This document shows, piece after piece, positions 1-51,090 of a DNA stretch of 51,090 bases. Each line of letters opens with the position of its first letter. Within the stretch, counting starts at the first letter, position 1. Source of the stretch: an uncultured Dehalococcoidales bacterium (GTDB taxonomy: Bacteria; Chloroflexota; Dehalococcoidia; Dehalococcoidales; UBA2162); contig CAZCMK010000007.1 of the NCBI GenBank assembly GCA_964499775.1, positions 1 through 51,090 on the forward strand, given 5' to 3'. A program made the translations under genes and the position numbers. The notes under the pieces were generated by a model. That model had not been told where the DNA came from, searched no databases, and saw nothing but the letters and a program-made list of their open reading frames with translations.

Positions 1-544
1 GATAGCGTTTTTCATTTCTGAACCGCCTGAGCATTACGGCTTTCGTCGCATCGTAGATGCGCCGGTAAGCCTCGTTGGTGGTGTCTTTATCTTTATATAT
101 ACCTGAAGACCGCCTTTCCTTGCGTACTTCTTCTTCCACGGCAAGAATCAATGCTTCCTCTACGGTAATGCCGTAATAATAGTTAAGATACTGGTGGTAC
201 TTGCCATGACCGATGTATTCCTTGAATTCCTCAGGTGACAGGTCGAGCGGCGGTTCACCGTGGAAAAGGAAAGCAGCCTTCTCCGTATCCGGCAGGAAGC
301 CGTCGACCGCCTCGCAGAGTCGCTCGGCAAGCAGCAGCCAGTCGAAGGCTTCGCCGGCAATCAGGTAGCAATAAGTACGGTTGCTTAAGCTTTCCTCGGG
401 AATATCCCACTCACCGATAGCTTCGAGCAGGGCGAGGTACCAGTGTTTGCCGCCGGTAATTTCCCGCTTCAGGTGTCGGATGGCTTCATTTTCGCCGGTC
501 TGTGTTAAATGGCTATCGATTTCGGCGTTCTCTATCAACCTCAC
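1..544 (-). CDS. hypothetical protein (C-terminal end runs off the window)
   Basis: Own minus-strand translation is stop-free from the in-frame TAA at 565-563 down to base 1, about 180 codons (...GKHWYLALLEAIGEWDIPEE...EEFKEYIGHGKYHQYLNYYYG...). Candidate starts are GTG 544-542 (AGAGGGA about 7 nt upstream) or TTG 538-536. It is missing from the ORF track only because it is open-ended. No family recognised. Confidence 0.5.
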   Translation of the reverse strand, partial: MRLIENAEIDSHLTQTGENEAIRHLKREITGGKHWYLALLEAIGEWDIPEESLSNRTYCYLIAGEAFDWLLLAERLCEAVDGFLPDTEKAAFLFHGEPPLDLSPEEFKEYIGHGKYHQYLNYYYGITVEEALILAVEEEVRKERRSSGIYKDKDTTNEAYRRIYDATKAVMLRRFRNEKRY

Positions 545-584
545 CCCTTTATCCCTCTGTTTTTAGTGGGGTTGCCCTGGTTGT

Positions 585-683
585 GTCGTTCTGAGCCCGC
601 CTGAGGCGGGCTCAGAATCCCCACTTATTTCGTATCGATTCAGATTCTTCATCATCCGCCTGAGGCGTTTTCCTCAGAGTAAC
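585..683. repeat. two units of palindromic intergenic repeat family 1 (GTCATTCTGAG...GAAGAATCT type)
   Basis: Perfect 13-bp stem TTCTGAGCCCGCC / GGCGGGCTCAGAA (589-601 / 605-617, 3-nt loop). Unit 641-683 read on the minus strand (GTTACTCTGAGGAAAACGCCTCAGGCGGATGATGAAGAATCTG) is a near copy of 23370-23411. Relatives lie at 14449-14546 and 17064-17100. Confidence 0.8.
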
Positions 684-718
684 TTATAATGTGGAGTCTC
701 TCTTAAGCTCTCCTCCGA

Positions 719-994
719 TTATCCTGTCCTCTCCGGGGACTCAGCCTTCAGCTTCTCATAGTACTCGAGACGACCCGTATTGACCAGTTCTTTGATTTTC
801 TTATTGATAGCCTCGCCGACCCCCGGAATCTCTTTAAGTCTGTCCTCCCTGACAAGCTCCTCCACCTCTACCGTCATATCCGTGATTGTTTTCGCCACCT
901 TTTCATAAGCCCTGATTTTAAAGATATTGTCCTTTTTACATCTGAGAATATAGGCAATATCCGTAAAAACAGCAGCAATTTCAGTGTTTTTCAT
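719..994 (-). CDS. helix-hairpin-helix protein equal to the N-terminal 8-kDa domain of family X DNA polymerase (stand-alone or truncated remnant)
   Basis: The 91-aa ORF (NIFKIRAYEKVAKTI...LKEIPGVGEAINKKIKELVNTGRLEYYEKL) matches the pattern of bacterial PolX N-termini as I remember them. It stops where PolX would continue into the fingers/palm domains. Confidence 0.6.
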   Translation of the reverse strand: MKNTEIAAVFTDIAYILRCKKDNIFKIRAYEKVAKTITDMTVEVEELVREDRLKEIPGVGEAINKKIKELVNTGRLEYYEKLKAESPERTG

Positions 995-1027
995 CTTCTA
1001 CTTTTAAAAAATTGAATTTATCATTGC

Positions 1028-1834
1028 TTATATAACTTGTGTAACATCAGAAAATATATCTCTCCAATGGCCTTGCTTAATACGGAATTTAGTACCGTGA
1101 TTGTGTCCTGTTCTAGCATCAAAGTCAACAAAAATGTATCCATTTTCAATACATTTTAAGAAATTATCGAAAGAAAATCCGTTGAGTAAATATAACTCTT
1201 TGTAAAGAAAGTATTCTCTACTATCTATGAGCCTACTATCAGCAATAACATAGAAACAGCTTTTAATCTTCTCACCGACAGCATATTTTAGGTCCTCAAA
1301 TCCCCAATAAGGTTCGTTTTTGAAAGTTCCTAGCCCAACGCGTTGACCGACGGATTTCAACCAAACTTTAGTTTCTTGTTGACTTGTATTCACTTTGCTA
1401 GAATCAAATATGAATCTTATCTTGGCTTGATTTCTATCGACAATTATTCTGAATCCTCTTTTTGTAAAATCTTTAGCGTTTGTGGTTGATCTAAAACTCA
1501 TTTCCGATATTGGATACTTTAGACCGGCCTGCTTATGCTTCCATCCATAAAGTGGCAGTAAGATATTTGGAACTATACCCAGAGCGGTCGGGGAAGGTTC
1601 TAAATGTTTTAACGTAATAAGAGAGGTAGTGTGTGATCGCTGCCCCTTTAGTTCCCATTCTCTAGCATTTGGTATCGGTAGGTTGTTCTCCTTGATCCCA
1701 AGTAGTGTCTCTAGAGTATTACCTACTGCACCATCATTCCGAGTATCCCGAGTTTCTTTAACACTTCTATGCCAGCCTTGTGCTGCAATAGATTGTATTT
1801 CTTCAGTTAGCCCTTTTTTAGTAAAAACCTTCAT
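1028..1834 (-). CDS. type II restriction endonuclease, MvaI/BcnI family-like
   Basis: NDGAVGNTLETLLGIKENN...EWELKG...ITL and C-terminal DFDARTGHNHGTKFRI resemble BcnI/MvaI blocks as I recall them. ATG 1834-1832 overlaps the methyltransferase stop (TAATG). The ORF-track start at 1855 is a TTG alternative. The gene is AT-rich relative to its flanks. Confidence 0.6.
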   Translation of the reverse strand: MKVFTKKGLTEEIQSIAAQGWHRSVKETRDTRNDGAVGNTLETLLGIKENNLPIPNAREWELKGQRSHTTSLITLKHLEPSPTALGIVPNILLPLYGWKHKQAGLKYPISEMSFRSTTNAKDFTKRGFRIIVDRNQAKIRFIFDSSKVNTSQQETKVWLKSVGQRVGLGTFKNEPYWGFEDLKYAVGEKIKSCFYVIADSRLIDSREYFLYKELYLLNGFSFDNFLKCIENGYIFVDFDARTGHNHGTKFRIKQGHWRDIFSDVTQVI

Positions 1835-2748
1835 TATTTTTCCGGCTTTCTCCAAAAATCCAGAAGATATTCGAAAGTTACGCCCATAGTGATATAATTA
1901 CTTGGCCAACCAAAAATCCCAATTTGATTTACTAAATTAGTTCTATCCCATATGATAATATTCCTTAATTCGTAGTTTCGCTTTCTTAATTCTTCAATTA
2001 ATGAGACATGTATCGTGATCCGCTTATTCTCCCACCACATATCTGGTACGTTAATAATACAATGTGCTTTTGGACGTAGTAATGGTAATATAGACTCAAA
2101 TATATCCCCCATAGACTTTGTGTATTCATCAAGTGCCATCGTACCTAAGTCTCTGGGGTCTTGTGAATATTGCTCGATCTTTCCTAGTTGTTCATTTTTC
2201 CTGAACCTTCTTGATTTGTTCTTTCTTTCTCTATTCAGTAAGTTTGAATAGGGAGGAGAAGTCACTACTAAACTGATCGTTTCTGGTTCAAAATATTTGA
2301 GAACGGATTTAGCGTCATCCTGAATAGTTACCTGCTTAGCTTCACAAAGTAAACTAATCTGAGCTGTACGTTGTTCACATAAATCGATATAGCGTTGTTG
2401 TAAGTCAAAACCAACTGCGTTCCTGTTTGTATCTCCTGCTGCTACTAGAGTAGTACCGCTACCAACAAACGGATCTAGTACAAGCTCGCCTTCATGAGTA
2501 AATAACTGGATAACTTTCTTAGCCAAGGAGATAGGAAAAGTGGCTGGATGAATATTCTTGTTACGAATGTCTCTAACCTCATAATTGAATTGCCATACAC
2601 CTAATTGACTTTTAAGCCATTCTTTTGCAGTCATGCAATTTATATGGCTTGGTTTACAATCACATGTTCTTTGAAAACCGATGTCTAGTTTTGTCCTGTA
2701 AAGACTACTACCTTCTCTAATTATTGGATGTGTATCCAAGATATCCAC
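1834..2748 (-). CDS. DNA methyltransferase, N4-cytosine/N6-adenine family, SPPY motif (probably m4C)
   Basis: Motif I is LDPFVGSGTT and motif IV is VVTSPPYSNL. S-P-P-Y is the N4-cytosine flavour. GTG start at 2748 with GAGGT 7 nt upstream. Translationally coupled to the endonuclease gene. Confidence 0.8.
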   Translation of the reverse strand: MDILDTHPIIREGSSLYRTKLDIGFQRTCDCKPSHINCMTAKEWLKSQLGVWQFNYEVRDIRNKNIHPATFPISLAKKVIQLFTHEGELVLDPFVGSGTTLVAAGDTNRNAVGFDLQQRYIDLCEQRTAQISLLCEAKQVTIQDDAKSVLKYFEPETISLVVTSPPYSNLLNRERKNKSRRFRKNEQLGKIEQYSQDPRDLGTMALDEYTKSMGDIFESILPLLRPKAHCIINVPDMWWENKRITIHVSLIEELRKRNYELRNIIIWDRTNLVNQIGIFGWPSNYITMGVTFEYLLDFWRKPEK

Positions 2749-2794
2749 AATGATGACCTCGTAAGTAAGTTATTTTGAAAGACATAATATATGA

Positions 2795-5455
<2,661 letters not shown>

Positions 5456-5469
5456 GGAATTTCTTACTC

Positions 5470-6441
5470 CTACTCGAATAGCTCTCCTACGGATTGCCCG
5501 GTATGAATGCGGCGGATAGCTTCACCCAGAAGCGGAGCTATGGACAATACCGTAATTTTATCCAGTTTCTTCCCGTCACTTACCGGTATAGTATCGGTAA
5601 CGGTAACTTCTTTGATGGGGCTTGCCGCTATCCTTTCAATTGCCGGTCCGGAAAAGACCGGATGAGTTGCACATGCATATACCTCCTTGACGTCATGTTC
5701 CAGAAGGAGCGAGACGACATTAACCAGTGAACCGCCGGTGTCAATCTCATCGTCTACAATAAGAGCTACTTTATCCTGTACATCACCTATAATGTTGAGA
5801 GCCTCTTTGTGGTCCTTATTATCCAGGCGCCTTTGTTCGATTATTGCGAGTGGCGCGTTAATTCTATGAGCTACGTCTCTGGCACGTTTTGAGATACCCT
5901 CATCGGCTGCGACAACTACCAGATTCTCTAATTGTTTGTTCTTATAATAGTCACTAAGTATGTAAAGGGCTGTCAGTTCATCGACCGGTATGTTAAAGAA
6001 ACCCTGTATCTGTGCCGAATGCAGGTCTACCGTCAGTACCCTGTTAGCACCGGCTACGGTGAGAAGATCGGCAACAAGCCTGGCAGTTATCGGCACTCTC
6101 GGCTGGTCTTTTCTATCACTGCGTCCATAACCGTAGTAAGGAACAATAGCCGTTATGCGTTCCGCGGATGCTCTCTTTAAAGCGTCAATCATGATTAACA
6201 GTTCTACCAGGCTCGTGTTTACCGGAGAGCAGATAGGCTGGATGGCAAAGGTGTCCCGCTCGCGGACGTTTTCCAGGATACGGACAAATGTATTCTCGTT
6301 GCTGAACTCGAACACTTCGCACTTACCGAGAGATATATCCAAATAGTCGGTAACCGCTTTTGCCAGGGCAGGATGGGCATTACCGGTGAATACTTTCAGC
6401 TCGTCCACACTAACTCCTTTCTTCTGGTCATATTCGGGCAC
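5470..6441 (-). CDS. prs: ribose-phosphate pyrophosphokinase
   Basis: 323 aa. Contains DLHSAQIQGFFNIPVD and the PRPP loop IVDDEIDTGGSL. Lies 14 nt upstream of secA, with GGAGTAAG in front of the secA start. Confidence 0.93.
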   Translation of the reverse strand: MPEYDQKKGVSVDELKVFTGNAHPALAKAVTDYLDISLGKCEVFEFSNENTFVRILENVRERDTFAIQPICSPVNTSLVELLIMIDALKRASAERITAIVPYYGYGRSDRKDQPRVPITARLVADLLTVAGANRVLTVDLHSAQIQGFFNIPVDELTALYILSDYYKNKQLENLVVVAADEGISKRARDVAHRINAPLAIIEQRRLDNKDHKEALNIIGDVQDKVALIVDDEIDTGGSLVNVVSLLLEHDVKEVYACATHPVFSGPAIERIAASPIKEVTVTDTIPVSDGKKLDKITVLSIAPLLGEAIRRIHTGQSVGELFE

Positions 6442-6535
6442 ACGCCTATTATAGCACTATAGAGCCCAAACCTCACCCCCTTTTTATGGTGTTTTACTGA
6501 GGTTCAGGTTCCCGGAAGGAATCAGGTCAGGTAGT

Positions 6536-7186
6536 TTAAGAGGGTTGTATTATTTTCGGGTGCTCCCAGTCTGAGTTATCGATGAGCATATCGGCGGTTT
6601 TCGTAGGAGGGTATTCTCTCAGGTACTTTTTCTGGGCGGGCAGGTATTTCTCATCGTATTTTTTAAGAACTGCTTCGATATCTCTGCGTTTTGCTCTCTT
6701 TTTACTTTCCTCGAAGGGGATTTCAAGGAAAATGCCGTAATCGATATACGGCGATAGTTCTTTCCTGAAGAGGAAGACCCCCTCCATTATCACTATCGTA
6801 TCTGCGGAGAAAGAGAACTCTTTCCTGATTTCGTATTTGTCGGTCTGTAAATCGAGTAAAGTCAGTTCGGTAGGAAAATCTATATTTTCACGTATCGGTT
6901 TCAGCAGCTTATTTATTATGGTCTCGATATCGAAGCTTTTATTGAAGTAGTTTTCAGCCTGGTTGCCTCCGGAATACCGGATGCTCATGGGGTTATGAAA
7001 ATCATCGAGATGGATTGCCTGTACCGGATAATTTCTGGAAACCAAGAATTTCTCAAGCGAATTTGCGAAAATGGTCTTTCCCGAAGTATCTATGCCGGTA
7101 ATTCCCACGATAAAAGCGCGGTTTTGTTTCCTGCTGATTATTTCATCCAGGATTTTCTCGAATACCGGCAGTTTCCCGTCTTTCAT
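6536..7186 (-). CDS. P-loop nucleoside kinase, uridine kinase family-like
   Basis: 216 aa. P-loop IVGITGIDTSGKT followed by the HLDDF motif typical of uridine kinase/phosphoribulokinase-type kinases. Confidence 0.6.
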   Translation of the reverse strand: MKDGKLPVFEKILDEIISRKQNRAFIVGITGIDTSGKTIFANSLEKFLVSRNYPVQAIHLDDFHNPMSIRYSGGNQAENYFNKSFDIETIINKLLKPIRENIDFPTELTLLDLQTDKYEIRKEFSFSADTIVIMEGVFLFRKELSPYIDYGIFLEIPFEESKKRAKRRDIEAVLKKYDEKYLPAQKKYLREYPPTKTADMLIDNSDWEHPKIIQPS

Positions 7187-7234
7187 TATTCGGACTGTTA
7201 ATCTGTTTACCGCTAAAGGGATTGCTAGCCGGCC

Positions 7235-8479
7235 TCAGTCTGTAATCCCGGGTAAAGGAAAGCGGGAACATATCCGGCTGACTTCCTGCTTTACCTCGTT
7301 TTCGATATCGTGATTACCGGGATTGCTTATAACCTTGACGACCAGCGAAGCAATCTGTTTCATCTCCTCTTTCCCGAAGCCGCGGGTGGTTACCGCCGGT
7401 GTCCCCAGCCTGATGCCGCTGGTTATCAGTGGCGGACGCGAGTCGAACGGAATGGGATCGCGGTTAGCAACGATTCCGGCTCTGCCCAGAGCTTCTTCAG
7501 CTTCTCTGCCGGTAATTCCCATATCGATGAGGCTTATTAAAAGGAGATGAGTGTCGGTGCCGCCGGATATGAGATTCATACCCAGTCTTTTCAGCTCTTC
7601 GGCCAGTGCAAGGGCGTTATCAAGTATGGCACGCTGGTATTCGACGAATGCCGGCTGCATGGCTTCGTAGAAAGCCACCGCTTTTCCGGCGATAATCTGC
7701 ATCAGGGGACCGCCCTGAGTACCGGGGAAGACGGCGGCATCGATGGCGGATGCCAGCTCTTTTTTACACAGAATAAACCCGCCCCGGGGACCGCGCAGTG
7801 TTTTGTGAGTGGTGGATGTCACCACATCGGCATAGGGTATCGGGGAAGGGTGCAGGCCGGCGGCAATCATACCGGCGGTATGAGCCATATCAACCATTAA
7901 TCTCGCCCCCACGAGGTCGGCAATCTGACGGAAACGCTCGAAGTCGATGATTCTGGGATAAGCGCTGGCGCCGGTTACAATCAGCCTGGGTTTATGCTCT
8001 TTGACCAGCTTCTCAAGTCCCGGATAGTCGATTCTTTCCGTTTCCCGGCTGACTCCGTACCTGATGAAATTATAATTCCTGCCGGAAAAGTTTATCTTTT
8101 CGCCGTGGGTAAGGTGCCCTCCGTCGTTCATCTTCATGGACATTACCGTATCGCCGTATTCGAGAAGGGCGTAATATACCGCTATGTTCGCCTGGGAACC
8201 GCTGTGGGATTGGACGTTGGCGTGTTCGGCACGATACAGTTCCTTTGCCCTTTCGATAGCCAGGTTTTCCACCTCGTCGACATTTTCGCAACCGCCGTAC
8301 CACCGTCTTCCCGGGTAGCCTTCGGCGTATTTGCTGGTTAAAATAGAAGCCTCCGCCTCGAATACAGCTTTGCTCGGGAAGTTCTCTGAGGCGATAAGAT
8401 TTATCGTTTCTTCTTGTCGTTTTCTTTCCAGTTCGATAGCTTTATATATTTCCGGGTCGCTCTGACTTAAGAAACTCAT
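7235..8479 (-). CDS. glyA: serine hydroxymethyltransferase
   Basis: PLP-lysine block [16 protein letters not shown]. The N-terminus [22 protein letters not shown] begins at ATG 8479, preceded by AAGGAGGAAAA. The ORF-track start at 8524 adds 15 unlikely residues. Confidence 0.96.
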
Positions 8480-8714
8480 TTTTCCTCCTTCTGGAAGTCT
8501 ACAACCCCCCACCTGTACTGTCAATAATGAGCAACAATAGGTAACGTTATTATACGGCGAAATACGAAAGAAGGAACCATCCCATTATTCGCATGGAGGA
8601 TTGTTCTATATTGGTTGGTGATTACTTACCTTACCCCTCAGGATGAACCCCTCTCTAACTAGTACCTTTGATATGAGGTGAGGACTCATTCAGCTTGGAA
8701 AGAGGTGTAAAAGA

Positions 8715-8828
8715 GAGAGGGGGCGGAGCCCCCTCTCATAAAACTCTCCCCCTCTCACGCATACGAATATTTATATAGCAAAATCAGGTGCTGCGTGAGA
8801 GGGGGATTAAGGGGGTGAGTATAAATAT
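8715..8828. repeat. composite of G/C-tract palindromic repeats (family 2) ending in the GAGAGGGGGATTAAGGGGGTGAGTATAAATAT module
   Basis: Hairpin GAGAGGGGG/CCCCCTCTC (8715-8723 / 8729-8737). Perfect 14-bp inverted repeat CCCCCTCTCACGCA / TGCGTGAGAGGGGG (8748-8761 / 8792-8805, 30-nt loop). Module at 8797-8828, with relatives at 14621-14660, 22821-22851 (minus) and 25531-25604. Confidence 0.8.
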
Positions 8829-8864
8829 CAGCCGAAACAGAACGATAACCTCCCGGCTATCTAA

Positions 8865-8893
8865 TTGACTGGACATATTATGCGTGCTATCAT
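8865..8893 (+). promoter_or_regulatory. sigma70-type promoter candidate for udg (TTGACT-N17-TATCAT)
   Basis: -35 TTGACT at 8865-8870, 17-nt spacer, -10 TATCAT at 8888-8893, 47 nt before the ATG at 8940. Confidence 0.5.
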
Positions 8894-8939
8894 AAGCGAA
8901 AAGCTGGTTGATTAATCTCTTCCAGGTTGCTGGGAAGAA

Positions 8940-9542
8940 ATGTCAGCACTGACTGAACTTTATAAAGGAATCGAACTCTGTCAGCGGTGTGAAATAGCCA
9001 AATTCCGAAATAACGTGGTGCCGGGTGAAGGTGCGGAGGATGCTGAAATCCTTTTCATCGGGGAGGCGCCGGGATACCATGAAGACCAGCAAGGTCGGCC
9101 TTTTGTCGGCCCGGCGGGAAAGTTCCTCGATGAGCTGCTTGCCTCTATTAATCTGGACCGTCAACAGGTATATATCGCCAACGTGATTAAGTGCCGCCCG
9201 ACGGGTAACCGTGACCCTTTACCGGTGGAAATACGTAATTGCCAGGAATGGCTGGAACGCCAGATTGAGATTATTTCCCCAAAGATGATTGTGACGCTCG
9301 GTCGTTACTCCATGTCAATGTTCTTTCCCGGTAAGAGTATAGGTAAAATTCACGGTACCGCTCAGAAACAGGGCGACGTTATCTACTTTGCCATGTACCA
9401 TCCGGCGGCAGCCCTCCACCAACAGAGCCTCCGTCAGGTAATAGAGGCAGATATGCTCAAGATTCCGTCGCTCCTGGCTCAGGAAAAGGAGATTGTCGAG
9501 ACCGAACCGGAGCCGGAGCAGTTGAAAATGTTCGACATGTAA
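8940..9542 (+). CDS. udg: uracil-DNA glycosylase, family 4
   Basis: Hallmark GEAPGYHEDQQGRPFVGPAGKFLDELL and a C-terminal HPAAAL block. N-terminal Cys residues (CQRCEI...C) fit the Fe-S type of family 4. Confidence 0.9.
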   Translation: MSALTELYKGIELCQRCEIAKFRNNVVPGEGAEDAEILFIGEAPGYHEDQQGRPFVGPAGKFLDELLASINLDRQQVYIANVIKCRPTGNRDPLPVEIRNCQEWLERQIEIISPKMIVTLGRYSMSMFFPGKSIGKIHGTAQKQGDVIYFAMYHPAAALHQQSLRQVIEADMLKIPSLLAQEKEIVETEPEPEQLKMFDM

Positions 9543-9585
9543 CAATTTACATAATAACTAATAAATGAGGTAATATACTTATAAA

Positions 9586-11244
9586 ATGGCCAAATCAAGA
9601 TTGAGGATAATTCCGCTCGGCGGACTGAGTGAAATCGGGAAAAATATGATGGTGATGGAGTATGAGGACGATATCATCATCATCGATGCCGGACTCATGT
9701 TTCCTGAGGAAGAGATGCTGGGCATAGACCTGGTGATTCCCGATATCCAGTATCTTCTGGAGAGACGCGAAAAGATAAGAGGTATCGTGATTACTCACGG
9801 ACATGAAGACCATGTAGGTGCGTTACCTTACCTGCTCCCGCAGCTTGATGTGCCCGTATATTCCACCAAGCTGACCCGGGGCATTATTTCAGTAAAACTT
9901 AAGGAGCGGAAAGCACTTACCGGAGCAAAACTGAAGGTGGTACAGTTCGGTGCCAAGATTGCGCTGGGGAAGTTCACCGTGGAGTTTTTTCCGGTCTGTC
10001 ACAGCATCCCGGATTCGGCAGGACTGATAATTAACACGCCGATTGGAACGGTAATCCACAGCGGAGATTTTAAGCTCGACTATACGCCGGTCAGCGGTGA
10101 GCCGACCGCCCTGGCAAGGCTGGCGCAGCTTGGCAGCCAGGGAGTCTTACTTCTTATGTCCGATTCCACATATTCCGAGCTACCCGGTTATACGCCTTCG
10201 GAGAGAGTTGTCGGCGAGACCCTGGACCGTGTTATCGCCGAGGCACCCGGCAGGGTGATAATCACCACGTTTTCATCGCTCGTCTCGCGAATTCAGCAGA
10301 TTATAGACGCCGCGGTCAAGCACCAACGCCGTGTTTTCATTGTCGGGCGCAGCATGAGCGATACGGTCAAGATGGCGCTGGAACTGGGCTACCTTCACTC
10401 ACCCGACGGAGTGCTTGCCCGGATGGATGAGCTGAAGAAATTACCCCGTAACGAGATTATTTTCGTCACCACCGGCAGCCAGGGCGAGCCTACGTCGGCT
10501 CTGGTGCGTATGGCTAACCGCGACCACAAACAAGTCCATATAATTCCAGGAGATACCGTGGTTATTTCAGCAACTCCCATTCCGGGTAATGAAGCGGTAG
10601 TAAACAGGACGATCGATAACCTTCTCAAGCAGGGCGCGCAGGTGCTATATGATAAAATTATATCCGTCCATGTTCACGGTCACGCCAGCCAGGAAGAACT
10701 GAAACTGCTGCTGAATATAGTGAAGCCTAAATTTTTCGTGCCGATACACGGCGAGTACCGCCACCTCAGTTTTCATGCCAGGCTGGCGCAGTCGGTCGGC
10801 ATTCCGGAAGAGAATACTTTCGTACTTGAAGACGGTGATGTCCTTGAGCTTAATCCGCAGTCTGGGAAGGTAAAGGACAAGGTGGCTTCTAGTAACGTGT
10901 ATGTGGATGGTCTCAGCGTGGGGGATATCGGCAGTGTTGTCCTCAGGGACAGGAGAATGCTGTCCAAAGACGGGATTGTGATGGTGATTATAGCCATTAA
11001 CCGGCAGACGGGTAAGCTGGTGGGACGCCCGGACATCGTTTCACGGGGTTTCGTCGATAACAGGGAGTCAAATGATATGATTGATGAAAGCCGCGACCTG
11101 GTAGTACGGGTTCTGGACCACGGCGGAGTCAGACCGGCTGACTGGGGTTTTATTAACACCAAGGTCAGGGATACTCTTAGCAAATTCTATTATGAGCAGA
11201 CCAGACGCAGACCGATGGTACTGCCTTTCATGGTAAAGGTGTAG
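9586..11244 (+). CDS. rnj: ribonuclease J
   Basis: 552 aa. Metallo-beta-lactamase motif VITHGHEDHVGALPYL followed by beta-CASP and C-terminal domains. Confidence 0.9.
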   Translation: MAKSRLRIIPLGGLSEIGKNMMVMEYEDDIIIIDAGLMFPEEEMLGIDLVIPDIQYLLERREKIRGIVITHGHEDHVGALPYLLPQLDVPVYSTKLTRGIISVKLKERKALTGAKLKVVQFGAKIALGKFTVEFFPVCHSIPDSAGLIINTPIGTVIHSGDFKLDYTPVSGEPTALARLAQLGSQGVLLLMSDSTYSELPGYTPSERVVGETLDRVIAEAPGRVIITTFSSLVSRIQQIIDAAVKHQRRVFIVGRSMSDTVKMALELGYLHSPDGVLARMDELKKLPRNEIIFVTTGSQGEPTSALVRMANRDHKQVHIIPGDTVVISATPIPGNEAVVNRTIDNLLKQGAQVLYDKIISVHVHGHASQEELKLLLNIVKPKFFVPIHGEYRHLSFHARLAQSVGIPEENTFVLEDGDVLELNPQSGKVKDKVASSNVYVDGLSVGDIGSVVLRDRRMLSKDGIVMVIIAINRQTGKLVGRPDIVSRGFVDNRESNDMIDESRDLVVRVLDHGGVRPADWGFINTKVRDTLSKFYYEQTRRRPMVLPFMVKV

Positions 11245-11270
11245 TTAATAGACTACCGAACGAGGTTGAT

Positions 11271-13556
11271 ATGGCTAAAGGAAGGTCGGGTAAAAAGGGT
11301 AGTGTCGGGACAGGTTCTCCCCGGGGATGGCTGTTTCGTGTTCTTTCTTCAGCATGGTTCTGGGAGTTCGTACTGCTCGTTGCCGTAATTGCGGTAATCT
11401 GCTGGCAGTGGGGAAATATAACTTCCTGGTTTACCAGCAACGTATTCAGGATATTCGGGTGGGGTCTTATCTTTCTCATCGCGGTTATTGCCACGCTGGT
11501 AGTAATATTCTGGCAGCAAAAAACATATCTCCTCAAAGAATACTGGAACCGCTGGATTGGCGGTGTTATCTTTCTCCTTGTTATCTGGGGAATACTCTCT
11601 TTCATTCCGGGTAGAGGCGCCCTTGCCGGTGTCAGTCTGGGAGGTAAGTTCGGTCTGGGTATTATCGGGCATACCGACCTGGTCGGTGTTTTCCGGGTAC
11701 TCGGACTGATTATCCTGGGTATTATCTTTATGATACCCGCAGCCACGTACCGGTTTGCCGTCAATTTTGCGTCGTGGGTGGTGGACCAGTTTAAACGACC
11801 GGGTTACAAACCTATGAAAGAGAAAGAAGTTTTACCTCCAACTGCCCCACTGTCTTCTTCCGGTGCGCAGGCCGCTCCGGCTACAAGGATTACTCCCAGG
11901 CGTGCGGAACCACGAAGACCTTTCGCCCCCGATGTGCCTGATATGACGGAAGAGGAGCTGAAAGAGGAAGAGGCAAAAGAGGAATCGGAGACTGAGCCCG
12001 TGTCAGCCTCTACTGCTGCTCCCACTCCCCAGGACCTGAAACAGGTTGCCCAGGATGTATGGAGGAGGTACGGAGAATCGCCAGACCTGGTTGTAGTTGA
12101 CGGGTGGAAATTACCCCCTCTGGAGATCCTGGATGTATCTCCGGAGATTCAGTTCAGCCAGGCCGATAATGCGGAAAGAGCCAGGCTCATTGAAGAAGCT
12201 CTCGATAGCTATGGCGTAGATGCCAAAGTGGTTCAGATAAACGAGGGACCGACGGTAACCCAGTTCGGCGTGGAACCCGGCTGGGATAGGAGAACAAGGG
12301 AGGTAAGGGAGAAGGATAAGGACGGAAATATTACGGTGAGGACGGAAGAAGTATCCAGGACAAGGGTAAAAGTCGACAGGATAAGCTCTTTGCAGAATGA
12401 TCTTGCTCTGGCGCTGGCGGCTCCCAGTATCAGGATTGAAGCTCCCGTGCCCGGCAAGTCGATAGTCGGTATTGAAGTCCCGAACACCATTTCAAGCCTG
12501 GTCAGTTTGCGGGGAGTGATAGAAACGAGTCCTTACCAGAAACTACAAGCGAAGTCGAAACTGGCTCTGGCGCTGGGTAAAGGCGCCGGTGGTGAAGCGA
12601 TAACCGGTGATATGGCGAAAATGCCTCACCTGCTAATTGCCGGAGCTACCGGAAGCGGTAAGACAGTGTGCCTGAACGCCATAATATGCTGCCTGCTTTT
12701 GACTAATACTCCAAACGATGTAAGGTTTATAATGATAGACCCCAAGCGGGTTGAGCTGACTACATTTAACAGTATCCCCCATCTTGCCACTCCTGTGATA
12801 GTCGACGCCGAGAAAGCGCTTGAGGCGCTCCGCTGGCTCAGCCGTGAGATGAATAGCCGGTATCAAACTCTGGCTTCGTCCGGCACCCGTAATATCGAAG
12901 GGTATAACAAAAACAAGCAGGGCGAAGACAGAATGTCTTACCTGGTGCTGATTATCGATGAGCTGGCAGACTTGATGATGCTCGGCGGTGATGAGGTTGA
13001 GCAGATTCTATGCCGCCTGGCGCAGCAGTCCAGAGCCGTAGGTATCCACCTTGTTGTGGCTACTCAACGCCCTTCGGTGGACGTGGTTACCGGTCTAATC
13101 AAGGCTAATTTCCCCACCCGCGTCAGCTTTGCCGTTACTTCTCAGGTCGATTCGCGGACGATTCTCGATATCGGCGGCGCCGAGAAACTGCTGGGCAGCG
13201 GCGATATGCTTTACATGCCCACGGAAGCATCCAAGCCGAAGCGGCTTCAGGGGTGTTACGTCTCCGATGCCGAGGCTGAAAGGCTTGTCTATTTCTGGGG
13301 CAACCAGAAGAAAGGTGAGATGGCTTCGCTGCTGAAAGCGGAAGACCTTATTTCCTCCTCGACCGGTGCCAGAAAAGGTAACTATCCGGAAGACTCGCTT
13401 ATGGATGCAGCCCGGCAACTGGCAAGAGAACATGAGAATATATCCACCTCGTTTCTCCAGAGGCGTCTGCGTATCGGTTATCCGCGTGCCGCCCGCATTA
13501 TGGAACAGCTTGAGATGGAAATGAACGAGCCGGACGAGGAAGAAGAGGGCATTTAA
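11271..13556 (+). CDS. ftsK: DNA translocase FtsK/SpoIIIE
   Basis: Hydrophobic N-terminal segments, an acidic/Pro-rich linker, Walker A LIAGATGSGKT, and the C-terminal gamma winged helix LQRRLRIGYPRAARIMEQLE. Confidence 0.93.
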   Translation: MAKGRSGKKGSVGTGSPRGWLFRVLSSAWFWEFVLLVAVIAVICWQWGNITSWFTSNVFRIFGWGLIFLIAVIATLVVIFWQQKTYLLKEYWNRWIGGVIFLLVIWGILSFIPGRGALAGVSLGGKFGLGIIGHTDLVGVFRVLGLIILGIIFMIPAATYRFAVNFASWVVDQFKRPGYKPMKEKEVLPPTAPLSSSGAQAAPATRITPRRAEPRRPFAPDVPDMTEEELKEEEAKEESETEPVSASTAAPTPQDLKQVAQDVWRRYGESPDLVVVDGWKLPPLEILDVSPEIQFSQADNAERARLIEEALDSYGVDAKVVQINEGPTVTQFGVEPGWDRRTREVREKDKDGNITVRTEEVSRTRVKVDRISSLQNDLALALAAPSIRIEAPVPGKSIVGIEVPNTISSLVSLRGVIETSPYQKLQAKSKLALALGKGAGGEAITGDMAKMPHLLIAGATGSGKTVCLNAIICCLLLTNTPNDVRFIMIDPKRVELTTFNSIPHLATPVIVDAEKALEALRWLSREMNSRYQTLASSGTRNIEGYNKNKQGEDRMSYLVLIIDELADLMMLGGDEVEQILCRLAQQSRAVGIHLVVATQRPSVDVVTGLIKANFPTRVSFAVTSQVDSRTILDIGGAEKLLGSGDMLYMPTEASKPKRLQGCYVSDAEAERLVYFWGNQKKGEMASLLKAEDLISSSTGARKGNYPEDSLMDAARQLAREHENISTSFLQRRLRIGYPRAARIMEQLEMEMNEPDEEEEGI

Positions 13557-13606
13557 CATAAAGTGAAAACAGCAGTCCTTTATCATCCGGATAGATGGGA
13601 GTTTAA

Positions 13607-14401
13607 ATGAAGAAGAACCGACTCCGCGAGCTTTTAAACGAAGGTAAGCCGACACTGGGTACTCACGTCCTGTCACCCTGGCCCGGTATTGTCGAGGTAA
13701 TCGGGTATTCGGGTGCCTTCGACTATGTCGAGTATGTCGGCGAGTATTCCCCGTTCAGTCTGGAGCAGATAGACAACTTCGGACGCGCCATAGAGCTTTT
13801 CCCGGATATGTCTTCGATGATGAAGGTTGAAGAGCAGACCAGGGGGTTTATTGCCGCCAGGGCGATAGACGCCGGTATCCAGAACGTGCTTTTTACCGAC
13901 TGCCGTTCCGCGGATGATGTCCGCGAATGCGTGAGGTTCGTGAGGTCAGAAATGCCCGAAGCGGGTGGGATACACGGCTACGGGATGCGCCGCAGTACCG
14001 GTTACGGCGGGGCGGCTACCCTTGCCGAGTGGGCGCAGGCGATGAACGAGGTAGTTATCGCCATTATGATTGAGAAAAAAGGGGCTATCGAGAACCTGGA
14101 GGATATCCTGTCCGTTGAAGGCGTGGATATGGTGCAGTTCGGCCCTGCCGATTACTCTATAAGCATCGGCAAGCCGGGACAGATGGGCGACCCTGCTGTG
14201 CAGGGAGCGCACCGCAAGATGATAGAGCTTGCCCTGAAGAAGGGCGTAGTTCCCCGCGTGGAAATCGGCGATTTCGAACAGGCGAAACCTTTCATCGAGA
14301 TGGGGGTACGCCATTTCTGTATCGGTTGGGATACCTCGGTAATCTCGATGTGGTGCCGGCGGCAGGGTGAAGGAATGCGTGAGCTACTGGCTTCGGCCTA
14401 G
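13607..14401 (+). CDS. HpcH/HpaI-family aldolase
   Basis: 264 aa. The N-terminus (RLRELLNEGKPTLGTHVLSPWPGIVEVIGYSGAFDYVEY) and overall pattern resemble 2,4-dihydroxyhept-2-ene-1,7-dioate aldolase-type enzymes. Confidence 0.7.
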   Translation: MKKNRLRELLNEGKPTLGTHVLSPWPGIVEVIGYSGAFDYVEYVGEYSPFSLEQIDNFGRAIELFPDMSSMMKVEEQTRGFIAARAIDAGIQNVLFTDCRSADDVRECVRFVRSEMPEAGGIHGYGMRRSTGYGGAATLAEWAQAMNEVVIAIMIEKKGAIENLEDILSVEGVDMVQFGPADYSISIGKPGQMGDPAVQGAHRKMIELALKKGVVPRVEIGDFEQAKPFIEMGVRHFCIGWDTSVISMWCRRQGEGMRELLASA

Positions 14402-14448
14402 CTTGTTAGAGCTTTCGGTAAAAAATATTATTGATTATGGTTTATATA

Positions 14449-14546
14449 GTCATTGCGAGTGCCGATGCAATTGGTATTAAGCAATCTATAAGAATCAATC
14501 GAGATTGCCACGTCGTCCCAATGAAATCGGGACTCCTCGCAATGAC
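14449..14546. repeat. MITE-like 98-bp element with perfect 11-bp terminal inverted repeats (family 1 variant)
   Basis: GTCATTGCGAG (14449-14459) and CTCGCAATGAC (14536-14546) are exact reverse complements. Same GTCAYT-S-GAG termini as 17064, 23370 and the minus-strand unit at 683. Confidence 0.75.
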
Positions 14547-14620
14547 AATTGAATCAACCGAACATAAATAAAGCAGAAAATACTTCCGAACATAAACAAA
14601 GCATATAATACTTATTTAAA

Positions 14621-14705
14621 TGGGGATTAAAAGGGGCGAAGCCCCTTTTGTATAAATAACTTCCCTCTCCCCTTGAAAAGGGGAGAGGGATAAAGGGTGA
14701 GGGGT
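14621..14705. repeat. family 2 repeat: GGGGATTAA-hairpin-GTATAAATAAC module plus a 12-bp stem hairpin
   Basis: Hairpin AAAGGGGC-GAA-GCCCCTTT inside 14630-14648. Perfect 12-bp stem CCCTCTCCCCTT / AAGGGGAGAGGG (14663-14674 / 14678-14689). The spurious 60-aa ORF 14554-14736 is simply this repeat translated. Confidence 0.8.
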
Positions 14706-14720
14706 TGTAGAATAGCCTTA

Positions 14721-15716
14721 ATGGAGAAAATGACAAAACCGAAAGTATTTGTTACCCGCATCATAGCCGAAAAAGCCCTTGACCGGATTGCCGAAGCCAC
14801 CGAGATGGAGGTCTGGCAGGAAGAGCTGCCGCCTCCCTACGAGGTGCTCCTGGAAAAGGTACGTGATATCGACGGGTTATTGTGTCTGCTGACCGATAAG
14901 ATTGACGAGAATCTTCTGGAGGCGGCGGTCAATTTGAAGGTGGTAAGTAACATAGCCGTGGGTTTTGACAACATCGATGTCCCCGCGGCGACGAAGCGCG
15001 GAATTGTCGTGGGAAACACCCCTGAAGTGCTTACCGAGACGACCGCAGACCTTACCTTCACCCTGCTGATGGCAGCCGCCCGGCGCGTGGCTGAAGCCGA
15101 TAAATATACCCGAGACGGTAACTGGAAGACCTGGGGCCCGGCGGTGATGCTGGGTCAGGATATTCATGGCGCCACCCTGGGTATCATCGGGCTGGGTCGC
15201 ATCGGCAGCGGACTTGCCCGGCGCGCCAGCGGCTTCGATATGAAGGTGCTATATTACGATGAATTAGACCGCAGTGAGGAAGAGGACAGAAAGCTGGGCG
15301 TGGAGCGTATTACCGGACTTTCGGAGCTGCTTTCACGTGCCGATTTTATAAGCGTTCACGTGCCGCTGACTGAAGGAACCCGCCATCTTATGGGCGAAGC
15401 CGAGTTCTCCCTGATGAAGCCTACAGCCGTCTTTATCAACACCTCGCGCGGTCCGGTGGTAGACCAGAAGGCACTCTATGAGGCGCTGAAATCGGGTAAA
15501 ATATTCGCTGCCGGCTTGGACGTTACCGAGGTGGAACCGATATCTACGGACGACCCTCTGCTTACCCTGGATAATGTGATAGTCCTGCCCCACATTGCCA
15601 GCGCCAGCTATAAGACCCGCGAAAAGATGGCGTTGATGGCTGCCGATAACCTCCTTGCCGGCCTCCGCGGCGAAACCCCGCCAAATTGCGTTAATCCAGA
15701 GGCGGCTGGAAAATAG
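14721..15716 (+). CDS. D-2-hydroxyacid dehydrogenase, glyoxylate/hydroxypyruvate reductase-like
   Basis: MTKPKVFVTR..., NAD fold GIIGLGRIGSGLARRA, catalytic region NTSRG...PHIASAS. Close in pattern to archaeal GyaR. The start is ATG 14721 or ATG 14730. The ORF-track start at 14697 lies inside the repeat. Confidence 0.85.
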   Translation: MEKMTKPKVFVTRIIAEKALDRIAEATEMEVWQEELPPPYEVLLEKVRDIDGLLCLLTDKIDENLLEAAVNLKVVSNIAVGFDNIDVPAATKRGIVVGNTPEVLTETTADLTFTLLMAAARRVAEADKYTRDGNWKTWGPAVMLGQDIHGATLGIIGLGRIGSGLARRASGFDMKVLYYDELDRSEEEDRKLGVERITGLSELLSRADFISVHVPLTEGTRHLMGEAEFSLMKPTAVFINTSRGPVVDQKALYEALKSGKIFAAGLDVTEVEPISTDDPLLTLDNVIVLPHIASASYKTREKMALMAADNLLAGLRGETPPNCVNPEAAGK

Positions 15717-15763
15717 GAATCTCTCAGAGTTGATAACAGATATTTGTTAACTTGGAGATAATA

Positions 15764-16570
15764 TTAAAAGACGTAATCACTCCATTTAGATAAATCTACA
15801 TCGTCTGTTTCTTTTGGTAATTTCAGAATATTGTGATATATCTCTTCACATACTAACTCGAAGTGTTTCCCTTTAGCCATAACAGCTAATCTGTTTAGTT
15901 CAGATATTGTTGGTAGAGTGGCTTCATCTATTACTACGTAGATAATACGTGGTGGAGACTCACCTTTTTGTTTTGCAGACATTTCTAAATCAGATGCTAA
16001 TTCACGCTCAAATTCAGGCCAAGGTTTTCCTTCGGATTGTTTAGAGTAGAATACTAGTATGACATCGCATTCTGCCATTACTCTTAATATCTCATCGCGG
16101 ATGCGTGCACCTGCAAAAAAATCACGTTTATCTATCTTCGTTAGAAGACCTTTTGAACGAAGCCATGAGTCAATAGCTATTACTACATCCTCATTAGCCC
16201 AAGCGTAGCTAATAAAGACCCTTGGTTTGTTATACTCACTAGATACATGCTCAGATTTCGAGATGAATACCGCTCCGTTCGCAACCGGGTCAAAACCGGG
16301 GGCATAAGTTGTATCAATATCAATCTTGGCGTCAGATAGGTCAACAACTCTACCCTGTTCTGAAATATACCATAGTGTGTTTGCTAGCTTACTACCACAT
16401 AAGTTTGCATTCGATAGGTTAAAAGGTTCTTTACTAGAGGGGATTAGATTAATGTGTGACAAATCAATTCCAGATAGATCAGGGATCCATTCTGGATTAC
16501 GTTCACGGTAGTTGTTCCACTCAGAAGAACGACCTGATTTGAGAAGGGTCATCATTTCATCTTTTTCCAT
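15764..16570 (-). CDS. pentapeptide-repeat / TIR domain protein
   Basis: The C-terminal half has TIR hallmarks: VFISYAWANED...DVILVFYSKQSEGKPWPEFERELA. The N-terminal part has pentapeptide-like repeats: WNNYRERNPEWIPDLSGIDLSHINL, NLSNANLCGSKLANT. AT-rich compared with neighbours. Confidence 0.75.
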   Translation of the reverse strand: MEKDEMMTLLKSGRSSEWNNYRERNPEWIPDLSGIDLSHINLIPSSKEPFNLSNANLCGSKLANTLWYISEQGRVVDLSDAKIDIDTTYAPGFDPVANGAVFISKSEHVSSEYNKPRVFISYAWANEDVVIAIDSWLRSKGLLTKIDKRDFFAGARIRDEILRVMAECDVILVFYSKQSEGKPWPEFERELASDLEMSAKQKGESPPRIIYVVIDEATLPTISELNRLAVMAKGKHFELVCEEIYHNILKLPKETDDVDLSKWSDYVF

Positions 16571-16667
16571 TTGTTACCACATTATTACTATTTTTTCACA
16601 AATGTCAAGAGTGATTAAAATTATCCTCATCTTTGATTGTCTATATATAGGAATTTCCTTGTTGTTA

Positions 16668-16997
16668 TCACTCTTCGGTTATAGACTCTAGTATCTCCTT
16701 TGCTTCGTTTGCGTCCGATTCCAGCACGTAGACCTTGTGCTCCAGGGCAAGGGGGGAGAGGTATAAGTTCAGCCCTTCGGCTACTTTTACCATACAGTAG
16801 ATACCGTTATCTTCGAGTATCCCTTTCCATAGCTGCGCTTCTATCTCGTTGGGAGCGGTGGCGATATGTACCAGCGGTCCCTGGCGCGCCTCTTCTTCGG
16901 GCAGGTCGGGCAGTTTGTCCACCAGGGGCACTTTGCAGTCCGGGCAGACCTTCACCCAGTCCTGGAACTCGTCACGGCATTCTGGACAGTACGGCAT
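16668..16997 (-). CDS. zinc-ribbon plus DUF2007-like small protein
   Basis: MPYCPECRDEF...CPDCKVPL zinc ribbon followed by a DUF2007-type alpha/beta domain (NEIEAQLWKGILEDNGIYC). ATG 16997 has GAGG 6 nt upstream. The ORF-track start at 17009 is TTG. Confidence 0.6.
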   Translation of the reverse strand: MPYCPECRDEFQDWVKVCPDCKVPLVDKLPDLPEEEARQGPLVHIATAPNEIEAQLWKGILEDNGIYCMVKVAEGLNLYLSPLALEHKVYVLESDANEAKEILESITEE

Positions 16998-17063
16998 ATT
17001 ACGCCTCAATATTTACTTGCCGGCGTACCGGCAGGGAGCCTTGCCCTAAAAGTGCTCCTCATT

Positions 17064-17100
17064 GTCATTCTGAGCCCGCCGTAGGCGGGGCGAAGAATCT
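17064..17100. repeat. family 1 repeat unit
   Basis: GTCATTCTGAGCCCGCCGTAGGCGGGGCGAAGAATCT, with the same termini and CGCC-N4-GGCG core as 585-619 and 23370-23411. Confidence 0.75.
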
Positions 17101-17129
17101 CTATGGTGCTTCATTATATATATGGACAT

Positions 17130-17603
17130 TCACCGGCGTTTTTCCTGCTCGGTCAGTTCTCTCTGTAAAAATTTAATATGGCTCTCGGCATCCCGGTGAA
17201 TTTGATGTAGAATATCGCTAACGTCCTGAGAAGGGTTTTTGAACAGCCGGTAGAAATCCTGTTTAGCAACTGATTTCTCGATATTCAGAGCGGTATTCAA
17301 AGCATCTGTGAATGCCATGTTCTCACGCTTCGCCCTTTCCCGCTCCTGTTTCAGGAGCTCGAGGAAATCTTTTACCTCGTCTGCCAGTTTTGTATCAACG
17401 ACGAAACCGGCTGTGCCTTTTCTTACCTTATTTAGAAGGCTGTGTATCAGGTTGGAGTGGTCGGCTTCTTCCATAACCAGACCGAACCAGAACTCCTCAT
17501 GTTCCGGCAGTGTGTTTGAGTATGCCTCATAGAGCCTGCCGATAGCTTCCTCGGTTTCGGTAAGCATTTGTATTATGTTTTCCTGGTTCTCTTCGGATGT
17601 CAT
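17130..17603 (-). CDS. ferritin-like / rubrerythrin-like four-helix-bundle protein
   Basis: 157 aa and predicted all-helical, with two E...ExxH-type motifs (VMEEADH, RDAESH) as in diiron ferritin-like proteins. No more specific family recognised. Confidence 0.5.
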   Translation of the reverse strand: MTSEENQENIIQMLTETEEAIGRLYEAYSNTLPEHEEFWFGLVMEEADHSNLIHSLLNKVRKGTAGFVVDTKLADEVKDFLELLKQERERAKRENMAFTDALNTALNIEKSVAKQDFYRLFKNPSQDVSDILHQIHRDAESHIKFLQRELTEQEKRR

Positions 17604-17644
17604 TTTGTTCCTCTAATGATTTGAAGGTAAGATTTTTTGGGTAA

Positions 17645-17672
17645 GAGGGGCTTTGCCCCTCATGAACTCCCC
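17645..17672. repeat. family 2 repeat unit (hairpin GAGGGGC-TTT-GCCCCTC plus tail ATGAACTCCCC)
   Basis: 7-bp stem at 17645-17651 / 17655-17661. The tail resembles 23556-23569 and 8738-8752. Confidence 0.7.
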
Positions 17673-17795
17673 ATTATTTGGTATTACTGCTCCTGCCCTT
17701 TCTGTTTATTGGCGCGGAGTTTGTTTATCCGTTTCATGATAGCTTCCTTATATATACGGGCGAGGTTCCGGCCGTGTTTCCTTACCCGTTCGCGT

Positions 17796-19835
17796 TTAGC
17801 GGTGAGTTTCCTTTCCCGGCGTTCCTGTCTTGTCTCCCTGTAATTGTCTTCCAATTTTTATCTCCGCAAAATCGAATTCTTTTCTCAGGTCGAAGATACG
17901 GTCGCGCAGCAGCGCCGCTTTCTCGAAGTCGAGGCTCTTGGCGGCAATCTTCATCTGCGATTCCAGGTCTTTTATGAGGCGTAGTATGTCCTCCCTGGTG
18001 GAGGGAGTCGCCACGTAAGGAGTGCGGGTCTCGGCTACCACTTTCACCCTCTCGGTAATGTCTTTTATGGCTTTTCTTATTCCCTGCGGAGTGATGCCGT
18101 ATTCCTCGTTATAGGTCTCCTGAATCTGGCGGCGGCGTTTCGTTTCCTCCATAGCGGCTTTCATCGAGCGAGTTACGGTATCGGCGTACATGATAACATG
18201 CCCGTCGATGTGGCGTGAAGCGCGTCCCATCGTCTGAATCAGCGCGCCCTCCGACCTTAAAAAGCCCTCTTTATCGGCGTCGAGTATGGCTACCAGGCTT
18301 ACCTCCGGCAGGTCGAGTCCTTCCCTGAGCAGGTTGATGCCGACAACCACGTCATAGACGCCGAGACGGAGGTCTCGCAATATCTCCACCCTCTGGAAGG
18401 TATCGATTTCGGAGTGGAGGTAATGGGTCTTGATATCGAGCTCTATCAGGTAGTCGGCAAGCTCCTCCGCCATCCGCTTGGTCAGCGTGGTTACCAGGCA
18501 TCGCTCGCCTTTATCCACCCGCGTCTTAATCTGGTCTATAAGGTCGTCAATCTGCCCTTTGGTGGGCTTGATTTCAACGGTGGGTTCGAGAAGTCCCGTG
18601 GGCCTGACAAGTTGCTCCACCAACTGCTGGCTGCACTTGTATTCGTACGGTCCCGGTGTTGCCGAAGTGTATATTACCTGGTTTGTGTTCTGCTCGAATT
18701 CGGTAAAGCTCAGCGGGCGGTTGTCCAGCGCCGAAGGCAGGCGGAAGCCGTACTCGACCAGTGTCTCCTTGCGGGAGCGGTCACCGCGCTGCATTCCGGT
18801 AAGCTGGGGGATAGTCATATGTGATTCGTCGATAAACAGGAGGAAATCGTCCGGGAAGTAGTCCAGCAGTGTCCAGGGTGTGCTGCCTGGCGGGCGTCCC
18901 GACAGGGGACGCGAATAGTTCTCGATTCCGGAGCAATAACCAGCCTCCCGGAGCATTTCGAGGTCGTAGTTGGTCCTCTGTTCGAGTCGTGACGCCTCCA
19001 GCAGTTTTCCCTGCTGCTTCAGTCCGTTGAGTCTCTCTTCAAGCTCTTCCTCAATCAGCTTGATAGCCGTTACCATTTTCTCCTGGGAGGTGACGAAGTG
19101 CTTGGCAGGGTATATCGTCACCGAGTCCAGCTCGCTGAGCAGCTCTCCGGTCAGCGGGTCTATCTGCTGTATCCGCTCGACCTCATCGCCGAAGAATTCC
19201 ATGCGCAGTCCCAGCTCTTCATAGGCGGGCTGCAGCTCCATGGTATCACCGCGGATGCGGAACTTGCCCCGACTGAAGTCCATATCGTTACGCTCGTACT
19301 GCATCTCCACCAGTTTGCGGAGCAGCTTATAGCGGTTATAATTTTCACCCTTGTTAATAACGCAGGTGAAGCTGTAGTATTCTTCCGGAGCGCCGAGCCC
19401 GTAGATGCAGGAAACCGAGGCGACGATGATAACATCCTGTCGTTCGAAGAGGGCGCGGGTAGCGGCGTGACGCAGCTTATCTATTTCATCGTTGATTTCG
19501 GCGTCTTTCTCTATATACAGGTCCTGGCGGGGGATATAGGCTTCCGGCTGGTAGTAATCGTAATAACTGACGAAGTACTCCACGGCGTTGCCGGGGAAGA
19601 ATTCCTTGAACTCCTGGTAAAGCTGGGCGGCAAGGGTCTTGTTGTGGCTGATAACCAGGGTGGGCTTCTTCACCCGCTCGATAACATTAGCCATGGTGAA
19701 GGTCTTGCCGCTGCCGGTCACGCCGAGCAGGGTCTGGTGTTTATGGCCGTTATCCAGCCCCTCTACCAGCTTGTCCACAGCCTCCGGCTGGTCACCCGTC
19801 ATCTGAAAATCGGATACTATCTCAAAGTCAGGCAT
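17796..19835 (-). CDS. uvrB: excinuclease ABC subunit B
   Basis: 679 aa. Walker [13 protein letters not shown], helicase motifs, and the C-terminal UVR domain [17 protein letters not shown]. Confidence 0.97.
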
Positions 19836-19853
19836 ATAATTCCTTTAACCGGT

Positions 19854-21134
19854 TCAGTCTATATGAAAGATATCCCTGTAGTCCTCCCCGGCGAGTCTCT
19901 CCTCTATTATTATAAGCTCTTCGTATGTCCAATTTCTATTATCAAGGGGAATAATGTTGTTACCCATGCCGGTATACCAGTCCGCAAGGGTTTTGAAAGC
20001 CAGAGTGTTGAAGTCAATCCAGCCGGTTGATACCCTGGGGAAACTGGCTATCGTGTTTCTATTTGCCTGTCTCACTGTTGCCTCGACGGTCTGCTTGGCT
20101 TGTTCAAGGCTGAGCACTATCTCTTCCGGGATAGGCTCGAACCAGACGCCGCCCGTATAACCTCCCCACTCGTACAGTCCGAAACCTTCCAGGTTATAAG
20201 TGCTGACATACTCGATACCTTTACCGATATAGCCCTCCATCATTTCCTCGTAGCTGGTGATATCCCTGCGGCCGCATGGCGGACCTCCCAGAATGATATC
20301 GTAACCGCTGTAATCGTAGGGGTAGGGGATGCTCATACCCTGTCCGGTATCATACATCGTGTCCAGGGCGAATACTTTGCCGGTATATACGTTTTTTATT
20401 CCGGGCAATATTTCCTGGAGCCACCTTGAAGCATCGTTATAATCGCGGACAAGTTTATACGGCTCGTTGGAGGGGACAAAACCCTCAACGCGGTATTCTT
20501 CGGCTATTTTCGCCCATTTCAGGACGACGGAATCGAGTTTCTTGATAAGTTCGTAGCTGCGGTGATAGGCAGCTTCGGGGTCGTACTCTTCCCATTCGTA
20601 GCCCTTGCCCATGTCCAGGTTAGGGTGCATCGGGTTGGGGATAAGGACAATCCTGAACCCTGCTTTCTTGAGAGCCTGAATATAAAAGATAAACACGTCA
20701 TCGCCCAGCGATTTTGCTTCCCCCGTATCCGGGTCGAAGACGATATCCACGCCGAGCATTATAGAGTCGAACCCGGCGTTTCTCAGGCTATCGGCGTTTA
20801 TCAGATAGCCGCGCAGTTCATCGATTCGCGAGCCCCAGGCGCCGCGGTAAAAGTCCGGATAAGCAGAGGCATCCAGGGTAAAGGACTTTTTATACTCCTG
20901 CCACCAGACATCGAATTCGTCTACCTCTTCTGCCTGTTCGATTGTCTCCTCCTCCACCTCCTCAATCTCAACCTCTTCCTCATCTATTTGCTCTGTCTCT
21001 ACATTCTCACCAGCCGGTTCGGTCTGGCTGATTTCAGGGGTGGTGGAAATGGGTGTTTCGTCACCGGTCGTGCAGCCTGCCATGACGGCGAGGCTGATAA
21101 TCAGGATGCAGAATATGACTGAACGCTTTTTCAT
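19854..21134 (-). CDS. secreted lipoprotein, GH5-like TIM-barrel glycoside hydrolase candidate
   Basis: Signal peptide plus lipobox (MKKRSVIFCILIISLAVMAGC), a Glu-rich linker, an N-E-P acid/base-like motif (FVPSNEPYK) and a later YEWGG candidate nucleophile. The family call is tentative. Confidence 0.45.
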   Translation of the reverse strand: MKKRSVIFCILIISLAVMAGCTTGDETPISTTPEISQTEPAGENVETEQIDEEEVEIEEVEEETIEQAEEVDEFDVWWQEYKKSFTLDASAYPDFYRGAWGSRIDELRGYLINADSLRNAGFDSIMLGVDIVFDPDTGEAKSLGDDVFIFYIQALKKAGFRIVLIPNPMHPNLDMGKGYEWEEYDPEAAYHRSYELIKKLDSVVLKWAKIAEEYRVEGFVPSNEPYKLVRDYNDASRWLQEILPGIKNVYTGKVFALDTMYDTGQGMSIPYPYDYSGYDIILGGPPCGRRDITSYEEMMEGYIGKGIEYVSTYNLEGFGLYEWGGYTGGVWFEPIPEEIVLSLEQAKQTVEATVRQANRNTIASFPRVSTGWIDFNTLAFKTLADWYTGMGNNIIPLDNRNWTYEELIIIEERLAGEDYRDIFHID

Positions 21135-21177
21135 TTTTTAGTTTATACGAATTAGTGTGATAATCTGGTATATACCG

Positions 21178-21828
21178 CTAAAGCAGGGCTCGGAAAATCC
21201 AGATTGATTCGGTCAGCTGTCCCCCCTGAAAACGGAATCCCTCTTTTCCGAACGCATTTTCCAGGTCATCGAAATGCCCGAAATATTCGTCTTCTATCTC
21301 CTCGACTGTCTCGTTATTACCCGATTCAAGCAGTGCCTGTTTGATTTTCTGCTTTTCAGATTCATTCCTGAACATCAAGTCGGCAATGACAATCCTGCCT
21401 TGCGGTCTTAAAACACCGCGCATCAAGGGGATTGATTCCTCTTTTTGCTCCGGGGTCAGGTGATGAAAGGCATAAGCCGAGACGATTATATCAGCGCTTC
21501 CGGGAGGTAAAAGTATATTGAGGAAATCCCCTTCCATTATCCTGATTTGAGGGAATTTCTTGGCGCAGATGCCACGCATTTCTCCGGACGGGTCGATGCC
21601 CGTTACCTGAAGACCTCTCTCAAAGAACCTGCCGGCGAGATTGCCTGTCCCCACACCGATATCAAGGACGGTTGAATATTCATTGCTGTCCAGTTCGCAG
21701 TAATCGACTACTCTATCCAGCACGCGGTCATAGCTGCCGAACATCCAGTCATCTGTTCCAGACGCTTTCCGGATGTCTTCATCATACGTATTTGCCCACC
21801 CGTCAAAACCCCGATTGTCTTTGGACAT
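21178..21828 (-). CDS. class I SAM-dependent methyltransferase (YrrT-like)
   Basis: Motif I VLDIGVGTGNLAGRF, then ...AYAFHHL... The overall layout resembles Bacillus YrrT-type small-molecule methyltransferases. Confidence 0.8.
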   Translation of the reverse strand: MSKDNRGFDGWANTYDEDIRKASGTDDWMFGSYDRVLDRVVDYCELDSNEYSTVLDIGVGTGNLAGRFFERGLQVTGIDPSGEMRGICAKKFPQIRIMEGDFLNILLPPGSADIIVSAYAFHHLTPEQKEESIPLMRGVLRPQGRIVIADLMFRNESEKQKIKQALLESGNNETVEEIEDEYFGHFDDLENAFGKEGFRFQGGQLTESIWIFRALL

Positions 21829-21851
21829 CGGTCTTTTCTTGCTCCTTCCTT

Positions 21852-22805
21852 TCAGGGGAGGAGTTTGCCATTACTTAAAATGTTTTCATCAAGCTCGGCG
21901 AGTTTCCCACCAGTTCCCTGTCGGAGCTTTTTGGGAGAATGTCCATTGGACAACAAAGATAGAAATTTCACGATAGACTGACGTAGATAATCTTCTGTCT
22001 TAGGTAATATTTGACCTATCTCAACTCTACTAGGTGGATTATTGCCATGCACAATCTTGCTTCTGTAATCATATGCTTTTTTTATATTATTATAAACTAT
22101 GATTCTATGGTCTTTCCTTTTACGTAATAAAAACGCAGCTCGAGACCTTAATTTGTATGTAAGCTCTTGAGGACTATCAAGATATAGAGATTCGAATGCT
22201 ATCATTTGATCGATTAGTCTGTCTTCAATATCTCCATGATATGCAGAATGAAATCTTCTAAGCACTATATCAATTTTATCAAGAATACCGCTTTGACGAG
22301 ATTCGCGAATGTTCATAAGAATATCGTTAACTTGAGTTAAATCTTGCTGCTTGAATTCATAAGTGGGTTCTTCTTCAAAAAAATCCAAGCTTGATACATA
22401 TGGCCAGATTGTAGATGTCCCAAAAGACCATTCGTTATTCTGATGTGTGGCGGATGCTAATAATCCTGCGACTATTCTACCTTTTTGATAAAGCCTTAAA
22501 GCGGTCATTAAATCTACTAACAAATTATTTACTTTGTCCCAATTGATATATCCGATTCGTGTCGCTTCACTGAGATTATTAGCGCTGTTAGTGCTGATAA
22601 CGGGTAGCCTCACTACCCATCGAGCTGTGCTGGGGATTGTCTTAAGTTTATGAGAGTATTGTCTATCAAGATAACTAACGAATTCACGTGATATCCGTCG
22701 TATGTTAATGCCTTCCTCAAAATCTACACTATCGCAATCGCAATTAAACGAATACAATGGACAAAGCCAATACCTTTCTCTCGATTTAGGATTCTCTGTA
22801 GTCAT
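21852..22805 (-). CDS. HEPN-domain protein (Rx4H) with an unrecognised N-terminal domain
   Basis: The C-terminal ~130 aa are helical with IAFESLYL...KLRSRAAFLL...IKKAYDYRSKIVHGN, that is R-S-K-I-V-H = Rx4H. The first ~190 aa match nothing I recognise (CPLYSFNCDCD Cys cluster). Strongly AT-rich. Confidence 0.65.
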   Translation of the reverse strand: MTTENPKSRERYWLCPLYSFNCDCDSVDFEEGINIRRISREFVSYLDRQYSHKLKTIPSTARWVVRLPVISTNSANNLSEATRIGYINWDKVNNLLVDLMTALRLYQKGRIVAGLLASATHQNNEWSFGTSTIWPYVSSLDFFEEEPTYEFKQQDLTQVNDILMNIRESRQSGILDKIDIVLRRFHSAYHGDIEDRLIDQMIAFESLYLDSPQELTYKLRSRAAFLLRKRKDHRIIVYNNIKKAYDYRSKIVHGNNPPSRVEIGQILPKTEDYLRQSIVKFLSLLSNGHSPKKLRQGTGGKLAELDENILSNGKLLP

Positions 22806-22820
22806 TTACTTCACTTCCCA

Positions 22821-22851
22821 ATATTGTACCGACACTTTAATCCCCCTCCCC
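22821..22851 (-). repeat. family 2 module copy (minus orientation) abutting the HEPN gene start
   Basis: Minus-strand read is AGGGGAGGGGGATTAAAGTGTCGGTACAATAT. Compare GAGAGGGGGATTAAGGGGGTGAGTATAAATAT at 8797-8828. It ends 16 nt before ATG 22805 and touches the stop codon of the upstream gene (22852). Confidence 0.6.
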
Positions 22852-23343
22852 TTACTCCATCTCTTCCGTGTTTACCTCTTCGGCGATGTTGATGCGTTTG
22901 ACGGAGAGGGGGAGGTAGTTGACCATCTTGCACTCGATGAGGTCTTTGAGCTTGAGTTCGTCCTCGGTGAAGCGTGCCCTGCCGGTCTTTACCTCGATGA
23001 AGTCGATTCCTTCATCGTACTTGATGCCTACGAAGTCGATGGGGTCGCCCAGGTAGAAAAGGCGGTCGTACTTGGTAAGCTCAAGTGTTGCCAGAAGCTC
23101 GTTCAGCTTGCCCGACCTCGTTCCCTGGCTGCGGGTGATGGATGCCAGGACATCGTGGGGCATATCCTCCAGCAGGCTGTGAATTTCCCTGACGGAGTCG
23201 GCTGAAGCCAGGGCATACCTGAGCTTGGCTTCAAGCTCGTCAATCCCCGGTATCTCCGCCTTTCTGGGCCTGAATACCAGCACCAGGACCATTACCAGCA
23301 GGATAAAAATAATAACGTACAGAGCAATTTCCATATCATTCAC
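22852..23343 (-). CDS. membrane-anchored PD-(D/E)xK endonuclease related to archaeal Holliday junction resolvases (Endonuc_Holl-like)
   Basis: N-terminal TM helix (IALYVIIFILLVMVLVLVF), a helical linker, then GDPIDFVG...GIDFIEVKTGRARFTEDELKLKDLI (D...E-x-K nuclease core). Confidence 0.6.
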   Translation of the reverse strand: MNDMEIALYVIIFILLVMVLVLVFRPRKAEIPGIDELEAKLRYALASADSVREIHSLLEDMPHDVLASITRSQGTRSGKLNELLATLELTKYDRLFYLGDPIDFVGIKYDEGIDFIEVKTGRARFTEDELKLKDLIECKMVNYLPLSVKRINIAEEVNTEEME

Positions 23344-23369
23344 CTCTGGGGGGAGTATCTTTCTTATAT

Positions 23370-23456
23370 GTCATTCTGAGGAATCCGCCTCAGGAGGATG
23401 ACGAAGAATCTAAAGGGATGAGACCCTTCGTCCGCCTCAGTCGGACTCAGGGTGAC
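23370..23456. repeat. MITE-like family 1 element with imperfect terminal inverted repeats
   Basis: GTCATTCTGAG (23370-23380) versus CTCAGGGTGAC (23446-23456), 9 of 11 complementary. Internal CCGCCTCAGG core is present twice. Confidence 0.7.
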
Positions 23457-23478
23457 ATTGAAGAGGTTCTTATCGAAT

Positions 23479-23569
23479 TTCGCCCCTCTTTAACTTCCCT
23501 TTATTATACAGGTCTCGTTTCTCTTTGACTTCTCATTGTTAGCAGGGCTTCGCCCCTCTTAAACTCCCC
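23479..23569. repeat. two family 2 units (TTCGCCCCTCTTTAACTTCCC and GGGCTTCGCCCCTCTTAAACTCCCC)
   Basis: Direct repeats of GCCCCTCTT-(T)AAACT(T)CCC at 23479-23499 and 23546-23569, the latter followed by a T8 run. Confidence 0.65.
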
Positions 23570-23576
23570 GTTTTTT

Positions 23577-24155
23577 TTAGCTGCCGAAGTACTGGAGAGC
23601 CAGCTTTATCTTTTCTTCGAGGGCGAGGTCGGAGGATGGAAGGGTAGCTACCGCCCGGCTGGCTTCGGCAACGGAGTAACCGAGCGAGGTAAGGGCTGCT
23701 AAGACCTCTGCATTTTCCTCGGCAAACTGGACGGCGGGAACGGATATCAGTCCGGCGCTTATCTTATCTTTGAGCTCCAGCACCAGCCGGTTCGCCATCT
23801 TCTTGCCAATTCCGGGTATGGCTGTAAGAAGGTCGGTATTGCCGCTGGCGATAGCCGTGCTTGCCTGCTCAACGCTCATCGCCGAGAGGACGGCGAGTCC
23901 CAGCCTGGGGCCGAGTCCGGAGACGCCGATAAGTATCTGGAAAAGCTCCAGCTCCCCGGCGGCACCGAAACCATAGAGGGTGATGCTGTCTTCCCGCATC
24001 ACCAGGTGAGTCAGCAGGTGTATCTCCTGTCCGACGCTACCGAGCGTGTTGATGGTAGAGGTGGGCATATGCACCTGAATGCCGACTCCGTTGACGTTTA
24101 CAATCGCTCCGTCGCTTTCCAGTGATTCCAGCTTGCCGTGAAGACTGGCTATCAT
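23577..24155 (-). CDS. ruvA: Holliday junction branch migration complex subunit RuvA
   Basis: 192 aa. MIASLHGKLESL...VNVNGVGIQVHMP, HhH repeats (LIGVSGLGPRLGLAVLS, LTAIPGIGKKMANRLVLEL). Confidence 0.93.
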   Translation of the reverse strand: MIASLHGKLESLESDGAIVNVNGVGIQVHMPTSTINTLGSVGQEIHLLTHLVMREDSITLYGFGAAGELELFQILIGVSGLGPRLGLAVLSAMSVEQASTAIASGNTDLLTAIPGIGKKMANRLVLELKDKISAGLISVPAVQFAEENAEVLAALTSLGYSVAEASRAVATLPSSDLALEEKIKLALQYFGS

Positions 24156-24168
24156 ATCTCTCCTTTAG

Positions 24169-24666
24169 TCACTGCCTCGAGAGCAGGTTATTCACGTGGG
24201 TTTCTCCGATGTGGCAGAGGGCTACCGCCAGAGCATCGGAGGCATCGTTCGGTTCCGGTGCTGTCTCCAGTCCGAGCTGAAGCCTGACCATCTCCTGTAC
24301 CTGCTCCTTGGAGCTGGCGCCGTAGCCGGTCACGCTCTGCTTTATCTGCGTCGGCGTGTATTCATAAGAAGGAATACCACGGTTGGCTGCCGTCAGTATT
24401 GCCACAGCCTGAGCCCTGCCGATTGCCAGCGCCGACTTGGCGTTTTTGGCTACAAAAGGCTGCTCTATGGCGATGGCATCCGGCTGCGACTTCGATATAA
24501 TCTCAAGGAGGTTATTGTAGAGAAAACTCAAACGCTCCCCCACAGGGGAGCGCGCCGGAGTGTTCAGTACACCGTAATCGATAAGGACCGGTTCGCCATC
24601 GCTGCTCTCAATCACCCCGTACCCCATGGCTATAGTCCCCGGGTCGATACCTAATATTTTCATCAT
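24169..24666 (-). CDS. ruvC: crossover junction endodeoxyribonuclease RuvC
   Basis: MKILGIDPGTIAMGYGVI..., catalytic acidic residues in IEQPF and DASDALAVALCH. ATG at 24666 or 24663. The ORF-track start at 24675 is TTG. Confidence 0.93.
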   Translation of the reverse strand: MMKILGIDPGTIAMGYGVIESSDGEPVLIDYGVLNTPARSPVGERLSFLYNNLLEIISKSQPDAIAIEQPFVAKNAKSALAIGRAQAVAILTAANRGIPSYEYTPTQIKQSVTGYGASSKEQVQEMVRLQLGLETAPEPNDASDALAVALCHIGETHVNNLLSRQ

Positions 24667-24708
24667 AAAGCTCAAATCAACACGTAAACAGGGCGGGAGA
24701 GTTGAATA

Positions 24709-25458
24709 CTATTCCTCGAACTTCTCCAGTACCGAGTCGGTAAAGTTAACGTTGCTGGATACGAGCTGGACTTCATCCAGCTCTTCCAGTTGATGCAATA
24801 GCCTCAGAGTTTGCAGGGCAGGCTTTTCTTCAAGGTCGAGTGTATTCTGGGGTACCATTGAGACCTCCGCCGAGGCTACGGGGATACTCTCCTGGTCGAG
24901 TGTTTTCCTGACCGCTTCGAAGTCCTCCGGCTTGGTATATATTTCTATATACCCGTCTTCTACCTTAACATCCTCGGCTCCGGCGTCTATCGCCTGCAGG
25001 GCAAGCTCTTCGGCGTCAAGGTTGTCTGTTTCTATAATAATCATGCCCTTCGATTCGAAAATCCAGGCTACGCAGCCGCTCTCTCCCAGGTTGCCGCCGT
25101 GACGCGAGAATAGATTCCGGATTTCCTGCACGGTACGGTTGCGGTTATCGCTCAGTGCCTGTACCAGGATGGCAGCTCCGCTGGGACCGTAACCTTCGAG
25201 CACCATTTCGGTGAGTGTTACGCCTTCCATCTCTCCGCTGCCCCGCTTGATTGCTCTATCAATGTTGTCGAGCGGCATGTTATTATCACGGGCTTTTTGA
25301 ATAGCTAACCGGAGACGGAAGTTGGTATCGTGATTGCTGCCTCCCTGACGCACCGCCACGATGATTTCCCTGGTGAGTTTGGTGAAAAGCTGCCCCCGTC
25401 TGGCGTCGGTAACTCCTTTTTGGTGCTTGATTGAAGCCCATTTGGAATGTCCTGACAT
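24709..25458 (-). CDS. yebC: YebC/PmpR family DNA-binding regulator
   Basis: Hallmark N-terminus MSGHSKWASIKHQKG. 249 aa. Confidence 0.93.
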   Translation of the reverse strand: MSGHSKWASIKHQKGVTDARRGQLFTKLTREIIVAVRQGGSNHDTNFRLRLAIQKARDNNMPLDNIDRAIKRGSGEMEGVTLTEMVLEGYGPSGAAILVQALSDNRNRTVQEIRNLFSRHGGNLGESGCVAWIFESKGMIIIETDNLDAEELALQAIDAGAEDVKVEDGYIEIYTKPEDFEAVRKTLDQESIPVASAEVSMVPQNTLDLEEKPALQTLRLLHQLEELDEVQLVSSNVNFTDSVLEKFEE

Positions 25459-25510
25459 AACAATTTCTCCTCAGCCGGACAATAAACTCATTGATTAATT
25501 CTATCATCAA

Positions 25511-25627
25511 ACCGCCCCTCGGTAAAGAGGGAGAGGGGGATTAGGGCCTGCCCGCTCCGCCTTAGGCGGAAGACTTCGGCAGGCGGGGGGTGAGTATAAA
25601 TAACAAGCGAAACAAAACGACATAATA
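25511..25627. repeat. family 2 module interrupted by a nested 37-nt hairpin, with extended homology to 8811-8850
   Basis: GAGAGGGGGATTAGGG (25531-25546), then the insert CCTGCC...CCGCCTTAGGCGG...GGCAGG (25547-25583), then CGGGGGGTGAGTATAAATAAC (25584-25604). The next ~20 nt (CAAGCGAAACAAAACGACA) match 8829-8847 at about 15 of 19 positions. Confidence 0.75.
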
Positions 25628-25638
25628 ACACACGTGAA

Positions 25639-25667
25639 TTGACAACCCGGTAAACGGAAGTTACAAT
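25639..25667 (+). promoter_or_regulatory. sigma70-type promoter candidate for the glmU-like/glmS operon (TTGACA-N17-TACAAT)
   Basis: -35 TTGACA at 25639-25644, exactly 17-nt spacer, -10 TACAAT at 25662-25667, 55 nt before ATG 25722. GGAGG lies upstream of the start. Confidence 0.6.
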
Positions 25668-25721
25668 CAGCGCAAGATACAGTCAGGGAATGCATGAACG
25701 GAGGCGGAGAGTAGAAGAGTA

Positions 25722-26924
25722 ATGAAGGCAGTAATTTTAGCCGCCGGAGAGGGCAGCCGGATGCGACCTCTTACCTATACCAGGCCCAAGGTGATGCTGC
25801 CCGTGGCAAATAAGCCTATCCTCGAACACCTGCTTATCGAGATTGAGAAAGCAGGAATCGGGGAGTTTATTATAATCGTCGGCTACCATGATGAGCAGAT
25901 ACGGGACTATTTCGGCAATGGCGGCAGGTGGGGAGTGAAAATAGAATACTGTACCCAGCGTAAACAACTGGGGACGGCCGATGCCCTCAGGTCCATGGAA
26001 CCTCTCGTAGACGGGAACTTCCTGATGGTGAACGGAGATATCATTGCCGACCGTGAGGACATTAAAAGCCTGATAGACGCGCGGGATACAACGATGAGCC
26101 TGTTCGAGGTGGAAAACACGGAAGGTCTGGGACTGGTTGAAACAGACGGGGATAAGGTAGTCCGTATCCACGAAAAAACGGAAAAACCGCCCTCGAATCT
26201 GGCTAACGCCGGTCTCTATCTCTTTACTCCGGACATATTCAACGCCGTATTTCAGACTTCAACGTCACCGCGGGGTGAATACGAAATAACCGACTCTCTG
26301 CAATTAATGATAGACCGCGGGCAGCGTGTAGCCTGCCGGAAAATCGATTACTGGCTGGATACCAGCTATCCCTGGGATTTGTTAACGGCAAACGAGTTTC
26401 TGATGGAAAAGATTGAACCTGATATGCGTGGCGAGATTGAGGAGAGCGTAATAATCAAGGACACGGTCTCTATTGGCAGAAATACTATTATAAGGTCCGG
26501 TTCGTATATTATCGGTCCGGTGATAATAGGAGACGACTGTGATATCGGCCCTAACTGCTATATCCGTCCCGCTACCTCTATAGGCGAAAGGTGTCACGTG
26601 GGTGCCGCCGTTGAGATAAAGAACTCGATAATAATGAAAGACACCAAAATCCCTCACCAAAATTACGTGGGTGACAGCGTTATTGGCGAGGGATGTAATC
26701 TGGGCGCCGGTACCAAGATTGCCAATTTAAGGTTTGACGGACAGGAGATATCGGTTAACGGTAAAGCTACGGGAAGATGCAAGCTGGGAGCTATAATAGG
26801 GGATGGGGTCGAAACAGGAATCAATGCCAGCATTAATGTAGGCAGCATGATTGGTAATAATACTCACATCGGACCGGGAGCCGTAGCCAGCGGCACTATT
26901 ATGCCCGGTTCGAAAATTTTATGA
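25722..26924 (+). CDS. archaeal-type bifunctional sugar-1-phosphate nucleotidyltransferase/acetyltransferase (GlmU-like), paralog 1
   Basis: N-terminal MKAVILAAGEGSRMRPLTYTRPKVMLPV nucleotidyltransferase fold. The C-terminal ~150 aa carry hexapeptide left-handed beta-helix repeats. Confidence 0.8.
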   Translation: MKAVILAAGEGSRMRPLTYTRPKVMLPVANKPILEHLLIEIEKAGIGEFIIIVGYHDEQIRDYFGNGGRWGVKIEYCTQRKQLGTADALRSMEPLVDGNFLMVNGDIIADREDIKSLIDARDTTMSLFEVENTEGLGLVETDGDKVVRIHEKTEKPPSNLANAGLYLFTPDIFNAVFQTSTSPRGEYEITDSLQLMIDRGQRVACRKIDYWLDTSYPWDLLTANEFLMEKIEPDMRGEIEESVIIKDTVSIGRNTIIRSGSYIIGPVIIGDDCDIGPNCYIRPATSIGERCHVGAAVEIKNSIIMKDTKIPHQNYVGDSVIGEGCNLGAGTKIANLRFDGQEISVNGKATGRCKLGAIIGDGVETGINASINVGSMIGNNTHIGPGAVASGTIMPGSKIL

Positions 26925-26933
26925 GGAAGAATT

Positions 26934-28109
26934 ATGAAACAAGCAGTGATTCTGGCGGCCGGTGAAGGACAGAGGCTCAGACCGTTTACCGTTACCAAGT
27001 CGAAAACCATGCTCTCGATAGCCGATAAGCCGATACTCCAATATGTCATCGAAGCACTTGCCCGGAACGGCATCCGGAAAATCGTCATCGTGGCAGGCTA
27101 CAGGAGAAAACAGATATTCGATTATATGGAAAACGGGGAACGGTTTGGTGTCGAAATAGTTTACATAACACAAGAGAAACAACTCGGTACGGCTCATGCT
27201 CTGACCCAGGCGAAAGGTGTTGTTGACGACGAATTTCTGGTCCTGCCAGGCGATAATCTAATCGATGCCGATACCATTTCCCGCTTCGTCGATATGGAAC
27301 CTGAGGCTATTCTGGTAAAAAAGGTTCATAATCCGACCAGATACGGGCTGGTGACTACCGAGGGAAACGAAGTGCGGAGTATTGTCGAGAAACCCAGAGA
27401 AGCCGAAACCGATATCGTGAATACGGGAATCTATAGTTTTTCAAAAAGTATATTTGATTATATAGAAGCAGAGCTGGATATTCCCGAAGTTATTAATAAC
27501 ATGATAGAACAAGGCAATAACGTAAATTTCCAGGAAACCGGTGGAACCTGGTTCGACGTCGTGTATCCCTGGGATATTTTGAGCCTGAATAACGAAATCC
27601 TCCGAACGATACCCCCGAGTCTGGGAGGTACCATAGAGGCAGGCGCCACGGTAAAAGGTCCTGTGTCGATAGGTAAAGACACCGTGGTCAGGGCGAACTC
27701 GTATATCGCGGGTCCTGCGGTTATCGGGGCAAATTGCGATGTCGGCCCCAACGTGGTTATCATGCCGGCTACAAGTATCGGCGATAATGTCGTTATTTCT
27801 CCTTTCACTGAGATTGAGAACAGCGTTATCAGTAACGATGTGAATATCGGACCGGGGTCGATTATCCAGGACTCGGTTATCGATGAAAGCTGCTTTATCG
27901 GAGGGCATTTTACTGCCTGTAGTGAGGTGGTGGAGATTCGGGTCGATGACGGCAATTACTCCGTGAATGTGGGGGCGATGCTCGGCGTCGGGTGCAATCT
28001 TGGAAATGGAGTGGTAGCTCAACCCGGAGTTATCGTGGGTAATTACACCCGTGTCCAGGCGATGAAATTGATACACGGAAACCTGCCTGATAAAAGTTCG
28101 GTGTATTAG
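26934..28109 (+). CDS. archaeal-type sugar-1-phosphate nucleotidyltransferase with LbH domain (GlmU-like), paralog 2
   Basis: MKQAVILAAGEGQRLRPFTVTKSKTMLSI... plus C-terminal hexapeptide repeats. Starts 9 nt after paralog 1 and ends 2 nt before glmS. Confidence 0.8.
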   Translation: MKQAVILAAGEGQRLRPFTVTKSKTMLSIADKPILQYVIEALARNGIRKIVIVAGYRRKQIFDYMENGERFGVEIVYITQEKQLGTAHALTQAKGVVDDEFLVLPGDNLIDADTISRFVDMEPEAILVKKVHNPTRYGLVTTEGNEVRSIVEKPREAETDIVNTGIYSFSKSIFDYIEAELDIPEVINNMIEQGNNVNFQETGGTWFDVVYPWDILSLNNEILRTIPPSLGGTIEAGATVKGPVSIGKDTVVRANSYIAGPAVIGANCDVGPNVVIMPATSIGDNVVISPFTEIENSVISNDVNIGPGSIIQDSVIDESCFIGGHFTACSEVVEIRVDDGNYSVNVGAMLGVGCNLGNGVVAQPGVIVGNYTRVQAMKLIHGNLPDKSSVY

Positions 28110-28111
28110 AT

Positions 28112-29896
28112 ATGTGCGGCATAATAGGTTATACGGGCGAAAAACAGGCTCAGCCCATACTCCTTAACGGCCTGGCGAAGCTGGAGTATAGAGGTTATGA
28201 CTCCTGCGGTATAGCTATATCCGCTGAAAATATTGAGTTATATAAGGATGCGGTCAGAGTCGAGGCATTGAGAAAAGCATCGCCTGAACTTAAGGGGACC
28301 CTGGGCATCGGTCATACCAGGTGGGCGACTCACGGTGCTCCCTCCCGGATTAACGCTCATCCTCACCTCGATTGCACCGGCAATATTGCCGTGGTGCACA
28401 ACGGCGTTATAAGCAATTACCAGGAGTTGAAGTCCCGGCTTGTCGATGAAGGACATAAGTTTGTCTCTGAAACGGATACAGAGGTAATTTCGCACCTCAT
28501 AGAGAAATACTATCACGGTGATATAGAGGAGGCTGTTGAATCCGCCGTGGCTGATATAGAAGGTTCCTATGCGCTTATCGTGCTGGTAAAGGATGAACCG
28601 GGACTGGCGGTTGCCAGAAAAGACAGCCCGTTGATATTAGGCCTGGGGGATAGAGAAAATTTCGTTGCCTCCGATGTGCCGGCGATACTCGATTATACCG
28701 ATAGGGTCGTATATCTGGAGGATGGAGATACAGGGTTCATTACCGGGAATGACGTAAAGGTGAAAAGGGACGGGAAAGAGGTTGAAAGGGAAGAACACAA
28801 GGTATCATGGAGTGTCGAAGAAGCCCGGAAGGCGGGTTATGAGCACTTCCTGCTTAAAGAGATTCATGAACAGCCGAAGGTGATACGAAGTATCCTCGGG
28901 GAATATACGCGTGAAAAGGAGCTGGTGGCTGATACGCTCGGCGTGAAGGATACGGATATAGAGTCCATGCTAATAATCGCCTGCGGGACGTCGCATCATG
29001 CCGCTCTGGTAGGCAAATATATCATTGAAGAATTGCTCGGGATTCCGGTGAGGGCGGAACTGGCATCCGAATTCAATTACTACAGCCATACCCTGGCGGG
29101 AGGCGTATCCCTGGCTATTATCCAGTCAGGCGAAACAGCCGATACGCTGAAAGCGATGAGAAAGCTGAAGGAAGCGGGAAACCGGGTGATAGCCATAACC
29201 AACGTTGTAGGCAGTACCGCCAGCCGGATTGCCAGCCATACCATTTATACGGGTGCGGGTCCGGAGATAAGCGTGGCTGCCACCAAGACTTTCATGGCGC
29301 AGCTTATGGTACTTTACTGGCTGGGGCTATCATACTCCAGGCTGGATGCCAGAAGACTGTCCGGACTGGTCAAGGAATTGAGGCAGATGCCCGGGAAGGT
29401 ACAGCAGGTGCTGGACGATGAAGACAGTATCATCGAGCAGGCTAAATACCTGTCCGGTTTCGAAAACGTATTCTATATCGGCAGAGGTATGAGCTATCCT
29501 CTGGCATTGGAAGGAGCGCTGAAGTTAAAAGAAATTTCCTACATTCACGCCGAAGGATACGCCGCCGGGGAGTTGAAACACGGTCCGTTTGCCTTGCTGG
29601 GCACGGATACACCTGTGATTGCAATAGTGCCTGAAGACGATACTTATGAGGCGATGCTGACCAGTATAAAAGAAATAAAGGCGAGGGGCTCACCCGTGAT
29701 AGCACTGGCAGAAGAAGGCGATGAGACTATCGAAGAGTTGGCGGACGCTGTTATTTCCGTACCGCGGGTTGACAGGCTGTTTTCGCCAATAGTGAATATC
29801 GTGGTTTTACAGTTGCTTGCTTATTATACTGCCAGGGAGAGAGGGTGTTCCATAGATTTCCCCCGGAACCTGGCCAAGAGCGTAACCGTAGAGTGA
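28112..29896 (+). CDS. glmS: glutamine--fructose-6-phosphate aminotransferase
   Basis: N-terminal nucleophile MCGIIGY, two SIS domains, canonical C-terminus NLAKSVTVE. 594 aa. Confidence 0.97.
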   Translation: MCGIIGYTGEKQAQPILLNGLAKLEYRGYDSCGIAISAENIELYKDAVRVEALRKASPELKGTLGIGHTRWATHGAPSRINAHPHLDCTGNIAVVHNGVISNYQELKSRLVDEGHKFVSETDTEVISHLIEKYYHGDIEEAVESAVADIEGSYALIVLVKDEPGLAVARKDSPLILGLGDRENFVASDVPAILDYTDRVVYLEDGDTGFITGNDVKVKRDGKEVEREEHKVSWSVEEARKAGYEHFLLKEIHEQPKVIRSILGEYTREKELVADTLGVKDTDIESMLIIACGTSHHAALVGKYIIEELLGIPVRAELASEFNYYSHTLAGGVSLAIIQSGETADTLKAMRKLKEAGNRVIAITNVVGSTASRIASHTIYTGAGPEISVAATKTFMAQLMVLYWLGLSYSRLDARRLSGLVKELRQMPGKVQQVLDDEDSIIEQAKYLSGFENVFYIGRGMSYPLALEGALKLKEISYIHAEGYAAGELKHGPFALLGTDTPVIAIVPEDDTYEAMLTSIKEIKARGSPVIALAEEGDETIEELADAVISVPRVDRLFSPIVNIVVLQLLAYYTARERGCSIDFPRNLAKSVTVE

Positions 29897-29932
29897 TTCA
29901 CAAACTAAACCAATCTTTCACTGTTGATTTTA

Positions 29933-29961
29933 TTGACTTCTCCTATGCCATACGATATACT
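29933..29961 (+). promoter_or_regulatory. sigma70-type promoter candidate for the Wood-Ljungdahl cluster (TTGACT-N17-TATACT)
   Basis: -35 TTGACT at 29933-29938, 17-nt spacer, -10 TATACT at 29956-29961. It lies 37 nt after the glmS stop and about 80 nt before the cooC ATG at 30050. Confidence 0.55.
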
Positions 29962-30049
29962 GTCTAGGGTAAGCGGAAGTCAGGTATTTATTAATGCTGA
30001 GTGCTATGCCCGGGAGTCTCAGCTTTTCTTATGTCTTGTTAGGGATGAG

Positions 30050-30838
30050 ATGAAGATTGCCATTAGCGGAAAAGGTGGAGTAGGTAAAACTATATTAGCA
30101 TCTCTTCTTTCCAAATTTTTTGCTGAAGCCGGTTATTCTGTCATTGCAATTGACGCCGACCCTGATGCCAATCTGGCTGCTACTCTCGGTTTTCCAAATC
30201 CGGAAGAGATTACTCCTATCTCTGATATGACTGACCTTATTGAGGAACGAACGGGAGCCCGACCGGGTCAATCAGCACCTTATTTCAAGTTGAACCCCAA
30301 AGTGGATGACATACCGGAGAGGTATGCTCATAAACTGGATGGAATAAGATTGATGATGATGGGCAGGATAAAAAGGGGCGGTAGCGGCTGCTACTGTCCC
30401 GAAAGTGCCCTTCTCCAGACATTAATGAGCCATTTATTGATAGCCAGAGACGAAGTAGTAATCATGGATATGGAGGCAGGAATAGAGCACCTTGGAAGAG
30501 GAACGGCAAGGGCGGTGGACAAACTGATTGTAGTCGTTGAGCCGGGGAGGCGGAGTATTGAGACTGCCGAGAGCATTAGAACCCTGGCTGCGGAAATCGG
30601 ACTGACAAATATAGCGTTAGTGGCTAATAAAGTCAGAAACCAGTCGGACAGGGATTTTCTCACTTCTAACCTGTCCGGCTTTGATTTTCTGGGTTTCATA
30701 CCTTACGACCAGGAAATTGTGGAAGCGGATCAGGCGAACCTTTCACCAATTGACTCCAGCGAGCAGCTTAAGACTGCTGTAGCGGAAATATACCAGGCTC
30801 TGGTTTCTGCTTCGGATAAGGCACCGGCGACTGGCTAG
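30050..30838 (+). CDS. cooC: CO dehydrogenase/acetyl-CoA synthase nickel-insertion ATPase (CooC/AcsF family), copy 1
   Basis: MKIAISGKGGVGKT P-loop at the true N-terminus (ATG 30050) and the CxC metal motif GSGCYCPE. The 42 extra residues in the ORF track are not homologous to CooC. Confidence 0.88.
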   Translation: MKIAISGKGGVGKTILASLLSKFFAEAGYSVIAIDADPDANLAATLGFPNPEEITPISDMTDLIEERTGARPGQSAPYFKLNPKVDDIPERYAHKLDGIRLMMMGRIKRGGSGCYCPESALLQTLMSHLLIARDEVVIMDMEAGIEHLGRGTARAVDKLIVVVEPGRRSIETAESIRTLAAEIGLTNIALVANKVRNQSDRDFLTSNLSGFDFLGFIPYDQEIVEADQANLSPIDSSEQLKTAVAEIYQALVSASDKAPATG

Positions 30839-30850
30839 ACAAAACGGTAT

Positions 30851-30876
30851 AAAGAGGTAGGATTTTCTACCTCTTT
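30851..30876 (+). promoter_or_regulatory. perfect 10-bp stem hairpin between cooC and fhs (attenuator or anti-SD mimic candidate)
   Basis: AAAGAGGTAG (30851-30860), loop GATTTT, CTACCTCTTT (30867-30876), followed by TAATAT. A third same-sense copy AAGAGGTAG sits at 30912-30920, just before the fhs SD AAGGAGGT. Confidence 0.45.
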
Positions 30877-30939
30877 TAATATATCCGAACTAAAAATAAC
30901 TAAAAATTTACAAGAGGTAGATAAACAAAAGGAGGTTTT

Positions 30940-32703
30940 ATGGCTTACGATGCGGTAAAAATGAAGGACTGGGAAATTTCCGAAGCAGCTGAGGAAAATA
31001 TGCCGACTCCGGACGAGTGGCGGGAGAAGCTGGGTCTGCAAAAAGACGAGGTACTTCCTTACGGTAGAATCTCAAAACTCGATTTTCTTAAGATTATCGA
31101 CCGCCTCAAGGACAAACCGGATGGTAAATACATCGAGGTGACAGCCATTACTCCCACACCCTTGGGCGAGGGAAAGAGCACGACCTCCTGCGGGCTCCTG
31201 GAAGGCCTGGGTAAGCGGGGAATGAACGTCGGTGGTGCTTTACGCCAGCCCTCGGGCGGTCCGACCATGAATATTAAAGGGACGGCCGCCGGCGGTGGCA
31301 ACTCTCTGCTTATCCCGATGACCGAATTTTCCATGGGACTTACCGGCGATATCAATGACATCATGAATGCCCATAACCTGGCGATGGTAGCCCTGACTGC
31401 CAGGATGCAGCACGAGCGAAACTATGATGATGAGCGTCTCCAGAAACTGACCAGGATGCGCCGTCTCGATATAGACCCCACCAGAGTGGAGATGGGCTGG
31501 ATTATCGATTTCTGTGCTCAGAGTCTGCGTAACATTGTCATCGGACTCGGTGGCCGTATGGATGGCTTTACCATGCAGTCCAAGTTCGGTATTGCCGTAA
31601 GCTCCGAGCTAATGGCTATGCTGTCCATCGTGACCGACCTTGCTGATCTGCGGGAAAGAATGAACAATATCACCGTTGCCTATGATAAAAAGGGAAATCC
31701 CATTACCACCGGCGATCTTGAAGTGGGCGGTGCCATGACTGCCTGGATGCGTAATACCATAAATCCGACACTGCTGTGCACTGCCGAGTACCAGCCCTGT
31801 TTTGTTCACGCAGGCCCCTTTGCCAATATCGCAGTGGGCCAGTCATCGATTATAGCCGACCGTATCGGCCTGAAGATGTTCGATTATCACGTTACCGAGA
31901 GCGGTTTCGCCGCCGATATCGGTTTCGAGAAATTCTGGAATGTGAAGTGCCGCTACAGCGGTCTTAAACCTCATGTTTCCGTACTCACCACAACTATACG
32001 GGCGCTTAAGATGCACGGCGGTGGACCCAGAGTGGTTGCCGGAATACCTCTGCCGGACGAATATATGAAAGAGAACGTAGAACTGGTAGAGAAGGGTCTG
32101 CCCAATATGCTCCACCTTATCGGCGTCATCAGGGAATCCGGTATCAATCCGGTAGTTTGTATCAACAAATTCCACACCGATACCCCGGATGAAATTGCCG
32201 TGGTCAGGAAAGCAGCGGAGGCAGCCGGTGCCCGTGTTGCCGAAAGCAGCCACTGGGCAGACGGCGGTGACGGCGCGCTCGAGCTTGCCGACGCCGTCAT
32301 AGAAGCCTGTAACGAAGAGAATGAGTTCAGGTTCCTTTACCCCAACGAGATGAAGCTCAGAGAACGCGTTGACAGGATTGCCAAGGTAGTCTACGGGGCT
32401 GATGGGGTTTCATGGACTCCGGAGGCTGAAGCGAAGGCGAAAAGGTTCGAGGAAGACCCGAAGTATGATGAATACGCTACCATGATGGTCAAGACCCATC
32501 TGAGTCTCACACACGACCCGACTGTCAAGGGGGTACCAGAGGGATGGACTCTACCTGTCCGTGACGTGCTTATCTATTCCGGAGCCAAGTTCCTCTGTCC
32601 GGTGGCAGGCACGATTACCCTGATGCCTGGAACAAGCTCCGACCCTGCCCTCAGAAGGGTAGATATTGATACCAAGACCGGTAAAGTACAGGGGCTCTTC
32701 TAG
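30940..32703 (+). CDS. fhs: formate--tetrahydrofolate ligase
   Basis: 587 aa. Signature [12 protein letters not shown], strong SD AAGGAGGT. Confidence 0.97.
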
Positions 32704-32738
32704 TTTGTTGTATAATAAAAATAGCGGAGGTTAGTTTT

Positions 32739-33512
32739 TTGAGTTTTTCTATCGCTGTCGCCGGAAAAGGCGGCACCGGTAAGACATCGTTGGCAAGTCT
32801 TATAATACGCTACCTGAGTAAAAACAGTTCAGGCCCGATACTGGCAATCGATGCCGACCCTAATGCGAACCTTGCTGAGAGCCTGGGGCTCGACGTAGAT
32901 ATGACAATAGGCTCCATAATCGCCGCATTCAACGGAGTAAAGATAAACATTCCTGCCGGAATGACAAAAGAGGCTTATCTCGAGATTAAGTTGAACAGGG
33001 CGATTACCGAGAGTAAGGGACTCGACCTGATAACAATGGGCAGGGGTGAGGGGCCCGAGTGCTACTGTTATCCTAACGCGCTTTTAAGAAAATTTGCCGA
33101 TCAACTCGCCGGTAACTATGCTTATGTGGTAATGGATAATGAAGCGGGTATGGAGCACCTGAGCCGCAGGACCACCCAGAATATCGATTTGCTCCTGATA
33201 GTATCCGACCACTCAGTAAAAGGTGTCCGGACGATAGCCCGGATAATGGGACTGGTTGATGAACTTAAACTGGTGGTAAAGAAGCAGGTTGTGATTATCA
33301 ATTTCGCTCCTGAAGAACTTGCTTCAATGGTTAAAGATGAACTGGAGAAGCTGGGTATTGAGTCACCGATTTTAATACCAAGGGATGAAGAAATATACCA
33401 GTTCGACCTTGAAGTCAGGCCTCTGGTGGAATTACCCGATACATCGAAAGCGGCAATGGCTGTCGAAAATATCATGGACGAACTGGTCTCAACCAAAAAG
33501 GTAGAAGTCTAA
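32739..33512 (+). CDS. CooC/AcsF-family nickel-insertion ATPase, copy 2
   Basis: MSFSIAVAGKGGTGKT P-loop and CxC motif GPECYCYPN. 257 aa. Confidence 0.88.
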   Translation: MSFSIAVAGKGGTGKTSLASLIIRYLSKNSSGPILAIDADPNANLAESLGLDVDMTIGSIIAAFNGVKINIPAGMTKEAYLEIKLNRAITESKGLDLITMGRGEGPECYCYPNALLRKFADQLAGNYAYVVMDNEAGMEHLSRRTTQNIDLLLIVSDHSVKGVRTIARIMGLVDELKLVVKKQVVIINFAPEELASMVKDELEKLGIESPILIPRDEEIYQFDLEVRPLVELPDTSKAAMAVENIMDELVSTKKVEV

Positions 33513-33535
33513 TGCTTAAAGAAAGGGGTAGATAG

Positions 33536-34423
33536 ATGACAGCAGAACTGATAAAGGGCGCAGAGGTCGCCAAGCAGATTAGGGAAGAGCTCAAACAGGA
33601 GATTGCCGATTTGAAGGCAAAGCATAACGTCGTGCCCGGTCTGGTTACCGTTCTCGTCGGTGCCGACCCGGCATCACAGGTCTATGTAGGCTCCAAGGAG
33701 AGAACCTGCGGAGAACTGGGGATCTATTCGGAGCGGTATGACCTGCCGGAAGAAACATCCCAGGAAGAGCTGATGAAGCTCATCGATAAGCTCAATAAAG
33801 AACCGAAGATTAACGGTATTCTGGTACAGCTACCCCTGCCAAAGCACCTCAATGAAGAGGAAGTCCTGTACGCGATTGACCCGAATAAGGACGTAGACGG
33901 GTTTCATCCGGTAAATGTGGGCAAGCTGATGATTGGCGAGCCGAATTATCTGCCCTGCACACCGGCCGGTATCCAGCAGCTTCTCATACGGTCCGGCACC
34001 CCGATTGAAGGTGCTGAAGTTGTTGTGGTCGGTAGAAGTAATATCGTCGGTAAACCCATAGCCAACATGCTTCTTCAAAAGGCACCGGGAGCCAACGCTA
34101 CGGTTACCATCTGCCATACCAGGACTAAAGATATGGTATTTCACACAAAGAGAGCCGATATACTCATCGTGGCTGCCGGTAAACCCAAAGCAGTCACGGC
34201 GGACATGGTAAAAGAAGGAGTCGTTGTTATCGATGTCGGCGTGAATGAAATCGGGAAGACGGCGGAAGGAAAAAGAATCCTCGCCGGTGATGTCGATTTT
34301 GATTCGGTTAAAGAGAAAGCAAAGGCTATCACCCCCGTCCCCGGAGGTGTTGGCCCGATGACCATAACCATGCTTATGATGAATACTGTAAAAGCGGCAA
34401 AACTGGCTGCCGGACTAGCATAA
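33536..34423 (+). CDS. folD: bifunctional methylene-THF dehydrogenase / methenyl-THF cyclohydrolase
   Basis: 295 aa. VGADPASQVYVGSK, VVGRSNIVGKP, TPVPGGVGPMTITML. Confidence 0.96.
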   Translation: MTAELIKGAEVAKQIREELKQEIADLKAKHNVVPGLVTVLVGADPASQVYVGSKERTCGELGIYSERYDLPEETSQEELMKLIDKLNKEPKINGILVQLPLPKHLNEEEVLYAIDPNKDVDGFHPVNVGKLMIGEPNYLPCTPAGIQQLLIRSGTPIEGAEVVVVGRSNIVGKPIANMLLQKAPGANATVTICHTRTKDMVFHTKRADILIVAAGKPKAVTADMVKEGVVVIDVGVNEIGKTAEGKRILAGDVDFDSVKEKAKAITPVPGGVGPMTITMLMMNTVKAAKLAAGLA

Positions 34424-34439
34424 AAGGGAGGGTATCATT

Positions 34440-34658
34440 ATGGAATATAAAGTTAAGAAAGTAAGCGCTCCGGGAAGAGATGAGGTGGAATTACTGGGAG
34501 AGACCTTCGAGGAAGGTGTGCCTGAAGATGAGGGGCTTGGAAAGTGGAGGCAGAAACTTGGCTCCAGAGAAGACAAGCTGAAGTATCTACAAAACGGTGA
34601 GAGATACTGGTACAGTGACGACTGGTACGGCAGTGAGAAGAGGAGGAATCCGGCGTAA
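34440..34658 (+). CDS. small acidic/Trp-rich hypothetical protein embedded in the WL cluster
   Basis: 72-aa ORF with strong SD (AAAGGGAGGG 6 nt before the ATG), 16 nt after folD and 46 nt before acsD. No family recognised. Confidence 0.55.
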   Translation: MEYKVKKVSAPGRDEVELLGETFEEGVPEDEGLGKWRQKLGSREDKLKYLQNGERYWYSDDWYGSEKRRNPA

Positions 34659-34704
34659 TACCGGTTATATGTTTAGTAAGTAACCTTTGTTAAGGGAGGT
34701 AAAT

Positions 34705-35652
34705 ATGGCAGTAGAGATTCCTAAGACATCATATAGCGGGAAAATCAAAGGGGTAACACTGGGTAAAGGAAGTAATGCTGTGCCGGTTGGTGGGGAGACA
34801 TCTTACCCCTTTTATCTTTTTGAAGGCGAGATGCCCAACATACCAAGAATCGCCATGGAGGTCTGGGACTGCCCGCCCGATAACTGGGCGGAAGCAGCCC
34901 TTGAGCCTTTTGCCGGGGTGACGGATGACCCTGTCGCCTGGGCTAAGAAATGCATCGGTGATTATGGTGCCGAGATGATTGCCCTGGAGATGATAAGTAC
35001 AGACCCTAACGGGATGGACCGGCCGGCCGATGAAGCCGCCGCAATAGTCAAGAAGGTATCGGATGCTATAGATGTCCCGTTGATTGTCTGGGGCACGGCA
35101 GACCACGATAAAGATACCGAGGTCCTGAGACAGGCGGCAGAGCTGGTACAGGATAAAAGCCTGATTATGGGACCGGTCGAAGAAGCGGACCATAAGAGGA
35201 TAGGGGCAGCGGCTCTTGCTTATCACCATACCGTGATTGCCTCGACCCCTATAGATATAAACCTTGCCAAACAGCTTAATATATTGCTGGGGAATCTGGG
35301 AGTGACCGACGAATCGATTATTATTGACCCTACGGTCAGCGGTATCGGTTACGGTATCGAGTACTGCTATTCGGTAATGGAGAGGATGAGGATGGCAGGG
35401 TTGACGCAGCAGGATGATAAACTCCAGTTTCCGATAATCTGTAACATATCCAAAGAAACGTGGAAGACAAAGGAAGCGAAGCTATCTGAAGAAGAAGACC
35501 CGACTCTGGGAAATCCTAAGAATAGAGGCATTTTACTGGAAGCAATGTCGGCTACCGTGTTATTACTGGCCGGTGGCGATATTCTAATAATGAGACATCC
35601 TGAAGCAATAAAACTGGTTAAGGAAATGATAGCCGAATTAACGGCTTCATAG
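34705..35652 (+). CDS. acsD: corrinoid/iron-sulfur protein small subunit (CdhD/AcsD)
   Basis: MAVEIPKTSYSGKIKGVTLG...VGGETSYPFYLFEG matches the delta-subunit N-terminus. ATG 34705 follows AAGGGAGGT. 315 aa. Confidence 0.9.
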   Translation: MAVEIPKTSYSGKIKGVTLGKGSNAVPVGGETSYPFYLFEGEMPNIPRIAMEVWDCPPDNWAEAALEPFAGVTDDPVAWAKKCIGDYGAEMIALEMISTDPNGMDRPADEAAAIVKKVSDAIDVPLIVWGTADHDKDTEVLRQAAELVQDKSLIMGPVEEADHKRIGAAALAYHHTVIASTPIDINLAKQLNILLGNLGVTDESIIIDPTVSGIGYGIEYCYSVMERMRMAGLTQQDDKLQFPIICNISKETWKTKEAKLSEEEDPTLGNPKNRGILLEAMSATVLLLAGGDILIMRHPEAIKLVKEMIAELTAS

Positions 35653-35671
35653 ATTAAGAATTGGGAGGAAG

Positions 35672-37654
35672 ATGAATAAAATGGCAGATAACGAGAATGA
35701 AGCAAAAAGTATCGACCAGGGTAGTGTGGAGCTGATAGAGAAGGCGATTAAAGACGGAGTTAATACCGTCTTCGAAAGGGCAGATATGATGAAGCCCTGC
35801 CCGATTGGTTCTGTCGGCAGTTGCTGTAAGAACTGCAGTATGGGGCCCTGCCGGGTACCTCTGGCTAAAGGTAAAGAGGAAACGCCGGAAGAGAAGCTGA
35901 AGAGACGGGGTATCTGCGGCGCTACCGCGGAGACTATCGCAGCTCGTAATTTCATCCGTATGGTTGCCGGCGGAGCGGCGGCTCACTCCGACCACGGACG
36001 GGGAGTAGCCGAGTTGTTTGTGGCGGTAGCGAAGGGAGAAGCCCCCGGATACGAGATTAAGGATGAGCAGAAACTGCTGCAACTGGCTCTGGACTGGGGT
36101 GTCGAGATTGGCGACCGTACCAACAATGAGATAGCCACCGATATCGGTAGAATCGCCCTGGCAGAGTTCGGCCAGCAGGAAGGTGAGGTTATAACCACAA
36201 GGAAGGCACCCCTGAAGCGCCAGGAGTTATGGCGCCAGCAGGGTGTCATGCCACGGGGTATAGATAGAGAAATTGTTGAAATAATGCACCGGACTCACAT
36301 AGGTGTTGACCAGGACTACCGGAACCTGCTCAAACAGGGTGTCAGGGCATCGATAGCCGACGGCTGGGGCGGCAGCATGATTGCCACCGAGCTTCAGGAT
36401 ATCCTGTTTGGTACTCCGGCGCCTGTTATGGGTACGGCAAACCTGGGCGTACTTAGCGAGGACGAGGTGAACCTTGTCATTCACGGCCATGAGCCGTTGC
36501 TGTCTGAGATGATTGTAGCGGTTTCTCAGGAACCGGAGATGGTGGAACTGGCAAAATCGAAGGGTGCCAAGGGAATTAACCTTTCGGGTATGTGCTGCAC
36601 CGCCAATGAGATACTGATGCGTCACGGTGTGGGCATAGCCGGGAACTTCCTGCAGCAGGAGCTGGCGATAGTAACCGGAGCCGTAGAAGCTATGGTGGTG
36701 GATGTCCAGTGCATTATGCAGTCCATTACCACCGTAGCCGAGTGCTACCATACCAAGATTATCACTACTGCAGCCAAGGCAAAGATTCCCGGTGCTTTAC
36801 ATATTGAGTTTGACGAGCATAATGCCATAGAGTCAGCCCGGACTATAGTTAAGGCTGCTATTGAAAACTACCCCAATCGCAAAGGGAATATCTACATTCC
36901 TGATAATAAGACTGACCAGATTGCCGGTTTTAGCCACGAGACCATCAACTACCTCCTCGGCGGAGTGTTTCGTGCTTCCTACCGGCCGCTGAATGACAAT
37001 ATCATTAACGGTCGAATCAGGGGAGTAGCCGGTGTTGTCGGTTGCAACAATGCCCGGACCAAGCATAACGAAGGGCATGTAGCAATGGTTAAAGAGCTGA
37101 TAAAGAATGATGTACTTGTTATTACGACCGGCTGTAACGCAATCGCCTGTGCCGAAGCCGGACTGATGGTTCCAGAAGCGGCTAAGGAGTTCGCCGGTGA
37201 AGGGTTGGCTGAAGTCTGTGAGGCCGTGGGTATCCCGCCGGTACTGCACATGGGTTCATGTGTTGACAACAGTCGAATCCTGATAGCGGCTACTGCTATG
37301 GTTAAGGACGGTGGTCTAGGTGATGACATCAGTGACCTGCCGGTAGCAGGTGCCGCACCTGAGTGGATGAGCGAGAAAGCAATCTCAATCGGCCAGTACT
37401 TTGTCGCCTCGGGTGTGTACACCGTATTCGGCGTAACCTGGCCCACCACCGGCAGCAAAGAAGTAACCGACTTCCTGTTCAAAGAGATGGAAGAGCTGTA
37501 CGGCGGGATGTGGGACTTCGAGCCGGACCCGATTGAAGGTGCGAAAAAGATGATTGCTCATATCGATAAGAAGCGTAAAGCTCTGGGTATCGATAAAGCG
37601 AGAGAAAGAATCCTTTATGACATGGAGATGCGGCGGGAGCTGGATAAGGTGTAA
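35672..37654 (+). CDS. acsA: anaerobic Ni-CO dehydrogenase catalytic subunit (CODH component of CODH/ACS)
   Basis: 660 aa. N-terminal cluster motifs CPIGSVGSCCKNCSMGPCRV, and overall CooS/AcsA length and pattern. Confidence 0.95.
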   Translation: MNKMADNENEAKSIDQGSVELIEKAIKDGVNTVFERADMMKPCPIGSVGSCCKNCSMGPCRVPLAKGKEETPEEKLKRRGICGATAETIAARNFIRMVAGGAAAHSDHGRGVAELFVAVAKGEAPGYEIKDEQKLLQLALDWGVEIGDRTNNEIATDIGRIALAEFGQQEGEVITTRKAPLKRQELWRQQGVMPRGIDREIVEIMHRTHIGVDQDYRNLLKQGVRASIADGWGGSMIATELQDILFGTPAPVMGTANLGVLSEDEVNLVIHGHEPLLSEMIVAVSQEPEMVELAKSKGAKGINLSGMCCTANEILMRHGVGIAGNFLQQELAIVTGAVEAMVVDVQCIMQSITTVAECYHTKIITTAAKAKIPGALHIEFDEHNAIESARTIVKAAIENYPNRKGNIYIPDNKTDQIAGFSHETINYLLGGVFRASYRPLNDNIINGRIRGVAGVVGCNNARTKHNEGHVAMVKELIKNDVLVITTGCNAIACAEAGLMVPEAAKEFAGEGLAEVCEAVGIPPVLHMGSCVDNSRILIAATAMVKDGGLGDDISDLPVAGAAPEWMSEKAISIGQYFVASGVYTVFGVTWPTTGSKEVTDFLFKEMEELYGGMWDFEPDPIEGAKKMIAHIDKKRKALGIDKARERILYDMEMRRELDKV

Positions 37655-37695
37655 ATGTCATGACAGATATAGAAAAAAGGGAGGGCTAAAGAGAA

Positions 37696-39903
37696 ATGTC
37701 TAAAATTATCGCTTCAGCGGCTATCAGAGGGGCTCATAAAATCGTAGGCCAGGCTGAAGAAACGTGGCAGAAAGCTATGGATAAATACGGGGCTAACGAG
37801 CCTGTCGGTTTTCCCAATACTGCTTACTATCTGCCGGTCATTTACGGAATGCTGGGCATACCGGTAGAGAAACTCGGTGACATGGAGCAGGTGCTTGAAC
37901 GGTGTAAGGCATTATTACCTCCACCGGTTAGAGAGACCCATCCGCTTCCTTATCTGGCACCGGCTCTCGATGCTGGAATGGCAACCTTTTTTGCCGAGGA
38001 AATCATTGAGGCAATAAGGTATCTGGAGGAACCGGATTTCTATACCAAGCAGGAAGATATTACCGAAGATAATATCTGGCTTGGCGCCGCTGACGATGTC
38101 ATCCTCAGAAAGAGGGGTATTGAGTTTGTTGACGGTACTGCGCCTGGATTTGCTGCCATCCTTGGCGCCGCGCCGACCAGCGAAATTGCGGCGCAGATTG
38201 CCCAGGAATTACAGCAGAAGAACCTGTATGTCTTTATGGGGGGTGAGTATAACGGAAAGAGATTTGCCGATCAGCTTTTGGAAGCCGGTGTGCAAATCGG
38301 ATGGCCGACTCGTCTGGTTTCTTTCGGCCCCGATACCAGTGCTACAGTATTTGCTGCTGGCTTTGCCATCAGAGCGGGTTTTTCATTCGGTGGCATTGGG
38401 CCCGGAGAGTACAGGAAACATCTTATATATAACAAGGACCGTATCTTTGCATTCGCGCTACCACTGGGATATGTTACTGATGAATGGTATGCTAACGCCG
38501 CCGGAGCAATAAATTTTGGTTTTCCCGTGATAGCTGATACCCCTATACCAGAAGTCTTACCTACAGGAATCTGTACCTACGAGCATGTTGTCTCGAATAT
38601 CCCCCATGACCAGCTTGTCGCCAAGGCGGTAGAGGTCAGAGGCCTGAAGGTTTCGGTGTCCGAGGTTCCAGTCCCAGTGGCTTTCGGTCCTGCCTTTGAG
38701 GGAGAAAGGGTTCGTGGCGATGATATCTATCTTGAATGCGGTGGTGGCAGGACTGCAATGGTGGAATGGGTTACCAGCAAGCAGATGGATGAAGTAGAGG
38801 ACGGGAAGATTGAAGTGATTGGGCCCGAGGTAACCGATGTTGAAGCCGGTTCCAAATTACCTCTGGCTATAGTCGTTGAAGTTGCCGGTAGAGAGATGGA
38901 GGAGGACTATGAGCCTATCCTTGAGCGGCAGATTCACCATCTTATTAACTACGCTCAGGGTTCGATGCACATCGGGCAGAGGGATATAGCTTGGTGGCGA
39001 TTAAGCAAACAAGCAGTGGGGAAAGGCTTCAAGATATCTCATATCGGTACCCTTCTCCATGCCAAGCTTCATCAGGATTTTGGTAGAATATTCGATAAGA
39101 TGCAGGTCATGTTATACACTGAAGAAGACAAGGTGCAGAATATAATAGAGCAGGCGAAGGCCACTTATGCCGCTCGAGATGCCAGAATCGAGGGTATGAC
39201 CGATGAAACCACTGACACATACTACTCTTGTACCCTGTGTCAGTCCTTTGCACCAAACCATGTTTGTGTAATAACCCCGGAAAAAACCGGGCTTTGTGGT
39301 TCATATAACTGGATGGACTGTAAGGCTGCCTACGAAATCAATCCTACCGGACCCAATCAACCGGTGGAGAAAGGTGAAATCCTTGATGCCAAGTTCGGGC
39401 AGTGGAAGGGAGTCAATGAGTTTATCTACAAGGCTTCCCGTGGTGCCCTGGACCATTATAACATGTACAGTATAGTGAATGACCCATGGACAACCTGCGG
39501 CTGCTGCGAGTGTGTTGCTGCCATCCTGCCTATGTGTAACGGCGTAATGACGGTAAACCGGGAGTTTACCGATATGACCCCTTGCGGGATGAAGTTCAGT
39601 ACCCTTGCCGGAACTGTAGGTGGTGGTATCAGTACCCCCGGCTTTATCGGGCATGGCAAGTATAATATTTGCCAGAAGAAATTCATTAGTGCTGACGGTG
39701 GTCTTTTGAGAATGGTCTGGATGCCCAAGAGTCTTAAGGAGGAAATCGGCGACCGTATTAAGGCAAGGGGTGAGGAACTGGGTATTCCCGACCTGCTGGA
39801 CATGATTGCCGATGAGACAGTGGGCGTTACCGAGGAAGAGATTCTTCCGTTCCTTGAGGAGAAAGGTCACCCTGCTATTACCATGGACCCATTACTAGGA
39901 TAG
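37696..39903 (+). CDS. acsB: CO-methylating acetyl-CoA synthase
   Basis: 735 aa. A-cluster region ...SCTLCQSFAPNHVCVITPE... and the C-G-C motif in TTCGCCECV. SD GGGAGGG. Confidence 0.95.
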   Translation: MSKIIASAAIRGAHKIVGQAEETWQKAMDKYGANEPVGFPNTAYYLPVIYGMLGIPVEKLGDMEQVLERCKALLPPPVRETHPLPYLAPALDAGMATFFAEEIIEAIRYLEEPDFYTKQEDITEDNIWLGAADDVILRKRGIEFVDGTAPGFAAILGAAPTSEIAAQIAQELQQKNLYVFMGGEYNGKRFADQLLEAGVQIGWPTRLVSFGPDTSATVFAAGFAIRAGFSFGGIGPGEYRKHLIYNKDRIFAFALPLGYVTDEWYANAAGAINFGFPVIADTPIPEVLPTGICTYEHVVSNIPHDQLVAKAVEVRGLKVSVSEVPVPVAFGPAFEGERVRGDDIYLECGGGRTAMVEWVTSKQMDEVEDGKIEVIGPEVTDVEAGSKLPLAIVVEVAGREMEEDYEPILERQIHHLINYAQGSMHIGQRDIAWWRLSKQAVGKGFKISHIGTLLHAKLHQDFGRIFDKMQVMLYTEEDKVQNIIEQAKATYAARDARIEGMTDETTDTYYSCTLCQSFAPNHVCVITPEKTGLCGSYNWMDCKAAYEINPTGPNQPVEKGEILDAKFGQWKGVNEFIYKASRGALDHYNMYSIVNDPWTTCGCCECVAAILPMCNGVMTVNREFTDMTPCGMKFSTLAGTVGGGISTPGFIGHGKYNICQKKFISADGGLLRMVWMPKSLKEEIGDRIKARGEELGIPDLLDMIADETVGVTEEEILPFLEEKGHPAITMDPLLG

Positions 39904-39993
39904 AGAAATAAGTTTCCGGGCTGAGGTTGGATGGATGTTGAAGATGTCACATTTATCCCTGTCATAAATGATACCCGGAGAGGGAGTACGAGA

Positions 39994-41340
39994 ATGGCGC
40001 TTACCGGAATAGAGATTTTTAAGTTGTTGCCCAAGACAAACTGTAAGGAGTGTGGCGTGCCCACCTGCCTTGCCTTTGCCATGGCTCTAGCTGCTGGGAA
40101 AGCAGAATTAAGTGATTGCCCCTATGTTTCCGAGGAAGCAAAGGAAAAACTGCAGGAAGCATCAGCACCTCCAATCAGGGCAGTAACTATTGGCGTTGGT
40201 GATACGGCAGTGAAGGCCGGCGGCGAGACGGTGATGTTCCGCCATGAAAAAAGATTTGAAAACCCTCCCGGTCTGGCTATTCTTGTGAAAGATAGCATGG
40301 ATGATGCCGAGGTTGATGCCAGGCTGAAGAAATTCAAAGAGCTGCAGTATGAAAGGGTCGGTCTTCATCTCCGCCCTGAGCTGGTAGCGGTAAAGGACGA
40401 ATCCGGTGATGCCGCTAAATTCGAGGCACTCGCTGGTAAAATAGTCCAGAACAGTGATGCGGGTATTATCCTGTTGAGCGAGAACCCTGATATACTGGCA
40501 GCCGGACTGAAAGCCTGCGCCGATAAAAAACCGCTGCTTTACGCCGCTACCAAGGACAACCTTGATAAAGTGGCTGCCCTGGCAAAAGAGAATTCTTGTC
40601 CGGTAGCGGTGAAAGGTTCCAATCTGGACGAAGCTGCTGAATTGACTGCCAAACTAGGTGAGGCAGGGATAAATGATATTGTTATCGATTCCGGGGCTAG
40701 AACGGTAAAGCAGGCGTTTCAGGACCAGGTAATCATCAGGGGTTCCGCTCTGATGAATAAATACAAACCGCTGGGTTTTCCCACGATTTCCATTCCTTCG
40801 GAAATGACCGATAACCCGATGAAGGAAGCGGTGATAGCTTCTATGCTTATAGCAAAATACGCCGGTATAGTGGTGCTCTCCGATTTTCAGGGAGAGAGCC
40901 TGTTCCCTCTGCTTGTGGAGAGGCTCAACATTTACACCGACCCTCAGCGCCCGTTAGCTACCACCGAGGGAATATATGAAATTGGTACGCCCGGCGAAAA
41001 TTCTCCGGTGCTCATTACGACTAATTTCTCGCTGACATACTTTCTTGTCTCCGGTGAAATAGAATCAAGCAGGATTCCGAGCTGGCTTCTGGTTATGGAT
41101 ACCGAGGGGCTTTCAGTAATGACTGCCTGGGCAGCAGGCAAGTTTGTAGCTGATGCTATCGCGCCATTCGTCAAGAAGAGTGGTATTGAAGACAAGGTTA
41201 AACATCGCAAGTTAATAATACCGGGATACGCCGCTGCCGAAAGTGGCGGTCTGGAAGAGGAGTTGCCTGGTTGGGAGGTTCTGGTTGGCCCAAGGGAAGG
41301 TTCGCAAATTACAGCTTATCTAAAAGGATGGAGTCCATAA
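39994..41340 (+). CDS. acsC: corrinoid/iron-sulfur protein large subunit (CdhE/AcsC)
   Basis: MALTGIEIFKLLPKTNCKECGVPTCLAFAMALA [4Fe-4S] N-terminus. ATG 39994 is preceded by GGAGAGGGAG. The ORF-track start at 39931 adds 21 unlikely residues. Confidence 0.92.
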   Translation: MALTGIEIFKLLPKTNCKECGVPTCLAFAMALAAGKAELSDCPYVSEEAKEKLQEASAPPIRAVTIGVGDTAVKAGGETVMFRHEKRFENPPGLAILVKDSMDDAEVDARLKKFKELQYERVGLHLRPELVAVKDESGDAAKFEALAGKIVQNSDAGIILLSENPDILAAGLKACADKKPLLYAATKDNLDKVAALAKENSCPVAVKGSNLDEAAELTAKLGEAGINDIVIDSGARTVKQAFQDQVIIRGSALMNKYKPLGFPTISIPSEMTDNPMKEAVIASMLIAKYAGIVVLSDFQGESLFPLLVERLNIYTDPQRPLATTEGIYEIGTPGENSPVLITTNFSLTYFLVSGEIESSRIPSWLLVMDTEGLSVMTAWAAGKFVADAIAPFVKKSGIEDKVKHRKLIIPGYAAAESGGLEEELPGWEVLVGPREGSQITAYLKGWSP

Positions 41341-41350
41341 GGAGGTAAAG

Positions 41351-42226
41351 ATGATCCTTATTGCGGAAAGCATTAATATTATGTCCAAGACTCTCGGTCC
41401 GGCAATGAGGGAAAGGAACCCTACACCTATTCAGGAAATGGCTAAAGCTGAAGCTGAAGCCGGGGCGGACTACCTTGATTTGAACATCGGCCCCGCCCGG
41501 AGAAACGGGGACGAGTTGATGGATTGGGTAGTAAATACCGTCCAGGAGGTAACAGACCTCCCACTCTCGCTTGATACAACCAATCCGGTGGCTATGGAGG
41601 CTGGACTAAAGGTGTGCAAGGGCAAGGTGTTGATTAATTCTATCTCCCTGGTAAGGATGGAAGAAGAGTTGCCATTGGTTAAGAAATATGATGGTGACTT
41701 TATCGGGCTGCTATGGGGAAGAGAGGGAATGCCAAGGGATGCTGATGAGAGAGCTATGATAGCCGCCGAAATTATGACTATAGCCAGTGAGATGGGTATC
41801 CCTAATGAGCGTATCTGGTTCGACCCCATTGTTACCCCGGTAGTTAATATCGAAGCAAATCAATCCAAGCCGTGTATGGAGTTTATGAGCACACTCGAGG
41901 ATATTGTTCCAGGGTCTAGATCTGCGGTTGGATTATCTAATGTCTCTAATGGTGCCCCCACTCCCCTCAGGCCTATGCTTAATCGAACTTACGTGATTAT
42001 GCTGATGAAGTATGGGCTGTACTCAGCAATCGTCGATATCTTTGATACGGAGCTGGTAAAGATAGCCAAGGGTGAGATGCCGGAAATCGTAGACGTCGTT
42101 CACAGAGCTATGGACGGCGAGATAACAGACCTTTCGTCATTGAACGAAAAGGAAGCGCAATACGCTAAAACGGTAAGGGTTCTTACCGGCGACTCGTTAT
42201 ACTCTCACTCATGGCTCGAAATTTAA
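41351..42226 (+). CDS. acsE: methyl-THF:corrinoid/iron-sulfur protein methyltransferase
   Basis: Pterin-binding (DHPS-like) barrel, MILIAESINIMSK...YLDLNIGP...SLDT. SD AAGGAGGT. Confidence 0.9.
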   Translation: MILIAESINIMSKTLGPAMRERNPTPIQEMAKAEAEAGADYLDLNIGPARRNGDELMDWVVNTVQEVTDLPLSLDTTNPVAMEAGLKVCKGKVLINSISLVRMEEELPLVKKYDGDFIGLLWGREGMPRDADERAMIAAEIMTIASEMGIPNERIWFDPIVTPVVNIEANQSKPCMEFMSTLEDIVPGSRSAVGLSNVSNGAPTPLRPMLNRTYVIMLMKYGLYSAIVDIFDTELVKIAKGEMPEIVDVVHRAMDGEITDLSSLNEKEAQYAKTVRVLTGDSLYSHSWLEI

Positions 42227-42260
42227 CATAAATCATTCACTGCAAAAAAGAGGTGTCCTC

Positions 42261-43148
42261 ATGGTTCAAGAAGTACCAGTAGTGTGGTTAGCAGCGTCTT
42301 CTTGCACCGGTTGCAGCATATCGCTGCTGAATTCAGCCAGCCCTTCCATCAAGAATGTGCTGGTTGATGAGGTAATCCCCGGGGTGCACATTAACCTGCG
42401 CTTTCATCAGACGGTGATGGCTGGAAACGGTGAACAGGCGATTCAGATTCTGGAAGATACTGCCAGAGAGAAGAAGGGGAGCTATGTTCTGGCGGTTGAC
42501 GGCTCTATCCCTTCAGGCGACACGGCGGGATACTGTGTTATGGGAGAGAGAAATGGCCGCCCGGTAACTCTGGAAGAACGGCTGGAAGAACTGGCAAAAG
42601 ACGCGCTGGTAATCCTGGCGGTTGGTACATGTGCTTCCTTCGGTGGAATCCCGGCGGCTGCACCTAATCCCAGCAACGCCCGGCCGGTAAGGGAGTTACT
42701 CGAAGACAAGGGCATCGATAAGCCTCTGGTGAATATACCGGGCTGCCCTCCACATCCGGACTGGATTGTCGGTACCATAGCCAGTATTTTGCTGAACGGT
42801 TTGCCCAAAGCTGAGGACCTTGATGATAATCTCAGACCGCTGGCTTTCTACGGCAAACTGATACATGAGAATTGTCCCCGCCGAGCTTATTTCGATGAAG
42901 GCAAATTTGCCAAAAAACCCGGTGACGAGGGGTGTTTATACGAACTCGGTTGTAAAGGTCCGATAACCTATGCGGACTGTCCTATACGACGCTGGAATAA
43001 CGGCACGAACTGGGTTATAGGTGCCGGGTCGCCCTGCCTGGGGTGTACCCAGCCCGAATTTCCAAATCTGCCTTTTTACCAGAAGCTGGTTGACGTTGAA
43101 CTGCCGGTAATCGGTGCTTACTGGACGGGTGAAGAGGAGGACGAATAG
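42261..43148 (+). CDS. [NiFe]-hydrogenase small subunit, no twin-arginine signal (cytoplasmic)
   Basis: Proximal-cluster motifs SSCTGCSIS, GTCASFGG, GCPPHP. Distal and medial pattern HENC...GC-x5-C-x8-C...C-x2-C (CLYELGCKGPITYADCP...SPCLGC). The N-terminus MVQEVPVVWL lacks RRxFxK. Confidence 0.92.
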   Translation: MVQEVPVVWLAASSCTGCSISLLNSASPSIKNVLVDEVIPGVHINLRFHQTVMAGNGEQAIQILEDTAREKKGSYVLAVDGSIPSGDTAGYCVMGERNGRPVTLEERLEELAKDALVILAVGTCASFGGIPAAAPNPSNARPVRELLEDKGIDKPLVNIPGCPPHPDWIVGTIASILLNGLPKAEDLDDNLRPLAFYGKLIHENCPRRAYFDEGKFAKKPGDEGCLYELGCKGPITYADCPIRRWNNGTNWVIGAGSPCLGCTQPEFPNLPFYQKLVDVELPVIGAYWTGEEEDE

Positions 43149-44662
43149 TGACGAAGATAGTCATTGACCCGATGACCAGAATCGAAGGTCATCTTAAGAT
43201 TGAGACAACGGTTGAGGACGGAGTCGTAAAAGACGCTCGCAGCACCGGTAATCTGTTCCGGGGCATTGAGCTTATCCTGCGGGGTAGGGACCCGAGAGAC
43301 GCTCAGGTCATAACCCAGCGGATATGCGGAGTTTGCCCGCAGTCGCACGGCGTAGCAGCGGCTTTAAACCTGGATAGCGCATTCGGTATCGCCGGTCAGA
43401 TACCGGATAACGGGCGGATAATCCGCAACCTTATCCAGGGAGCCCACGTTGTTCAGGACCATATCCTGCATTTCTATCACCTGGCTGCTCTCGATTACGT
43501 GGATGTGACCGATGTGGCGAAATATGATGGAAAAGATTCCGAGTTGAACTCGGTTAAAACATTTATTGAACGCGGCGAACTGGGTCCTTTTGTACCCCGG
43601 TACGAGGGCGACTACAGACTGCCGCCGGAAGTGAACCAGATGGCGACTGCCCACTATATACAGGCGCTTGAAATCAGGCGTATCGGACATGAGATGGTCA
43701 GTATCTTCAGCGGTAAAATACCCCATAGTGTCGGCATTATGCCCGGCGGAGCCACCTGTACCCCCTCGATAGATATGATAACTTCCTACCTGTGGAAACT
43801 GAGAACAGTGCAGGACTTCATCAATAACGTATATATTCCGGATGTCCTGGCGGTAGCCGGAGCCTATCCCGACTATACTGAGATCGGGACTGGATGTAAA
43901 AATCTCCTGTCTTACGGGCAATATGACCTCGAGGGCGGAGAGCCGGATGTCACGAAACAGAAGAGATTGTATATACCCGGGGTTACTTCTGCCGACCTGA
44001 AACCGGGGAAACTGGATGTCGATAAGATAGCCGAATATGTAACGCATTCCTGGTACGAAGACTATCCGGGAGCGAAGCATCCTTCCGTGGGAGAGACCAA
44101 ACCGAACCAGGACAAAGAAGGAGCTTATTCCTGGGTTAAATCTCCGCGGTATGATGGCAAGGTGTACGAAGTCGGACCCCTGGCGAGGCTGGCTGTTAAT
44201 TATGCCAACGGTGACCCTGTGGTGAAAGAGCTAGTAGATTCTGCTCTTGCCCAGTTGAAGGCTCCGCTTGCGGCTCTCTTCTCGGTTATGGGCAGGCACC
44301 TGGCACGGGCTTTATGCGCCAAGCTGACCGCTGATAATCTTGAGAAATGGGTACTGGAAGTGAAACCCGGAGAGCCTACTTATATCGACAATGAAATCCC
44401 CGAAGAAGCTACCGGCTTCGGCCTGACGGAAGCCGCCCGCGGCGCTCTGGGACACTGGATAGAGATAAAAGGCTACAAGGTAGATAACTACCAGTGTGTT
44501 GTGCCCACCACCTGGAATGCTTCACCCAGGGATGAAAACGGAAATCCGGGTCCCATCGAGCAGGCGATAATCGGGACTAGAATAAGAGACAAAGATAATC
44601 CGTATGAGATAGTACGCATCGTTCGTTCCTTTGACCCCTGTCTGGCCTGCGCTATCCACTAG
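43148..44662 (+). CDS. [NiFe]-hydrogenase large subunit lacking a C-terminal extension
   Basis: L1 RIEGH...RICGVCPQSH, L2 DPCLACAIH directly followed by TAG. The GTG start overlaps the small-subunit stop (TAGTG). 504 aa. Confidence 0.92.
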   Translation: MTKIVIDPMTRIEGHLKIETTVEDGVVKDARSTGNLFRGIELILRGRDPRDAQVITQRICGVCPQSHGVAAALNLDSAFGIAGQIPDNGRIIRNLIQGAHVVQDHILHFYHLAALDYVDVTDVAKYDGKDSELNSVKTFIERGELGPFVPRYEGDYRLPPEVNQMATAHYIQALEIRRIGHEMVSIFSGKIPHSVGIMPGGATCTPSIDMITSYLWKLRTVQDFINNVYIPDVLAVAGAYPDYTEIGTGCKNLLSYGQYDLEGGEPDVTKQKRLYIPGVTSADLKPGKLDVDKIAEYVTHSWYEDYPGAKHPSVGETKPNQDKEGAYSWVKSPRYDGKVYEVGPLARLAVNYANGDPVVKELVDSALAQLKAPLAALFSVMGRHLARALCAKLTADNLEKWVLEVKPGEPTYIDNEIPEEATGFGLTEAARGALGHWIEIKGYKVDNYQCVVPTTWNASPRDENGNPGPIEQAIIGTRIRDKDNPYEIVRIVRSFDPCLACAIH

Positions 44663-44722
44663 ATATTCAGGTGATGGTGTCAGGATGAGTTAATGAGCTG
44701 TCCGGACTTTTAAGGAGGAAAG

Positions 44723-45409
44723 ATGATTCTTTCGAGACAAAAACCACTGGAAGAGATACTGGAATACCTGAATGGAGAGAAGAAGGTCTTCCTGTTAGGT
44801 TGTAACGGTTGCGCCCAGGCTTCCGGTACCGGTGGTCCCGAGCAGGTGGAGGAGATGAAAGCCAGGCTGGAAGAAGCCGGCAAGGAAGTTACCGGAAGCG
44901 ACGTGATTGATTTTCTCTGTAATAAAGCCCTGATAAAGTCGAGGCTGAGAAATAAGATAAAAGAAATCGAGGCAGCCGATTCTATACTGGTTATGACGTG
45001 TGGTATCGGTATCCAGGCGACAGCCGCCTCAGTCAATAAGGTCTGCCACCCCGCCTGTGATACGGTCAACCTGGGTGGCAGCCGGGGAGAATGGGTAGGG
45101 AGCGAGAGATGTATGGAGTGCGGCGAATGCCTGCTTGAATACACCGGAGGAATATGTCCTTTGACTGCCTGCACCAAGGGTCTAACAAATGGCCAGTGTG
45201 GAGGCGCATCTCATGGGAAATGCGAACTCAGCCCGGAAAGAGACTGCGGCTGGGAACTGATTTATAAGAGGCTGAAAGACCTGAACAGGCTGGATATACT
45301 GAAGAAATTTATTGCACCCAAAGACTACAGCAAGATGGTGCCTGAACCCGGATTGATGTCCACATCCCGCTGGGCGCTGGAAAAGACTGACGCAAAAGAA
45401 GGGTCCTGA
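44723..45409 (+). CDS. metV: methylene-THF reductase Fe-S/zinc-ribbon subunit MetV (MTHFR_C domain)
   Basis: Cys-rich CMECGECLLEYTGGICPLTACTKGLTNGQCGG and N-terminal GCNGCAQ. SD AAGGAGGAAAG. Confidence 0.85.
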   Translation: MILSRQKPLEEILEYLNGEKKVFLLGCNGCAQASGTGGPEQVEEMKARLEEAGKEVTGSDVIDFLCNKALIKSRLRNKIKEIEAADSILVMTCGIGIQATAASVNKVCHPACDTVNLGGSRGEWVGSERCMECGECLLEYTGGICPLTACTKGLTNGQCGGASHGKCELSPERDCGWELIYKRLKDLNRLDILKKFIAPKDYSKMVPEPGLMSTSRWALEKTDAKEGS

Positions 45410-45410
45410 T

Positions 45411-46286
45411 ATGAGCTTGCGTTCAACCTTAGAAAAAGGAGAATTCGCTATTACCTGTGAAGTTGGCCCGCTTAAGGGGACCGATACAGTAGAAATAGCT
45501 GAAGCAGCCGAACTCCTGCGGGGAAGAGTCCACGCGGCTAATGTTACCGACCAGCAGAGCTCGGTAATGAGGCTGGGCTCAATGGTTACCAGCTATCTGA
45601 TAAAAGAAAAAGGACTCGAACCGATATTCCAGATGACATGCAGGGACAGAAACCGGATAGCGTTACAATCGGACCTTCTGAGTGCCAGCGTACTGGGAAT
45701 CGAAAACGTGCTGGCTATCACCGGCGACCTCCCTTCCCTGGGTGACCATCCCCAGGCGATGGCTGTTTATGACCTGGATTCGGTACAGCTCCTCTGGGTA
45801 ATAGGACGGTTGAATGAAGGTTACGATATGGTGGGTAACGAGCTTAAAGGTAAGACCAGCTTTTTCCCGGGAGCGGTGGTTAATCCCGGAGCGGATACCG
45901 ATACTGCTCTCGATTTCCAGATTCTAAAATTGGAGAAAAAAATAGAAGCCGGTGCCAGGTTTATTCAAACCCAGGCAATTTATGACGTAGACTCATTTGC
46001 TAGATTTATGAAGAGGGTGGAGGGATTCAAAGTACCTATCCTGGCCGGTATAATACCTTTGAAATCAGTCGGTATGGCACGCTTCATGAATAAGAGTGTT
46101 GCCGGTGTCTTCGTACCGGAAGAACTGATTAAAAAGATGGCTGACGCCGAGAATAAGGCCGAGACCGGGATACAGATTGCAGCAGACCTGATTAAAGGGC
46201 TTAAGGATGTCTGCCGGGGCGTGCATATTATGGCTATCGGCTGGGAAAAAAGAGTGCCCCAGATACTCGAGGCCGCCGGACTTTAG
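45411..46286 (+). CDS. metF: methylenetetrahydrofolate reductase
   Basis: 291 aa. FAITCEVGP, HAANVTDQ, MTCRDRNRIALQSDLL, IQTQAIYD. Start sits in a TGATATG junction with the metV stop. Confidence 0.92.
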   Translation: MSLRSTLEKGEFAITCEVGPLKGTDTVEIAEAAELLRGRVHAANVTDQQSSVMRLGSMVTSYLIKEKGLEPIFQMTCRDRNRIALQSDLLSASVLGIENVLAITGDLPSLGDHPQAMAVYDLDSVQLLWVIGRLNEGYDMVGNELKGKTSFFPGAVVNPGADTDTALDFQILKLEKKIEAGARFIQTQAIYDVDSFARFMKRVEGFKVPILAGIIPLKSVGMARFMNKSVAGVFVPEELIKKMADAENKAETGIQIAADLIKGLKDVCRGVHIMAIGWEKRVPQILEAAGL

Positions 46287-46303
46287 TAGAGTCCCGTTAC
46301 CGG

Positions 46304-46966
46304 ATGGAAAATAAACGTATTAAAGTACCAGAGTACAAGAATTACGAATATTCCCTCGAGCAAGCCTATAATATTGTCCGTGATAAACTGCTGAAGATAG
46401 AAGACATCGAACAGCAGTGTAAAGAAAGTGACAGCCAGTACCGGCAGGCAGGTTCATCTAAAATAATCGGTATCCGGTACCTGAGCAGGCTGTATGAGCT
46501 GGTACTGCCGGATATCGAGATTACACCGGCGGACTCCACCGAGGAAGTCCCTTTAAGAGAAAAAGTACTCATCCTCCACTACTTTACACAGGCAAAGGGC
46601 ACCCCGCTTTCCGGAGAGCTAATCACTTTCAGAGAACTGCCGGAAGGAAAGGTTTATTTGCCCACGTTTCTAAAAAGAACCGTTAAACCTCTTGAAGATA
46701 ACTTCGGCAAAGAACCTCACCGCCTTGTGGAAGTCAGCGAGGCGCTGGGTGGTATAGAGACGGATTATGGGGATACGGCGGTAACACTCAATCCTTTCAG
46801 CCGCGTTCCTTTAACTATAGTCCTCTGGCACGGTGATGAAGAGTTCGAACCCAAGGGGAACATTATTTTCGATGCCAGTATAACCGACTACCTCTCGACG
46901 GAAGATATAACAGTGGTTAGCGAGATTATTGCCTGGAAACTGGTAAGGCGATTGCGAGAGGTCTGA
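46304..46966 (+). CDS. conserved hypothetical protein, DUF3786-like
   Basis: 220 aa, starting 17 nt after metF. The C-terminal pattern (VTLNPFSRVPLTIVLWHGDEEFEPKGNIIFDASITDYLSTEDI) resembles DUF3786 as I remember it. The family call is tentative. Confidence 0.6.
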   Translation: MENKRIKVPEYKNYEYSLEQAYNIVRDKLLKIEDIEQQCKESDSQYRQAGSSKIIGIRYLSRLYELVLPDIEITPADSTEEVPLREKVLILHYFTQAKGTPLSGELITFRELPEGKVYLPTFLKRTVKPLEDNFGKEPHRLVEVSEALGGIETDYGDTAVTLNPFSRVPLTIVLWHGDEEFEPKGNIIFDASITDYLSTEDITVVSEIIAWKLVRRLREV

Positions 46967-46978
46967 GAGTTCTCAATC

Positions 46979-47008
46979 CGGAGAGGTCGGCGGAAATCGC
47001 TCCTTTTT
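46979..47008 (+). terminator. weak intrinsic terminator candidate after the DUF3786-like gene
   Basis: GGAGAGGT...ATCGCTCC imperfect stem (4 + 3 bp with one mismatch) followed by TTTTTAT at 47003-47009. Confidence 0.3.
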
Positions 47009-47074
47009 ATCCTGAAGAATCGCGGGGTACTGTAATATCCACACTAAAAATATCACGTTAATTTTAGCGAGTAT

Positions 47075-47680
47075 ATGGAAATAACATCGATTATTCTGGC
47101 CGGCGGGAAAAATCTGCGGCTGGGAAGAAGCAAAGCCCTGGAAGTTATCAATGGTAAGAGTCTCGTTGAACGGGTTATAGAGCGGCTCGCACCGCTTTCC
47201 AGCCGGATTCTGGTTGTAACCTCTGGGGAACAGTTCGAACTCCCGGGTAACCATCCGGCGGAAATATTTGAAGATGTATATCCTGAAAGGGGACCTATCG
47301 GAGGCTTGTACACCGGCTTGATGGCTTCGAAATCGCAGACGAATATCGTCGTCGCCTGTGATATGCCCTTTCTGAATACGGAGTTGTTGAGTTACATGGT
47401 CGGTCTATCGAGTGACTTCGATGCGGTTGTGCCACGGGTGGAAAAAGGGATGATAGAGCCGCTTCACGCCGTGTATTCCAGTAATTGCCTGAGTACAATT
47501 GGAAAACAAATGGAGAATAACCATTTGAGTATCCATGCTTTTCTCGATAAGGTACATGTCAGGTATATAGAGCGGACGGAAAGCGAAAAACTGGACCCGC
47601 AGCTATTATCCTTCTTTAACATAAACTACCAGTCAGACCTCGACCGGGCTATCGACCTGGCCGAGAAATACGGGATTTAA
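47075..47680 (+). CDS. mobA: molybdenum cofactor guanylyltransferase
   Basis: MEITSIILAGGKNLRLGRSKAL... MobA-like NTP-transferase fold. 201 aa. Confidence 0.85.
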   Translation: MEITSIILAGGKNLRLGRSKALEVINGKSLVERVIERLAPLSSRILVVTSGEQFELPGNHPAEIFEDVYPERGPIGGLYTGLMASKSQTNIVVACDMPFLNTELLSYMVGLSSDFDAVVPRVEKGMIEPLHAVYSSNCLSTIGKQMENNHLSIHAFLDKVHVRYIERTESEKLDPQLLSFFNINYQSDLDRAIDLAEKYGI

Positions 47681-47742
47681 CGAAGTAATCTTTTTCTGAA
47701 TATCATTATTTCCACGCTATATCACCGGTAACGCTTTTATGG

Positions 47743-47771
47743 TTGACAGTTGTCCAATATATCGCTATAAT
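47743..47771 (+). promoter_or_regulatory. perfect sigma70 consensus promoter (TTGACA-N17-TATAAT)
   Basis: TTGACA at 47743-47748, 17-nt spacer, TATAAT at 47766-47771, 49 nt before the TTG at 47820. Confidence 0.6.
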
Positions 47772-47819
47772 GTGGACTACTGACACACGGTTCGGGGGTG
47801 CGTTATCTATAGTGTCCTC

Positions 47820-48173
47820 TTGGTGGGAGATAAGCCTTTCTTCGGGTCTATAATCACCTATACCTTGATTAAAGCAGACCTCGAAGTAAACGGGGTTTCA
47901 GATTACTCCGAAGCTGTATCGAAGTTGGGTGAGTCCAGACACGACATTGCTATAATAAAACTGGATACGCTATCGGCAGACGACCTGGAAGCTTGTTCTT
48001 TTTTACATAACAAATTTAATATCCCTGTTATTATACTGGGAAAGGAACAGGGTGATTGGGTCTGGGAAAAAGCCGTAGAAGCGGGGGTCGACCATTACGT
48101 ACAGGAGCCAGTTAGCGGAGTCGAATTAGCAGCAAGAATCAGGGCTATATTAAGGCGTTACAAAAAAGACTGA
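47820..48173 (+). CDS. degenerate receiver (CheY-like) domain protein, possibly a pseudo-receiver or pseudogene
   Basis: Receiver-like layout: ...LLVGDKPFF.., IAIIKLD (acceptor Asp kept), VIILG (T/S replaced by G), YVQEP (K replaced by E). The only starts are TTG 47820 or GTG 47823, which cut off strand beta-1 (VIYSVLL is encoded upstream in frame, after TGA 47781). Confidence 0.45.
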   Translation: MVGDKPFFGSIITYTLIKADLEVNGVSDYSEAVSKLGESRHDIAIIKLDTLSADDLEACSFLHNKFNIPVIILGKEQGDWVWEKAVEAGVDHYVQEPVSGVELAARIRAILRRYKKD

Positions 48174-48280
48174 TCTACAATAATCCGTTCTCTTTATTCT
48201 GTTTTCCTCTACACATTTGTAGCTGTTTTCAATGTCAAATTAGTTTCAGGCGTGTCTTAAATCAATATCCCCGTATTTCC

Positions 48281-48309
48281 TTGATATTTATACTTGAATC
48301 AATTAGCAT
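48281..48309 (+). promoter_or_regulatory. promoter candidate for ccdA (TTGATA-N17-TAGCAT)
   Basis: -35 at 48281-48286, 17-nt spacer, -10 at 48304-48309. Would give a very short leader before ATG 48330. Confidence 0.3.
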
Positions 48310-48329
48310 GGTATTAGAAGTTTATTTTT

Positions 48330-49037
48330 ATGATAGAGAGCGCTTCACTATTAGCCGCTACTGGTATCGCCTTTGTTGCCGGACTGGTAAGCTTCCTTTC
48401 ACCCTGTGTGTTACCTCTGGCGCCGGTATATCTCGCCAGCCTTGCCGGGCCCGGGGTGCTCGATGCCGGGACTAAGAAAAAACGGCTTCCTATATTCCTT
48501 CACTCCCTGAGCTTCGTAATTGGATTAACCATAATATTTAGTCTCTGGGGTGCTGGAGCGGGACTTATCGGTTCCGTCCTTGCCGCTTACACTGCGGTAA
48601 TACGACAGGTAGTAGGTATTCTACTTATACTTTTCGGTTTAGTTATGCTGGCGGCGTTAAAGATTCCCTGGCTGAACTATGAAAGGCGGCTTGCCCCTTC
48701 TCTGGGTACCACCAGCGGTTATCTGCGGTCATTCTTAACGGGGAGTATATTTTGCTTTGCCTGGACTCCGTGCCTGAGCTGGCAGATGACGGGTATTCTC
48801 TCCCTGGCGGGAAGTACCGGAACGGTATGGCGCGGCACCTATCTGCTGGCGATATATTCTCTGGGTCTGGGAATCCCGTTTTTGCTAATGGGCGCAGCTT
48901 TCGATATTATCGCGCCTTTGCTGAGAAAAATAGGCCGATACTCGAACTGGATCTATATTATCAGCGGCCTGTTGCTTATCACGCTGGGGATTCTTATCCT
49001 GACCAATAATATGAACTGGTTTTTAGGTGTGATTTAA
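48330..49037 (+). CDS. ccdA: cytochrome c biogenesis / thiol:disulfide electron transporter CcdA (DsbD family)
   Basis: Six hydrophobic segments, first-helix motif SFLSPCVLPLAPVYL, second Cys in FCFAWTPCLS. Confidence 0.88.
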   Translation: MIESASLLAATGIAFVAGLVSFLSPCVLPLAPVYLASLAGPGVLDAGTKKKRLPIFLHSLSFVIGLTIIFSLWGAGAGLIGSVLAAYTAVIRQVVGILLILFGLVMLAALKIPWLNYERRLAPSLGTTSGYLRSFLTGSIFCFAWTPCLSWQMTGILSLAGSTGTVWRGTYLLAIYSLGLGIPFLLMGAAFDIIAPLLRKIGRYSNWIYIISGLLLITLGILILTNNMNWFLGVI

Positions 49038-49066
49038 AGGTACAATCATACTGGAGGGTCCGAATA

Positions 49067-49579
49067 ATGAAAAAATTGCCGGGTATAGTATTATTGCTGG
49101 TACTGGCTTTTATGTTGCTGTTTGCGGGGTGTACCGATGAGGGAGGGGGGGTGGCACCCAAGGTTGGTTTGCGGGCACCCGACTTCCAGTTGCAGGATAT
49201 GTCCGGGCAGACTGTTTCCCTGAGCGATTTCCGCGGAAAACCGGTGTTACTGAATTTCTGGGCGACCTGGTGCGGTCCATGTCGCGGTGAAATGCCGTAT
49301 ATGGAACAGGTATATAGAGAGTGGAAAAGCCTGGGACTGGTGTTATATGCCGTTAATATCGGCGAGAGTGCCTCGCAGGTCAGCGATTTCCTGGATTATT
49401 ACATTCTGACCATGCCAGTCCTGCTCGATACCGGACAGGCGACAGCCACAAAATATGGTATAACCGGTATCCCTACTACCTACTTTATCGATAAGGATGG
49501 TATAATTCGGGGGAAGGTAATCGGGGCTTTCCCGGATAAAGAAAGTATCGAGCCATATATTCGAGAGATAGTCCGATAA
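49067..49579 (+). CDS. TlpA/ResA-like thioredoxin-fold lipoprotein
   Basis: Lipobox LLFAGC. WATWCGPCRGEMP CxxC active site. GIPTTYFID cis-Pro loop. Confidence 0.88.
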   Translation: MKKLPGIVLLLVLAFMLLFAGCTDEGGGVAPKVGLRAPDFQLQDMSGQTVSLSDFRGKPVLLNFWATWCGPCRGEMPYMEQVYREWKSLGLVLYAVNIGESASQVSDFLDYYILTMPVLLDTGQATATKYGITGIPTTYFIDKDGIIRGKVIGAFPDKESIEPYIREIVR

Positions 49580-49628
49580 TTGGTGTGCAAGCTGTAAAAC
49601 TAAGGTGTGAAATGAAGGAGGTTGGAGT

Positions 49629-49934
49629 ATGGGGGATGCTTTTAACGAAGCATACGGGATAGTCCAGTGTAAGGAGTGTCCCTGGTATAAGTCCTGCGTA
49701 ATGCCGATGAAATTCACGGCGGAGGATATCCGCCGGCAGATAGAATCGTCACCGGGGATGAATGCCTCAGCGCAGGCTGATCTGGGTATAGAAAACCTGC
49801 TGTCCAGCATGGCGTCCGCCGCCCAGAACTCGTTACTGGAGGGCTGTCCCATCTTTATCGAACGTCTACGGGCAAATCCGGACCTTGCCCAGCGTATAAA
49901 GCAGATGATGCAGAACTGGGCAAAAGAAGAGTAA
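49629..49934 (+). CDS. small 4-Cys hypothetical protein
   Basis: 101-aa ORF with strong SD (GAAGGAGGT). CKECPWYKSC plus a distal EGCP. No family recognised. Confidence 0.6.
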   Translation: MGDAFNEAYGIVQCKECPWYKSCVMPMKFTAEDIRRQIESSPGMNASAQADLGIENLLSSMASAAQNSLLEGCPIFIERLRANPDLAQRIKQMMQNWAKEE

Positions 49935-49991
49935 CGGCGCCGTTACAGAATTCCTGTATATGAATAATACGAATAGATACGGTGGGGAGTA

Positions 49992-51090
49992 GTGTCTGAA
50001 GATACCGATATAAAAAAGAAACAACTGGCTGAACTGCAGGAGCGCCGCGAAAAAGTGGAGGAAATGGGCGGAAGCGACCGCGTGGAAGCGCAGAAGAAGA
50101 GAGGCAAGCTGACGGCGCGGGAACGGATAGACGCTCTGCTGGATAAAAACACCTTCCGCGAGACCGGTATGTTCGCTAAAAGCAGGGGGGCGGTTGCCGA
50201 TATTCCGGCTGACGGCGTGATTACCGGCTACGGTAAAATCGACGGCAGAAAGGTGTATGTATACTCGCAGGACTTCACCAGCACCGGCGGCACGCTGTCC
50301 GAAATACACGCTCAAAAGATATGTACCATACTGGACAGCGCCATGAAGACAGGCTGTCCGGTAATCGGTATGAACGATTCCGGCGGTGCAAGGATTCAGG
50401 ACGGCGTGGATGCCCTCGCCGGTTACGGGAAGATATTTTTCAGAAACACGATGGCTTCCGGAGTTATCCCCCAGATATGCACTATCCTGGGACCGAACGC
50501 CGGAGGCGCCGTTTATTCTCCGGCTCTGATGGACTTCATATTCATGGTAAAAGGCATAAGCTTCGCCTATATCACCGGACCGCGGGTTGTCCAGTCCGTA
50601 ATGGGACAGGAAGTGAGTGATGAGGAACTGGGCGGCGCTACGGTTGCGCAGAAAAAAGCTGGTGTCGCTTCCCGCTCCGAGAACAGTGAAGAAGAGTGTT
50701 TTCAGAACATCAGGGAACTGCTTTCATATCTGCCGTCGAACAACCGGGAGAAACCTCCCAGGGTCGACTGGGGAGATAAGCCCGACCGTACCGATGATTC
50801 CCTATTCGATGTTGTTCCGGCGGCTCCGAACAAGCCCTATGACATGCACAAGATAATTGCCAGTGTTTTCGACCAGCGGAAAGAGGGACTTAACTATTTC
50901 GAGCTGTTCCCCATGTTCGCTACCAACATCATAACCTGTTTCTCCAGGCTGGATGGGTGGACGGTGGGCATAATAGCCAACCAGCCGATGTCGAAGGCGG
51001 GATGCCTGGATATCGACGCCAGCGACAAGGCGTCCCGGTTTATCAGGTTCTGCGATGCTTTTAACATACCGATTATCAACCTGGTCGATG
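49992..51090 (+). CDS. acyl-CoA carboxylase carboxyltransferase subunit (propionyl-CoA carboxylase beta / methylmalonyl-CoA carboxyltransferase family), 3' end beyond window
   Basis: Own translation from GTG 49992: ...RGKLTARERIDALLDKNTF...GYGKIDGRKVYVYSQDFTSTGGTLSE...VIGMNDSGGARIQDGVDALAGYG...GPNAGGAVYSPALMDF...IIANQPMSKAGCLDIDASDKASRFIRFCDAFNIPIINLVD. Open to the window edge, so it is absent from the ORF track. Confidence 0.9.
   Translation, partial: MSEDTDIKKKQLAELQERREKVEEMGGSDRVEAQKKRGKLTARERIDALLDKNTFRETGMFAKSRGAVADIPADGVITGYGKIDGRKVYVYSQDFTSTGGTLSEIHAQKICTILDSAMKTGCPVIGMNDSGGARIQDGVDALAGYGKIFFRNTMASGVIPQICTILGPNAGGAVYSPALMDFIFMVKGISFAYITGPRVVQSVMGQEVSDEELGGATVAQKKAGVASRSENSEEECFQNIRELLSYLPSNNREKPPRVDWGDKPDRTDDSLFDVVPAAPNKPYDMHKIIASVFDQRKEGLNYFELFPMFATNIITCFSRLDGWTVGIIANQPMSKAGCLDIDASDKASRFIRFCDAFNIPIINLVD

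Follow-up and report, generated by a model that had tools for sequence, protein, structure and literature searches.

A [NiFe] hydrogenase encoded with MetVF: a candidate soluble H2:methylene-tetrahydrofolate oxidoreductase

In an uncultured Dehalococcoidales bacterium, the genes for a [NiFe] hydrogenase lie between an acsE-like gene and metVF, which encode a methylene-tetrahydrofolate (methylene-THF) reductase. This arrangement raises the question of whether the hydrogenase passes electrons from H2 directly to the reductase, as a preliminary description of the locus had proposed. The window, that is, the whole stretch of DNA analyzed, spans 51,090 nucleotides (contig CAZCMK010000007.1 of assembly GCA_964499775.1) and includes the following features.

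29924-41340, + strand: Wood-Ljungdahl genes 5' of acsE, namely cooC, fhs, cooC, folD, acsD, acsA (CODH), acsB (ACS) and acsC
41351-42226, + strand: acsE-like gene, predicted methyl-THF:corrinoid/Fe-S protein methyltransferase (PF00809; NF005719 at 223 bits, below the 259-bit cutoff)
42261-43148, + strand: hydS, [NiFe]-hydrogenase small subunit, 295 aa (PF01058 and PF14720)
43148-44662, + strand: hydL, [NiFe]-hydrogenase large subunit, GTG start, 504 aa (PF00374, E 5e-163; NF033181)
44663-44722, + strand: hydL/metV spacer, 60 nt, with the metV Shine-Dalgarno site AAGGAGGA
44723-45409, + strand: metV, Fe-S subunit of methylene-THF reductase, 228 aa (PF12225, E 4e-31)
45411-46286, + strand: metF, flavin-binding catalytic subunit of methylene-THF reductase, 291 aa (PF02219, E 2e-44, full length)
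46304-46966, + strand: DUF3786 gene, starting 17 nt past metF (PF12654, E 7e-49)
47820-48173: receiver-only response-regulator ORF, the sole signaling gene among the annotated ORFs of the window

The genes at 29924-41340 were identified through the Pfam families CbiA, FTHFS, THF_DHG_CYH, CdhD, Prismane, CdhC/ACS_CODH_B_C and CdhD+FeS, and the module lies within a full Wood-Ljungdahl cluster. As read from the sequence, the acsE stop (TAA) is followed by a 34-nt gap with AAGAGGTG ahead of the hydS ATG, hydS and hydL overlap in TAGTG with GAGGAGGA 5' of the hydL start, the hydL stop is TAG, with the spacer and its Shine-Dalgarno site ahead of the metV ATG, and metV and metF meet in TGATATG. The five genes from acsE to metF are thus co-directional and closely spaced, with Shine-Dalgarno sites. 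A consensus scan detected no promoter-like or terminator-like sites on the + strand within the 34-nt and 60-nt gaps; it returned weak intragenic matches alone, in about the number expected from shuffled sequence. Among the long ORFs of the window annotated by Pfam, Hdr, MvhD, RnfC, diaphorase and cytochrome b were all absent, as was any histidine kinase; the scan covered ORFs of 150 aa or longer in the first 36 kb and another ten further downstream, with four ORFs lacking a Pfam match, whereas ORFs past 48.2 kb were read only. On these points the preliminary description was accurate throughout: its coordinates, strands, spacings and both junctions are exact, and the Shine-Dalgarno sites, the uninterrupted gaps and, among the annotated ORFs, the missing partner genes that it reported were all found as described.

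The arrangement is not peculiar to this genome. We found 80 related loci by HydL, with identities from 91% down to 62%, in Dehalococcoidales, Gaiellales/Actinomycetota, Syntrophaceae/Desulfobacterales/Desulfatiglandales and one Firmicutes metagenome-assembled genome (MAG). One locus ends at a contig end; in the 79 with downstream sequence, the order hydS-hydL-metV-metF is kept without exception (79/79), with all four genes on one strand, and two further Firmicutes loci, retrieved separately, show the same order. Such recurrence of the four genes in one order, at each related locus that we examined, goes far beyond what chance would produce. When the ORFs of these loci were clustered, hydS, hydL, metV and metF were the sole universally conserved neighbors. 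The preliminary description had singled out the synteny acsE-hydSL-metVF; the hydSL-metVF part recurs in four phyla, but acsE does not belong to the conserved unit. The flanks vary: acsE precedes hydS in only about 15 of the 80 loci, all from close Dehalococcoidales relatives of the window, and the DUF3786 gene follows metF in 14, all acs-linked and from Dehalococcoidales.

The slot between hydrogenase structural genes and the maturation protease gene is usually held by a cytochrome b subunit. In Desulfobacterota and Firmicutes, genes for a HycI-type maturation protease and hyp genes come after metF. Lying there between structural and maturation genes, metVF sits in the position of the electron-acceptor subunit of a hyaABC-D-type operon.

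The four genes have also been inherited together. Pairwise distances of the hydrogenase subunits correlate with those of the MetVF subunits (r ~0.75, a value reached in 0 of 500 permutations). For all four proteins, the Actinomycetota copies are nearer to the window than the deep Dehalococcoidales copies, a pattern that fits transfer of the four genes as a unit. With dN/dS of 0.05-0.10 for each gene (relative to locus L001), all four are under purifying selection.

What kind of hydrogenase is this? HydL matches NF033181 at 710 bits (cutoff 600 bits), and among solved structures it is most similar to 4kl8 and 1cc1, which are [NiFeSe]/group 1 enzymes (E ~1e-132, compared to 1e-62 for group 2a and 1e-28 for group 3 structures). 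The alignment of HydS with the small subunit of the Desulfomicrobium baculatum [NiFeSe] enzyme begins at residue 6 of the mature protein (E 1.5e-78). By these matches the hydrogenase is a group 1 enzyme, nearest to the [NiFeSe]/1a type, and does not fall among the sensory enzymes. Synteny confined to this genome and a sensory affiliation of the hydrogenase had both been named in the preliminary description as grounds for rejecting its proposal; neither was observed. The active-site cysteines of HydL are in place (C60/C63 in RICGVC, C498/C501 in DPCLACAIH). In HydS, the ligands of three clusters, all invariant among 70 homologues, bear out the three-cluster relay that had been proposed: C15, C18, C124 and C162 for a predicted proximal 4Fe-4S cluster, C240, C259 and C262 for a medial three-Cys cluster probably of the 3Fe-4S type, and H202, C205, C225 and C231 for a distal His+3Cys cluster. 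The fourth medial position holds Val in the lineage of the window; HydS of Desulfobacterota and Firmicutes has Cys there, as in an all-4Fe-4S relay.

The closest relatives of both subunits, the periplasmic group 1a [NiFe]/[NiFeSe] hydrogenases (D. baculatum 1cc1/4kl8, Desulfovibrio vulgaris Hys), have the same active-site motifs, L1 and L2, as HydSL and a small subunit that likewise binds three clusters. In contrast to them, HydSL has no lipid tail and no selenocysteine, its partner genes are metVF rather than those for a cytochrome, and in the lineage of the window the medial cluster has three Cys and HydL has no cleavable extension. The twin-arginine (Tat) motif is absent from every HydS homologue of the clade, and HydS has no membrane anchor, whereas the nearest representatives outside the clade have Tat signals and membrane tails. 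The Tat-less HydS proteins form a single clade (184 of 200 bootstraps, 92%, neighbor joining). HydSL is accordingly a cytoplasmic enzyme.

The HydL of the window ends exactly at the His of the usual protease cleavage site, whereas in many homologues a C-terminal extension that can be cleaved off is retained, together with a protease dedicated to it. Alignment of the DNA with 519-aa homologues reveals a 1-nt deletion just past the His codon that creates an immediate stop (CAC-TAG compared to CAC CTA ATT...), and the remainder of the 60-nt spacer aligns with the extension codons. The hydL-metV gap measures 55-61 nt in truncated forms and 13-21 nt in 519-aa forms. The alignment indicates that the spacer is the decayed remnant of a 15-codon extension and that the truncation is a recent event. 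As the window contains neither an extension nor a hyp or protease gene, maturation of its HydL is putative, which we count against the reading as an H2:methylene-THF oxidoreductase.

The missing extension and Tat signal are also features of regulatory hydrogenases, and HydSL could conceivably be an H2 sensor like those of group 2b, controlling metVF or other genes. The receiver-domain ORF 1.5 kb downstream would fit such a role, as would the Cache-HAMP histidine kinase and response regulator encoded past metF in Syntrophaceae loci, and regulation is among the options raised for a related locus (PMC6295475). Nevertheless, we regard a sensor as extremely improbable. Group 2a matches are 70 orders of magnitude worse than the best group 1a/[NiFeSe] matches among solved structures, and none of the solved structures listed is labeled regulatory. 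The extension and protease are present in most of the clade, the shortened HydL of the window goes back to a recent 1-nt deletion, no kinase is conserved across the loci, and the active-site channel motif is CGVC, which we take to be the form of catalytic enzymes.

On the acceptor side, MetV contains 13 invariant cysteines (73 homologues), of which C27, C30, C66 and C93 lie in an N-terminal alpha/beta domain and the other nine in a C-terminal Cys-rich DUF5981 domain. In the AF2 model, pLDDT is 70-96 for the N-domain and ~30 for the Cys-rich C-domain; a search for a solved structure homologous to MetV returned none. We also considered the N-domain as MvhD-like and found no support for this. MetF matches distant solved methylene-THF reductases at ~1e-10 to 1e-13. 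MetV and MetF of the module are 57-87% identical across phyla, compared to 36-54% where a locus has a second metVF copy alongside; the MetVF of the module forms a sequence group of its own.

Taken together, these results suggest an uncharacterized enzyme that couples a single Wood-Ljungdahl step directly to H2. HydSL-MetVF is most likely, in our assessment, a single soluble cytoplasmic four-subunit H2:methylene-THF oxidoreductase. This reading draws on the four-gene synteny, the operon slot of metVF, a cytoplasmic enzyme with a complete relay, co-inheritance, purifying selection, the distinct MetVF, the local operon features and the report that the module's enzyme is the only [NiFe] hydrogenase of 'Ca. 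Contubernalis alkaliaceticus' (PMC10608574). HydL would split H2 at its Ni-Fe site, and single electrons would run through the proximal, medial and distal clusters of HydS to the Fe-S clusters of MetV, which would replace the cytochrome b/c3 partner of periplasmic group 1 hydrogenases. MetV would then reduce the flavin of MetF, and hydride transfer would convert methylene-THF to methyl-THF, which would go on to AcsE and the corrinoid protein. Such a step would dispense with NAD(P)H, with ferredoxin and with bifurcation, and would conserve no energy. The association of the four proteins, the transfer from HydS to MetV and the direction of the reaction are predictions from sequence.

An alternative to a direct complex is a soluble carrier. 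Here the shared regulation of the genes would not extend to physical coupling of their products, and HydSL would reduce ferredoxin, flavodoxin or another carrier that in turn reduces MetVF. The plain MetFV of Clostridium ljungdahlii accepts electrons from reduced ferredoxin in vitro (PMC8515935), so that the physiological reductant of this type, presented as unresolved in the preliminary description, is no longer a fully open matter; electron carriers have also been studied in T. kivui (PMC8578170). No HydS-MetV or HydS-MetF fusion was found among ten long HydS-containing representatives, which counts against the complex, and non-hydrogenase paralogues of MetV share the Fe-S cysteines of its N-domain, leaving no obvious module-specific docking cluster. 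Yet the module has no conserved gene for ferredoxin or flavodoxin. A group 1 relay whose distal cluster has a His ligand normally works with a protein partner of its own that docks onto it; the genes for the usual partners, cytochrome b or c3, are absent, and metVF fills their slot. Moreover, by calculation, H2 at environmental pressure is too weak a donor for low-potential ferredoxin without bifurcation. We therefore consider a soluble carrier improbable.

Energetics bear on the direct complex as well. Reduction of methylene-THF by H2 is exergonic (about -414 compared to -200 mV), as proposed earlier. At ~1 Pa H2 the calculated potential is ~-266 mV, at which this reduction is still exergonic although H2 has become too weak a donor for NAD+ or ferredoxin. 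For the organism of the window, we favor H2 uptake driving methylene-THF reduction, and the complex may be reversible.

The same complex could run in the opposite direction, as a methyl-THF:proton oxidoreductase that releases H2 in an oxidative pathway, such as syntrophic oxidation of acetate or methyl groups, pulled by H2-consuming partners. Dehalococcoidia have often been proposed to run the pathway in reverse. The two named carriers of the module, 'Ca. Syntrophonatronum acetioxidans' and 'Ca. Contubernalis alkaliaceticus', which are also the only ones treated in the literature, are syntrophic acetate oxidizers that run the pathway oxidatively, which counts against uptake, and H2 production is suggested in both papers (PMC6295475, PMC10608574). 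The loci of both hold the identical module, as do Syntrophaceae MAGs, and the fourth medial Cys of the Desulfobacterota and Firmicutes HydS resembles [NiFeSe] enzymes competent in H2 evolution. However, the free energy of H2 release, as calculated from standard potentials, is +41 kJ/mol at standard conditions, approaching zero only near or below 1 Pa H2 together with a methyl-/methylene-THF ratio of ~100:1. In the lineage of the window, the Val predicts a 3Fe-4S type medial cluster typical of uptake enzymes, and the gene cluster around the module, which includes fhs, folD and acs, is complete and of the reductive type. On balance, H2 release appears unlikely here.

A larger bifurcating or confurcating machine, in which a flavoprotein or ferredoxin encoded elsewhere would couple H2-dependent methylene-THF reduction to ferredoxin reduction in the manner of Mvh-Hdr, seems very unlikely. 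Directly 5' of hydS, 14-17 Dehalococcoidales loci have etfB, an etfA with a ferredoxin domain and a gene for a 655-aa Fer4+2xCCG (HdrD-like) protein, and bifurcation at the methylene-THF step is a long-standing hypothesis for acetogens (PMC5861303). But these genes are neither in the window nor conserved across the clade, the sole flavin, that of MetF, performs hydride transfer to folate and would be unsuited to bifurcate, and characterized MetFV enzymes do not bifurcate (PMC8515935).

Compared to known systems, the predicted complex resembles the acetogen MetFV enzymes in combining MetV (PF12225) and MetF (PF02219), in the metV-metF order and in its Wood-Ljungdahl cluster. It would differ from type II MetFV (C. 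ljungdahlii, T. kivui), type III MetFV-RnfC2 (A. woodii) and type IV MetFV-HdrABC-MvhD (M. thermoacetica, Sporomusa) in that electrons would enter through a [NiFe] hydrogenase and not through ferredoxin, RnfC2/NADH or Hdr-MvhD/NADH. HDCR, the hydrogen-dependent CO2 reductase of Acetobacterium woodii and Thermoanaerobacter kivui, likewise wires a hydrogenase through Fe-S subunits to a Wood-Ljungdahl reductase, with no soluble carrier (PMC7005907), but pairs an [FeFe] hydrogenase with formate dehydrogenase at the first pathway step, whereas the module has a [NiFe] enzyme at the methylene-THF step. The group 3c MvhAGD-HdrABC of methanogens is also a cytoplasmic [NiFe] hydrogenase docked on a cytoplasmic reductase, with single electrons passing through Fe-S clusters; however, it belongs to another hydrogenase group (E ~1e-28 to HydL, over the N-terminal region only) and, unlike HydSL-MetVF, needs MvhD and a bifurcating HdrA flavin. 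In Sporomusa ovata, the net reaction is likewise the reduction of methylene-THF by H2 (PMC9430772), but the electrons pass from a periplasmic cytochrome-b hydrogenase by way of quinone to Hdr-MvhD-MetVF, with energy conserved; HydSL-MetVF would be soluble, with four subunits and no membrane component.

The module has in part been reported before. The preliminary description knew of no methylene-THF reductase with a dedicated [NiFe]-hydrogenase partner, but the co-localization had been remarked in passing for a '[NiFe] hydrogenase 2' and MetF in the two syntrophic acetate oxidizers (PMC6295475, PMC10608574), where it was taken to indicate H2 production, regulation or NADH oxidation. A direct complex had not been proposed, one of the two papers placed the enzyme in 'group 5', and MetV went unrecognized by the authors. 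Our literature search found no paper on a HydSL-MetVF complex, its clade or its breadth. Both published loci are true members of the module, with HydL 74-75% identical to that of the Firmicutes locus L061 and the order hydS-hydL-metV-metF-hycI.

In the window, a Tat-less group 1 hydS-hydL pair, encoding the small and large subunits of a [NiFe] hydrogenase, lies directly before metV and metF, the genes for the Fe-S and flavin subunits of methylene-THF reductase (MTHFR), on the same strand. The gene coordinates and junctions of the preliminary description were borne out by the six-frame ORF list, by direct reading and by the Pfam/NCBIfam identities of the products:

41351-42226, + strand: acsE-like gene (six-frame ORF list, Pfam/NCBIfam)
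42261-43148, + strand: hydS (six-frame ORF list, Pfam/NCBIfam)
43148-44662, + strand: hydL, with a GTG start (six-frame ORF list, Pfam/NCBIfam)
44723-45409, + strand: metV, PF12225, Cys-rich, adjoining metF
45411-46286, + strand: metF, PF02219, with a full-length MTHFR domain (Pfam)
46304-46966, + strand: DUF3786 gene (six-frame ORF list)

The acsE-like gene and hydS are separated by 34 nt, with AAGAGGTG preceding hydS; hydS and hydL overlap in a TAGTG stop/start, with GAGGAGGA ahead of hydL; a 60-nt gap follows hydL, with AAGGAGGA ahead of metV; and metV and metF meet at TGATATG. A consensus scan of the 34-nt and 60-nt gaps detected no promoter-like or terminator-like site on the + strand, in line with the earlier reading that none interrupts the genes. 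Upstream of the acsE-like gene, on the same strand, Pfam identified cooC, fhs, cooC, folD, acsD, acsA, acsB and acsC, so that the window holds a nearly complete Wood-Ljungdahl cluster; the other long ORFs include housekeeping genes (secA, prs, glyA, RNase J, ftsK, uvrB, ruvABC and glmS; Pfam).

The adjoining metV and metF identify the reductase as MetFV-type. Among the long ORFs annotated with Pfam up to 48.2 kb, where the scan ended (four ORFs had no Pfam match), there is no Hdr, MvhD, RnfC, diaphorase, cytochrome b or histidine kinase gene, as had been noted from the sequence alone. The absence of hdrA, hdrB, hdrC and mvhD from the long ORFs beside metVF sets this reductase apart from type IV MTHFR, and the absence there of an rnfC-like or NuoF-type ORF sets it apart from type III (Pfam).

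Several further features of the window were recorded. After metF come the DUF3786 gene and a MobA-like molybdenum-cofactor guanylyltransferase gene (47075-47680), a pair that also follows the module in acs-linked Dehalococcoidales loci, with DUF3786 present in 14 loci. A perfect sigma-70 consensus (47743-47771; TTGACA, 17 nt, TATAAT; 12/12) lies 49 nt upstream of a 117-aa ORF (47820-48173) that consists of a response-regulator receiver domain alone, with no kinase nearby. On the − strand, an MvaI/BcnI-family restriction endonuclease and the adjoining N4/N6 DNA methylase make up a type II restriction-modification pair (1028-2748), and a 268-aa TIR-domain protein (15764-16570) is a possible defence gene.

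A HydL scan of 185,579 species genomes yielded 146 relatives, the best 80 of which (91% to 62% identity) were retained. These best 80 of 146 loci belong to Dehalococcoidales/Dehalococcoidia, Gaiellales and other Actinomycetota, Syntrophaceae, Desulfobacterales, Desulfatiglandales, other Thermodesulfobacteriota and one Firmicutes MAG. The order hydS-hydL-metV-metF, all on one strand, was found by tblastn in 79 of the 79 loci with downstream sequence among them (one locus ends at a contig edge and was left out) and also in the additional loci L081-L085. In an all-against-all clustering of the ORFs from the 80 loci, the only universally conserved neighbours were hydL (79 loci), metV (76), hydS (75) and metF (70), the counts below 79 being mostly due to contig ends or gaps. 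The upstream flanks vary by lineage: acsE and acs genes 5' of the module are confined to about 15 close Dehalococcoidales relatives; Actinomycetota and Syntrophaceae have folD or fhs-folD there, and 14-17 other Dehalococcoidales have etfB, etfA and an HdrD-like gene. Accordingly, the conserved unit is hydSL-metVF; of the acsE-hydSL-metVF unit originally proposed, the four-gene part recurs in relatives and acsE drops out.

The downstream flanks connect metVF to hydrogenase maturation. In Desulfobacterota, metF is followed by a HycI-type maturation protease, hypA, hypB and, later, hypD, and in the Firmicutes 'Ca. Syntrophonatronum acetioxidans' and 'Ca. Contubernalis alkaliaceticus', a divergent hypEDCFBA cluster is followed by hydS-hydL-metV-metF-hycI. 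In these orders, metVF has the structural genes of the hydrogenase on one side and that enzyme's own protease gene on the other, which is the slot filled by the cytochrome b electron acceptor in hyaABCD-type operons.

Some loci show additional arrangements. In L034, L038, L039 and about 14 other Dehalococcoidales, etfB, a ferredoxin-domain etfA and a 655-aa Fer4+2xCCG (HdrD-like) gene lie on the same strand, 1-5.5 kb upstream of hydS and directly 5' of hydSL-metVF; with the module, these genes may make up a larger unit for electron transfer or bifurcation in that lineage. In L055-L063 (Syntrophaceae and relatives), genes for a Cache-HAMP histidine kinase and a response regulator lie 3-7 kb downstream of hydL together with a second metV-metF pair that is divergent (39-53% identity), an arrangement that suggests two differently wired reductases under sensory control; the second MetV has Trp at the residue aligned with C30 and a Cys four residues further on. 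In some Dehalococcoidales, a tandem second metV (~39-46% identity) is inserted between the module metV and metF (L005, 12271-12912; L083, 10696-11373; L084; L019). Two loci, L004 and L018, carry the labels 'Acidobacteriota' and 'actinobacterium', respectively, and have a HydL 76-82% identical to that of the window; L004 groups with Dehalococcoidales loci by identity, which may reflect a binning error or a recent transfer.

HydL carries its Ni-Fe ligands in RICGVC (C60/C63) and DPCLACAIH (C498/C501), conforming to the RxCGxC and DPCxxCxxH patterns, and matches PF00374 (E 5e-163) and NCBIfam NF033181 (710 bits, cutoff 600). The nearest solved structures are periplasmic [NiFeSe] and group 1 [NiFe] enzymes (4kl8, 1cc1; E ~1e-132); matches to E. 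coli Hyd-1/Hyd-2 and Ralstonia MBH have E values of 1e-91 to 1e-106, those to group 2a Huc and group 1h 1e-62 and 1e-46, respectively, and those to group 3 ~1e-28, confined to the N-terminus. By its best PDB and NCBIfam matches, which serve as a proxy for placement among subgroups 1a-1l, the hydrogenase appears to be of the [NiFeSe]/1a type. Selenocysteine was not found at the third Ni ligand of the window HydL (the motif is DPC, with no in-frame TGA), and the window scores fall below the cutoffs of the [NiFeSe] models NF045518 and NF045520.

HydS retains the ligands of three clusters (proximal, 4 Cys; medial, 3 Cys; distal, His and 3 Cys); all 11 have counterparts in the aligned 1cc1/4kl8 small subunit and none varies among 70 homologues, so that the three-cluster relay of the preliminary description stands. 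The HydS start aligns with mature residue 6 of the Dm. baculatum small subunit, indicating that there is no signal peptide, and no twin-arginine (RR) motif of the kind that marks group 1 export occurs in any N-terminus of the module clade. Neither a cytochrome b/c3 gene nor that of another membrane or periplasmic acceptor was found in the scanned ORFs of the window or conserved in the 80 loci. Judged by these sequence features, the window hydrogenase is a catalytic-type group 1 enzyme that is cytoplasmic and has neither an anchor nor a cytochrome partner.

Most clade members have a HydL of 519 aa, with a 15-aa cleavable extension beyond the C-terminal His; HydL is 503-505 aa long in the window's subclade and in Actinomycetota. 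Comparison of window 44660-44722 across loci L001-L012 and L013-L054 revealed, in the window's subclade, a 1-nt deletion directly 3' of the His codon that creates an immediate stop (CAC-TAG vs CAC CTA ATT...). The shortening of the window HydL is a recent 1-nt deletion, and the 60-nt hydL-metV spacer is the decayed remnant of the extension. In Actinomycetota the spacer measures just 20-41 nt, pointing to a separate loss. The shortened window hydL is still under purifying selection (dN/dS 0.05).

These data bear on the possibility that the hydrogenase is an H2 sensor of group 2b. By sequence it is not, which answers the concern raised earlier that it might cluster with sensory enzymes: none of the solved structures matched by HydL is labelled as regulatory, and group 2a is matched at 1e-62 as against 1e-132 for group 1a. 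Moreover, no kinase gene is present in the scanned ORFs of the window or conserved in the 80 loci, and most members have kept the cleavable extension and the protease, the exception in the window being of recent origin. We therefore rejected or down-weighted the sensor interpretation.

A HydS search covering 1.84 billion 50%-identity representatives points to a single lineage. The nearest representatives outside the clade (<=56% identity) mostly carry RRxF or RKxF signals, and many have C-terminal membrane tails; one close Tat-less representative, P0241 (60% identity), has a C-terminus of the clade type. In a neighbour-joining tree, the module HydS sequences and P0241 formed one clade, free of any Tat-bearing representative, in 184 of 200 bootstraps. 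Pairwise distances of HydS/HydL and MetV/MetF are correlated (r ~0.75; 0 of 500 permutations as high), and all four genes evolve under dN/dS of 0.05-0.10 (window vs closest locus). In all four proteins, the Actinomycetota copies are nearer to the window than are deep Dehalococcoidales copies, consistent with the module having been transferred as a whole. Where a locus has a second metVF copy, that copy shares no more than 36-54% identity with the window's MetVF, which marks the hydrogenase-linked MetVF as a distinct group.

Among distant HydS homologues, P0349 (809 aa) appears to be a fusion of Pyr_redox_2, BFD-like 2Fe-2S and HydS domains, and P0306 (711 aa) a fusion of aldo/keto reductase and HydS; either group 1-like small subunits really are hard-wired in such alternative ways, or the fusions are artefacts of gene calling. 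Rosetta-stone fusions of HydS with MetV or MetF were sought and discarded, as ten long HydS-containing representatives (580-838 aa) have neither a MetV nor a MetF domain. The HydS tail DVELPVIGAYW was likewise dismissed as a MetV-docking motif: Tat-bearing relatives have the same LPxI/PG linker ahead of their membrane helix, so the tail is an ancestral linker remaining since loss of the anchor and no evidence of docking.

MetV has 13 invariant Cys, four in an N-terminal alpha/beta domain and nine in a DUF5981 domain, which would suffice for at least two, and possibly three, Fe-S clusters. We found no MetV among solved structures; an AF2 model was good for the N-domain and poor for the Cys-rich domain, and its Foldseek search gave no informative match. 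Despite a similar-looking motif, the N-domain could not be upheld as an MvhD/FlpD-like hydrogenase adaptor, there being no FlpD match in Pfam at E<=10 and only generic alpha/beta folds in Foldseek against PDB (best E 2e-3, Dph2). Nor are the four N-domain Cys module-specific Fe-S ligands, since they are common to most non-module MetV paralogues.

The simplest reading is a soluble HydSL-MetVF complex, in which H2 would be oxidised at the Ni-Fe site and electrons would pass through the three HydS clusters and the MetV clusters to the MetF flavin, which would reduce methylene-THF. The set of parts, their location and their genetic linkage are established; contact and electron transfer between HydSL and MetVF are inferred. 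The reaction from H2 (-414 mV) to methylene-THF (-200 mV) is exergonic, as previously stated, and by calculation stays downhill at 1 Pa H2: the H+/H2 couple is then at ~-266 mV, sufficient for methylene-THF and insufficient for NAD+ (-320 mV) or ferredoxin, so a direct link would suit low-H2 sediments. A soluble carrier could instead operate between HydSL and MetVF, but no carrier gene is conserved across the loci. A bifurcating super-complex would call for extra genes, but the candidates occur in only a subset of loci and are missing from the window; apart from the HdrD-like gene in that subset, the annotated recurrent neighbour families of the 80 loci include no Hdr-type gene, and bifurcation is unlikely in a four-subunit enzyme with a single hydride-transferring flavin. 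Both alternatives were rejected or down-weighted. The core interpretation, a combination of known kinds, namely a group 1 [NiFe] hydrogenase and a MetFV reductase, withstands the tests run here.

The module has been glimpsed before. The genome paper on 'Ca. Syntrophonatronum acetioxidans' reported '[NiFe] hydrogenase 2' genes, signal-less, that 'surround' a second metF, and suggested a role in producing H2 while acetate is oxidised syntrophically, or else in regulation (PMC6295475). For 'Ca. Contubernalis alkaliaceticus', the sole [NiFe] hydrogenase was described as 'co-localized with' metF, and NADH oxidation was proposed (PMC10608574). Both organisms carry the same module, with HydL 74-75% identical to that of the Firmicutes locus L061 and identical gene order; both papers overlooked MetV, and neither went on to a direct complex or to the clade and its breadth (PMC6295475, PMC10608574). 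Full-text literature searches found no paper describing a hydrogenase-MetVF complex, and Wood-Ljungdahl papers on Chloroflexi, Actinobacteria and SRB report Hdr-linked MetVF only. The earlier statement that an MTHFR with a dedicated [NiFe]-hydrogenase partner was not known to have been described thus holds for characterisation, in that we found no paper characterising the widespread module, but not for the neighbourhood, which is mentioned in passing for two genomes (PMC6295475, PMC10608574). The expressed signal-less [NiFe] hydrogenase of Syntrophaceticus schinkii was rejected as a cultured example, being a different enzyme with no metVF (SSCH_370002-6 encode a 255-aa small subunit, a 438-aa large subunit, the protease, hypA and hypB; paper supplement).

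Because the carriers noted in the literature oxidise acetate, the reverse direction, from methyl-THF to H2, is a serious rival. By calculation, it costs +41 kJ/mol under standard conditions and needs ~1 Pa H2 or less together with a high methyl-/methylene-THF ratio. The medial cluster of HydS differs between lineages in a way that may, only suggestively, reflect a catalytic bias toward uptake or evolution. In an alignment of 70 HydS sequences, Cys occupies the fourth medial-ligand position of [NiFeSe] enzymes in 19 of 19 Desulfobacterota and in L061, the Firmicutes MAG, for which a 4Fe-4S cluster as in those enzymes is predicted; 41 of 44 Dehalococcoidales and all 6 Actinomycetota have Val there, predicting 3Fe-4S. 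In the window, this position is Val252 (codon 43014-43016), so that the relay is predicted not to be all-4Fe-4S but to have a 3Fe-4S-type medial cluster.

Nowhere is the Wood-Ljungdahl pathway less settled than at the electron donor of MTHFR, which decides both the ATP yield of acetogenesis and the feasibility of syntrophic acetate oxidation. We give an even chance to the proposition that HydSL-MetVF is a fifth MTHFR type, a soluble enzyme directly and reversibly linking H2/H+ to methylene-/methyl-THF, carrier-free, of single origin and horizontally spread. If so, it would dispense with pyridine nucleotide, ferredoxin and bifurcation, and by hard-wiring a hydrogenase to MetVF it would solve the donor problem at the methylene-THF step in a new way, comparable to HDCR, which serves the CO2 step. 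In its single origin, a group 1 hydrogenase that had been exported would have shed its signal peptide and anchor and recruited MetVF as acceptor, and horizontal transfer would have carried the enzyme through Dehalococcoidales, Actinomycetota, Desulfobacterota and Firmicutes. To our knowledge, group 1 [NiFe] hydrogenases would thereby gain their first branch that is cytoplasmic and non-respiratory. Operation at H2 pressures too low for NAD+ or ferredoxin would fit the sediment and subsurface lineages that carry the module. The enzyme would account for the handling of the -200 mV step at very low H2 in low-energy subsurface Wood-Ljungdahl organisms, and for electron venting from methyl-THF by some syntrophic acetate oxidisers. 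We expect that metagenome surveys would class the module hydrogenases as 1a, in which case many sediment 'group 1a respiratory uptake hydrogenases' in such censuses may be cytoplasmic carbon-pathway enzymes. The module is abundant: HydL shares at least 76% identity with more than 120 protein clusters (formed at 90% identity) and is homologous to thousands more. 'Ca. Contubernalis alkaliaceticus' is kept in co-culture and its genome is closed. It has the module as its sole [NiFe] hydrogenase (PMC10608574), which makes the hypothesis directly testable in this organism.
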